Part shown: one piece after another, positions 1 through 64,000 of the stretch
Numbering within the stretch: the first letter of the stretch is position 1
Layout: each line of letters begins with the position of its first letter
NCBI RefSeq assembly: GCF_044704955.1
Contig: NC_091999.1
Coordinates: forward strand, 11,656,001-11,720,000
Direction: 5' to 3'
From: Pristiophorus japonicus
Lineage: Eukaryota
DNA length: 64,000 nt
Made by a program: the position numbers and the translations under genes
The notes under the pieces: generated by a model
Told to the model about the DNA's origin: nothing
What the model saw: the letters and a program-made list of their open reading frames with translations, nothing else
The model's database searches: none

Positions 1-424
1 CCATAGAGAGTGGATGGAGTATGTTGGGCTGTACCCCACTGATGAGTTTATACATTTAGGACGCTCTGATTAATCCTTTCCTGACAGAATTAATGGAGAT
101 TCTGGATCTGCACTCCACAGAGGAGTCAAGCCATTCAGCGCAGTCTGATTAACCCTTGCCTTACAGAATGTATGGATGCTCTGGAAATGTGCCCCACAGC
201 AGTAACAGCAGAAATCCAGCCTTTCTTTCCTGTAGCAGACAGTAGCAATGCGGCGACTCAGCATCTGGGTTGTTTGGCAGGCATTTCTGCAAATCCAAGC
301 TGACTGCAGTCTGCATCCTTATACAAGAATGGTTCCACATTTAGAGTCTAGGGCGTGAATGAAACCCATATCAACGTTCTGTAACCTGGAAGCACAGGAT
401 TGCTAAAGCGTTTACTGTACGTAA

Positions 425-805
425 GAAGGTAAGAATTAAGAGTGGGATTAGGCTATGCGGCTATAAGATCATTGCTGATCTTCGACCTCAACTCCACTTT
501 CCCACCTGTCCCCCGCATCCCTTGATTCACCTCAAGACAAAACCTCGATCTATCTCAGCCTTGAATAGATTCAACGACTCAGATTCCACAGGCTTTTGTT
601 GTAGAGAATTGTCAAGATTCATTACCCTTCGAGTGAAGAAATTCTTCCTCATCTCGGTGTTAAATGGCAGACCCCTTGTTCTGAGATGATGCCCCCATTT
701 CTGGACTCTACAGCCAAGGGAGACAACTTCTCAGTGCCTACCCTGTTAATCCCCTTCATATACTTACATGTTTCAATGAGCTCACCTCTCATTCTTCTAA
801 TCTCC
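425..805 (-). mobile_element. CR1 LINE 3' fragment
   Basis: Minus strand encodes the RT C-terminal motif RRMRGELIET followed by a CR1-type 3'UTR; homologous to 9545-9962. Confidence 0.85.
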
Positions 806-1706
806 AGAGGCCGCAGAATTATTTCGGGGTCGTTTCTTTCTCTATAATTCTGTTGGTTTTGCAGGAGTCTGTGGGGTTCTGGCAGGATTTCCTTCCACTG
901 CAATGTATAAGGCAGCTAGTGAAATGTGGGCCAATCGCGGTGCAACTTTCGACAAAATTTAAGAATTACATGGAATGTACAGCACAGAAACAGCTGATAG
1001 AATCAGAGAACAATTAGGAAAAAGAGAAGAGAAATTTTTAAAGGAAGTGAAAAATGAAAAGAGCTCTAAACTTAGGTAGAGGAAAACAAAGTGAAAGTAT
1101 GAAAGAAAGAATGAGAAAGACAAAGAGAAAAGCTGTGCAATGATGAGAGTGCAGAGGACAGCAAATGACAAAAAGGGGAAAGAGAAATGAAAGGTGATAA
1201 GTAACGAGAGAAGGATAGCGGTAATAAGTAAGAGGAAGCCATAAATATGCTCAGAAATAAAGTAAAATATCCTTTCCTTTATATTAACTCACATTTCCCT
1301 TCCGCATATTTAGACAGTTGAATTGTCTGAAACAATAGTTTTCAAATCACTGAGCAGTGGAAAGCACCCTATCGATGAACTCACACATTTCTCTGCCCAT
1401 TATCCTGACTGTGTGGCTACTCAGAGTCACCGTCAGAGGGCGCCGTGGTCACATATTTCTCGCCGTTATCAACTGGAAATTACATTGACAAATCTTGCAG
1501 TAACACTGCCCACGGCACCCCCGCCCACAGCTTCCATCTGCCGCTCTCGCTCTGACGGCCCTTGCCAGCCCTGTGTTATTGGAGAGATTGCTGCCGCTGC
1601 TCCCTGTTTGAATTGTTTGGATCAGCAGTGCAGTGCCGCGGGGATCTGTAACTCTGCTCCCACACAGGATTTCCAGGACTGCAGAGTTACAGACTCAGGC
1701 AGCGTC

Positions 1707-2205
1707 ATGTGGAACCGTCTCACACTGCTCCTCACCGATGTATGACTTCTCAGTAAGTATTTCCTTCGCATTAAAAATGATTTCTCCCCCGCCTGCTGTA
1801 GCTCAGGTGTTATTATTGGTAAAATGATATGGATGGTTATGATTATGTTGACTGAGATGACGGTGATGATGATCATGATGACATTCTATTATTTTCTGCT
1901 AGAATGGAGCCAACAAGACAAAGTGGAACAGCCGGTCCGTGATATGATGGTTGTGGAGGAAAGTAATGTCACACTAACCTGCACCTTGAAAACCAGCGAA
2001 ACTGCATCTCTGTGTTCTGGTACATTCAGCACCCCGGGAAGCCTCCACAGTACGTGCTTCGTTTTATCAGAGTGAATGTAGACCTTAACCCCGCCTTTAC
2101 TGATCAATTCTCTTCTACGTTTAATAAAATTGTCAAGATTACCGAGCTAACGATCGGCAAAGCCCTGATCTCTGACACAGCCGTATATTTCTGCGCCATG
2201 AGACC
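1707..2205 (+). pseudogene. TCR alpha/delta-type V pseudogene (V1)
   Basis: 46-nt leader exon 1707-1752 (MWNRLTLLLTDV*, in-frame TGA) then GTAAGT; acceptor AG 1901-1902; V exon VTLTC..FWYIQ..DTAVYFCAMR with a 1-nt frameshift near 2010. Confidence 0.92.
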
Positions 2206-2245
2206 CACACTGCTGCAGAGTTAGAGTGGAAACCGTACAAAAACC
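2206..2245 (+). promoter_or_regulatory. RSS of V1 (CACACTG-24-ACAAAAACC)
   Basis: Heptamer 2206-2212, consensus nonamer 2237-2245. Confidence 0.93.
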
Positions 2246-2634
2246 CACACTGAGAGTTCCAGTTGCTGCGCACAAGAGGGCGCTCTCACACCGATAATCA
2301 GAATCAATAATTCTCCACAGCCAGAGTCACAGGGAGATTCTTAAAAGCGCGAGAAAACAAAACCCACGACAAGTCTCCCCTTCTGCTTCTGGCTTCACTC
2401 TTGAAGACAGCCTCTAGCTAAAAGAATCTCCGTGATTCCGGTCTGAAAATAGATGTTCAAACGGGGAAAGAAAATAGTGTCGAGTCTTTGCAATTCAGAT
2501 CGTAAACATGTTGCAAATTAGAGAAAAGAGGAAATGTATTGGTTCCATCATCATTACCTCCATCAATTTAACAATAATAACACCAGTGAAGGGAGAGGGG
2601 GAGAATGGATTTTCGCTGGGAAAGTAATACTTAC

Positions 2635-2680
2635 TGGGAAGCGATATAATGATGAGGAGCAGTGCGAGATGGTTCCACAT
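2635..2680 (-). pseudogene. Orphan V leader exon (V1 family); no V exon found
   Basis: MWNHLALLLIIISLP then GTAAGT, followed by sequence like the V1 intron; no Ig-V motifs further downstream. Confidence 0.8.
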
Positions 2681-3854
2681 GATACTCCCTGAGTCTGTAA
2701 CTCTGCATTTAGCCTAACTCGCAGTATTACTTTAAATTGAAGTGTGGGAGTTGAACCTGGGTCACGGATTCAATGCATAAAAATTAATTTTAGGACTGCT
2801 ATCACGAAGTACTTCGCACACACACATCAATGTCTCCCATATAGAGGGAAATACTCTATCATAGTTTAAGGAAACGTTTGAAACTACAATGAGGGGTGGC
2901 AGTTAGGATCTCTCTGGATAGATCAGGCAAGACCAACCAAGATCTGGTGAACTGCAAAACGGCGGAATTTGTATCTTGTAGTGACAGGTAGTCACCATCA
3001 GAGGGAGCGGGCAGATGTATTCACTCTTGGTTTCAGTGTGAGGGCGAGGTGCAGATGGTCAAAATCGTTCAGTTCCTTCGTTTAATATTTAAAATTAAAA
3101 TTTTTAAAGAATTATTAATGACTTACTATAGGTATTGTAATGATCAGCTCACCATTGTACCACTGATCCACCCGCTGCTTGCATCCTCCTATTCTGCTGA
3201 AAAATGTCAGTAATTTCCAATTTCATTCATATAACACGTGGCGTTTGTATAATTTACCATATCGTTGTGTTCAAAAGCCCCAACATTCGCTGGCTGTCTA
3301 TATTAACCTGTATATCAGCAGTGGGTAAAACTAATGGTAAGTGAGCAGCTCCTGTAATGGGAGCCTCTACTGATACCTCCACAACATTAACTGTTTCCCT
3401 TTAATGCCCCCACATTATAGATTGCATCAGTTTAGCGAATTGAGACTCCGTTGCATTTGAAAACAGTGGACGATTTGATTTTCTGCCCAAACGTGAAATT
3501 TATGTTTTAATCAATTCAAGGACCAATACTCATCAGTTAAAAGAGTATCAAGTAGATTGCACCGAGGGAACGTGGCTGGTCTGATTGTGTCCAGAAAGAG
3601 AAGCAAGATATGATAAGTATGCAACCTGTGACTCAGGGATGAGCGAGTGCAGCTCGTCATATGATCCTCAGGAATTGTCTGACTGGTTATTAAAAGTTTT
3701 GGTACATTACGGAGACCTAATGAAGCCAAGTCTGGAATAATTTGCATCGAGTCCGTTCTTCATTTATCTCAAAATATCGACCCATGAACATACATCAACA
3801 TCCTCCTCAAGGTTTTAATCATTGTGTGCCCGTCCATGTTTATTCTAGTATTTG

Positions 3855-4090
3855 TGGTCTGTGTGTGTTTTAGTGTGTGTCTATCTATATTTATGTGTTT
3901 GTGTGCGTGTGTCTGAGTGTGTGAGTGTGACTGTGTGTATGAATTGTGTGTGAGTCTGTTTTTGTGAGTTTGTGTGTATGTGTGTTTGAGTTTCTGTGTG
4001 TGTGCTTGAGTGTGTCTGTATTTCGGTGCTTGTGTCGGTGGTTGTGTTTGTGTTTGTGTCTGTGTGCGGGTGTCTGGTCATGTGCTTGTT
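3855..4090. repeat. (GT)n-rich degenerate microsatellite
   Basis: Visible low-complexity TG run. Confidence 0.9.
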
Positions 4091-4667
4091 TCCAATCCTC
4101 TGTGTCAGGCTTGTATTGGACACAATGGTGCGCTCCCTGATCACTTGTTAAAGACCTTGCATCTCAAGCAAAGCACCAACTAAATATACGTCAATAAAAT
4201 CCAAAGATATCAAACATTGTCTGTATTTTTGCTTATGTTGGTGTGTGTGTAATCTATTGTGTTAAGACTGCAACTATTAATGGGATGCATTGACTGCAGG
4301 AAATTCCGCACCTTATTCCATGTTAATGAGAGAAAGTTAGAGAACGAACGAGAGGAATAGACAGAGAGAGAGAGAAGGAGACTGAGAGAGAGAGAGAGAG
4401 AGAGAGCAAGAGAAAGAGAGAGGTTGTGACACAGATAGAGATACCGAATAGACATAGATAAAGGGAGACAAAGACACACACAAATAGTCAATGAAAGACT
4501 TTGGAGAGATTGGGCACAACTAACACTCATTGGTGCAAAGCTGAAGATAGTTGTGAGAGACCAGCCAACCATGTCCCTGGGAAACGCCCCTCAGTTTCTC
4601 AATAATGAAGCCTGCCCTGATTTGTGTTTAAGTCTGTTATTTTCTGTTGGACTCTACTCCAGGCACC

Positions 4668-5108
4668 ATGTATGTCCTACATTCCTTCTTGATAATAATA
4701 GTCGTGTTGCCCGGTGAGTCTATGTTTAAAAAGGCAGTGTGTGTTTCATGATTTCAATTCACTCCCAGAATTTTGACGCATTCTGAATTTTGTAACAGGA
4801 ACGAAAGGCGAAAATTCTGTGTCCCAGGATCCGTCAGAATTAAAGGTTCAGGAGGGACAGTCCATAATACTGAATTGCAGATACTCCACATCCGATAACT
4901 TTCCCTACCTCTTATGGTATATCCAGGATCCCGGGGAAGCTCCGAGATATTTACTGAAGAGATACGGCAAAGAGGGGCAGGCGGATCAGTCTCCAGATCT
5001 CCCAGACCGTATCTCTGCTGATTTGGACCAAGAAAACAAATCGGTTCTTTTAAATATCTCCGGGGCTCTTGTCTCTGTTTTTGCCATCTATTATTGTGCG
5101 CTGCGCCT
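4668..5108 (+). CDS. TCR alpha/delta-type V segment (V2), intact; exons 4668-4713 and 4799-5108
   Basis: Leader MYVLHSFLIIIVVLP/GTGAGT; phase-1 intron; IILNC..LWYIQ..AIYYCALR open frame (conserved D of DxAxYYC replaced by V). Confidence 0.93.
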
Positions 5109-5147
5109 CACACTGTTAGAGGGGCTCATTCAGCCCATACAAAAACC
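5109..5147 (+). promoter_or_regulatory. 23-RSS of V2 (CACACTG-23-ACAAAAACC)
   Basis: Heptamer 5109-5115, nonamer 5139-5147. Confidence 0.95.
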
Positions 5148-5519
5148 AGCAAAAGACTCTCATCTCCTCTCACTGAATTAGATCTGTGACCTGGATTGTT
5201 AACTAGCAATGGAATATAAACCAAAGGATAAAGACTAGTTTCGCCGAATGACGAATTTTTCTGCTGTAGACTCTGTGAAATTCTATGCAATATCACCTTG
5301 ATATTAGCTGCTTCTAATGGTCAATGAGCAGCTCTTTTAAAGGGAGCCTGTGGCCCTGATACCTGAACAACGTAAACTATATCCCGTCACTGCTTCCGCC
5401 GCATCTACTGCCCCTGTTAACATTGAGTTTAATCCCCTGTTTAATGGCCAAAATTGGATTTAATCCACATGCAGGACTCTGTTGTGAACATTTTTTCACT
5501 CCTTTCCCTGCTGCCCTCT

Positions 5520-5930
5520 CTGACGTCGTGAATTGCAGAACAAACAGTCTGTGAGCTGATTGGATGAATTGGCGCACACAGCGCTGTGAGCAGATTGGTT
5601 GACATGGGGTACAAAGGGCTGTACGATGATTGGATGAATTGGAGGACAAAGGAGCTGAAGTCTGATTGGCTGAAATGGCGAACAAGAGAACTGTGAAATG
5701 ATTGGATCAATTGGAGAACACAGGACACGTGAGTTAATTCTAGATCACCTGCTGACACTGTCAGGAATGATCCAATCAGCAGAGAGGCCGGATATTAGTC
5801 AACATCTCCCCACTCTTGACGAAAAACATTTTCGGGTTCAACCCGTTCTGTTGAAATCCGCCATCAAACATGTTGGATGTTACTTTTTATTTGATCATCA
5901 CAGCTGCAGCTTTCTTAATTGGTAAGTTCA
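5520..5930. repeat. ~38-bp tandem repeat rich in ATTGG plus unique tail; second copy at 16970-17390
   Basis: Repeated GCTGATTGGATGAATTGG..ACAAAG units; shared downstream GTTxAACCCGT..AAATCxGCCATCAA. Confidence 0.8.
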
Positions 5931-6453
5931 CAAGTTGCACAACACTGTGTTGCACATCTACATCATACATTATAATTAATCGGGCACTGCCCTGAACACA
6001 AAAATATCAACAGATTGATTCAAGTGAAGACCATCATAATGCACCGTGACTCAACACTGAACACGGTTTGGGGAAACTCGCCAAAATCCCCCAGTGAGTG
6101 AAAGCGTTTGAGTTCAGATGAGATTTCAGGTGAATGACCGACAGACTCGTCTCATCTGCCGGTACCAGTGACGGACTTTGACAGACACAGGGGTGTAAAA
6201 ACCACAGATCGATTGTACATTTCCCTTCACTTCACAAGGGGTGACGATGCAGAATTGATCCAGCTGAAAGTTCATTAAAGGAAATGTTATTCAGTCGATA
6301 CAAGCACTTTCCCGTTGCAGGTGTGGCGAAATATATTTCTGTTTAACTGCCCAGAGTTACTTCGCAGTTAAGTGTTGGAGTGACGAGGTGATTCTGGGAT
6401 ATGACACAGTGAAGTGACACTGTTTAATTTAATATCACTCTGGGCTCTTGCAG

Positions 6454-6760
6454 GATATTGTCGAGGAGACTCCGTTTCACAGACACCGGATGCAACCACA
6501 GTAAGTGAAGGAGATGATATCCAGTTGCATTGTAATTATACAGCTACAAGCGACAGCAATCCTTCTGTATTCTGGTACCGTCAGTATCCCAGCGGATCCA
6601 TAGAATATCTGCTGCAGAGAAACAAATACAGCCACAATGAGGAGAGATTTCCAGTGGACCGTTTTTCAGCGAAGCTCAATGATTTGAGCCGAACCGTCCC
6701 ACTGAATGTGTCTGAGACACAACTGACAGACTCCGCGGTGTATTACTGCGCACTGAGACC
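6454..6760 (+). CDS. TCR alpha/delta-type V exon (V3), open frame; leader doubtful
   Basis: TTGCAG acceptor; GDSVSQ..IQLHC..FWYRQ..DSAVYYCALR; candidate leader 6321-6366 begins GTG rather than ATG. Confidence 0.9.
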
Positions 6761-6799
6761 CACAGAGACACAGAGCTGGGCTGGACCTGTACAAAAACT
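6761..6799 (+). promoter_or_regulatory. 23-RSS of V3 (CACAGAG-23-ACAAAAACT)
   Basis: Heptamer 6761-6767, nonamer 6791-6799. Confidence 0.93.
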
Positions 6800-6964
6800 G
6801 TCAGAGCGTTGCTCAACATATCAGCGTGTGAGGGGAACATTGTGATCGGGGAATATCTGAGCTAATCCCTACATTTATGGTCGGACATTGTACTGTTAAT
6901 TGTCATTCGTATTCACCTTTACTCATAAAAATATATCTTGGGGGCACACAAATGAAACGGGAGG

Positions 6965-7345
6965 AAAGAAAGCAAAAGAAAGACATCGCACGCATACAGC
7001 GTCTTTTACGACCTCGCGATGTCGCAAAGCCCTTTACAATAATTCCACTACGTTTTAATAGTGTAGTTAATGTTGTAATGTAGGAAACACGGCTGCCAAT
7101 CTGTGCACAGCAAAATCCCATAGCGAGCAATATTTTTTATGATAGTCTGTTTTTAGTGATGTTGATTGAGGGATAAATATTTGCTAGGACACAGGGGAGT
7201 ACTCCTCTGCTCTTTGTCGAAATAGTGGCAATGAGATATTTTGCAAACACCTGAGAGTGCAGACAGGAGTAACGTCTCATGCAAAAGACTCCATCTCCAA
7301 TAATTCAACATTCCCTCACTACTGCACTGAAGTATCAGCCAAGAT
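6965..7345 (-). mobile_element. Deu-domain SINE (SacSINE1-like), 5'-truncated
   Basis: Reverse complement resembles the recalled shark SINE body (..ATTGGCAGCCGTGTTTCCTACATTACAACA..) and its 3' tail. Confidence 0.75.
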
Positions 7346-7926
7346 AAATATATATATATATAACACCAATGCAGAGCGAATGTCATATGACATTACAGAG
7401 GTAACCTGGCTGATAACTGGCAGGCAGGTATAAAATGGCCGCTATGGCCTCGGTTTCTCTGAGCAAGGGGTCCAGTTTGTGTCAATGCAGCTGCACACAG
7501 AAAGGAATCACTGGAATCGGGGCATGCAGGAGGATATTTAAGTGTAAACATGAATGTCACAGGAGAATCAACCTAATGCTCTCGATGAATCGTCACACAC
7601 CAGCATAAAATAAACCAACACTCAGCAAAGTGATTGACTCGGGCCTGGTGAATATAATCCCACCCTTAAGCAATGCTAAAGCTTTACTCACAACAAAGAC
7701 GGCACTCACTGAGCGACTGGCTCCACAAGCCGAGACTTTATGCTGTGACTGTCGGTATCTGTGATCCAACCCGCTGTCAACTGGAAATTATAGAGACAAA
7801 CCTTGAGGTAACAGTGTCTACGGCAGCCCTGCCCTCAGCTTCCGTTTGCTGCTCTCGTTGTGACCCGCTTTGCCTGCCCAGTGTTATTGGAGAGATTGCT
7901 GCAGCTGTTACGGGAAGTAGGATGGC

Positions 7927-7965
7927 GGTTTCTGTAAAGTGACTGCCGCGTTTCCTCCCAGTGTG
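7927..7965 (-). promoter_or_regulatory. 23-RSS of V4 (CACACTG-23-ACAGAAACC)
   Basis: Heptamer 7959-7965, nonamer 7927-7935. Confidence 0.9.
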
Positions 7966-8946
7966 TGACTCTATCGCACAGCGGTATCCGCGCTCTCCGA
8001 GCTCTCAATGACCAATAGGCCGCGTTTGTCTGCAGTAAAAAGATCCACTTAAAATCGGCCCCTTCTCTCCCTGCCAGCTGATAGTCGCATTATTATCCAC
8101 TCGAGTCCCTGTCTGGATTTCAGTTTGTACCAGTGCATTGCGTAAATGCTGGAAGTGTCATAGCTGCAGTTAATCTGCACCGAAACCCCGCTCCGAACTG
8201 TTATTGCAGCCGGAGACTGCCGCATTCGGTCCGAGAGACACCGACCTCTAAAATCACTGAGATAATAAAATACTGAAGCAACATGAGTAATAAATAGAAA
8301 CATAGAAATGTAGAAAAGAGGTGCAGGAGTAGGCCATTCGGCCCTTCGAGCCTCCAACACCATTCAGTAAGATCATGGCTGGTCATGCAACTTCAGTATC
8401 CCTTTCCTGCTTTCTCTCCAAACCCCCTGATCCCCTTAGCCGTAAGGGCCACACCTAACTCCCTCTTGAATATATCCAACGAACTGGACTCAACAACTTT
8501 CTGTGATAGAGAATTACACAGGTCCACCAATCTCTGGCTGAAAAAGTTTCTCCTCATCTCGGTCCTATATAGCTTACCTCTGGACTTCCCCAACATCTGG
8601 AACATTCTTACTGCATCTAACCTGTCCAGTCCCTTCGTAATTCTATATGTTTCTATGAGGTCCCCTCTCATTCTTCTAAATTCCAGAGAGTATAAGCCGA
8701 GCCGATCCAGTCTTTTTTCACATGTCAGTCCTGCCATCCTGGGAATTAGTCTGGTGAATCTTCGCTGCACTCCCTCAATAGCAAGTACGTCCTTCCACAG
8801 ATTAGGAGACCAAAACTGCACACAATACTCAAGGTGTGGTCTCACCAAGGCCCTGTACAACTGCAGTAAGACCTCCCTGAGGGCTATTGCGCTCAACTCC
8901 TGTACCTATATGTTAGCAGCAGCAGAATAACGGGGAATAGATTCAT
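7966..8946 (-). pseudogene. TCR V pseudogene (V4) with a CR1 in its leader intron
   Basis: Leader MNLFPVILLLLTY starting at 8946; V exon from ~8247 (MRQSP..VQINC..MHWYK..GRF*); TAA at 8049-8051; YYC missing after DTAV. Confidence 0.88.
8293..8879 (-). mobile_element. CR1 LINE 3' fragment in the V4 intron
   Basis: ORF 8393-8896 LYRALVRPHLEYCVQFWSP..RRMRGDLIET; (TTTCTATG)n tail. Confidence 0.95.
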
Positions 8947-9544
8947 TTGTACCGAGTAATACATCCTGGCAATTACCCAATGTTAAGAAGAAAGTGGCAC
9001 ACAGCTCGCATCAGAAGACCCCGAACCGAGTGAACAGGCGGCTTATTAAAGTTAGCGCCGCCTAGTTTAAGTCTCAGTCACGTGTGTTTGCTGCTCTTGG
9101 ATTGACTGGAAATGGACATTGTTCACCCACGGTTCACATCCAGACATGTGATCTGATTACCTGCAAGTTTCTCTCCTCCTTGTGGAGGGAAGTGACGTGA
9201 AACCAATCCCTTTGTGATAGTCATTCTCTCAAGGGACATTCCTGGCGCTGTGTGTTTGGAATCACGTGAAGCCCTTGATAACTCTTTCCACACAGAATGT
9301 ATGGAGGCTCTGGAACTGCGCCCCACAGCAGCAACAGCAGAAATCTAGACGTCCTTTATCGAGCAGACAGTAGCAATGCGGCTACTCAGCATCTGGGTTG
9401 TGTGAGAGGCATTTCTGAAAATCCAAGGTGGCTGCAGTCTACGTCCTTATAGGAGAATGGTTCCACATTTAGAGTTCGGGGCAGAAATGACACCCATATC
9501 GAGGTTCTGTAACCGGGAAGTACAGGATCATTAAATAATTTAGT

Positions 9545-9962
9545 GTACATAAGAAGATAAGAATTAAGAGTGGGATTAGGCCATATGGCCATGTGAGCCT
9601 TCTCCGCCATTCAATAAGATCATAGCTCACGTTCGACCTCAACTCCACTTTCCCCCCTGCTCCCGCATCCCTTGATTCACCTCAAGTCCAAAACTCATCT
9701 ATCTCATCATTGAACATGTTCAACGACTCAGGTTCCACAGGCTTTTGGTGTAGAGAATTGCCAAGATTCACTACCCTCCGAGTGAAGAAATTCCTCCTCA
9801 TCTCGGTATTAACTGGCCTAACCATTATCCTGAGATGATGCCCCCTAGTTCTGGATTCTACAGCCAGGAGAAACAACCTCTTACCACCTACCCTCTCAAT
9901 CCCCTTCAGAATCGTATATGTTTCAATAAGATCACCTCTCATTCTTCTCAACTCCAGAATGT
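9545..9962 (-). mobile_element. CR1 LINE 3' fragment
   Basis: ORF 9682-9951 RRMRGDLIET..RRNFFT. Confidence 0.9.
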
Positions 9963-10147
9963 GTAGATTTATTTCAGGATCATTTAATTCTCTATAATTC
10001 TGTTTGTGTTACTGGAGTCTGTAGTTAACCGTGACTCCTGTGAACTTTCACTCACGGGTCAGTTCAGTGGTGAACTAACAATGAAACCGAATTTTATGGA
10101 AATGATTATTGATCCTTGATATAGAACGATGACATTTGATGTTGCTG

Positions 10148-10566
10148 AACAACCAACAACAATTTGTATCTACATAGCGCCCTTAACATAGTAACATCCC
10201 AAGACGCTTAACATTAGTATTGTGAGATAAAATATTTGACGCCGAGCCTCATAAGGAGAAATTAGGGCAGGTGACCAAAAGCTTGTTCAAAGAGGGCAAT
10301 ATTAAGGAGCGTTTTGAACGACAGGTAGAGAGGCGGTCGGTTTAGGCTGGGAATTCGAGAGCTTAGGTCCGAGGCAGCAGAAGGCATTGCCACCAATCGT
10401 TGAGCGATTATAATCAGGGATGCTCAAGAGGGCAGAATTAGAGGAGTGCAGACATCTCGGTGGGTTGTGGGGCTAGAGGCGATTTCAGAGGTAGGGAACG
10501 GCGAGGACATGAAGGGATTTGTAAACAAGGATGAAAATGTTGAAATCGAGGCGTTGCTTAACCGGG
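10148..10566 (-). mobile_element. L2-clade LINE 3' fragment
   Basis: Reverse complement ends GGGCGCTATGTAGATACAAATTGTTGTTG, an L2-type 3' tail similar to the SINE tail. Confidence 0.65.
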
Positions 10567-11551
10567 ATTAAACCCCTGTATGAAGTGTAGGGCGTGTTCA
10601 ATCCCTAGGATGAGGTGTGCGCCAGGTTCGCGTTAACAAGAGCCCAGCACCAGCAGGGCGTAAAACACTGTCCTTACAAGTTTCTCACATATTAGCAAAG
10701 GATGGGGCGCAGAAAACAAAACAAAATACAGGCAGCCTCGGTTTGCCTTCCACCCCTTTAACATCGATCTCCACCATCGGTACAGTTAATGGTTCAGAAA
10801 GCAGATCTCAGGGTCTGTTCTTCATTTACATTTTAATATTCCATCCCCCATCTTCCATACACTTCTTCTCACTTGGCCTGTCTAATAGTGAGTAACAGAA
10901 GCAATCCTTCGATATGATTGATGCCTTTTTGTGATGAGAATTGCCAGAGTTATCGACCCAGCCCATTGTGCATTTCAAATATGAATCTTCAATTCATTAC
11001 AAAATTGATACAAATGTTGGAGAAACTGCATTTAACTCACTGCTCAGGGACAAAGCTAAAAAAAAAGAATATTGGGACCTGACGCCCTCTGATGGTTATT
11101 CTGAAAACTGTACAGATGTCGATGGACAGGGTGTGAGAAATTGTGTGTGTATTCACTGACCTGATGCCATTCCTCGCTCTGGGAAGCCGGGTTGGAGCAC
11201 TTCGGAATTAAGATGCTGAGCAGCAGCAAAGACTTTACATCATTCAAAACAGATTGGAATAAGAAAATTCATAAGGTTCTGGGTAAAGAGTAGAGACAGG
11301 GGATGAGAAAGGAGAGGCAGGCAAGGAATGGGCATCGAATGGCAGAAAGTTTATTCTGGCATGATTTTTAAGTGTACTTTTTGTCATTTTCAAATCATTA
11401 AATATTATAATTCCACCAGTGGTCTTCATCTTTTCATGTTGAGTATTCTATTTTGCCTGCCTTTTTAGAAGGTCCCTGAGACTGAATTATTGCTTCTGGT
11501 TATCGGTGTGAGAGAGCCCTCTAGTGAGCACTAGCTGGAACTCCGATGGTG

Positions 11552-11591
11552 GGTTTTTGTACGGGATCCACGATACCTCTGCACCAGTGTG
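11552..11591 (-). promoter_or_regulatory. RSS of V5 (CACACTG-24-ACAAAAACC)
   Basis: Heptamer 11585-11591, nonamer 11552-11560. Confidence 0.92.
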
Positions 11592-12079
11592 GGGATCATG
11601 GCACAGAAATACACGGCTGTGTTGGAGATCAGAGCTTTGCTGATCATTAGCTCGGTAAACTTGATAGTGTTATTGAACCTACAAGAGAATCGGTCAGTGA
11701 AGTCAGGGTTCCTGTTGACTATCCCAGCATAGAGATACAATACGAACTGTGGAGGCTGCCCGGGGTGCTGACTGTACTAGTACACATAAGAGGCAGTGTT
11801 GCTTGTTTTCAAGGTGCACGTTAGTGTGACATTACTTTCCTCTTCAATCATCATTTCAGGAATTGTCTGCTCCACTGTATCTTGGTGGCTCCATTCTAAC
11901 ATAAAGTAACAGTAATAGGCATCGTCATCATCAACTCGATCAACATAATCATCAGGATCATTTAACCAATTATCACTTCGGGTTTGCAGCATTCAGGAGG
12001 AGAATGGATTTGCAGTGGGAATGGAATACTTACAGAGAAGTGATACAATGATGAGGAGCAGTGCGAGACGGTTCCGCAT
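11592..12079 (-). pseudogene. TCR V pseudogene (V5), inverted paralogue of V1
   Basis: Leader 12034-12079 MRNRLALLLIIVSLL; V exon from 11895; conserved Trp codon is TAG (11777-11779); splice junction T+AA would also give a stop; ends NTAVYFCAMI. Confidence 0.92.
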
Positions 12080-12855
12080 GATGCTCCTTCAGTCTGTAAC
12101 TCTGCAGTCCTCGAAATCTTCTGTCGGAGCAGAAATATAAATCGGTGCCCCACTGCACTGCTGATCCAACCAATGCCAAAGAAGGAACAGAGGTGGCAAT
12201 CTCTCTAATTACACAAGGCGGGTCAGAGCGAAAGCAACAAATGAATCTGTTGACGCCGCTGCCGGGCAGTGTTAAGGCGAGTTTTGTCTCTAAAACTTTC
12301 AGTTGATAAACGGCAACAAAAATGTGAACATGGTGCCCTCTGGCGGTGATGATGAGAACTGTACATTTTCAGGATAATGGCCAGAACATAGTCGGAGTTA
12401 ATCGATGGCGCAGTTTCCAGATTCCGCGTTTCGAGAGAGACAGTTCAGACAAATAAACTGTGTAAATAGGTGTACGGGTAATATCAGTGAGCTTGAAGGA
12501 AAGGGTATTGTACTTGATTTCTTAACCTCTTTCTTTATGGCTTTCTGTTACATTTAACATTTCTGTTTTTCACTCGTTACTTCTCACTTTATTGCATGTC
12601 TCTTTCATCCTTCCTTTATTTGCCGTGCGCTGCACCTATTATTACATTGATTTTTCACTTTCGCTCATTCTTTCGTTAGCACCTTCTCTTTGTCTGTGTT
12701 TCTAACTCTCTTCATTTCAGAATTTTGTTAAATCTCTCTCTTCCACATTTCCTCTCTTTTTCTGTGCTCAGTCCCTCTGCCCTCCGGTTATTATAATCAC
12801 CCTCTCCTTATCCCGTTACTTGAAAGAGAGCAGCGCGGTGCTCCCGCTCGGTGCA

Positions 12856-12894
12856 GGTTTCTGTGCGGACTCTATGCCTGTTTGTTACACTGTG
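12856..12894 (-). promoter_or_regulatory. 23-RSS of V6 (CACAGTG-23-ACAGAAACC)
   Basis: Consensus heptamer 12888-12894, nonamer 12856-12864. Confidence 0.95.
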
Positions 12895-13231
12895 GGCTCA
12901 CGGCGCAGAGATAGGTGGCACTGTCTGTCACTCGCGCAGTTCTCACGGTCAGGGTGCTGAGTTTATTGCCTCCCTCGAGTGAAGCAGTGATCCTCCCGTG
13001 TTGATCGGCCCCACTTGTGGCCATCACCAGGTGCTGGAGGGTCTGATTCGGTTGCTGTCTGTACCAGCGCAGGACAGTAAATGCAGCGGTAGTGCTGCAA
13101 TTTATAGACACGATTCCCTCTTCATTAACACCCACCGACCGAGGGAGCTGCTTCACCTCATTATCTCCGCTCACAACCGTGCAGATCAGAGCATAAATCA
13201 GCAGGGAAACTCTGTCAATCCGGAACACCAT
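12895..13231 (-). CDS. TCR alpha-type V segment (V6); leader and V in one exon
   Basis: Continuous frame MVFRIDRVSLLIYALICTVVSG-DNEVKQ..VSINC..LRWYRQ..DSATYLCAVS; a further in-frame ATG at 13261. Confidence 0.9.
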
Positions 13232-13399
13232 CGGATCAGGCGGAAAGGAGGCTGAAAGCATTGTACACGCAGGACGGATTGCTCCTAGGGTAGGGATATT
13301 ATATTCAGGAGAATTAACAAGGAGAGAGATAACAATTCAGAGGTTTATTCCTGTCGAACTAACGAAACAAGCTTTTCGTAGGTTTACCCAACCCGGGCC

Positions 13400-13997
13400 A
13401 TCACACTCAGTGTTTCTCACGAACAGCAGCTCACACTGTCTCTGAGCTCACACCCACCATTCACACACAGTATTTTTCATTGACAGCAGTTCATAATGTC
13501 TCTGAGCTCACACCGGGCCGCCCACGCTCAGTGTTTCTCACTGACAGCAGCTCACACAGTCTCTGAGCTCACACCCACCGCCCACACTGAGTGTTTCTCA
13601 CTGACAGCAGCTCACATTGTGAGCCCACACCCATCGTCCACACTCAGTGTTTCTCACAGACAGCAGCTCACACTGCCCCTGTGCTCACCCCGAGCCACCC
13701 ACAGTCAGTGTTTCTCACTGACAGCAGCTCACACGGTCACTGAGCTCACACCGGTCCGCCCACACTCACTGTTCCTCTCTGACCGCAGCTCACACTGTCT
13801 CTGAGCTCGCACCCAGCGCTCACACTGAGTGTTTCTCACTGACAGCAGCTTACACTGTCTCTGAGCTCACAGCGGGACGCTCACACTCAGTGTTTCTCAC
13901 TGACCGCAGCTCACACTGTCTCTGAGCTCACACCCACCGCTCACACTCAGTGTTTCTCACTGACAGCAGCTCACACTATCTCTGAGCTCACACCGGG
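13400..13997. repeat. ~60-bp minisatellite, about 10 copies
   Basis: Unit TCACACTCAGTGTTTCTCACTGACAGCAGCTCACACTGTCTCTGAGCTCACACCCACCGC. Confidence 0.95.
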
Positions 13998-14982
13998 CTG
14001 CAGTTCAACCGCCCCTCCTCACTTTCATTTGAGCCCTATTTTTGGAATCATACTCTGTAATTTTTAAAACACAGTTTACAAATTGTTCGACAGCAGTGTC
14101 GCTTCACATCCCCCTCCGGTGGCTGTTGTCTAAATCTCATTCAAACTTTCGGTGTACTGAATGTAACGTGGATTTGTCTGTCAGGACACCGCGAGATTTT
14201 TCACCCGTTTTTATGTGCCTTATATAATACAGAATCGAGACACTCTTTAGGAATTCATCCTCAATAAATTTTAGAAGCTTAAAACACAACAAAGGCTCCC
14301 TGCACCCTTTAATAATTCTCTAATACCTCACTATGCTTCCTTTATAAAATAATAATTGATGGAGTCTACATCACAAACAGCGGCTGACAGAGTATTCCCC
14401 GTTCTGACCTCCCTTAAATGAGAATCCATTTGAAGAATACATTTCAATCGAAGCTTTTTGCCATTTCGAGCATTTCTGGGATGTGTCTGACATTGTGGGT
14501 GAGGCCGGTAATGGAGAGACGGAATCCTCCCCCACTCCCAGCATCAGATGATGAGATGTGCGGGACAAGGCAGGCCAGCACATGGAGCCTGTGTGCCGGG
14601 GCCACGAGCAGTGATGATGAACACAGACAGCTGCAATAATCACCGGCAGCTCATTGAGACCAGGTTCCGGGTTTGATTCCAGAAATTTCGGGGACTGCGT
14701 GTGCTGACGGAAACACTTCAAATTCTTCCCTTCATTCCGAAAGCTGCAACTGAGAGGAGGCACCGTATGAAGTGCGGCGTCCCAGTGTGGGGAGACTGCC
14801 GCTATTATGGAGTCTATCCATCTATCCATTTTATTGCCTCTAAACATGCCTGTCAACTTGTCTGCCCGCCAGCCTGTGTCACTCGATCTATCTGTCTGTC
14901 TGTCTTTCTTTATTTCCTTATGTCTGTCTCTATGTCTCTGTTTATTAACCTGCCTAACTATCAATATCTAGCCATTAATCTG

Positions 14983-15408
14983 ATGCTTGCTCGTTCTGGC
15001 TCTTCGTCTCCCTGTATATATTCAAAGTGATAGACAGATATATTCTCAAAGAAAGAGAAGCGTGTGGTCTGTGCTTTACGCTGTTTCCATGGGTAACCAG
15101 GATTGTTTTATGCAGGATTAAGTTCTGGAGACCTTCGATCAGTGGCCTACAGAAGACCAATAACTGGAAGGAACCTCAATGAGCATTACTTGTAACAATT
15201 GCACCGCCCAAGTGATCTACTACTTCGAGCTTTACCGTCAGAGCCAGTACAAGGCTCCCACTCTCGTAATTCGAATACATTCCTATGGAAAGAACGAAGT
15301 TAACGGCGGTTTCTCTGGCATTCTGAAAAAGTAGAAAACTATCGCTGTTGTCACCCTGACTGAGCTGCAGCTCGCAGACAGCGCCGTGTTCTACTGCGCA
15401 CTGAGGCC
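14983..15408 (+). pseudogene. TCR V pseudogene (V7) with decayed RSS
   Basis: Frameshifted leader near 14983; acceptor 15114-15115; MSITC..YRQ..LADSAVFYCALR with two stops; heptamer CATAGTG 15409-15415; nonamer degenerate. Confidence 0.88.
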
Positions 15409-16061
15409 CATAGTGAGAAGGGCCTCGGGACATCTCGTATTGCAATCGTGTTCTGTGAGATCAGCTCAATGGAGATGCTATAATCCCGGCCACCAGGTGG
15501 CGCTGACAGAGCACGAATTCCAACGCCAGTCACTTGACATCAACCAATACTGACTAACGCTTTCTCAATGTAAATTAAGGTGAAATTATGTTTTAAATTA
15601 TATTTATGCCCATTAATGTTTTGCAATCCATTATAGTTTAATAATTTTAGACGTTCTGGATCGATTGCAGTTTTGTTCTGTTTCCCACCGCCAGCTCCAG
15701 CCCTTGGTTACAAACCACTTCACTGATGACGATTTAATTAACTGTTGAAGAATATAATCCTGAAATTCCTATCGCTGGCCTGTTTGCCTAAAATTTTTAA
15801 CGCATATGAAAGTAGCACAGCCCTTTCAGGAGGCAGAATTATATCATTTCAGAAGGGACATTATTATTTAATTCTGTCCTCACAATTGGATCCTACGTGT
15901 GCCAACACTGCCCGTGGCAACCCGCCCACAGCTTCCGTTTGCTGCTCACGTTCTCACCTACCTTGCCTGCCTTGTGCTATTGTAGAGATTGCTGCCGCTG
16001 TTCCCTGTTTGGCATTGCAGTGCATCGGGGATCTGTATTTATGCTCCGACAGAGTACTTCC

Positions 16062-16539
16062 CACTTATATTAAGGTAACCATACTTTCTAGACGTGTCAG
16101 CAGCCGCCTGACAATGTCCTGAGATTTTATCTCCCTTCAGTGCTACTGCTTTGTTAATTATCCAGCTTGGAGGCTGTGCCGGTTTCTGCCACTACCATTG
16201 CCTGGTGTTTATAACCACGGCTGTGTATTCGCAATCTAACTCCACAGAACCCCCTGCTGGCACCGCAATTGTCATCGCAGATTGTATTATTGGATCTGCA
16301 CATAGTCCGCCTGTGAAGATAGGGGAACAGAAGAGCAGAAGGTTAAATCTAAACTTGTGTCTATCTGTTCGAGAGTGTATCACCGTCCATCTACACAGCT
16401 GTCCCTCATTTGAATATATATCTGGTCGGTAATTGAACGAAATCCCTGCACAAACTCTTTGCATCAATCTGCTAACCCGTGTTTATAATGTAATCCCGTA
16501 CTTACTGTCCAACAGGGCCGCCAGTGTTATTAGAAACAT
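16062..16539 (-). pseudogene. 3'-truncated TCR V pseudogene (V8)
   Basis: Leader MFLITLAALLD/GTAAG; exon from 16310 (DPIIQS..SVELDC..QW*WQKP..YGYLNISG); no second Cys and no RSS. Confidence 0.82.
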
Positions 16540-17619
16540 GTCCGACTGAATCCCTTTCAGTGACTTGGAATTGACTGAGGCATAGATTGAGAAGGAGAGA
16601 GTTAACCCGGGGCCTGTTCAACTCATTGTTCCTCCCACACTCTGCATCGTACGGCCTCATTTTGACCTCATTCAGGCTTCAATCGCTATTGGCTTTGGCG
16701 TTTGTAATACGTGTCTTTCTAATTGCAGTTCTTGAGTTTAGCGCTCTCTTCTGGCAGATTGGGTTACATCCGGCTTAGTATGAGGTCACTGAGGCGATTT
16801 AGAGTTTATGGTCATATATAAAAACTCGAGTGGCAGATATTGTCTCTCAAATATCAAGGTTGCAGATGATCAATTCGTTCATGATTTCTCATGCGGTGTA
16901 ATTCCTTAATTACGCTCTCATTCTACCTGTTCCCAGTCACTTGCTCAGTAAGCAGGAGGAGATTGACCACAGACGTGATGAAGTAGCGAACAAAGGAGCT
17001 GTGTGATGAGTGGATGAATTGGAGAAGAAAAGAACAGTGAGCTGATTGGATGAATTGGAGACCAAAGTAGCCGTGAGCTGATTGGGTGAATTGGTGAAAT
17101 GGCAGCTGAGAAATGATTGGATGAATTAGATTAAAAAGGAGCTGTGAGTTGCTTGGCTGAATTGGAGAACAAAAAGATGTGCGTTGATTGGATGTCACCT
17201 GTTTGACGCTGTCAGGAATGAACCAATCGGCAGAGATGTCAGATATCATTTAATATCCATCCAAGCCTTGAGTAAAATATTTCAGGTTGAACCCGTCTTG
17301 CTCAAATCTGCCATCAACTCTCTGCAAACATGTTGGCTGTTACTTTATATTCAGTTGTCACACTTGCGGCTCTCTCAACTGGTAAAGGCTACAAATTACA
17401 TTATCTTCTCTCTCGCATGTGTGACTGACATAGAGAATCTTCACTTTACCTGTATTTTCCCTCTATTTGCTGTATATTCCATTACCTTGATGATATCAGT
17501 TATAATAAAAGGATAATAAAAGTATAAAATTGCCTATTTCTCAATGTCTGCAAGTGTTAGTTGTGTATACTCGGACACAGAGGGGCTGGTAACATCGATT
17601 CATTTTGAAGCAGATGTGG

Positions 17620-17820
17620 TTTCTCCCTACTTGCTCCTCATAATTTTGAATACTTCTATTAGGTCTCTCCTTAATCTTCTATGCTTTCAAGTGTACAATC
17701 CCAGCTTCTCCAATCTCTCCACATAACTGACGTCCCTATCGCCTGGTAAACCTCATTGTACCCTCTCCAGGTCGTTGACATCCTTGCAAAAGTCTGGTGC
17801 CCAAAGTTGTAGACAATAGA
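17620..17820 (-). mobile_element. Old CR1-like LINE fragment
   Basis: Degenerate match to the RT C-terminal region. Confidence 0.55.
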
Positions 17821-18062
17821 GAAAGGACAAAAGGGGAGTGAAGGTGGCTAACACCTCATTTGGGCAGTACGTTTTTATTATAAATACGAGTTGAAATCAT
17901 CAACAAATTCCTCATGAGGACTTCACCTGTTTTGTTGAATATTGTGACTTGTTACTCTTTTAAGGATGTTCCCATGACTTTCGCTGTCGGTGCTGAATTA
18001 TCACTTCTGTGTATCTGTATAAGAGCGCACTCTGGCGGGCGCTAACTGGAACTCTCAGTGTG

Positions 18063-18102
18063 GGTTTTTGTACGGAATCCGCTATATCTCTGCAGCAGTG
18101 TG
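18063..18102 (-). promoter_or_regulatory. RSS of V9 (CACACTG-24-ACAAAAACC)
   Basis: Heptamer 18096-18102, nonamer 18063-18071. Confidence 0.93.
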
Positions 18103-18531
18103 GGGCTCATAGCACAGAAATACACAGCGGTGTCGGAGACAAAAACTCCGGTGATAGTTAAAGGAACCGTTTTGTTGTCCTTGTGCAAAACAGCAGAGAA
18201 CCTGTCTGGGAAATCTGGAGACTGCTCTACCATCCCCGAGCTATATATCTTCAGTAAATATCTCAGAGTTTCCCCGGAATACTGGATGTACCAGAACAAA
18301 GTTGAACCAGCTTCCGAGTAACTGCAACTCAGTATTATGGTCTTTCCTTCTGTAACCGTAAATTCAGACGGATCCTGGGACACTGATTCTTGGCGACTCG
18401 TTCCTGTAAATATAGAGCATATATGAAAATCTGGGTGTAAACATAACCCATGAAACACACACTGATTATTTTCACATCTACTCACCAGAGAGCATGAAAA
18501 TTATTATCAGAAAGGAAAATACTGAGAACAT
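18103..18531 (-). CDS. TCR alpha/delta-type V segment (V9), intact; exons 18486-18531 and 18103-18403
   Basis: Leader MFSVFSFLIIIFMLS/GTGAGT; TTTACAG acceptor; IILSC..LFWYIQ..DTAVYFCAMS open frame. Confidence 0.94.
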
Positions 18532-19234
18532 GGTTTAGAGTTCGAAGGAAAATACAGAATATTTTAAATATGTTGACGTTTATAGTCTGATATGAAATAA
18601 AAAACTGAGATCAGGGGCAGACTACTATTAGCGGGGAAATGAGGCACATTGCCAGGGACAGGATTGGCTGGTCTCTCAGAACTAACACCAGCTGTGGACC
18701 AATCATTTAATTTTTTTCCTCCCTCCCCCTTTCTCTCTCTCAGAAAGGTGAAACGCGAAATATAATCTAAACCAGTTTCTATCCCCGCTATCACTGAGTT
18801 CCCTCTACAGCTAATGAGCAGCTTTGCTAGTCATAGCCTGAAGACTACGAGGGACGTGATAAGTGAGCAGCCCTCTGCACCGCCGAGATAGCTGTTAAAA
18901 TGTTACCTGAAGGATCTGCATCATATGCAGGACTTTTATTTGTAGAGATTGATCCTGTTATTCATCTCAGAGATGTGAAGGTCTATGCGAACAATAGGGG
19001 TGGACATATTCGAAATTAACCCTGGGTTAAATTGGTTCAGAAATTTCACTTATTCCAACATTAGCAGCAAAACATTACCTGGAGGAACCCAATTGGACCA
19101 GGCTGTATTTCCCCATTAATTTTCTGTATAATACCTCGGAGATTCAATCCCTGGTATTTGCCGAAGCTGCAGCACAACCCCCCCCCCCCCCCCCCCCCAC
19201 TTCACCCACTCCCTCCTGATGCCGACCTGTGCCC

Positions 19235-19332
19235 TGTTTCTGTAACAGGCCCGAGATGCCCTTATTCGCTGTGGGTCTCAGAGCGCAGTAATACTCGGCG
19301 CCGTCTGCGATCTTCAAACCTTTCATGGATAT
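19235..19332 (-). pseudogene. 5'-truncated V fragment (V10) with 23-RSS (CACAGCG-23-ACAGAAACA)
   Basis: ISMKGLKIADGAEYYCALR; heptamer 19267-19273, nonamer 19235-19243; a short CR1-like piece abuts the truncation. Confidence 0.85.
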
Positions 19333-20509
19333 ATTCTGAGGAAGATGCTGAGGGAGCTTGACACGGTAGATGCAGAGAGGATGATCCCCTCGCCTTCACA
19401 TGGTCCACCTCCAACTCTTCCCTTCCCTTCCCTTCCGTGACTTCTCTGTCTCCATTTCTGGGAATAGACTATTGGCAAACATTCACTATAAGCCCTCTGA
19501 CTCCCACAGCTATCTGGACTACACTTCCTACCACCCCGCATCTATCTCTATCTCTCTCTGTTGACATCGATAAATGACTTTCTCTCGCTAACTATGCATC
19601 CATTTTATACATAAATATCCACATTTCTGTATCTGTGTATCTCAATTGTTTGTATCGATCTCTCCATCTCTCCTTTATCTGTATAGCTACCGATCCATCC
19701 GCAATGCATCCTTACACAGGACTGGGAGGAGATTGCCCTGCATAAAACCCACTCCGCCACCCAATGCTTTTTTTATAAGGTTTCATGTTAAAAGGAAAGA
19801 CACCATTGGTTTGGTGCAAATCCCCAACACTTACGCACTGAAAATGCTAAACTATGACTTTCTGGTAGATCAAACTTCAAAGAAACAGTTACAAAAACAG
19901 AAAAAATTACGACACGTCCCCTTTGAAACTGAACAGCAATTGCTTGTGGTGAAACACTGAGAAACAGTCTTGTTTCATTCTGTCTTTGACTATAAAATCC
20001 TTTGTTCCCTAACCATTCTAGCCCAGTACTTGTAAGGCCCACGATAAGACCTCTCCTATCATGTTGCTGGACTGTAAGGAGCACTGCAATTGTCAACTCT
20101 CTCTGACGCCCTCATCGGTTCAAAGGTTGAATACATCACCTAGATCTGGGGCGTGACTGCTAGTAACTCGTTCACAACCTTGCACGGGAAACATGGAAAC
20201 ACGAAAACGTTTGCTTGATATATAATCCTTCTCTCAACTCTGGTTTCCAAACTCTATTTCCCCCTCTTGCTTACTTCTCTCGTTTTTATCTGTGCTCCAG
20301 GGTCAGTTTGTCTTGGTTGATTTGATTCTACCACTCTGAGTCAGGAGGTTATAGATACGAGTCCAACTCCAGAGACATAAGCACATAATCTACACCGACA
20401 CCCCGAGAGCAAGATCGATACATAAACAGATACAGAGGTAGAAATTTAGAAAGTGTCTGGTAATTGGATAGATAAATAACAGATAGTAGTAGTGGTGGAC
20501 AGGCAGAAT

Positions 20510-21083
20510 GCTAGAAATTGGCCAGCCTTGCGCCCGTCTTTTCGGTGATATTTCGTCTTTTTTGATGGTAAAAGGTGCTCACCTTAATTGGCCAAAGTTG
20601 TGCGCCAGCGGTTTGTAAATCCCGCTGAAAAGCGGAGCCCCATCATGCAATGGCAAAAAAATGTGATAGCACTTTAAATTTGCCGTTCATCGCACGCGCA
20701 TTCTGCGCAAAAAAAATCCACCAGGTAAAAAGCTGCACTGCAGCCTCAGAAATAGGTAAGTACGAAGACCTGCAAAAAGACTAAGTTAAAGTTAAAATTT
20801 GTTAAATCTTTTGCAGCGATTAATTAGGTAAGGGCCTTGTAAAAGTTTCGTGAGTTTTGATGTCTTTTTGCTTTGCAATTTTTTTGTCTCTTCCCCCTGC
20901 CTCCCAGAGCCTGTCTTTTTAGCGGTAATCGGCCTCAGACTAAAGTTGGCGAGGACCGTGATTTTAACCGCGAATCCTATTGCAATGCCGATTTGTACCT
21001 TCGGACGCATTGCGTTGCCAATTTTACTTCTCTGCTCAAAAGTGTCGAAAAATATGGATTTTGCAAAAAGTTCAATTTCTCGC
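20510..21083. mobile_element. Putative non-autonomous DNA transposon (MITE-like)
   Basis: Imperfect terminal inverted repeats GCTAGAAATTG / CAATTTCTCGC (10/11); CpG-rich interior with no credible ORF. Confidence 0.45.
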
Positions 21084-21429
21084 TCAAATGGACAATTATG
21101 AAGTACAGGAGTAATTGGTGTTGATAAATGCATGCATAAATTAGTTACAAATGGACACACAAGCCGACATCGGAGTGATTGCATTACAGACAAGTTAAAC
21201 CTGTTTTAATTTGTGGAGTATTCCCTCAGCTGAAACATCTGGCCCAAACAAGGTTGCTCTGGATATTCTGTCTGTAGTATACGCTCTCCAAACTTAATGT
21301 GGAACAGTAGAAAGTGAGAATTTAGAAATTTAAACTTAATCCTGGCAATGTGGGGGGCGGGAAAGGTGTGATGAGTGTGGCTGTTTCTAAAACGTAACAC
21401 AATGCAGCCATGCCGTCTTCATTGAAAAT

Positions 21430-22280
21430 TCTGCGACCTGAAAATATACAGCAAGCGATCGAGGAAGGCAGTGAAGGATGTAAGGACCCCGCTGTAAGAC
21501 TTAAGATTGCATCTGTAAATATCTGAGACAGGATTCGATGATTTAGAAGAATCTTATTCCTAAAATACAGTTTAGAGATGTGATGAGTGGCAAAGTAGAA
21601 TAGGTCAAGAGGCAAGATTGCCCCAATGGTCTTTGGCACTGTATTTTTTAACAGCTAAATGGACTCTTTCCCAGCTCACATTTCTATCACTTTAGCTACT
21701 ATCAGCGCAAAGCAGATCAACAGTATCAGGACTGCGATGGCAAATAATATAATTCAAGAAAATAGCATGAGGATGTGCCATTGCCTCCAAATTACAAACG
21801 TTTTGCTGCGTGAATAGGCATCAGAAAAGATTGTTCTCTCCATGAAAACGGCCTCCAGGCTCAAGACCAAGACGGGCAACCCCGTTGCGATGGACAGAAC
21901 AACGTAGTATGGAGGCCTTCTCCAGGCATGGAACCTGATAGGCTGGGCAAAGGCGATGAATTGGTCAATAGCAATGCAGGCCATGAAGGCTGGGCTGCTG
22001 CAAAAGTTGATTAGACTCAAGGGAATACAAGCATCACGGAGTGATTCCACTAATATGCATTCTGGGGTATATTGAATAATGCCAGGTGTTGTGGCAAGGA
22101 TTTGATGATGGTAAAGTCAAGCAGGAGGACATCAGTTGCTGATGAGACCTTCTTCGATACTGTGCCACGGTGTAATTGATTTCCCAGTAATACGCAATGC
22201 TGCCACTAAGCTAAGGACACAAGGCAACACGGTCATTTCAATCGGCTTGAACACTTGAACAGAGGCACTGATCAATACAG
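21430..22280 (-). pseudogene. Decayed intronless class A GPCR (GPR65/proton-sensing or P2Y-like group)
   Basis: TM3-ICL2 INFCSSPAFMACIAIDQFIAFAQPIRF; TM2 remnant SATDVLLL..TLP; TM5-7-like hydrophobic pieces in shifting frames. Confidence 0.75.
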
Positions 22281-22567
22281 ATGGCAGCGCACGCTGATAT
22301 TTCGATCTCCTGAACATCGCAGTAATACAATTACAGACTCTGCACCCCACGCCCACCCTACAGTACAGCTGGTGACATTGCAAACTGAGATTCCCAGCTC
22401 CTCGAACCTTACCCTTTATGTTAATGCAGACTCAAGGCCCCAATGTCACTGTTCAGTTGTCAGTACACACTGAGATTTCCATACCCTGATAATGACCGTG
22501 AGCACTTCTCCACGATCTCAACACGAACTGCAATCAGAGATAGGTGTTCATTCAAAGTAATTCACTG

Positions 22568-24600
22568 TACATAGAACATAAAAATCAGGAGCAGGAGTAG
22601 GCCATTCGGCCCCGAGAGACTGCTCTGCCATTCAATACGATCATGGCATATCTTCTACCTCAACTCCACTTTCCTGCACTGTCCTCATATCCCTTCATTG
22701 CCTTAATATTGAAACATCTATCGATCTCTGTCTTGAATATACCCAAAGACTGAGCTTGACAGCTGTCTGGGGTAATGCATTCCAAAGATTCACTACCCAC
22801 TGAGTGAAGAAGTTTCTCCTCATCTAAGTCCTAAATGGCTGGCCCCTTATTCTGAGGCTGTGACCCCTGGTTGTTGTCTCACGAGCCAGAGAAAATATCC
22901 TCCCTGCATCTACCCTCTTATGCCCTGTTTGGATTTTGCATGTTTAAATGAGATCATCTCTCATTCTTCTAAACTCTAGAGAATATAAGCCTAGTCTACT
23001 CAATCTCTCCTCTTAGGGCAATCCCACCATCCCAGGAATCAGTCTGGTGAACCTTAATTGCACTCCCTCTATGGCAGGTATATTCTTCCTTAGGTAAGAG
23101 GCCAAAACTGCACACAATACTCCATGTGTGGTCTCACCAGGGCCCTATATAATTGCAATAAGATGGATTTACTCTTATACTGAAATCCTATTGTAATAAA
23201 GGCCAACATAGTATTTGCTTTCTTAATTGCTTGCTGTAGCTGTATGTTAACTTTCAGTGATTCGTGTAGAAAGACATTCCTCTGAACACCAGCATTTCCT
23301 AATCTCTCTCAATTTAAAAAATACTCTGCTTTTCTATTTTTCCTACCAAAATGCATAACCACATTTCTCCACGTTATATTCCATTAGCCATGTTCTTGCC
23401 CATTCATTTAACCCCTCTATAGCCCCTTGAAGGCTCTTTGCATCCTCCTCACAACATTACCATCAAACTATGTATTATCAGCAAACTTGGATATATTACA
23501 TTTGGGCCTCTCATCCAAACCATGGATATAGATTGTGAATAGCTGAGGCCCAAGCATGGATCCTTGCGGCACCCCATTAGGTACAGCCAGACACCTGAAA
23601 ATGACCCGTTTATTCCTACTCTTTGTTTTCTGTCCGTTAACCTATCCTCAATCCATGCTAGTGTAATACCCTCAATCCCATCTGACCTAACTTTGTTTAA
23701 TAACCTCTTGTGTGGCACATTATCGAATGCAATCTGAAAATCTAAATACACAACATCCACTGGTCCCCCCTCATCTATTCTACTCGTTACAACCTCAAAA
23801 AATTCTAACAGTTTTATCAAACATGATTTCCATTTCATAAATCTGTGTTGACTCTGCCCAATCCTATTATTATTTTCTAAGTGCCCTGTTACTAAGTCCT
23901 TAATAATAGTGTCTAGAATTTTCGCTACAACTGATGGCAGGCTAACTGCCCTTTCAAAATCCTTGGATGTAGGCCATGAGGTCCAGGGGATTTATGGTAT
24001 TTCAGTCCCATTAATTTCTCTAGTACTATGTTTTTTATTGATACTAATTTCTTTCAGTTCCTCATTCACAATCAACCCTTGGCTATCCGCTCTTTCTGGG
24101 AGGTTTTTTGTTTCTGCATCCGTGAAGGCACACACAAAGTATTTGGTTAATTTCCCTGCCATTTCCTTATTCCCCATTATAATTTATCCTGTCTCAGCCG
24201 ATAATGGTCGCTCATTTACTTTCACGCAACCTTTCATTTTTACATACCTATAGAAGCTTATATCATCTCGTTTTATATCTCTCACTAGTTTACTCTCATA
24301 TTCTATTGTTCCGTTCTTTATAAATTTATTGTTCCTCCTTTGCTGAATTCTAAAATCCTCCCAATCCTCAAGCTTACTGCTCTTTTTGGCCACATTATAA
24401 TCCTCTTCCTTTGATATAATTCCATCCATAACTTGCTGTGAGCCATGGTTGGACCACTTTTCCTGTGGGATTTTTGTGCCTTAAAGGAATGTATGTTTGT
24501 TGTAAATTATGTATTCATTCTTTAAATGTTAGCCACTGCTTGTCCACCGTCATAACTTTTAATGGAGTTTCCCAATCTACCTTAACCAACTTACCCCTCA
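22568..24600 (-). mobile_element. CR1 LINE, 5'-truncated, degenerate ORF2
   Basis: ORF fragments VDVVYLDF..VPHKRLL, RKQRVGING. Confidence 0.92.
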
Positions 24601-24679
24601 TACGTGCTTCTCTACAGTTTCTTTTGTTGCTTTTTGTGATTCAAAACGACATTTGCTTATCTAACTATCTGTTTATGGT

Positions 24680-27600
24680 ATAGAAACATAGCAACATAGA
24701 AAAAATGTGCAGGAGAAGGCCATTCGGCCCTTCGAGCCTGCACCACTATTCAAAATGATCATGGCTGATCATTCACCTCAGTACCCCTTTTCTGCTTTCT
24801 CTCTATACCCCTCGATCCCTTCAGCCGTAAGGGCATTATCTAACTCCCTCTTGAATTTATCCAATGAACTGGCATCCACAACTCTCTGCGGCAGGGAATT
24901 CCACAGGATAACAACTCTCTGAGTGAAGACGTTTCTCCTCATCTCAGTCCTAAATAGCTTACCACTTATCCTTAGACTGTGTCCCCTGATACTGGACTTC
25001 CCCAACATCGGGAATATTCTTCCAGCATTTAACCTGTCCAGTCCCATCAGAATTGTATATGTTTCTATAAGATCCCCTCTCATCTTTCTAAACTCGAGTG
25101 AATACAGGCCCAGTCGATCCAGTCTCTCCTCCTCTGTCAGTCCCGGGAATCATTCGGGTGAACATTCGCTGCACTCCCTCAATAGCAGGAACGTTCTTCC
25201 TCAGGTTAGGAGACCAAAACTGAACACAATATTCCAGATGAGGCCTCACCAAGTCCCTGTACAACTGTAGTGTGAACTCGCTCCTCCTATACTAAAATGC
25301 CCTAGCTATGAAGGCCAACATACCATTTGCCTTCTTCATCGCAAGCTGTAGCTGCATGCCAACTTTCAATGACTGATGTACCATGACACCCAGGTCTCCT
25401 TGCACCTCCCCTATTCCTAATCTGCCGCCATTCAGATAATATTCTGCCTTCGTGTTTTTGCCACCAAAGTGGATAGCCTCACATTTATCCACATTATCCT
25501 GCATCTGCCATGCATTTGCCCACTCACCTAACCTGTCCAGATCACCCTGCAGCCGATTAGCATCCTCCTCACAGCTCACACCGCCACCCAACTTAGTGCC
25601 ATCTTCAAACTTGGAGATATTACACTCAATTCCTTCATTTAAATCATTGATGTATATTGCAAATAGATTGGGTCCCAGCACTGAGCCCAGCGGCACTCCA
25701 CTCATCACTGCCTGCCATTCTGAATAGGACCCGGTTATCCCGACTCTCTGCTTCCTGTCTGCCAACCAGTTCTCTATCCACGTCAGTACATTACTCCCAA
25801 TACCATGTGATTTAATTTTGCACACCAATCTCTTGTGTGGGACCTTGTCAAAAGCCTTTAGAAATTCCAAATACACCACATCCACTGGTTCTCCCTTGTC
25901 CACTCTACTAGTTACATCCTCAAACATTTCTAGAAGTTTTGTCAAGGATGTTTTCCCTTTCACAAATCCATGCAGACTTGGACCAATCCTGTCACTGCTT
26001 TCCAAATGCGCTGCTATTTCATCTTCAATAATTGATTCCAACATATTCCCCACTGCTAATGTCACGCTAACTGGTCTATAATTACGCGTTTTCTCTCTCC
26101 CTACTTTTATGAAAAGTGGATTTACATTAGCTATTCTCCAGTCCATAGGAACAGATCCAGAGTTGAAAAACTTGAAAAATGATCATCAATGCATCCACTA
26201 ATTCTAGGGCCACTTCCTTAAGTACTCTGTGACGCAGACTCTCAGGCCCCGAGGATTTATCGGCCTTCAAACCCATCAATTTCTCTAAGCAGAATTTGGC
26301 GCCTAATAAGGATTTCCTTCAGTTCCTCCTTCTCACTAGACCCTCGGTCCCTTAGTATTTCCAGAAGGTTATTTGTGTCTTCCTTCGTGAAGACAGAACG
26401 AAAGTATTTGTCCAACTGGTCTCCCATTTCTTTGTTCCCCATCATACATTCACCTGAATCTGACTGCAAAGGACCTACGTTTATCTTGACTAATCTTTTT
26501 CTCTTCACATATCTATAGAAGCTTTTGCAGCCAGTTTTATGTTCCCAACAAGCTTCTTCTCATACTGTATTTTCCCCTTCCTCGTTAAACCCTTTGTCCT
26601 TCTCTGCTGAATTCTAAATTTCTCCCTGTCCTCAGATTTGCTGCTTTTTCTGGTCAATTTATATGCCCCTTGCTTGGATTTAACACTGTCCTTTATTTCC
26701 CTTGTTAGCCACGGTTAAGCCAACTTCCCTCTTTTATTTTTACTCCAGACAGGGATATAGAATTGTTGAAGTTCATTCATGTGATCTTTAAGTGTTTGCC
26801 ATTCCCTATGCACTGTCAACCCTTTAAGTATCACTCGCCAGTCTATTCTCACCAATTCATGATTCATGCCATCAAAGTTACCTTTCCTTAAGTTCAGGAC
26901 CTTGTTCACTGAATTAACTGTGTCACTCTCCATCTTAAGATAGAATTCTACAATATTATGGTCACTCCTCCGAAAGGGGCCTCGCACAAATAGTTTGCTT
27001 ATTAGTCCCTTCTCATTAAACATCACCCAGTCTAGGATGCCCAGCCCTCTAGTTAGTAATTTCTTCTTTAACCAGCAACGCCACCCCACCTCCTTTTCCT
27101 TTCTGTCTATCCTTTAGAATTTTGCTGTAATTGGTCCTTTTTGGTTCCGGTCTTGCCCAGGTGCAGACCGTCCGGCCTGCACTGGTCCCATCACCCCCTG
27201 ATCCGTTTCCAATGTCCCAGGAATTTGAATCCCTCCCTTGGCTGTTTACCTTCCCCTTCAAAATGTCCTGCACCCGTTCCGAGACATCCTTGACCCTTTC
27301 TCTGCATTCCACTTTTACTTTTCTTCTTTCCATCTTTTGCTTCTGCCACCATTTAGTTCCCTCTGTCTCCCTGCATAGGTTCCCATCCCCCTGCCAGATT
27401 AGTTTAACTCCTCCCCAACAGCACGAGCAAACACTCCCCCTAGGACCTTGGTTCTGGTCCTGCCCAGGTGCAGACCGTCTGGTTTGTACTGATCCCACCT
27501 CCCACAGATCCATTTCCAATGTCCCAGGAATTTGAATCCCTCCCTTCTGCACCACTCCTCCAGCCACGTATTCATCTGAGCTATCCTGTGATTCCTACTC

Positions 27601-28700
27601 TGACTAGCAGGTGGCATTTGTAGCAATCCTGAGATTACTACTTTTGAGGGCCTACTTTATAATTTAGCTCCGAGCTCCCTAAATTCGTCTTGCTGGAACA
27701 CATCCCATTTTTTACCTACATCGTTGGTACCTATATGCACCATGACAACTGGCTGTTTACTCTCTCCCTTCAAAATGTCTTGCACCCGTTCTGAGACATC
27801 CTTGTCCCTTGCACCAGGGAGGCAACATACCAGACTGGAGTCTTGGTTGCGGTCGCAGACACGGCTTTCTATTCCCTTTACAATAGAATCCCCTATCACT
27901 AAAGCTCTCCCACACTTTTTCGTGCCCTCCTATGCAGCAGAGCCACCCACGGGTGCCATGGACTTGGCTGCTGCTGCCCTCCCCGGATGAGTCATCCCCC
28001 TCAATAGTACCCAAAGAGTTGTATCTGTTTTGCAGGGGATTACCTCAGGGGACCGCTGCACTACCTTCCTTTCACTGCTCTTCCTGTTGGTCTCCCATCG
28101 CCGATCTGGCTGTGTAACCTTTACCTGCAGTAAGACCAATTCACTAAATGTGCTATTCACGTCGTCCTCAGCATCGTGGATGCTCCAGAGTGAATCCACC
28201 CGCAGCCCCAGTGCCGCAATGCGGTCTGTCAGGTGCTGCAGGCGGATGCACTTCCCGCACATGTAGTCATCAAGGACACTGGAAATGTCCCTGACTTCCC
28301 ACATAGCGCAGGAGGAGCATAACACGTGGCCGAGCTCTCTTGTCATGAATTAACCCTTAGATTAACTTAATTTGGCAACAACAATGCTAAAAGGGTTACT
28401 TACTGATAAAGAAAATAAAAGAATAACTACTCGTCAATCACCAGCCAATCACTTACCCCCTTGGCTGTGACGTCACCTTTCCATTTCTTTATACTTCTTT
28501 TTTTCCTTCTCACCCTGCTGCAGCTGCACCAGCTGGCCTCCTGCGACATCCCGCTCGAACTCATCGAGTGATGGGCCTTTTGTAGGTCTCCTCCGACACC
28601 TGCTCTGCCTCCTCCTCGACGACGATGAACTCCCGCCGACTGATGGGCCTTTTGTTTGCCTTCCCGTACACCCACTCCACCTCCTCCTCGCCGACGAGAG
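24680..28700 (-). mobile_element. Near full-length CR1 LINE with internal rearrangement
   Basis: ORF1 zinc finger (CSSC..CGKC) and SGNH-esterase motifs (IGDSIV, HIGTND, DGLHL); ORF2 RT (GVPLGSVLGP, KFEDGTK); GC-rich ~74-bp tandem repeat in the putative 5'UTR at 28550-28700. Confidence 0.93.
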
Positions 28701-29431
28701 ACTCCCAATGGAACAGAACTGGAAACTGTGAGAAAGAGACGGACAGGGAAACAGGGACAGTCAGCGAGATAGAGACAAAGAGAGACAGAAAGTTTGCGAC
28801 TGAGAGGGAGGATCAGACTGAGTGAGACAAAGACTAAAACACATACATACACAGAGATGTGTTTGCGTGCTCCATAAAGAAAGGGAGGCAAATAGTGATG
28901 GAATGACAGAGAAAAAGACAGGGACAAAGAGAGTGTCAAAGATGGAGACGGATAGAGAGAAGACAGATAGAGATAGAGATAGAGTCAAAAACAAAAAATG
29001 ATTGAAATACTCATCAGGTTAGAAACAGGGACTAACAGAGACAGGCAAAGACATGGACAGACAGAGATGATGGAAACGAGAGAGACAGTCAGATAGAGAG
29101 ACTGAGAGAAGCCCATTGGAACTGAACTGGGCACCGTGAGAAAGAGATAGATTGAGAGACAGAGACGAACAGAGAAATAGGGACAGAGAGATAGAGAGAC
29201 AGAGACAAAGAGAGACAGGGAGAGTGAGGCAGAGAGTTGCAGACTGAGACAAAGACTCAAACAAATACATATACCTCGAAAGAGAGAGACGCAGAGACTG
29301 AGTGACACAGACACATTGTACAATGTCATCTCATGATCGGTTAAGAGTGTCACTGAAAAATGCAGATTGAACAGATAACAATCGGATATTACTGAACAGG
29401 ATGGGAGGAAATCAGTATTAAATTAAAGAGT

Positions 29432-29514
29432 TACCAAGCGTGGGGGTTGAACCTACTCAGGTATGCACCCTTTAGATTTTAAATCCAACGCCTTAACCAC
29501 TCGGTCATCTTGGT
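29432..29514 (-). pseudogene. tRNA-Leu(TAA) pseudogene
   Basis: Reverse complement ACCAAGATGACCGAGTGGTTAAGGCGTTGGATTTAAAA..; many substitutions. Confidence 0.85.
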
Positions 29515-29829
29515 CCTGTCAGTGTTCTGGTTCTGTTTCTGTGAGAATCTGGGCTTCAACTCCATCCCCACAGTCACACATATGCACACAGATTTTCAGT
29601 GAGCATTTTCATTAAAATATTGACATGGGGGCAACTCCCTGTTGCTTTTCGAATAATGCTGTGGGAACTTCCACATCCACCCGAAGGTGCAGATGGAGCT
29701 TCAATTTAACATTTTATCCGAAAGTCAACAGCTTCAACAATGCTAAATTCCCCAAGTACTGCACATGAGTGTCAGCCAAGATTACATGCACAAGTCTCAG
29801 GAGTGGGACTTCAACACACAAACTCCAGA

Positions 29830-29911
29830 TTCAGTTGGCAAGATTCGAACCTGCACACGAAAACCCCAATGAATTTCTAGTCCATCGCCTTAACCACTCG
29901 ACCACGAGTAC
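29830..29911 (-). pseudogene. tRNA-Ser(AGA) pseudogene
   Basis: Reverse complement GTACTCGTGGTCGAGTGGTTAAGGCGATGGACTAGAAAT..CAGGTTCGAATC. Confidence 0.85.
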
Positions 29912-30129
29912 TAGGCATTTTCCATTTTAAATGTTACTCAGATAAAACGCAATCATCCAACTCTCTGTGGCAATAGCTGACAGTGTCCGAAAAAGTCTCC
30001 GTTTGCTGAAAATCTGGAAGATACAATCTTCTCTTACTGTATTTTTACTCTTCGATATTGCTCTGGAAGGTTTTAATATGAATCTACACCAAGAAACAAA
30101 AGTGAAATTGCGCGTTTTTGAAATGCTTC

Positions 30130-30203
30130 CTCCACGTCGGGGAAGTGAACCCCGGTCTCCCCCGCGTGACAGGCGGGGATAGTCGCCACTACACTAACGA
30201 ACA
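30130..30203 (-). pseudogene. tRNA-Asp(GTC) pseudogene
   Basis: Reverse complement ..TCGTTAGTGTAGTGG..CCCGCCTGTCACGCGGG..CCCCGACG. Confidence 0.85.
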
Positions 30204-30764
30204 GCAGTGCTGTTACAGTAGAAATCGAGCGCTGAACAGAACTGGACACGGTGAGAAAGAGAAAGACAAATTGCGAGAGAGAGACAAACGGACAAACAGG
30301 AAGAGACAGACAGAAAGATCGAGACAAAGAGCGAGAGATAGCGTGAGACTCAGAAGGAGAGACAGACTGAGTGAGAAAAAAACTCCAACACACACATACA
30401 CAGAGATGTGTATGAGTGTTCTATAAAGAGAGAGAGGCAAAGAGTGATAGAAAGACAGAGATGAAGACGAGACACAGACAGGGACAAAGAGAGAGACAGA
30501 GATAGACAGATAGAGAGAGAGAGAGATAGATAGAAAGACAGACAGATAGAAAGACAGAGATAAGTCAGAAAATGATGGAAATACTCAGCAGGTTAGAGCC
30601 AGGGACTAACAGAGACAGGCAAAGAGAGACAGAAAGGCAGAGACATAGACAGACAGAGATGATGGGAAAGAGAGAGGCAAATAGACAGGGAGACTGAGAG
30701 AATCCCATTGGAGCAGAACTTGACACCAAGAGATAGATTGAGAGACAGGGACTAACAGAGAAAC

Positions 30765-33700
30765 ATATAAACATAGCCCATTGGTGAAGGAGTCGGTCAT
30801 GCAGCCCTTCGAGTCTGCACCACCATTCAATAAGATCAAGGCTGATCATTCGTCTCAGTACCCCTTTCCTGCTTGCTCTCCATACCCCTTGATCCCTTTA
30901 GCCGTAAGGGCCATATCTAACTCTCTATTGAATATAGCCAATGAAATGGCATCAACAACTCTCTGCATCAGGGAATTCCAAAGGTTAACAACACTCTGAG
31001 TGAAGAAGTTTCTCCTCTTCTCAGTCCTAAATGGCTTACCCCTTATTCTTAGACTGTGTCCCCTGGTTCTGGACTTCCCCAACATCGGGAACACCCTTGC
31101 TGCATCAAACCTGTCAAGTCCCGTCAGAATGTTTTATGCTTCCATGAGATACCATCTCATCCTTCTAAACTGCAATGAATACAGGCCCAGTCGATCCAGT
31201 CTCTCCTCATATGTCAGTCCTGCCATCGCGGGAATCAGTCTGGTGAACCTTCGCTGCACTCCCTCAATAGCAAGAACGTCATTTCTCAGATTAGGAGACC
31301 AAAACTGAACACAAAATCCCAAGTGAGGCCTCAACGAGGACTTGTACAACTGCAGTAAGACCTCCCTGCTCCTATACTCAAATCCCCTAGCTATGAAGGC
31401 CAACATACCATTTGCCTTCTTCACCGCCTGCTGTACCTGCATGCCAACTTTCAATGACTGATGTACCATGACACCCAGGTCTCGCTGCACCTCCCCTTTT
31501 ACTAATCTACCGCCATTCAGATAATATTCTGCCTTTGTGTTTTTGCCAAAAATGTGGATAAATTATCATTTATCCACATTATACTGCATCTGCCATGCAT
31601 TTGCCCGCTCACCTAACCTGTCCAAGTCACCCTGCATCCGCTTAGCGTCCTCCTCACAGCTCACGCCGCCACCTAGTTTAGCGTCATCTGCAAATTTGGA
31701 GATATTACACACAATTCCTTCATCTAAATCGTTAATGTATATTGTAAAGAGCCGGGGTCCCAGCACTGAGCCCTGCAGCACTCCACTAGTCACTGCCTGC
31801 CATTCTGAAAAGGACCGGTTTATCCCGAAACTCTGCTACCTGTCTGCCAAACAATTCTGTATCCACGTCAGTACATTACCACCAATACCATGTGCTTTAA
31901 TTTTGCACACCAATACTTGTGTGGGACCTTGTCGAAAGCCTTTTGAAATTCCAAATACACCACCTCCACTGGTTCTCCCTAGTCCACTCAACTAGTTACA
32001 TCCTCAATAAATTCCAGAAGATTTGCTAAGCACAATTTCCCTTTCATAAATCCATGCGGACTTGGACCGATCCCGTCACTGCTTTCCAAATGTGCTGCTA
32101 TTTCATCTTTAATAATTGATTCCAACATTTTCCCCACTACTGATGTCAGCCTAACCCGTTTACTCTCTCCCTCCTTTTTTAAATTGTGGTGTTACATTAG
32201 CTACCCTCCAGTCCATACGAACTGATCCAGAGTCGATGGACTGTGGGAAAATGATCACCAATGCATCTGCTATTTCTAGGGCCACTTCCTTAAGTACTCT
32301 CCAATGCAGACTATCAGGCCCCGGGAATTTATCCGCCTTCAATCCCATCAATTTCCCGAACACAATTTCCCACCACAGAGGATTTCCTTCAGTTCCTCAG
32401 TGTCACTAGACCCTCTGTCCCCTAGTATTTCCATAAAGTTATGCGTGTCTTCCTTCGTGAAGACAGAACCAAAGTATTTGTTCAACTGCTCTACCATTTC
32501 TTTGTTCCGCATTATAAATTGACCTGAATCTGACTGCAAGGGACCTACGTTTGTCTTCACTAATCTTTTTCTCTTCACATGGCTATAGAACTTTTTCAGC
32601 AAGCTTCCCAGCAAGCTTCCTCTCATAATCTATTTTCCCCCTCTTAATTAAACCTTTTGTCCTCCTCTGCTAAATTTTAAATTTCTCCCAGTCCTCAGGT
32701 TGCTGCTTTTTCTGGCCAATTTATATGCCTCTTCCTTGGATTTAACACTATCCTTAATTTCTCTTGTTAGCCACGGTTGTGCCACCTTCCCCGTTTTATT
32801 TTTACTCCAGACAGGGATGTACAATTGTTGAAGATCATCCATGTGATTTTTAAATGTTTTCCATTGCCTATCTGCCGTCAACCCTTTAAGTATCATTTGC
32901 CAGTCTATTCTAGCCAATTCACGTCTCATACCATCGAAGTTATCTTTCCTTAAGTTCAGTATACTAGTCTCAGAATTAACTGTGTCACTCTCCACCTTAA
33001 TAAAGAATTCTACCTAATTATGGTCACTCTTCCCCAAGGGGCCTCGCACAACAAGATTGCTAATTAGTCCTTTCTCATTACACATCACCCCGTCTAGGAT
33101 GGCCAGCCCTCTAGATGGTTCGTCGACATATTGGTCGACAAAACCATCCCGAATACGCTCCAGGAAATCCTCCTCCACTGTTGCTACCAATTTAGTTAGC
33201 CCAATCTACATGTAATTTAAAGTTGCCCTTGATAACTGCTGACCTTTATGGTACGCATCCGTAATTTCTTGTTTGATGCTGTCCCCAATCTCACTACTAC
33301 TGTTTGGTGATCTGTACACAACTCCTCTAGCGTTGTCTTCCCTTTGGTATTCCGCAGCTCCACCCATACATGTTCCACATCATCCAAGCTAATGTCGTTC
33401 CTTACTATTGCGTTAAGTTCCTCTTTAACCAGCAACTCTATCCCACCTCCTTTTCATTTAAGTCTATCCTTCCTGAATGTTGAATGCCCCTGGATGTTGA
33501 GTTCCCAGCATTGGTCACCGTGGAACCATGTCTCCGTAATGCCAATTATATCATATTCATGAATTGCTGCCTGTGCAATTAATTTGTCCACCTTATTACG
33601 AATACTCATCGCACTGAAGCACAGAGCCTTCAGGCTTGTTAATTTAACACATTTGTCCCTTTGGAATTTGGCTGTAATGTGGCCCTTTTTGATTTTTGCC

Positions 33701-34110
33701 TTTGGTTTCTCTGCCCTCCACCTTTTCTTTTCTTCTTTCTATCTTTTGCTTCTGCTCCCATTCTACTTCCCTCTGTCTCCCTGCATAGGTTCCCATCCCC
33801 CTGCCATGTTAGTTTCACCCCTCCCTAACAGCACTAGCAAACACTCCCCCGTGGACATTGGTTCTGGTCCTGTCCAGGTTCAGACCGTCCGGTTTGTACT
33901 GGTCCCACCTCTCCCAGAACCGGTTCCAATGTCCCAGGAATTTGAATCCCTCCCTTCTACACCACACTTCAAGCCACGTAATCATCTGAGCTATCCTGCG
34001 ATTCCTGTTCTGACGAGCAGGTGGCACTGGTAGCCATTCTGAAATTACTACCTTTGAGGTCCTACTTTTTAATTTAATACCTGGCTCCCTGAATTCAGCT
34101 TGTCGGCTCT
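30765..34110 (-). mobile_element. CR1 LINE inserted in the tRNA-array spacer
   Basis: ORF2 RT (QGSVLGP, KFADD) and the ORF1 C-terminus (KPDGL). Confidence 0.93.
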
Positions 34111-34326
34111 CAGACAGAGTGAGTTAGACTGGAAGACAGAGACTCAAACACATAAAGGTATACAGAGCTCTCGAAAGACAGAGAGTGAGAGGCACAGATA
34201 CATTTCACAATCCCATTTCTTTGTCGGTTGAAAGTGTTACAAAGTTACAGACAAATGCAGATTCAACAGAAGACATTCGGGTATCACTGAGCATGATGAG
34301 AGAAAATCGCTGTGAAATTAAAGAGT

Positions 34327-34409
34327 TACTAGGAGTGGGGTTTGAAACCACGTGCCTGTAAACTTAATCGATTTTAAGTTCAACGCCTTAACCACTCGGC
34401 CATTCTAGT
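34327..34409 (-). pseudogene. tRNA-Leu(TAA) pseudogene
   Basis: Homologous to 29432-29514 with the same flanks. Confidence 0.8.
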
Positions 34410-34502
34410 CTTGTGAGCATTCGGACTCTGTTTCTGTGAGAATCTGGGCTTCAGCTCCACTCACGACACAGATTTTGAGTGTGCATTTTCGAATATTTTC
34501 GC

Positions 34503-34745
34503 AATATTGACACGGGGGCAACTCCCCTTTTCTTTTTTGAATAATGCTGTGGGAACTTTCACAGCCACCCAAGGTGCAGTCGGAGCTTCAATTTAACATT
34601 TCATCCGAAAGTCAACAACTTCACCAATGCAAAATTCCCCAAGTACTGCACTTGAGTGTCAGCCAAAATTATATGCTCAAGTCTCAGGAGTGGGACTTGA
34701 ACACACAAGCTCCTGATTCATTCGAGAATGCTGTCACTGAACCAA
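34503..34745 (-). mobile_element. SacSINE1-like SINE 5' half embedded in the tRNA unit (also ~29620, 47880, 51382, 53300, 55197)
   Basis: tRNA-derived head GGTTCAGTG..GTTCAAGTCCCACTCC..GACTTGAGCA followed by Deu-domain-like sequence. Confidence 0.75.
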
Positions 34746-35153
34746 AGCCGATACCAAAGTTCACAACCGTATTATTTTCCCCAAGTCTTTTTAAAAAGTT
34801 CCAGGTCATACCAAATTCATGGTGATGATTTCCACAGACAGATGCACATACACAGAGACATATATACAGATAGTCAGACACAGAAACACACACACACACA
34901 TAACCAAAAATATACACCCACCGACGGACATACACAGAGTGTCTTCGAAATATAGAGGGATAGACAGGCAGAATCACTTTCGCTAATTTGGCTGATATTT
35001 GCGTTTTTCTATTCGTATGTATCGTCAGTATTGCCGATTAATGAAAATGAGAAATAATTGACAGTGGTGAAAGATGTGGGACGTTATTCCACCAATCTCA
35101 TGATCGCTTTTGCTTTGACCTGGTTAAATTGTGAAATGGAAAGGGCTGAGAAC

Positions 35154-35234
35154 TGTAGTCAGCAGGATGGAACCAGCGCGGGGAAACTCCAATGGAGTTG
35201 CGGTCCATCATCGTACCCGCTGAGCTATGCCGAC
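35154..35234 (-). pseudogene. tRNA-Ser pseudogene (degenerate)
   Basis: Positional and sequence homology with the other Ser copies. Confidence 0.7.
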
Positions 35235-35436
35235 TAGGTATTTGCCGTTTTAAATGTTATTCAGATTAAACTCAAGCATCCATCTCTCTGCAGCAGAAGG
35301 CCACAGAGCCGCGAAAAAGTCTCCGTTTGCTAAAAATCTGAAAGAGACAATGTCCTCTTGCTGTATTTATACTCTTCTATGTTGCTCCGGACCTTTTTAA
35401 TATGAATCTATACCAAGAAACAGAAGTAAAATTTTA

Positions 35437-35493
35437 CCATCAGGGAATTGAACCCCGGTCCCCCGCGTGAAAGGCAAGTATACTCACCAAGGA
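35437..35493 (-). pseudogene. tRNA-Asp pseudogene (partial)
   Basis: GGGAATTGAACCCCGGTCCCCCGCGTGA with deletions. Confidence 0.7.
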
Positions 35494-35897
35494 ACAGACG
35501 CTTGCACGTTTTGTCGCAGTGGCAATCGTGCTGTGCACAGAACTGGACAGCATGAGAAAGAGACAGACACATTGAGAGACAAAGCCAATCAGACAAACAG
35601 GGAGAGACAGACAGCGAGATAGAGCCAAAGAGAGAGAGAAAGTGTGAGACTGAGAGGGAGGGTCAGTCTGAGTGAGACAAAGAATCAAACACATACATAT
35701 ACAGAGATATGTGTGTGCTCCATGAAGAGAGAGTCAAAGAGTAATAGAAAGACAGAGATGAAGACAAAGAGAAAGAGAGATACAAAGAGAGAGACAGATA
35801 GCGAGAGAGACAGAGAGATAAAAACAGAAAATGAGGGAAATAGTCATCAGTTTAGAGACAGGGACTAACAGAGACAGGCAAACAGAGACTGAAAGAG

Positions 35898-38800
35898 GCC
35901 GTAATCTCAGGATTGCTACCAGTGCTACGTGTTAGTCGGAGCAGGAATTGCAGGATAGCTCAGATAAATACGTGGCTTGAGGAATGGTGCAAGGGGGAGG
36001 GATTCAAATTCCTGGGACAATGGAACCGGTTCTGCGGGAGGTGGGACCAGTACAAAACGGACGGTCTGCACCTGGGGCAGGAACAGAACCGATGTCCAAG
36101 GCGGAGTGTTTACTAGTGCTGTTGGGGAGTGTTTAAACAAAAAAGGCAGGGGGGTGGGAATCTATGCAGGGAGGCAGAGGGAGGTTAAAAGGGGGCAGGA
36201 GCAAAACATTGGAAGGTAAAAAGCAAGAGTGGAGGTCAGAGAAATCAATGGAAAAAATAAAAAAGGGCTACATTGCAAAAAAAAGCACAAAGAGTGTTTA
36301 ACAAAACAAGCCTGAAGGAGCTGAGTCTCAATGCGAGGAGCATTCGTAATAAGGTGGATGAATTAACTGCATAGATAGCTGTTAACGGATGTGATGTAAT
36401 TGGGATTACGGAGACATGGCTCCAGGTAGACCAAGGCTGGGAACTCAACATCCAGGGGTACTCAATATTCAGGAAGGATAGACAGAAAGGAAAAGGAGGT
36501 GGGGCAACATTACTGATTAAAGAGGAGATTAACGCAATAGTAAGGAATGATATTAGCTTGGACGATGTGGAATCTACATGGGTACATCTGCGAAACACCA
36601 AAGGCAGTAAACGTTAGTGGGAGTTGTGTACAGACCACCAATGGGGATGACATCAAACAGGAAATTTGGGATGCGTGCAATAAGGGTACAGAATTTATCA
36701 TGGGTGACTTCAATCTGCATATTGATTGGGCTAACCAAACTGGTAACAATACTGTGGTGGAGGATTTCCTGGAGTGTATAAGGGATGGATTTCTTGACAA
36801 ATATCTCGAGGAACCAATTAGAGAGCAGGACATCCTAGACTGGGTGTTGTATAATGAGAACGGACTAATTAGCAATCTGGACGTTTGGTGCCCCTTGGGG
36901 AAGAGTGACCATAATATGGCAGAATTATTCATTAAGATGGAGAGTGACACAGTTAATTCAGAGACTAGGTTTCTGAAGTTAAAGAAAGGTACCTTCGATG
37001 TATGAGATGTGAATCGGCTAGGATAGACTGGCGAATGATACTTAAAGGGTTGACGGGGGATAGGCAATGGCAGACAGGTGAATATCACATGGATGAACTA
37101 CAACAATTGTTCATCCCTGTGTGGCATAAGAATAAAAAAGGGAAGGTGGATCAACCGTGGCTAGCAAGTGAAATTAGTCAAAGATTTAAATCCAAGGAAG
37201 AGGCATATGAATTGGCCAGAAAAAGCAGCAAACCTGAGGACTGGGCGAAATTTAGAATTCAGCAGAGGAGGACAAAGGGTTTAATAAGAACGGGGAAAAT
37301 AGAGTATTAGAGTAAGCTTGCAGGCAACATAAAAACTGACAGCAAAACCTTCTACAGATATGTGAAGAGAAAAAGATTAGTGAAGACTAATGTAGGTCCC
37401 TTTCAGTCAGAATCAGGGGAATTCATAATGGGGAACAAGGAAATGGCAGACCAATTGAACAAATACTTTGGTTCTGCCTTCACGAAGGAAGACACGAATA
37501 ACCTCCCGAAAATACTAGAGGACCGAGATTCTAGCGAGAAGGGGGAACTGAGGGAAATCCTTAGTAGTCAGGAAATGGTGTTCGAAAAATTGAAGGGACT
37601 GAAGGCCGATAAATCCCCAGGGCCTGAAAGTCTGCATTTCAGAGTATTAAGGAAGTGACCCTAGAAATAGTAAATGCATTACTGGTCATTTTCCAACATT
37701 CCATGGACTCTGGTTCAGTTCCTACGGATTGGAGGGTAGTTAATGTAACCCCATTGTTTAAAAAAGGAGGGAGAGAGAAATCTGGGAATTATAGACCGGT
37801 TAGCGTGACATCAGTAGTGGGGAAAATGCTGGAATCAATTATTAATGACTGAATAGCAGCGCATTTGGAAAGCAGTGATATGATCAGTCCAATTCAGCAC
37901 GGATTTATGAAAGGGAAATCATGCTCGATAAATCTTCTAGAGTTTTTTGAGGATGTAACTAGTAGATTGGATAAGGCAGAATCAGTGGATGTGGTGTATT
38001 TGGACTTTCAAAAGGCTTTTGAAAAGGTCCCACACAAGAGATTGGTGTGCAGAATTAAGGCATATGGTATTGACGGTGATGTATTCACGTGGATAGAGAA
38101 ACATAGAAACATAGAAACATTGAAAATAGATGCAGGATTTGGCCATTCGGCCCTTCGAGCGTCCACCATCATTCAATATGATTATGGTTGGTCAAGCATT
38201 TCAGTACCCCATTTCAGCTTTCTCTCCATGCCCCTTGATCCTTTTAGCCTTGAGGGCCATCACAGGCAGTGCCTCGGAATCGAGGAAGACTTGCTTCCAC
38301 TCCCAAAGTAAGTTCTCTGATGGCTGAACAGTCCACTACGATAGCCACAGACCCTGTTACAGGTGGGACAGACATTCATCGAAGGAAGGGGTCGGTGCAG
38401 CTGGTTTGCCGCACGCTCATTCCGCTGCCTGCGCTTTACTTCTTCACGCTCTTTGCATTGAGACTCGAAGAGCTCAGCGCCCTCCCGGATGCACTTCCTC
38501 CACTTAGGGCGGTCTTTGTCCAGGGAGTCCCAGGTGTCGGTGGGGAAGTTGCACTTTATCAGGGAAGCTTTGAGGGTGGCCTTGTAACGTTTCCGCTGCC
38601 CACCTTTGGCTCGTTTACCATGAAGGAGCTCCGCATAAAGCATTTGCTTAGGGAGTGTCGCATCTGGCATGCCAACTATGTGGTCTGCCCAGCGAAGCTG
38701 ATCTAGTGTGGTCAGTGCTTCAATACTGGGGATGTTAGCTTGGTCGAGGACACTAATGTTGGTGCGTCTGTCCTCCCAGGGGATTTGCAGGATCTTGCGG

Positions 38801-41800
38801 AGATATCGTTGGTGATATATCTCCAGCGACTTAAGGTGACCTCTATACATCGTCCATGCCTCAGAGCCATACAGGAGGGCGCGAATTACTACAGCCCTGT
38901 AGACCATGAGCTTGGTGGGAGATTTGAGGGACAGGTCTTCGAATACTCTCTTCCTCAGACGTCCAAAGGCTGCACTGGTGCACTGGAGGCGATGTTGAAT
39001 CTCTGCATCAATGCCTGCCTTTGTTGATAAGAGGTGCCCGATATATGGGAATTGGTCCACCTTATCCAGGGCTGCGCCATGGATCTTGATGATTGGACGG
39101 CAGTGCTGTGCTTCGGGGACAGGCTGGTGGAGGACCTTTGTCTTACGGATGGTAAGCATAAGGACCATGCTTTGATAAGCCTCAGCGAATGCATTGACGA
39201 AATCCTGGAGTTCAGCCTCTGAATCAACACAGATGCAGGCATCGTCCGTGTACTGCAGCTCAATGACAGAGGTTGGGGTGATCTTGGAACTGGCCTGGAG
39301 ACAGCGAAGGTTAAACAGCTTTCCACTGGTTCTGTAGTGGGGAGCTTGTTGATTGTGAGGTGGAGCATGGCGGCGAGGAAGATTGAGGAGAGGGTTGGAG
39401 CGATGGCGCAGCCCTGTTTGACCCAAGTCTGGACGTGCATTGCGTCTGTAATGGATCCGTTGGTAAGGATCACGGCCTGCATGTCATCGTGAAGCAGGCG
39501 AAGGATGTTGACAAACTTTCGGGACGTCCGAAATTGAGGAGGACGCTCCATAGACCTTCACGGTTGACAGTGTCGAAGGCCATTGTAAGATCGAAAAAGG
39601 CCATGTATAAGGGCTGGCGCTGCTCCCTGCATTTTTCCTGCAGCTGTCGCGCTGCAAAGATCATGTCCGTTGTGCCCCGTAGGGGACGAAATCCGCATTA
39701 TGACTCCGGGAGGAGCTCCTCGGCTACAGGGATAAGACGATTGAGGAGAACTCGAGCGACAACTTTCCCAGTGGCTGATAGCAGGGACATTCCCCTGTAG
39801 TTGTCGCAGGGGAATATCCCCTTTTTAAAAAATGGACACAATCACTTCATCTCTGAGATCTCCCGGCATGCTCTCCTCCCTCCAGATGAGAGAGATGAGG
39901 TCATGTATCTGTGCCAACAGTGCCTCTCCGCCATAGTTTAGCTCCTCAGTCGGGATTCCATATGCACCCGTAGCCTTGTTATTCTTTAGCTGTTTTATGG
40001 CTTTGCCTAACTCGTGCAAATTTGGAGTTTCATTGAGTTGTTGGCTGGTCACATGCTGCGGGATGGATTGCGAACATTCGAGTCAAAGGTAGATCTTTAA
40101 AGTTCTCCTTCCAATAATCCCTGACAGCCTCGGTGTCCTTGATGAATGTTTCCCCTTTCTTGGCCAGGTGTGGTGTGGGGCCTTGGGAGTTTGGACTGTC
40201 GGTGGCCTTAACTGCATTGAAGAATCCTCGCATATCATGGCTGTCAGCCAGTTGTTGTATTTCCTGTGCTTCCTCCATCCACCACCTGTTCTTTAGGTCC
40301 CGGATTTTTTGTTGGACCTGAGCCTTGAGCCATGTGTGATGTTGTTTTGCATCTCTCGAGTTGGGTTGTTGCTTGAGTCTCAGAAATGCTTTGCACTTGC
40401 GAACTATTAGTTCATCGATCTCCTGATCATTTTCATCAAACCAGTCCTGATGTTTGCTGGTTGAGTGACCAAGTGTCTCTTCACAGGCACTAGTTATAGA
40501 GGCCTGGAGGGCAGACCAAGCATTGTGGCCATTCAGCATCTCAGGATCATCAAGGCACGCCAGATTGGCTGTGAGGCGCTGGCTGTATAGGGCTCTCTTA
40601 GCTGAGTCTCGAAGTGGCCCCACATTAACTTTTTTGCGGAACTGCTTCTGCTGTTCCCTCTGCATTGGGCCTAAGTTAATGTTGAAGATGGATCGGATTA
40701 GGCAATGGTCCATCCAGTAGTCGTCAACTCCTCTCATAGTGCGGGTGATTCGATCATTCTTGCGATCCCTCGCTCAGACGATGACATAGTGAAGCAGGTG
40801 CCCGTGATTGGAGCGGGGGTGTTGCCACGATGCTTTTTGTTTGTCCCTCTGGTGGAACAGGGTGTTGGTGATGACATGTTCATGTTCTAGACATTTTGTC
40901 AGGAGCAGGGTATCACTGGAGTTGGCTTTCCCTACCACCTGTCTGCCAATCACGCCTCCCCAGAGGGCAGCTTCTTTAGCGACCTTGGCGTTAAATCGCT
41001 CAGGAGGAACAATTTGTCACCCCTGGGGATGCGGGACAAGGACGTCTCGAGGTTGGAATAAAAACACTCCTTATCCTCATCCGTTGTATCGCGTGTGGGG
41101 CGTAAGCACTGATGACTGTTGCGCATTGCTTCCGGGACAGGGTAAGACGAAGATTGGTGAGGCATTCGTTAACCCCACGGGGGGGGGGGGGTGGGGGGGA
41201 GTCTTGAGGCGGTCGACCAGGTCATTCTTGACCGCAAAAGTGACTCCATGAATGTCGTGCTCTGCCTCTGGTTTCCCTTTCCAGGAAAAGGTGTAAACTG
41301 CACGATGTTCCTTCAACTGGCCTTCCCCTGCCCGCTGCATCCCGCTTAGGGCGGTGAAGTCAATGTCAAAACCTCTGAGTTCCCGGGCAACTATGGCGGT
41401 GAGGCGTTCCGGTCTGTTGCTGTTGGGGTTGTCCATGAGGGTCCTGATGTTCCAGGTCCCGAACTTCATACTGACGAAGTGGAAGATGCTGGTGTGTGAT
41501 TTTGTTAAATGTGGGGTGGCCGCTGCACACCGGCAACCACACGGGCTTAGCCGAGCAAAGTCTTGGTCCAGTGGCAAGGGAGCCCAAGACAACTGGAGAC
41601 CAGGCACAGATCTATAAGCCTACTTGCCTACGGCGAAGTATTGGTCGCAAGCTCAACGCCGAATAGTGCCATTGATGAGGGCCACATCTAACTCCCTTTT
41701 GAATATATCTAACGAACTGTCCCGAACAACATTCTGTGGTAGAGAATTCCACATGCCCACAACTCTCTGGCAGAACTGGTCGGCAGACAGGAAGCAAAGA

Positions 41801-42870
41801 GTGGGAATAAACGGGTCATTTTCAGAAAGGCAGGCAGTGACTAGTGAAGTGCTGCAGGGCTTCGTGCTGGGACCCCAGCAATTTACAACATAAATTAATG
41901 ATTTAGACGAAGGAATTGAATGTAATATCTCCAAGTTTGCAGATTACACTACGCTGCGTGGCAGTGTGAGCTGTTCGGAGGATGTTAAGAGGCTGCAGGG
42001 GGAATTGAACAGGTTAGGTGAACACGTAAAAGCATGGCAGATGCAGTATACTGTAGATAAATGTGAGGTCATCAACTTTGGTGGCAAAAACAAGAAGGCA
42101 GATTTTATCTGAATGGTGACAGATTAGTAAAAGGGGAGGTGCAACGAGACCTGGGTGTCATGGTACATCAGTCATTGAAGGTAGGCATGCAGGTACAGCA
42201 CGCAGTAAAGAAAGCAAATGGCATGCTGGCCTTCATAGCGAGGTGATTTGAGTATAGGAGCAGGGAGGTCTTACTGCTATTGTACAGGGCCTTGGTGATA
42301 CCACACCTTGAGTATTCTGTTCAGTTTTGGTCTCGTACCCTGTGGAAAGACGTGCTTGTTATTGAGGGAGTGCAGCGAAGGTTCATCAGACTGATTCCAG
42401 GGATTCCAGGACCGATATATGAGGAAAGACTGGATCGACTAGGCTATACACACTGGAATTTAGAAGAATGAGAGGCGATCTCATAGGAACGTATAAAATT
42501 CTGAAGGAACTGGACAGGTTAGATGCAGGAGGAATGTTGCCAATCTTAGGGAATTCCAGAACCAGGGACACAGTCTAAGGATAAGGGGTAAGCCATATAG
42601 GGCCGAGATGAGGAGAAACTTTTTCACCCAGAGAGTTGTGAACCTATGGAATTCTCTGCCATAGAAAGTTGTTGAGTCCAGTTCGTTTGATATATTCAAA
42701 AGGGACTTAAATATGGCCCTTACGGCTAAATGGATTAGGGTGTGTGGAGAGAAGGCTGGGGTGGGGTACTCAGGTTGAATGCTCAGCCATGATCATATTG
42801 AATGGCGGTGTAGGCTCGAAGGGCCGTATGGCCTGCTGCTGCACCTATTTCCTATGTTTCTGTATTTCTA
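35898..42870 (+). mobile_element. CR1 LINE (35898-38100 + 41771-42870), split by nested insertions
   Basis: ORF1 end, APE (MGDFN, SDHN) and RT; sequence TGGATAGAGAA resumes as CAGAACTGGTCGGCAGACAGG at 41771. Confidence 0.9.
38260..41675 (-). mobile_element. RTE-clade LINE, near full length, frameshifted
   Basis: APE start MKFGTWNIRTL; RT VKQGC and LQYTDD; C-terminal CPTC..H motif; flanked by direct repeat TGAGGGCCA (38251-38259, 41676-41684). Confidence 0.92.
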
Positions 42871-42874
42871 TATC

Positions 42875-43440
42875 CTTCCTTACTATTGCGTTAATCTCCT
42901 ATTTAACCAGTAACGCTACCCCACCTCTTTTTCCATTCCTGTCTGTCCTTTCCTGAATATTGAATACCCCTGGATGTTGAGTTCCCAGCCTTGGTTACCC
43001 TGGAACCATGTCTCCCTAATCCCAATTACATCACAGCCGTTAACAGCTATCTGCGCAGTTTATTCATCCACATTATTATAAATGCTCCTCGCATTGAGAC
43101 TCAGAACCTTCAGGCTTGTTTTTTTTTAAACTCGGTCCTTTTGAATTGTGTTATAATCCGGCCGTTTTTGATTTTTGCACTTGATCTCTCTGCCCTACAC
43201 TCTTGTTTTTCTCTTTCCTACCTTTTGCTTCAGCGCCCATTTTATTTCCCTCTGCCTTGCTGTATAGATTGCCACCCCCTGCGTTTTTTGTTTAACCCCT
43301 CCCAAACGCACTAGCAAACACTTCGCCGAGGACATCGGTTCCGATCCTGCTCAGGGGCAGACCGTCCGGTTTGTATTAATTCCACCTCCCCCAGAACCGG
43401 TTCCAATGTCCTAGGAATTTGAATCCCTCCCCATTGCACC
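42875..43440 (-). mobile_element. CR1 internal fragment (ORF1/ORF2 junction)
   Basis: Inverted homologue of ~35990-36550. Confidence 0.8.
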
Positions 43441-43479
43441 AAATCCCAAATTCATGGTGATGATAAAGACAGATAGATA

Positions 43480-46400
43480 GAAACATAGAAACATAGAAAA
43501 TAGGTGCAGGAGTAGGCCATTCGGCCCTTCGAGGCTGCACCACCATTCAATAAGATCATGGCTGATCATTCACCTCAGTACCCCTTTCCTGCTTTCTCTC
43601 CGTACCCCTTGATCCCTAAAGCTGTAAGGGCCATATCTAACTCCCTCTTGAATATATCCAACGAACTGGCCTCAACAACTCTCTGCAGTAGAGAATTCCA
43701 TTGGTTCACAATTCTCTGAGTGAAGAAGTTTCTCCTCTTCTCAGTCCTAAAAGGCTTACCCCTTATCCTTAGACGATGTCCCCTGGTTCTTGACTTCACC
43801 AACATCGGGAACATTCTTCCTGCATCTAACTTGTCCAGTTCCATCAGAATTTTTTATGTTTCTACGAGATCCCCTCTCATCCTTCTAAACTCCAGTGAAT
43901 AAAGGGCCAGTCGATCCAGTCTCTCCTCATATGTCAGTCCTGCCATCCCGGGAATCATTCTGGTGAACCTTCGCTGCACTCCCTCAATAGCCAGGACGTC
44001 CTTCCTCAGATTAGGAGACCAAAATTAAACACAATATTCCCGGTGAGGTCTCACCAACTGCAGTAAGATCTGATTGCTCCTATACTCAAAACCCCTAGCT
44101 ATGAACGCGAACACACCATTTGCATTCTTCACCGCCTGCTGCACCTGTTTGCCAATCTTCAATGACTGATGCACCTTGACGCCCAGGTCTCGTTGCAGCT
44201 CCCATTTTCATAATCTGCCGTCATTCAGGTAATATTCTGTCTTAGTGTTTTTGCCCCCAAAGTGGATAACCTCACATTTATCCACATTATACTACATCTG
44301 CCATGCATTTGCCCACTCACCTATCCTGTCCAAGTCAACCTTCAGCCTGTTAGCGTCCTCCTCACAGCTCACTCCGCCACCCAGTTTCGTGTCATCTGCA
44401 AACTTGCAGATATTACACTTAATTCCTTCATCCAAATCATTAATGTATATTGTAAATAGCTGTTGTCCCAGCACTGAGCCCTGCGGCACCTCACTAGTCA
44501 CAGCCTGCCATCCTGGAAAGGACACGTTTATCCCGACACTCTACTTCCTGTCTGCCAACCAGTTCTCTATCCACGTCAGTGCATTACTCCCAATACCATG
44601 TGCTTTAACTTTGCATACCACTCGCTTGTGCCGAACTTGTCAAAAGCCTTTTGAAAGTCCAAATACACCACATCCACAGGTTCTCCCTTGTCCACCTACT
44701 CGTTCATTCCAGAAGATTTGTCAGCATATTTTCCCTTTCATAAATCCATGTTGGCTTGGACTGATCATGTCACTCCCTTCGAAATGCAGTTATTTCATCT
44801 TTAAAAATTGATTCCAAGATTGTCCCCACTACTGATGTCACGCTAACTGGTTTATAATTACCCGTTTGCTCTCCCCCCTACCCTGCTTTTTTTTAAAGTG
44901 GTGTTATATTAGCAACCCTCCAGTCCATAGGAACTGATCCAGAGTCGATAGACTGTTGGAAAATGATCACTAATGCATCCACTATTTCTGTGGCCACTTC
45001 CTTAAATACTCTGGGATGCAGACTATCAGGCCCTGGGGAATCATCGGCCTTCAATCCCATCAATTTCCCGAGCATAATTTCCCACCTAATAAGGATATCC
45101 TTCAGATCCTCCTTCTCACAAGACCTTTGGTCCCCTAGTATTTCCAGAAGGTTATTTATGTCATCCTTCCTGAAAACAGAACAAAATATTTGTTCAACTT
45201 GTCTGCCATTACTTTGTTCCCCATTATAAATTCACCTGAATCTGATTGCAAGGGACGTACGCTTGTCTTTACTAATCTTTTTCTCTTTACATACCTATAG
45301 AAGCTTTTTCAGTAAGTTTTTATGTTCCCGGCAAGTTTCCTCTCATACTCTGTGTGCCCCCTCCTAATTACACCCTTTGTCCTGCTCTGCTGAATTCTAA
45401 ATGTCTCCCAGTCCTCAGGTTTGCTGCTTTATCTGGCCAATTTATATGCCTCTTCCTTGGATTTAACACTATCCTTAATTTCCCTTGTTAGCCACGGTTG
45501 AGTCATCTTCCCCGTTTATTTTTACTCCAGACAGGGATGTACAATTGTTGAAGTTCATCCATGTGATCTTTAAATGTTTGCCTTTGCCTATCCACTGTCA
45601 AACCTTTAAATATCATTCGCCAGTCTATTCTAGCCAATTCACATCTCATACCATCGAAGTCACCATTCCTTACGTTCAGGGCCCTAGTCTCTGAATGAAT
45701 TGTATCACTCTCCATCTTAATAAAGAAATCTACCATATTATGATCATTCTTCCCCAAGGGGCCTCGCACAACAAGATTGCGAATTAGTCCTTTCTCATTA
45801 CACATCACCCAGTCTAGGATGACCAGCCCTCTCGTTGGTTCCCCGAAATATTGGTCCAGAAAACCATCCCTAATACACTTCAGGAAATCCTCGTCCATCG
45901 TATTGCTACCAGCTTGGTTTGCGCAATCTATAAGTAGATTAAAGTCGCCCATGATAACTGTTGTACCTTTATTGCATGCATCCCTATTTCTTGCTTGATG
46001 CTGTCCCCAACCTCACTACCACGTTTGGTGGTCTGTACACAACTCCCACTAGCGTTTTCTGCGCTTTGCTATTCCGCAGCTCCACCCAAACAGATTCTAC
46101 ATCATCTAAGCTAATGTCATTCCTTACTATTGCGTTAATTACCTCTTTAACCAGCAACGCTACCCCACCTCCTTTTCATTTCTGTCTATCGTTCCTGAAT
46201 GTTGAATACCCCTCGATGTTGAGTTCCCAGCCTTGGTCACCCTGGAGCCATGTCTCCGTGATGCCAATGATACCATATTCATTATTTGCTGCCTGTGCAG
46301 TTAATTCGTCCACCTTATTCCGGATAATCCTCGCATTGAGGCACAGAGGCTTCAGGCTTGTCTTTTTAACACACTTTGCCCTTTTAGAATTTTGCTGCAA

Positions 46401-47530
46401 TGTGGCTCTTTTTGATATTTACCTAGGCTCTCTCTGCCCTCCACTTTTACTTTTCTTCTTTCTATCTTTTGCTTCTGCCCCTATTAAACTTCCCTCCGTC
46501 TCACTGCATAGGTTCCCATACCCCTACCATATTAGTATAACTCCTCCCCAACAGCACTGGCAAATACTTCCCCTCGGACATTGGTTCCCGTCCTGCCCAG
46601 ATGCAGACCATCCGGTTTGAAATGGTCCCAGCTTCCCTAGAACTGGTTCCAATGTCCCAGGAATTTGAATCCCTTGCTTCTGCACCACTCCTCAAGCCAC
46701 GTATTAATCTGAGCTATACTTAGATCCCTACGCCCATGAGCACGTGGCACTGGTAGCAATCCTGAGATTACTACCTTTCAGGTACTACTTTTTAATTTAA
46801 CTCCTAGCCCCCTAAATTCAGATTGTAAGACCTCATCCCGTTTTATACCTATATCGTTGGTATCTATATGCACCACGACAACTGGCCGTTCACCCTCCCC
46901 CTTCAATATGTCCTGCACCTGCTCCGAGACATCCTTGACTCTTGCAGGTAACATACCATCCTGGAGTCTCAATTGCGGCCGCAGAAACGTCTATCTATTC
47001 CCCTTACAATAGAATCCCCTATCACTACAGCTCTCCCAAACTTTTTCCTGTCCTCCTCTGCAGCAGAGCCACCCACGGTGCTATGAACTTAGCTGCTGCT
47101 GCTCTCCCCTGATGGGTCATCCCGCTCAACAGTACCCAAAGTGGTGTATCTGTTTTGCAGGGGGCGCTGACCGAAGGGGACCCCTGCACTACCTTCCTTC
47201 CACTGCTCTTCCTGTTGGTCACCCAACCCCTATCTGGCTGTGTACCCTTTACCTCCCGTTTGGCCAATTGACTGAACGTGTAATTCACGACATCCTCAGC
47301 ATCACGGATGCTCCAGAGTAAATCCAGCCGCAGATCCAGTGCCACTATGCGGTCTGTCAGGTGCTGCAGCCGGATACACTTCCCACACGTGTAGTCGTCA
47401 AGAACAGTGGAAGAGTCCCTCACTTCCCACATAGTACAAGAAGGGCATAACATGTGTCCGAGCTCTCCTGCCATGACTTAACCCTTAGATTAACTTAATG
47501 TGGCAACAACAATGATAAAGGTTACCTATT
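43480..47530 (-). mobile_element. Near full-length CR1 LINE
   Basis: ORF1 MAGELGHMLCPSC..CGKC; ORF2 APE (GITETW, MGDFN) and RT (KFADDTK); octamer tail. Confidence 0.94.
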
Positions 47531-47692
47531 ACTAAAGGAAAGAGGCAGAGGCAGAGGCTGAGAGGTACAGATACATTTCACAATTCCATTTCTTGATCAT
47601 TTGAGAGTGTCACAAAGAAAAATGTAGATTCGACAGTCCACAATCGGGTATCACTGAGCTGGATAGGAGAAATCTGTGTTAAATTAAAGAGT

Positions 47693-47775
47693 TACCAAGA
47701 ATGGGGTTCAAACCCACATGGGTATACAATCATTAGATTTTAAGTCAAACGCCTTAAACACTCGGCCATCCTGGA
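47693..47775 (-). pseudogene. tRNA-Leu(TAA) pseudogene
   Basis: Homology with the other Leu copies. Confidence 0.8.
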
Positions 47776-48294
47776 TCGAGCAGCGTTTGGATTCTGTCTC
47801 TGTGAGAATCTGGGCTTCAACTCCATGCCCACAGATATGAAAACAGGCTTTCAGTGAGCATTTTCGAAACTTTATAGCAATATTGACATGGGCGCAACTC
47901 CGCTATTCTTTTTCGAGTAATGCTGTGGGAACTTTCACATCCACCCAAGAGTGCAGACGGAGCTTCAATTTTACATTTCATTCGAAAGTCAACAGCTTCA
48001 ACAATGCAAAATTCCCCAAGTACTGCACCTGAGTGTCAGCCAAGATTATATACTCAAGTCTCAGGAGCGGGACATGAACACACAAACTCCTGATTCAGTC
48101 GAGAATGGAGCCACTGAACCAAAGCCGATACCAAAGATCACAACTGTATTATTTTCCCCAAGTTTTTTTAAAAGTTCCAGGACATATCAAATTCATGGTG
48201 ATGATTTCCACATACATATGCACATACACAGAGACAGACGTACAGAGAGATAGCACAAACACACATGCACATAACCAAAAATATACACCCACCA

Positions 48295-49020
48295 ACATAG
48301 AAACATAGAAACATAGAAAATAGGTGCAGGAGTCGGCCATTCGGCCCTTCGAGCCTGCATCACCATTCAATAAGATCATAGCTGATTATTCCCTCAGTAC
48401 ACATTTTCCTGCATTCTCTCGAAACCCCTTGATCCATTTCACCATAAGGGCCATATCTAACTCCCTTTTGAATATATCTAACGAACTGGCCTCAACAACT
48501 TTCTGCAGTAGAGCATTCCACAGGTTGAGCACTCTCTGAGTGAAGAAGTTTCTCCTCATCTCGGTCCTAAATGGCTTACACCTTATTCTTAGACAGTAAC
48601 CCCCTGGTTCTGGAACTCGCCAGCAACGGGAACATTCTTCCTGCATCTAATCTGTTCAATCTCTTCATAATTGTACATGTTTATATGAGATCCCCTCTCA
48701 TTCTTCTAAAATCCAATGGATACCAGTCCAGTTGATCCAGTCTCTCCTCATATGTCAATGCTGCCATCCCGGGATTCAATCTGGTGAACCTTCACTGTAT
48801 TCCCTCAATAACAAGGGCCTCCTTCCTCAGATTAGGAGACCAAAACTGAACACAATATTCCAGGTGTGGCCTCACCAAGGCCATGTACAACTGCAGTAAG
48901 ACCTCCCTGCTCCTGTACACAAATCCTCTAGCTATGAAGGTGAACATGCCATTTGCCTTCTTCACCATCTGCTGTACCTGCATTCCAAATTTCAATGACT
49001 GATGTACCATGACACCCAGA
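48295..49020 (-). mobile_element. CR1 3' fragment
   Basis: LVRPHLEYCVQFWSP; octamer tail. Confidence 0.92.
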
Positions 49021-49246
49021 TCAAGATATCCACAGAGTGCCTTAGACATATAGAGGGATGGACAGGCAGAATCACTGTTGCTACTTTGGCTGATTTTTGC
49101 GTTTTTCTCTCCGTATGTATCTTGAATATTGCAGATTAATGAAAGTAAGTAAACAGTGTCAGCGTTAAAAGTTATTCTACTTTCCTCAGGATCAGTTTTG
49201 CAGGGACCTGGTTATATTGTGAAATGGAATGAAAAATGCTGAGAAA

Positions 49247-49328
49247 CGTAGTCGACAGCATTCGAACCTGCGTGGGAATACCGCAATGGGTTTCTATTCT
49301 ATCACCTTATGCACTCGGCCACGACTAC
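49247..49328 (-). pseudogene. tRNA-Ser(AGA) pseudogene
   Basis: Reverse complement GTAGTCGTGGCCGAGTG..CAGGTTCGAAT..CGACTACG. Confidence 0.82.
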
Positions 49329-49549
49329 TAAGTCTCTGGCTGATTAAATCTTACTCAGATAAAACTCAATCATTCATCTCTGTGCAGCAGAAGGGCCACA
49401 AAGTCCTGAAAAAGTTTCCGTTTGTTAAAAATCAGGAAGAGGCAATCTCCTCTTGTTGAATTTTTACTGTTCTCTGTTGCTCTGGAACTTTTCAACATGA
49501 ATCTGTACAAAGAAACAGAAGTAAAAGTCTACATATTGCAAAATGCTTC

Positions 49550-49621
49550 CTTTGTATCGGGAAATTGAACCCCGCCCTCTTTCGTGACAAGCGAGGATAC
49601 TCACCACTATACTAACGAGTG
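49550..49621 (-). pseudogene. tRNA-Asp(GTC) pseudogene
   Basis: Reverse complement ..CTCGTTAGTATAGTGGTGAGTATCC..TGTCACG. Confidence 0.8.
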
Positions 49622-50799
49622 GAACTCTTGTCTGAGTAGGAATCGAGCTGTGAACAGAAATGGACACGGTGAGAAAGAGAGAGTCAATTTAAAGAGACAG
49701 AGACAAGCAGAGAAACAGGGAGAGTCAGACAGCGAGTCGAGACAGAGAGAGAGAATATGTGAGACTGAGAAGAAGAGGCAGATTGAGTGATAAAAGACTC
49801 AAACACACACATATACAGAGATGTGTGTGTGCGTGAACTCTATAAAGAGAGAGAGAGAAAGAGTGATAGAAAGACAGTGACAACGAGAAAGAGAGGTAGA
49901 GAGAGTGAGACGGATAGAGAGAGAGAGACAGAGATATAAACAGAAAATGATGGAAATACTCAGCAGGTTAGAGACAGGAACTACCAGGGACAGGCAAAGA
50001 GAGACAGACAGGCAGAGACATAGACAGACAGAGATAATGGGAAAGAGAGAGACAGTCAGACAGAGAGACTGAGAGAATCCCATTGGAACAGAAATGGACA
50101 CCGTGAAAAAGAGACAGACATACTGAGAGACAGAGACAAACAGAGAAACATGGAGAGACAGAAGCGAGATAGAGACAAAGAGCGACAGAAAGTTTGAGAC
50201 TGAGAAGGAGGGTCAGACTGAGTGAGACAAAGACTCAAACACATACATACACAGAGATGTGTTTGCGTGCTCCATAAAGAGAGGGAGGCAAATAGTAATG
50301 GAATGACAGAGAAAATGACAGGGACAAAGAGAGAGACAAAGAGGGAGTCAGATAGAGAGAAAGGCAGATAGAGAGAGAGAATGAGACAAAAACAGAAAAT
50401 GATGGAAATATCCGGTTAGAGACAGGAACTAACAGAGACAGGCAAAGTCATAGACAGACAGAGATGATGGGAAAGAGAGAGACAATCAGACAGAGAGACT
50501 GAGAGAATCCCATTGGAACAGAACTGGACACCGTGAGAAAGAGACAGACATATTGAGAGACAGAGACAAACAGAGAAACAGGGACAGACAGAGTGAGTCA
50601 GACAGAAGCAGACTGAGAGAGACAAAGACTCAAACACAGAAAGACATACTTAGCTCTCTAAAGAGAGAGAGAGAAAGAAACTGAGAGACACAGATGCATT
50701 TCACAATTTCTTTCATTATCGGTTCAGAGTGTCACCGAGTTACATAAAAATGCAGATTGAACAGATGAAAATCTGGTATCACAGAGCAGGATGGGAGAA

Positions 50800-51163
50800 A
50801 AAGGGATAGACAAGATAGAGACAGAGAGGTTGTTTCCACTGGTCGGGGAGACTAGAACTCGGGGGCACAGCCTCAAAATACGGGCCAGCCAATTTAAAAC
50901 CGAGTTGAGAAGGAATTTCTTCTCCCAGAGGTTTGTGAATCTGTGGAATTCTCTGCTCAAGGAAGCAGTTGAGGCTAGCTCATTGAATATATTCAAATCA
51001 CAGATAGATAGATTTTTAACCATTAAGGGAATAAAGGGTTACGGGGAGGGGGCAGGTAAGTGGAGTTGAGTCCACGGCCAGATCAGCCATGATCTTATTG
51101 AATGGCGGAGCAGGCTCGAGGGGCTAGATGGCCTATTCCCGTTCCTAATTCTTATGTTCTTAT
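50800..51163 (+). mobile_element. CR1 3' fragment of a different subfamily
   Basis: RLFPLVGETRTRGHSLKI..RRNFFSQR; tail TTCTTATG. Confidence 0.88.
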
Positions 51164-51172
51164 TTAAGGAGT

Positions 51173-51255
51173 TACGAGGAGTGGGTTTCTAACCCACGCG
51201 GGTAAAAAACCATTGCATCTTAAGTCCAACGCCTTAACCACTCGGCCTTCCTGGT
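51173..51255 (-). pseudogene. tRNA-Leu(TAA) pseudogene
   Basis: Reverse complement ACCAGGAAGGCCGAGTGGTTAAGGCGTTGGACTTAAGA; B-box mutated. Confidence 0.85.
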
Positions 51256-52029
51256 CCTGTCAGCAAGCGGATTCTGTCTCTGTGAGAATTTGGGCTTCAA
51301 CTCCACCCCGACAGACAGACAGACCGACACACACACACACACACATCAGGTTTCAGTGAGCATTTTCGACCATTTTTAGTGATATTGACACAGGAGCAAC
51401 TCTTATTCTTTTTCGAGTAATGCTGTGCGAAATTTCACATCTACCCGAGGGCGCAGACAACTTAACATTTCAATTTAACATTTCACCCGAAAGTCAGCAG
51501 CTTCAACAATGTAAAATTCCCCAAATACTGCACTTGAGTGTCAACCAAGATTTTATGCTCAAGTCTCAGGAGTGGTACTTGAATACACAAACTCCTGATT
51601 CAGTCGAGAATGCTGCCACTGAACCAAAGGCGATACCAAAGTTCAGAACCGTATTATTTTCCCCAAATCTCTTTGGAAAGTTCCAGGACATACCAAATTC
51701 ATGGTGATGATATCCACAGACAGTTGCACATACATAGAGACATACATACAGATAGACAGACACAGAGACACACACACAGATAACCAAAAATATACACGCA
51801 CCAACGGACATACACAGAGTGTCTTAGACAGAAAGAGGGATATACAGGCTGAATCACTGTCGCTAATTTGGCTGATTTTTGCGTTTTTCTATCCGTATGT
51901 GTCGCGAATATTGCAGATTATTAAAAATGAGAACAAAAATGGCAGTGTTAAAAATTATTCCACCTATCTCAGGATCAGTTTTGAAGGGACATGGTTAAAC
52001 TGTGAAATGGAATGAAAAGTGCTGAGATC

Positions 52030-52110
52030 CGTAGTCGGCAGATTCGAACCTGCGTGGGGAAAACCCAATGGATTTCTAGTCCATCGCTTTAAGCACTCGG
52101 CAACGACTAC
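52030..52110 (-). pseudogene. tRNA-Ser(AGA), best-preserved copy, probably a pseudogene
   Basis: Close to the recalled vertebrate Ser-AGA, with a 1-nt T-stem deletion and several substitutions. Confidence 0.85.
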
Positions 52111-52328
52111 TAGTCACTGTCATTTTAAATGTTACTCAGATAAAACTCAGCCATTCATCTCTGTGCAGCAGCTGGCCACAGAATCCCGAAAAAGTCTCCG
52201 TTAGCTAAAAATCTGGAAGAGGCAATCTCCTCTTGCTGTATTTTTACTGTTCTATTTTGCTCTGGAACTTTTTAATATGCATCTATACCAAGAAACAAAA
52301 GTAAAATTCTACATTTTGAAAAAGCTTC

Positions 52329-52400
52329 TTCCCTGTCGGGGAATTGAATCCCAGTCTCCAGCGTGACAGGCGGGGATACTCAGCACTATACCAACGAGGA
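52329..52400 (-). pseudogene. tRNA-Asp(GTC) pseudogene
   Basis: Reverse complement TCCTCGTTGGTATAGTG..CCCGCCTGTCACGC. Confidence 0.85.
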
Positions 52401-53137
52401 GCAGACGGGTGCGGCTTTTTTCAGTGCAGGAATCGAGCTGTGAACAGAACTGGACACCGTGAGAAAAAGACAGACACATTGAGAGACAGAGACAAACCGA
52501 CAATCAGGGAGCGACAGACAGAGAGATCGAGACAATGAGAGACAGAAAGATTGAGACTGAGAGGGAGGATCAGACTAAATGAGACAAAAGACTCAAACAC
52601 ATACATACACAGAGATGTGTTTGTGTGCTCCATAAAAAGAAGGAGGCAAATAATGATGGAATGACAGAAAAAAGACAGGCACAAAGAGAGAGACAAAAAA
52701 CGAGACAGAGATTGAGAAAGACAGAGAGAGAGAGAGAGAGACAAAAACAGAAAATGATGGAAATACTCATCAGGTTAGAGACAGCGACTAACAGAGACAG
52801 GCAAAGAGATGGACAGACAGAGATGATAGGAAAGAAAGAGAGAGACAGTCAGACAGAGAATCTGAGAGAATCCCATTGGAACACAAGTGGACACCGTGAG
52901 AAAGAGACAGATTGAGAGACAGAGAAACAGGGACAGAGAGAGTCAGACTGAGAGACAAAGACTCAAACACACAAACACATAGACAGCTATCTAAAGGTAG
53001 AGAGAGGCAGAAACTGAGCGACACAGATACATTTCACAATTTCATTTCATTAACGGCTCAGAGTGTCACAGAATCAAACGATGAAAGTCGAGTATTACTG
53101 AGCAGGATGGGAGAAAATCTGTGTTAAATTAAGGAGT

Positions 53138-53190
53138 TACCAACAGTGGGGATCTTAAGTTCAACGCCTTAACCACTCGGCCATCCTGGT
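53138..53190 (-). pseudogene. tRNA-Leu(TAA) with ~30-nt internal deletion
   Basis: 5' half intact; variable arm and T-arm missing. Confidence 0.82.
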
Positions 53191-53936
53191 CCTGTCAACA
53201 TCCGGATTCTGTCTCTGTGAGAATCTGGGCTTCATCTCCACCCCCACAGACACACACATACACATCGGGTGTCAGTGAGCATTTACGAACACTTTAGTAA
53301 TATTGACACGGGGGCAACTCTCTTATTCTTTTTCCAGTAATGCTGTGGGAACTTTCACATCCACCCAAGGGTGCAGACGGAGCTTCAATTTAACATTTCA
53401 TCCGATGGTCAACAGCTTCAACAATGCAAAATTCCCCAAGTACTGTCCTTGAGTGTCAGCCAACATTTTCTGCTCAAGTCTCAGGAGTGGGACTTGAACA
53501 CACAACCTCCTGATTCAGTCGAGAATGCTGCCACTGAACCAAAGCCGATACCAATGTTCACAACCGTATTATTTTCCCCAAGTCTTTTTTTAAAGTTCCA
53601 GGACAGACCAAATTCGTGGTGATGATATCCATGGACAGTTGCACATACACAGTGACATACATACAGAGAGACAAACACAGAGACACACAACCAAAAATAT
53701 GCACGCATCAACGGACATGCACAGAGTGCCATAGACATATAGAGGGATAGACAGGCAGAATCACTGTCGCTACTTTGGCTGATTTTTGCATTTTTCTATC
53801 CGTATGCATCGTGAATATTGCAGATTAGTGAAAATGAGAAAAAAAAATTCAGTGTTGAAAGGTATTCCACCGACCTCAGGATCAGTTTTGCAGGGATCTG
53901 TTCAAATTGTGAAATGGAATGAAAAATGCAAAAAAC

Positions 53937-54018
53937 CGCGGTCAGTGGTAGTCGTACTTGCGCAGGGAAACCGCCAATGAATTTGTACTGCATCGCCTTA
54001 ACCATTCGGCTACGACTC
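53937..54018 (-). pseudogene. tRNA-Ser pseudogene (degenerate)
   Basis: CATCGCCTTAACCATTCGGCTACGACT and position within the unit. Confidence 0.7.
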
Positions 54019-54237
54019 CTGGGTCTCTGCCTTGTTAAATGTTACTCAGATAAAACTCAGTCATACAACTCTCTGCAGCAGAAGGTGACAGAGTCCGAAA
54101 AAGTCTGCGTTTGTGAAAAATCTGGAAGAGGCAATCTCCTCTTGCTGTATTTTTACTGTTCTATATTGCTCTGGAATTTTTTAATATGCATCTGTACCAA
54201 GAAACAAAAGTAAAATTCTACATTTTGAAAAAGCTTC

Positions 54238-54309
54238 CTCCCCGTCGGGGAATTGAATCCCAGTCTCCCGCGTGACAGGCGGGGATACTCAGCATTATAC
54301 TAACGAGGA
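54238..54309 (-). pseudogene. tRNA-Asp(GTC), best-preserved copy, probably a pseudogene
   Basis: About 5 differences from the recalled vertebrate Asp-GTC, including B-box GGTTCGA to GATTCAA. Confidence 0.85.
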
Positions 54310-55035
54310 GCAGACGGGTGCGGCTTTTGTCAGTGCAGGAATCGAGCTGTGAACAGAACTGTGAGAAAAAGACAGACACATTGAGAGACAGAGACAAACC
54401 GACAAACAGGGAGCGACAGACAGAGAGATCGAGACAACGAGAGACAGAAAGATTGAGACTGAGAGGGAGGATCAGACTGAATGAGACAAAAGACTCAAAC
54501 ACATATATACACAGAGATGTGTTTGCGTGCTCCATAAAAAGAGAGAGGCAAATAATGATGGAATGACAGAAAAAAGACAGGCACAAAGAGAGAGACAAAA
54601 AACGAGACAGAGATTGAGAAAGACAGAGAGAGAGAGAGACAAAAACAGAAAATGATGGAAATACTCATCAGGTTAGAGACAGCGACTAACAGAGACAGGC
54701 AAAGAGATGGACAGACAGAGATGATAGGAAAGAAAGAGAGAGACAGTCAGACAGAGAATCTGAGAGAATCCCATTGGAACACAAGTGGACACCGTGAGAA
54801 AGAGACAGATTGAGAGACAGAGAAACAGGGACAGAGAGAGTCAGACTGAGAGACAAAGACTCAAACACACAAACACATAGACAGCTATCTAAAGGTAGAG
54901 AGAGGCAGAGACTGAGCGACACAGATACATTTCACAATTTCATTTCATTAACGGCTCAGAGTGTCACAGAATCAAACGATGAAAGTCGAGTATTACTGAG
55001 CAGGATGGGAGAAAATCTGTGTTAAATTAAGGAGT

Positions 55036-55088
55036 TACCAACAGTGGGGATCTTAAGTTCAACGCCTTAACCACTCGGCCATCCTGGT
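55036..55088 (-). pseudogene. tRNA-Leu(TAA) with the same internal deletion
   Basis: Identical to 53138-53190. Confidence 0.82.
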
Positions 55089-55844
55089 CCTGTCAACATC
55101 CGGATTCTGTCTCTGTGAGAATCTGGGCTTCAACTCCACCCCCACAGACACACACAAACACATCGGGTGTCAGTGAGCATTTACGAACGCTTTAGTAATA
55201 TTGACACGGGGGCAACTCTCTTATTCTTTTTCGAGTAATGCTGTGGGAACTTTCACATCCACCCGAGGGTGCAGACGGAGCTTCAATTTAACATTTCATC
55301 CGATGGTCAACAGCTTCAACAATGCAAAATTCCCCAAGTACTGTCCTTGAGTGTCAGCCAACATTTTCTGCTCAAGTCTCAGGAGTGGGACTTGAACACA
55401 CAACCTCCTGATTCAGTCGAGAATGCTGCCACTGAACCAAAGCCGATACCAATGTTCACAACCGTATTATTTTCCCCAAGTCTTTTTTTAAAGTTCCAGG
55501 ACAGACCAAATTCGTGGTGATGTTATCCATAGACAGTTGCACATACACAGTGACATACATACAGAGAGACAAACACAGAGACACACAGACACACACAACC
55601 AAAAATATGCACGCATCAACGGACATGCACAGAGTGCCATAGACATATAGAGGGATAGACAGGCAGAATCACTGTCGCTACTTTGGCTGATTTTGGCGTT
55701 TTTCTATCCGTATGCATCGTGAATATTGCAGATTAATGAAAATGAGAAAAAAAAATTCAGTGTTGAAAGGTATTCCACCGACCTCAGGATCAGTTTTGCA
55801 GGGATCTGGTCAAATTGTGAAATGGAATGAAAAATGCAAAAAAC

Positions 55845-55926
55845 CACGGTCAGTGGTAGTCGTACTTGCGCAGGGAAACCGCCAATGAATTTGTATTGCA
55901 TCGCCTTAACCATTCGGCTACGACTC
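55845..55926 (-). pseudogene. tRNA-Ser pseudogene (degenerate)
   Basis: Near-identical to 53937-54018. Confidence 0.7.
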
Positions 55927-56145
55927 CTGGGTCGCTGCCTTTTTAAATGTTACTCAGATAAAACTCAGTCATCCATCTCTCTGCAGCAGAAGGTGGCAGA
56001 GTCCGAAAAAGTCTCCGTTTGTGAAAAATCTGGAAGAGGCCATCGCCTCTTTCTGTATTTTTACTGTTCTATATTGCTCTGTAACTTTTTAATATCAATC
56101 CATACCAAGGAGCAGAAGTAAAATTATACATTTTGAAAATGCTTC

Positions 56146-56217
56146 CTCGACGTCGGGGAATTGAACCCCGGTCTCTTGCGCAACAAGCGGGAACACTCCC
56201 CACTACATTAACGAGGA
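56146..56217 (-). pseudogene. tRNA-Asp-derived pseudogene
   Basis: CGTCGGGGAATTGAACCCCGGTCTC..AACGAGGA; anticodon mutated. Confidence 0.8.
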
Positions 56218-56540
56218 GCTGACGGGTGGGTACATTCTCATTGCAGTAATCGAGCTGTGAACAGAAATGGACACCGTGAGAAAGAGATAGACACATTGAG
56301 AGACAGAGACAAACAGAAAAACAGGGAGAGACAGACAGCGAGATAGAGACAAAGATACAGAGAAAGTGTGAGACTGAGAGAGAGAGACAGGCTCAGTGAG
56401 AAAACAACTCAAACACACACATACACAGAGATGTGTGTGTGTGCTCTATAAAGAGAGAGAGGGAAAGAGTGATTAAAAGACAGAGATGAAGACAGCGACA
56501 AAGAGTGACACAGATACAGACAGATAGAGAGAGAGAGACC

Positions 56541-56589
<49 letters not shown>

Positions 56590-57174
56590 AAACAGAAAAT
56601 TATGGAAATACTCAGCAGGTTAGAGACAAGGACTAACAGAGACAGGCAAAGAAAGACAGACAGGCAGAGACATAGACAGACAGAGAGAGACGATGGGATA
56701 GAGAGAGATAGTCAGGCAGAGAGGGATGATGGGAAAGAGAGAGCCAAATAGCCAGGGAGACTGAGAGAATCCCATTGGAGCAGAACTTGACACCGTGAGA
56801 AAGAAAGAGACAGATTGCGAGACAGCGACAAACAGAGAAACATATAACCATAGAAAATAGGTGCAGGAGTCGGCTCTTCGGCCTTTCGAGTCTGCACCAC
56901 CATTCAATAAGATCATGGCTGATCATTCACCTCAGTACCCCTTTCCTCCTTTCTCTCCATACCCCTTGATGCCTTTAGCCATAATGGCCATATCTAACTC
57001 TCGCTAATTTGGCTGATTTTTGCGTTTTTCTATCCGTATGTATCATGAATATTGCACGTGAATGAAAATTTGAAATAAATGACAGTGTTGAAAGGTGTGG
57101 GACGTTATTTCATCTATCTCAGGATCATTTTTTCAGAGACCTGGTTAAATTGTGGAATGGAAAGAGCTGAGGAG

Positions 57175-57255
57175 CATAGTCGGCAGGATTGGAACTTGCG
57201 CTGGAAAACCCAGTGGATTTGTGGTCCATCATCGTAACCACTCGACCACGACTAC
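57175..57255 (-). pseudogene. tRNA-Ser pseudogene
   Basis: Flanks match the 35154 copy. Confidence 0.75.
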
Positions 57256-57475
57256 TGGGTTTTTGATGATTTCAATGTTACTCTGATTAAAACGCAAGCA
57301 TCCATCTCTCTGCAGCACAAGGCCACAGAGTCCTGAAAAAGACTCCGTTTGTTAAACATCTGAAAGAGACAACCTCTTCTTGCTGTATTTTTACTGTTCT
57401 ATATTGCTCCGGAACTTTTTAATATGAATCTATACCAAGGGACAGAAGTAAAATTCTACATTTTGAAAATGCTTC

Positions 57476-57518
57476 CTCTTCGTCGGGGAATGGAAACCCG
57501 CACACCGGCGTGACAGGC
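57476..57518 (-). pseudogene. tRNA-Asp 3' half fused to RTE sequence
   Basis: CGTCGGGGAA..GCGTGACAGGC then RTE sequence. Confidence 0.72.
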
Positions 57519-58623
57519 ATGCCAGATTGGCTGTGAGGCTCTGGATGTATAGGACTCTCTTAGCTGAGTCTTGAAGTGCCCCCGCATTAACTTTTTTGCG
57601 GAACTGTTTCTGCTGTCCCCTCTGCTTTGGGGCTATGTTAATGTTGAAGATGGATTGGATTAGGCGGCGGTCCATCCAGCAGTCGTCAGCTCCTGTCATG
57701 GCGCGGGTGATGTGCTCATTCTTGCGATCCCTCGCTCAGACGATCACAAAGTCAAGCAGGTGCCAGTGTTTGGAGCGAGGGTGTTGCCTCGATGGATTTT
57801 ATTTGTCCCTCTGGTGGAACAGGGTGTTGGTGATGAGGAGTTCATGTTCTAGACATTTTGTCAGGAGTAGGGTACCACTGGAGTTGGCTTTCCCTACCAC
57901 CTGTCTGCCAATCACGCCTCCCCAGAGGTCTGCTTCTTGAGCAACCCTGTCATTAAATCACCCAGGAGAATCAATTTGTTGCCCCTGGGGACGCAGGACA
58001 AGGATGTCTCGAGGTTGGAATAAAAACACTCCTTAGCCTCATCCGTTATATCGTGTGTGGGGCATATGCACTGATGACTGTGGTGAATTGGTTCTGGTAC
58101 AGGGTAAGACGAAGAGTCATGAAGCGTTCGTTAACTCCACGGGGGGAGTATTTGAGGCGGTTGACCAGTTCATTCTTGATGACAAATCGGACTCCATGAA
58201 GGCGGCATTCTGACTCTGGTTTCCCTTGCCAGAAAAAAGTGGAAGCTCCACCATGTTCCTTCAACTGGCCTTTCCCTGCCCGCTAGGTCTCGCTTCGGGC
58301 GGCAATATCAATGTCAAAACGTCTGAGTTCCCGGGCAACTATGGCGGTGAGGCGTTCCGGTCTGTTGCTGTTAGGGTTGTCCATGAGGGTCCTGATATTC
58401 CAGGTCCCGAACATCATACTGACGATGTGGAAGATGCCTGTGCATGAGTTTGTTTAATGTGGGGTGGCCTCTGCACACCGGCAACCACACGGGCTCAGCC
58501 AAGCAAAGTATTTGTCCAGTGGCAAAGGGGTCCAAGACAACTGGAGACCAGTCACAGGTCTATATGCCTACTTGCTTATGACGAGTTGTTGGCTGCAAGC
58601 TCCGCGCTGAGTAGTGACATTGA
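57514..58623 (-). mobile_element. RTE LINE 5' part (duplicate of 40553-41675)
   Basis: Collinear homology including the same CR1 junction TGAGGGCCACATCTAAC. Confidence 0.9.
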
Positions 58624-58718
58624 TGAGGGCCACATCTAACTCCCTTTTGAATATATCTAACGAACTGGCCCCAACAACATTCTGTGGTGAAGAATTCCAC
58701 ATGCCCACAACTCTCTCG

Positions 58719-59820
58719 CAGAACTCGTTGGCAGACAGGAAGCAAAGAGTGGGAATATATGGGTCCTTTTCAGAATGGCAGGCAGTGTCTAGTGGGGTGC
58801 CGCGGGGCTCAGTGCTGGGACCCCAGCAATTTACAATATACATTAATGACTTAGACGAAGGAATTGAATGTAATATCTCCAAGTTTGCAGATGACACTAA
58901 GCTGGGTGGCAGTGCGCGCTGCGAGGAGGATGCTGCGAGGCTGCAGGGGGACTTGGACAGGTTAGGTGAATACGCAAATGCATGCCAGATACAGTATACT
59001 GTGGATAAATGTGAGGTTATCAACTTTGGTGGCAACAACAGGAAGGCAGATTATTACCTGTACGGTGACATATGAGTAAAAGGGGAGTTGCAACGAGACC
59101 TGGGTGTCATGGTACATCAGTCATTGAAGATAGGCATGCAGGTTCAGCAGGCGGTGAAGAAAGCAAATAGCATGCTGGCCTTCATAGCGAGGGGATTTGA
59201 GTATAGAAGCAGGGATGTCTTGCTGCAGTTGTATACGGCATTGGTGAGACCACACTTCAAGTGTTGTGTTCAGTTTTGGCCTCGTAATCTGAGGAAGGAC
59301 GTGCTTGCTGTTGAGGGAGAGCAGCCAAGATTCACCAGACTGATTCCCGGGATGGCAGGACTGATATATGAGGAAAGATTGGATCGGCTCGGCTTATACT
59401 CACTGGAATTTAGAAGAATGAGAGGAGATCTCATAGAATTTATAAAATTATGATGCGACTGGACAGGTTAGATGCAGGAAGAATGTTCTGATGTTGGGGA
59501 AGTCCAGAACCAGGAGACACAGTCTAAGGATAAGGGGTAAGCCATTTAGGACCGAGATGAGGCGAAACTTTTTCACACAGAGAGTTGTGAACCGATGGAA
59601 TTCTCTGCCACAGAAAATTGTTGAGTCCTGTTCGTTAGATATATTCAAAAGGGACTTAAATTTGATCCATACGGCTAAATGGATCAGGGGGCGTGGCGAA
59701 ACGGCTGGGTTGGGGTACTGAGGTTCAATGATCAGCCATGATCATATTGAATGGCGGTGCAAGCTCCAAGGGCCGAATGGCCTGCTCCTGCACCTATTTT
59801 CTATGTTCCTATGTTTCTAT
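58719..59820 (+). mobile_element. CR1 3' part (duplicate of 41771-42870)
   Basis: GVPRGSVLGP, KFADDTK, RRMRGDLIE. Confidence 0.92.
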
Positions 59821-60419
59821 ATCTATCGTTACTATTGCGTTAATCTCCTATTTTAACCAGTAACGCCACCCGACCTCCTTTTCCTTCTGTCTGTCCTTCC
59901 AGAATATTGAATACCCCTGGATGTTGAGTTCCCAACACTTGGTTACCTTGGAGCCATGTCTCCCTAATTCCAATTACATCACAGCCGTTAACAGCTGTCT
60001 GCGCAGTCTATTCATCCACATTATTACGAATGCTTTTCGCATTGAGACTCAGAGCCTTCAGGTTAGTTTTTTTAACACTCTGTCCTTTTAGAATTATGTT
60101 GTGATGTGGCCCTTTTTGATATTTGTACTTCATTTCTCTGCCCTACACTCTTGCTTTTCTCCTTCCTATCTTTTGCTTCTGCCTCCATTTTACTTCTCTC
60201 TGCCTTGCTGCATAGATTGCCACCCCGTTTTTTGTTTAATCCCTCCCAAATGCGCTAGCAAACATTACACCGTGGACATCGGTTCCGGTCCTGCCCAGGT
60301 GCAGACCGTCCGGTTTGTACTGATCCCACCTCCCTGAGAACCGCTTCCAATGACACAGGAATTTTAATCCCTCCTCTTTGCACCAAATTCCTAATTCATG
60401 GTGATGATATCGACAGATA

Positions 60420-63400
60420 GATAGAAAAGTAGAAACATAGAAAACAGGTGCAGGAGTAGGCCATTCGGCTCTTCGGGGCTGCACCACCATTCAATAAGAT
60501 CATGGCTGACCATCACCTCAGTACCCATTTCCTGCTTTCTCTCCATACCCCTTGATCCCTTAAGCCGTAAGGTCCATATGTAACACCCTCTTGAATATAT
60601 CCAACTAACTGACCTCAACAACTCTCTGCGGGAGGGAATTCCACAGGTTAACAACTCTCTGAGTGAAGAAGGTTCTCCTCATCTCAGTCATAAATGGCTT
60701 AGCCCTTATCCTTAGACTGTGTCCCCTGGTTCAGGACTTCACCAACATCGGGAACATTCTTCCTGCATTTATCCTGTTCAGTCCCGTCAGATTTGAATAT
60801 GTTTCAATGAGATCACCTCTCATCCTTCTCAACTCCAGTGAATAAAGGCCCAGTCGATCCAGTCTCTCCTCATATGTCAGTCCTGCCATCCCGGGAATCA
60901 GTCTGGTCAACCTTCGCTGCACTCCCTCAAAAGCAAGAATGTCCTTCCTCAGATTAGGAGACGAAAATTGATCACAATATTCCAGGTGAGGCCTCACCAA
61001 GGCCCTGTACAACTGCAGTAAGACTTCCCTGCTCATATACTAAAATTCCCTAGTTATGAAGGCCAACATACATTTTACCTTTTTCACCGCCTGCTGTACC
61101 TGCATGCCTACCTTCAATGACTGATGCACCTTAACGCCCAGGTCTCGTTGCAGCTCACATTTTCCAAATCTGCCATCATTCAACTAACATTCTGCCTCAA
61201 TGTTTTTGCACCCAAAATGGATAAGCTCAAATGTATCCACATTATACTGCATCTGCCATGTATTTGCCCACTCACATAACCTGTCCAAGTCAACCTGCAG
61301 CCTCCTAGCGTCCTCCTCACAGCTCAATCCGCCACCCAGTTTAATGTCATCTGCAAACTTGGAGATATTACACTCAATTCCTTCATCCAAATAATTAATG
61401 TATATTGAAAATAGCTGTGGTCTCAGCATTGAGCCCTGCGGTACCCCACTAGCCACTGCCTGCCATTCTGAAGACAACCCCTTTATCCAGATTCCCTGCG
61501 TCCTGTCTGCCAACGAGTTAGCTATCCACGTCAGTGCATTACCGCCAATACGATGTGCTTTAATTTTGCACACCAATCACTTTTGTGGGACCTTGTCAAA
61601 AGCCTTTTGAAAGTACAAATACACCACATCCACTGGTTCTCCCTTGTCCAGTTATTCGTTACATCTTGAAAAAATTCCAGAAGATTTGTCAAGCATGATT
61701 TCCCTTTCATGAATCCATGTTGTCTTGGACCGATCCTGTCACTGCTTTCCAAATGCGCTGTTATTTCATCTTTAATAATTGATTCCGACATTTCCCCCCT
61801 GCTGATGTCAGGCTAACCGGTCTATAATTACCCATTTTCTCTCTCCCTCCTTTTCTAAAAAGTGGTGTTACATTAGCATCCCCCCAGTCCATTGGAACTG
61901 ATCCAGAGTCGATAAACTGTTGGAAAATAATTACCAATGCATCCACTATTTCTAGGGCCACTTCCGTAAGTACTCTGGGATGCAGACTATCAGTCCCTGG
62001 GGATTTATCGGCCTTCACCCCATCAATTTCCCTAACACAATTTCCTGCCTAAGAAGGATATCCTTCAGTTCCTCCTTCTCACGAGACACTCGGTCCCCAA
62101 TATTTCTGGAAGGTTATTTGTGTCTTCCTTCGTGAAAACAGAAGCAAAGTATTTGTTCAATTTGGCTGCCATTTCTTTGTTCCACATTATAAATTCACCT
62201 GAATTCGACTGCAAGGAACCTACGTTTGTCTTCACTCATCTTTTTCTCTTCGCATACCTATAGAAGCTTTTGCAGTCAGTTTTTATGTTCCCAGCAAGCT
62301 TCTTCTCGTATTCTATTTTCCCGCTCCTAATTAAAACCTCTCTTCTCCTCTGTTGAATTCTAAATTTCTCCCAGTCCAAAGTTTTGTGCTTTTGCTGGAT
62401 AATTTATATGCCTCTTCCTTTGATTTAACATTATCCTTAATTTTCCTTGTTAGCCATGGTTGAGCCACCTTCCCAGTTTTATTTTTACTCCAGACAGGGA
62501 TGTACAATTATTGAAGTTCATCGAAGTGATCTTTAAATGTTTGCCATTGCCTATCCACTCTCAACCCTTTAAGTATCATTCACCAGTCCATCCTAGCCAA
62601 TTCACGTCTCATAACATCGAAGTTACCTTTCCCTAAGTTCAGGACCCTCGTCTCTGAATTAATTGTGTCACTCTCCATCTTAATTAAGAAATCTGCCATA
62701 TTATGATCATTCTTCCCCAAGGGGCCTCGCTCAACAAGAATGCCAATTAGTCCTTTCTCATTACACATCACCCAGTCTCGGAAGGCCAGACCTCTCGTTG
62801 GTTTCTCGAAATATTGGTCCACAAAACCATCCCTAATACACTCCAGAAAATCGTCCTCCATCGTATTGGTACCAGTTTGGTTAGCGAAATCTATATGTAG
62901 GTTAAAGTCGCCCATGATAACTGCTGTACCTTTATTGCATGTATCCCTAATTTCTTGTTTGATGCTGTCCCCAACCTCACTACTACGTTTGGTGGTCTGT
63001 ACACAACTCCCACTAGCATTTTCTGACCTTTGCTATTTCACAGCTCCACCCATACAGATTCCACATCATCCAAGCTAATGTCCTTCCTTACTATTTCGTT
63101 AACTTCCTCTTTAACCAACAACGCTACCCCACCTCCTTTTAATTTCTGTCAATCTTTCCTGAATGTTGAATATCCATGGATGTTGAGTTCCCAGCCTTGG
63201 TCACCCTGGAGCCATGTCTCTGTGATGCCAATTATTAATTGCTGCTGTGCAGTTAATTCGTCCATCTTATTACGAATACACCTCGCATTGAGGCACAGAG
63301 CATTCAGGCTTGTCTTTTTAACACACTTTGCCCGTTTAGAATTTTGCTGCAATGATTTGCCTTGGCTCTATCTGTCCTCCACTTTTACTTTTCTTCTTTC

Positions 63401-64000
63401 TATATTGTATCTGCCCCTATTTAACTTCCCTCTGTCTCCCTGCATAGTTTCTTATCCACCTGCCATATTAGTTTAACCCCTCCCCAACAACACTAGCACA
63501 CACTCCCCCGAGGACTTTGGTTCTGGTCCTGCCCAGGTGCAGCCCGTCCGGTTTGTACTGGTCCCACCTCCCCCAGAACCGGTTCCAATGTACCAGGAAT
63601 TTGAATCCCTCCCTTCTGCACCACTCCTCAAGACACGAATTCATCTGAGATATCCTTAGATTCCTACTCTGACGAGCACGTGAAACTGGTTGCAATCCTG
63701 AGATTACTACCTTTGAGGTCCTACTTTTTAAATTTAACTCCTAGCTCCCTAAATTCAGCTTGTAGGACCACATCCCGTTTTTTTTACCTCTGTCATTGGT
63801 ACCTAAATGCACCACGACAACTGGCTGTTCACCCTCCCCCTTCAAAATATCCTGCACCTGCTCCGAGACATCCTTGACCCTTGCTCCAGGCAGGCAACAT
63901 ACAATCCTGGTGTCTCGATTGCAATCGCAGAAACGTCTATCTATTGCCCTAACAATAGGATCCCCGACGACTATAGCTCTCCCACTTTTTTTTCCTGCCC
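60420..64000 (-). mobile_element. CR1 LINE (duplicate of ~43480-47050), runs off the window
   Basis: RT, APE and ORF1 esterase fragments; same AATTCATGGTGATGAT left flank. Confidence 0.93.

What the first reader, a model, noticed from the sequence alone, without database searches (positions are those of the whole stretch)
1430..18038. CTCF-consensus motifs at fixed distances from V RSSs and promoters, flipping with each V gene
Seen: GCACAAGAGGGCGC (2270-2283), TCACTAGAGGGCTC (minus, 11514-11527) and CCGCCAGAGTGCGC (minus, 18025-18038) each lie 24 nt beyond the nonamer of V1, V5 and V9. A perfect CCACCAGGTGGCGC (15490-15503) lies ~40 nt beyond the RSS position of the unrelated V7. CCGTCAGAGGGCGC (1430-1443) and CCGCCAGAGGGCAC (minus, 12333-12346) lie ~260 nt upstream of V1 and V5. 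All six point in their gene's sense direction. Established: the CTCF core is CCRSYAGRKGGCRS; RSS-adjacent CTCF elements at mouse proximal Igh VH genes stall cohesin-driven RAG scanning; mouse Tcra/d V promoters bind CTCF. Inference: a loop-extrusion/CTCF logic for choosing V segments may already operate in a cartilaginous-fish TCR locus. Caveat: the V1, V5 and V9 3' sites are homologous, so they are not independent.
Basis: partly seen in the sequence, partly recalled or inferred. Interest (0 to 1): 0.8.

Follow-up and report, generated by a model that had tools for sequence, protein, structure and literature searches.

The report
CTCF-type motifs in shark TCR V array
A 19-kb stretch of shark T-cell-receptor V gene segments holds about 14 times more CTCF-type binding motifs than chance predicts, all on the sense strand of the neighbouring V genes, much as in mouse antigen-receptor loci. 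Only sequence evidence supports binding, and most of the sites next to recombination signals sit behind dead genes.

Summary
All six motifs are at the stated coordinates, on their V gene's sense strand, at the stated distances. Only two match the quoted consensus exactly.

A whole-window scan adds five more sites. In bases 1-20,000 there are 11 sites of at least 11.9 bits against 0.8 expected. These represent 7 independent lineages (Poisson P about 2e-5). The other 44 kb, rich in LINE fragments, shows no excess.

All 7 lineages are co-oriented with the V genes of their orientation block. Several also carry a CTCF upstream-motif-like element at the correct spacing.

Limits:
- V1/V5 are one inverted duplication, and V9 shares their 3' cassette, so the fixed 24-nt distance is inherited.
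- Intact V2, V3 and V6 have no site next to their RSS.
- Three of the four RSS-adjacent sites follow pseudogenes. The V9 copy is mutated at a near-invariant G.
- Orientation that flips with the V unit is what descent predicts, not what a locus-wide scanning logic requires.

Verdict: these are probably real CTCF elements carried by V units. A role in V choice is unproven. No binding, RNA or cross-species data could be obtained. This scan has already noted the same RSS+CTCF module in other windows of this genome, called a sawshark in those notes.

The parts
1427..1445 (+). CTCF-type site upstream of V1 (14.8 bits). The core 1430-1443 ends 263 nt before the ATG at 1707.
1707..2205 (+). V1: leader ATG at 1707, V exon about 1903-2205. 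TCR alpha/delta type. A frameshift in CDR1 makes it a pseudogene.
2206..2245 (+). V1 RSS: heptamer, 23/24-nt spacer and a perfect nonamer.
2251..2285 (+). V1 3' cassette site. An upstream-motif-like AGTTCC lies 6 nt before the 19-nt core window 2267-2285 (15.0 bits). The core starts 24 nt past the nonamer.
2992..3010 (+). Intergenic CTCF-type site (12.7 bits) of the same sequence subtype as the V1/V5 promoter sites. Its flanks are unrelated to theirs.
4807..5147 (+). V2, an intact V-set exon, with its 23-RSS (5109-5147). No CTCF-type site within 100 nt of the RSS.
6462..6799 (+). V3, intact, with its 23-RSS (6761-6799). No adjacent site.
7927..8240 (-). V4, a VH-like pseudogene (GLEW motif) with a stop and a truncated FR3, plus its 23-RSS (7927-7965). 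No adjacent site.
11080..11115 (-). Orphan composite site: core window 11080-11098 (14.2 bits) plus an upstream-motif-like element. It forms a 36-nt island, 27/36 identical to the V5 promoter site, with random-level flanks.
11512..11546 (-). V5 3' cassette site: core window 11512-11530 (11.9 bits), with AGTTCC 6 nt upstream. The core starts 24 nt past the nonamer.
11552..12079 (-). V5 unit: RSS 11552-11591, V exon 11597-11890 with an in-frame stop, ATG at 12079. It is an inverted duplicate of the V1 unit.
12331..12366 (-). V5 promoter-side composite site: core window 12331-12349 (20.1 bits, exact consensus) plus a 7/10 upstream-motif match after a 5-nt linker. It lies 253 nt before the V5 ATG and about 510 nt behind the V6 RSS.
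12856..13171 (-). V6, intact, with its 23-RSS (12856-12894). No site within 100 nt of the RSS.
15179..15448 (+). V7 pseudogene, with an in-frame stop and a degenerate RSS.
15487..15505 (+). Near-perfect CTCF site (26.1 of a maximum 27.6 bits), about 41 nt past the V7 RSS position. Read depth indicates single copy.
16245..16263 (-). Intergenic CTCF-type site (14.1 bits), convergent with the site at 15487.
16739..16757 (-). Intergenic CTCF-type site (15.3 bits).
17756..17774 (-). CTCF-type site (12.1 bits), about 270 nt beyond the V9 cassette site.
18023..18057 (-). V9 3' cassette site: core window 18023-18041 (12.0 bits), with T at a near-invariant G of the core and AGTTCC 6 nt upstream. The core starts 24 nt past the nonamer.
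18063..18398 (-). V9, intact, with its RSS (18063-18102). The body is V2-like (72% identity). The last 35 nt, the RSS and the flank are V1/V5-like (78-81% identity).
19235..19330 (-). V10 fragment: only the FR3 end and an RSS survive. No adjacent strong site; the nearest, at 18796-18814, scores 9.8 bits.
34011..34029 (+). The only site of at least 12 bits outside the V cluster (13.75 bits). It has an 8/10 upstream-motif match at a 5-nt linker.

Best explanation
Bases 1-19,300 are a piece of a shark TCR alpha/delta V array. It holds about ten V segments in four orientation blocks (+ + + / - - - / + / - -). Four V segments are intact and six are broken.

The CTCF-type motifs are most likely genuine CTCF-binding elements that were part of ancestral V duplication units. 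One type lies about 260 nt upstream of the leader ATG. A second type begins 24 nt past the nonamer and includes an upstream (ZF9-11-type) half-site. Further elements are intergenic.

The elements were copied, converted and inverted together with their V units. This explains both the fixed distances and why orientation follows V sense.

If bound, each would block cohesin arriving from its 3' side, which is the V-sense side. Sites in deletional-orientation units would then face the J-C recombination centre, as mouse V-region elements do. Sites in inverted units would face away.

Shown here: motif excess, co-orientation, position, and a footprint-sized island of similarity. Inferred: CTCF occupancy, cohesin stalling, and any effect on V choice.

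In this window the RSS-adjacent copies look partly decayed.
For: - Excess: 11 sites of at least 11.9 bits in 20 kb against 0.81 expected. Seven lineages give Poisson P = 2e-5.
- A consensus scan that does not depend on the PWM agrees.
- There is no excess in the LINE-rich 44 kb.
- Orientation: 7 of 7 lineages are co-oriented with the V genes of their block (one-sided P = 0.008).
- RSS adjacency: 4 sites, 2 lineages, lie within 100 nt past a nonamer on the sense strand. P = 0.016 even against the locally high density.
- Two sites are of high-affinity type, at 20.1 and 26.1 bits.
- Upstream motif: 7 of 11 V-area sites (4 of 7 lineages) match at least 6/10 of CTGCAGTTCC at a 4-7 nt linker, against a null of 0.089. 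AGTTCC is invariant in the V1, V5 and V9 cassettes (consensus and linker from PMC12885311).
- Sites 11080 and 12331 share a 36-nt island (13/17 in the upstream motif and linker, 14/19 in the core) inside flanks at random-level identity.
- DNA contigs of the species reproduce the sites with no listed variants.
- The CTCF motif and its orientation code operate in a skate (PMC10115646).
- The polarity equals that of mouse V-region elements (PMC5859386; 10.1101/2020.01.01.891473).
Against: - No binding, accessibility, methylation, looping or usage data exist. No RNA run holds the region.
- The PWM was recalled from memory, although the consensus scans agree with it.
- In the V1/V5/V9 cassette the core is no better conserved than its flanks, and each copy has a hit at an informative core position. 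V9 has T at a near-invariant G.
- Intact V2, V3 and V6 lack RSS-adjacent sites. Three of the four carriers are pseudogenes.
- The orphan V1-type promoter copy at 7771-7907 has lost the motif although its neighbouring 137 nt are 81% conserved.
- Upstream-motif matches are individually weak (P 0.02-0.09), and the strongest core site (15487) has none.
Confidence: 0.55

Rival explanations
1. Passenger relics. One or a few ancestral motif-bearing flanks were multiplied by V-unit duplication, gene conversion and inversion. The extant copies are mostly unbound or irrelevant to recombination, and the pattern reflects descent rather than selection.
For: - V1 and V5 are one inverted duplicate, 73.6% identical across 1.2 kb that include both motifs. 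V9 received the same 3' cassette.
- The motif core is not more conserved than its flanks.
- The carriers are mostly pseudogenes and the intact V genes lack RSS-adjacent sites.
- An orphan promoter copy lost the motif.
- Orientation tied to V sense is automatic under unit inversion.
Against: - Seven lineages without detectable flank homology still give a 9-fold excess (P = 2e-5), all co-oriented.
- A footprint-sized island is conserved at 11080/12331 with random-level flanks.
- The upstream motif is enriched at the correct spacing.
- Two sites are near-optimal.
Confidence: 0.3
2. The conserved post-RSS and promoter elements are bound by a factor other than CTCF, for example an E-protein at the CAGGTG inside the 15490 site or another zinc-finger protein. 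Alternatively they serve germline transcription or promoter function rather than loop extrusion.
For: - The 15490-15503 core contains a CAGGTG E-box.
- Eight of the V-area sites share the narrower AGAGGG form, tighter than the CTCF matrix requires.
- The V1/V5 sites sit at promoter distance, about 260 nt from the ATG.
Against: - Matches extend over all 14-19 informative positions of the CTCF matrix.
- They include upstream-motif matches at CTCF-specific spacing.
- The AGAGGG form is a common CTCF variant and is also explained by shared descent.
Confidence: 0.1
3. A chance or compositional artefact of a GC- and CpG-richer V region.
For: Several individual sites score only 12-15 bits.
Against: First-order Markov and dinucleotide-shuffle nulls built on the same 20 kb give 0.7-0.8 expected against 10-11 observed. 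None of 200 simulations reached the observed count.
Confidence: 0.03

Closest known systems
RSS-adjacent CTCF-binding elements of mouse Igh proximal VH segments (7183/Q52 and related families)
   Same: The motif lies within 100 bp downstream of the V RSS, on the V sense strand and so pointing toward D-J-C in deletional units. It is family-specific: some V families have it and others do not (PMC5859386 Table 2; 10.1101/2020.01.01.891473).
   Different: Here it is a TCR alpha/delta-type V family in a shark. Only 2 of 7 flank types carry it. The carriers in this window are mostly pseudogenes with sub-optimal cores. V units occur in both orientations, so the elements flip, whereas all mouse VH elements share one orientation. 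No binding or functional data exist.
CTCF sites upstream of V promoters in mouse Tcra/Tcrd and Tcrb
   Same: V1 and V5 carry a site about 260 nt upstream of the leader ATG, co-oriented with the gene. In mouse Tcra/d most V-region sites (129 of 144) point toward J-C (PMC5859386).
   Different: Only one V family in this window shows it. Two orphan promoter copies of the same family lack it.
Mouse Igk V region, which has V segments in both orientations
   Same: The locus has inverted V segments, CTCF sites in both orientations, and joining that cannot rely on linear scanning alone (PMC5859386; PMC12820099 abstract).
   Different: In mouse Igk there is no correlation between CTCF-site orientation and Vk transcriptional orientation. 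Here the correlation is complete across 7 lineages.
Composite CTCF sites with the upstream ZF9-11 motif (insulator or barrier class)
   Same: A CTGCAGTTCC-like element lies 5-6 nt before the TGG-plus-core in the cassette sites and in 12331, 11080 and 34011 (PMC12885311).
   Different: Matches are partial, 6-8 of 10. Significance is modest once homologous copies are collapsed.

Membership tests
CTCF-binding element (vertebrate core motif) | Match to the CTCF core matrix or consensus above genomic background | tested here: met
   Eleven sites of 11.9-26.1 bits, with per-position P from 2e-5 to below 2e-8. The consensus scans agree. The PWM values were recalled from memory as JASPAR MA0139.1.
CTCF-binding element (vertebrate core motif) | CTCF occupancy in vivo (ChIP, CUT&Tag or footprint) | not testable with these tools
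   Only whole-genome DNA runs of the species hold the region. No chromatin or RNA data were found.
CTCF-binding element (vertebrate core motif) | Motif conserved beyond its flanks among homologues | tested here: inconclusive
   In the V1/V5/V9 cassette and the V1/V5 promoter, motif identity is about the same as unit identity, so the test has no power. In contrast, 11080 and 12331 share a 36-nt island with random-level flanks.
CTCF-binding element (vertebrate core motif) | Cohesin co-occupancy or loop-anchor behaviour with orientation dependence | not testable with these tools
   No Hi-C or RAD21 data are available. Only motif orientation could be read from the sequence.
RSS-associated V CBE (mouse proximal VH type) | Site within about 100 bp downstream of the V RSS | tested here: met
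   Met for V1, V5 and V9 (24 nt) and V7 (about 41 nt). Not met for V2, V3, V4, V6 and V10.
RSS-associated V CBE (mouse proximal VH type) | Orientation convergent with recombination-centre-side elements, uniform across the V array | tested here: not met
   Orientation is uniform relative to V sense but alternates along the chromosome (+, -, +, -) with the V blocks. The position of J-C is outside the window and unknown.
RSS-associated V CBE (mouse proximal VH type) | Promotes use of the linked V during RAG scanning | not testable with these tools
   No repertoire or mutational data are available. Three of the four carriers are pseudogenes.
V-promoter CBE (mouse Tcra/Tcrb type) | Site shortly upstream of the V promoter or leader, co-oriented with the gene | tested here: met
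   V1 (263 nt) and V5 (253 nt) only. No site of at least 6 bits lies at the equivalent place of V2 or V3, and only a 9.8-10.0-bit match lies upstream of V6 and V9.

The most novel reading that the evidence does not exclude
A CTCF element coupled to the V segment, both RSS-adjacent and promoter-side, on the V sense strand and sometimes a composite of upstream motif plus core, would be an ancestral jawed-vertebrate feature of antigen-receptor loci. Cohesin/CTCF-guided presentation of V segments to RAG would then predate the split of cartilaginous and bony vertebrates and act in a TCR alpha/delta locus.
Probability: 0.25. Interest if true: 0.85.

Novelty: new member of a known kind. Interest (0 to 1): 0.55.

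Why it matters
V-associated CTCF elements are central to how mouse Igh, Tcra/d and Tcrb loci present V segments to RAG. Nothing in the searched literature describes them outside bony vertebrates: one search found no paper linking CTCF to shark TCR or RSS, and PMC12227049 does not mention CTCF.

If the shark sites are bound, the coupling of loop-extrusion barriers to V segments would date to the origin of V(D)J loci, or would have evolved twice. The mixed-orientation shark array would then be a natural experiment on whether barrier orientation matters for deletional versus inversional joining.

If they are unbound relics, the finding is an ordinary by-product of V-unit duplication.

Tried and rejected
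The other collections hold no shark genomes.

2. Expression and chromatin. The look-up of sequencing runs found only four DNA runs of one sample, plus three small runs of the same species that hold none of the stretch. Read laying confirmed the sequence but gave no RNA or chromatin information.

3. Constraint from paralogues. A sliding-window comparison of V1 and V5 has no power at 68-74% baseline identity.

4. Flank homology. A search for decayed V-unit homology around 2992 and 11080 scored at shuffle level.

5. Promoter-site relic at 2992. An inverted leader relic lies at 2546-2707, but the strand and the offset do not fit it.

The tblastn map was made instead from queries read by coordinate from the window file.

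7. Search syntax. Two pattern searches and two paper searches failed on syntax. The RSS scan was done in a script instead.

Full report
**What is in the window**

An RSS scan, a tblastn with window-derived V exons, a Pfam scan and direct reading give this map of bases 1-19,300:

| V | Strand | Exon | Status | RSS |
|---|---|---|---|---|
| V1 | + | about 1903-2205 | frameshift | 2206-2245 |
| V2 | + | 4807-5106 | intact | 5109-5147 |
| V3 | + | 6462-6758 | intact | 6761-6799 |
| V4 | - | about 7968-8240 | VH-like, stop, truncated | 7927-7965 |
| V5 | - | 11597-11890 | stop | 11552-11591 |
| V6 | - | 12896-13171 | intact | 12856-12894 |
| V7 | + | 15179-15403 | stop | degenerate |
| V9 | - | 18105-18398 | intact | 18063-18102 |
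| V10 | - | FR3 end only | fragment | 19235-19273 |

- FR3 ends such as YFCAMR and YYCALR, together with 23-type RSSs, mark TCR alpha/delta-type V segments.
- Bases 20-64 kb hold LINE reverse-transcriptase fragments and satellites and no V segment.
- Notes of this scan call the genome a sawshark. They place a V array of more than 1.6 Mb before the window. I did not test either statement.

**Checking the observation**

- Two match the quoted consensus exactly (12333-12346 on the minus strand, 15490-15503 on the plus strand). Two have one mismatch and two have two mismatches.
- The 24-nt gap between nonamer and core is exact for V1, V5 and V9.
- The V7 site starts about 41 nt past its decayed RSS.
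- The promoter-side cores end 263 nt (V1) and 253 nt (V5) before the ATG.

**Is it more than chance?**

I scanned both strands with a 19-position CTCF matrix. I recalled its counts from memory as JASPAR MA0139.1, so it should be treated as approximate.

- Eleven sites score at least 11.9 bits in the first 20 kb: 1427+, 2267+, 2992+, 11080-, 11512-, 12331-, 15487+, 16245-, 16739-, 17756- and 18023-.
- Only one such site, 34011+, lies in the other 44 kb.
- First-order Markov simulations of the same sequence expect 0.72 sites of at least 12 bits in the first 20 kb, against 10 observed. None of 200 simulations reached that count.
- The same simulations expect 1.9 in the remaining 44 kb, against 1 observed.
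- A larger simulation gives 0.81 expected at 11.9 bits or more.

**Independence of the sites**

- A self-comparison shows that the V1 unit (1086-2313) and the V5 unit (12693-11484) are one inverted duplication, 73.6% identical. It includes both the promoter-side and the RSS-side motifs.
- V9 has a V2-like body (72%). From 35 nt before the heptamer to about 105 nt past the nonamer it is 78-81% identical to V1 and V5.
- With the five additional sites there are seven lineages with no detectable flank homology to each other.
- Seven lineages against 0.81 expected gives Poisson P = 2e-5.
- All seven are co-oriented with the V segments of their block (one-sided P = 0.008).
- Two of seven RSS flank types carry a sense-strand site within 100 nt. 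This gives P = 0.016 against the locally elevated density and 1e-4 against background.

**Evidence that these are CTCF sites and not just motif matches**

1. Sites 12331 (20.1 bits) and 15487 (26.1 of a maximum 27.6) are near-optimal.

2. PMC12885311 describes an upstream element resembling CTGCAGTTCC. CTCF zinc fingers 9-11 bind it in 13-15% of sites. It is typically separated by a 5-nt linker (range 2-7) from the TGG-plus-core.
   - With linkers of 4-7 nt allowed, 7 of the 11 V-area sites match at least 6 of 10 positions, against a null frequency of 0.089. That is 4 of 7 lineages.
   - The hexamer AGTTCC is invariant in the V1, V5 and V9 cassettes, 6 nt before the 19-nt core window.
   - Site 12331 matches 7/10 and site 34011 matches 8/10.
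   - This explains part of the conserved 24-nt spacer.

3. Sites 11080 and 12331 share 13/17 positions in the upstream-motif and linker segment and 14/19 in the core. All surrounding segments sit at 21-31% identity, and local alignments of the flanks score at shuffle level.
   - The two also share the same departures from the upstream-motif consensus.
   - This fits a relic of a V5-type promoter element of which only the CTCF footprint has survived.

4. Skate TAD boundaries carry oriented MA0139.1 motifs, so the protein and its code are in place in cartilaginous fishes (PMC10115646).

**Evidence against a selected role in V choice**

- In the three-way cassette alignment the core is no better conserved than the 24 nt before it or the 30 nt after it.
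- Each copy carries a change at an informative core position. V9 has T at a G that is nearly invariant in the matrix.
- The V1/V5 comparison shows motif windows at 15-19 of 20 identities against a unit average near 14. Other non-motif windows do as well.
- The intact V2, V3 and V6 have no RSS-adjacent site. V1, V5 and V7 are pseudogenes.
- An orphan copy of the V1-type promoter at 7771-7907 keeps 81% identity over 137 nt, yet the motif position just upstream has decayed. A second orphan at 15904-16061 lacks it too.

**On 'flipping with each V gene'**

- The polarity is the mouse one. Mouse V-region elements point toward D-J-C, which is the V sense direction (PMC5859386).
- However, a barrier that inverts with its V unit points away from the recombination centre in inverted units. 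Inverted RSSs also cannot be used by linear scanning.
- The complete correlation is therefore best read as inheritance of an ancestral rule that all elements lie in V sense, carried through block inversions. It is not independent evidence for scanning.
- In mouse Igk, the mammalian locus with inverted V segments, no such correlation exists.

**Sequence support**

- Logan contigs of four DNA runs from one sample of the same species cover 11001-17000 at 99% identity or more.
- They list no variants inside sites 11080, 11512, 12331 or 15487.
- Depth is about 5-10 times higher over 11401-12200 and 15801-16200. The V5-type exon, RSS and proximal promoter are therefore multi-copy in the genome, while 12201-12400 and 15401-15600 are near single copy.
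- The contigs are at most 1.2 kb, so they do not bridge the block inversions.
- No RNA run holds the stretch.

**Relation to earlier notes and literature**

- This scan has noted the same motif about 24-25 nt behind the nonamer in other windows of this genome, 140 kb to 1.18 Mb before this window. One follow-up reached the same conclusion of motif evidence only. I treat these as leads.
- The held literature has no report of CTCF elements in shark antigen-receptor loci.

**Verdict**

- The sites are probably real CTCF elements that travel with V units (confidence about 0.55). Passenger relics are the main rival (about 0.3).
- A role in V selection by loop extrusion remains an inference.

Noticed in passing
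window 7927-8240 (-): V4 is a VH-like V pseudogene. It has a GLEW-type FR2, an in-frame stop and an FR3 truncated before the Cys, with a good 23-RSS. It sits among TCR alpha/delta-type V segments and is possibly a TAILV-type relic.
   Followed up: partly
window 17957-18517 (-): V9 is a mosaic. The body is 72% identical to V2. From 35 nt before the heptamer through the RSS to about 105 nt beyond the nonamer it is 78-81% identical to V1 and V5. This suggests gene conversion of an 'FR3 end + RSS + motif' cassette.
   Followed up: partly
window 7771-7907 (+) and 15904-16061 (+): Two orphan copies of the V1/V5-type proximal promoter (76-84% identity) have no V exon behind them. The first abuts the V4 RSS head-on. 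Read depth shows this promoter piece is multi-copy in the genome.
   Followed up: partly
window 2546-2707 (-): An inverted relic of a V1/V5-type leader and intron start lies just behind V1. It is 77% identical to V1 1680-1847 and 87% identical to V5 11995-12106.
   Followed up: no
window 2246-2252 and 18056-18062 (-): In V1 and V9 the nonamer is followed directly by a second copy of the V's own heptamer, CACACTG. In V5 this copy has decayed.
   Followed up: no
window 13402-13998: A 61-bp minisatellite of about 10 copies, 81% matching, lies upstream of V6. Its unit contains heptamer-like CACACTG and CACTGAC strings.
   Followed up: no
window 5529-5720 and 16977-17194: The same 36-bp minisatellite occurs behind V2 and in the V9 downstream region. 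The wider regions 5522-5925 and 16972-17385 are 71% identical. They are in direct orientation although V2 and V9 are inverted relative to each other.
   Followed up: no
window 150-872 and 9279-10022: A direct repeat of about 740 bp at 81% identity, probably an interspersed element. It contains no CTCF-type site.
   Followed up: no
window 25292-26146 (-) and 38260-39426 (-): ORF fragments with reverse-transcriptase (RVT_1) matches. The 20-64 kb part of the window is LINE-rich, has strong strand skew and holds a 430-bp tandem repeat at 49652-50592.
   Followed up: partly
window 33991-34029 (+): A lone composite CTCF-type site lies outside the V cluster. The core scores 13.75 bits, with an 8/10 upstream-motif match at a 5-nt linker. 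It could be a boundary element flanking the V cluster.
   Followed up: no
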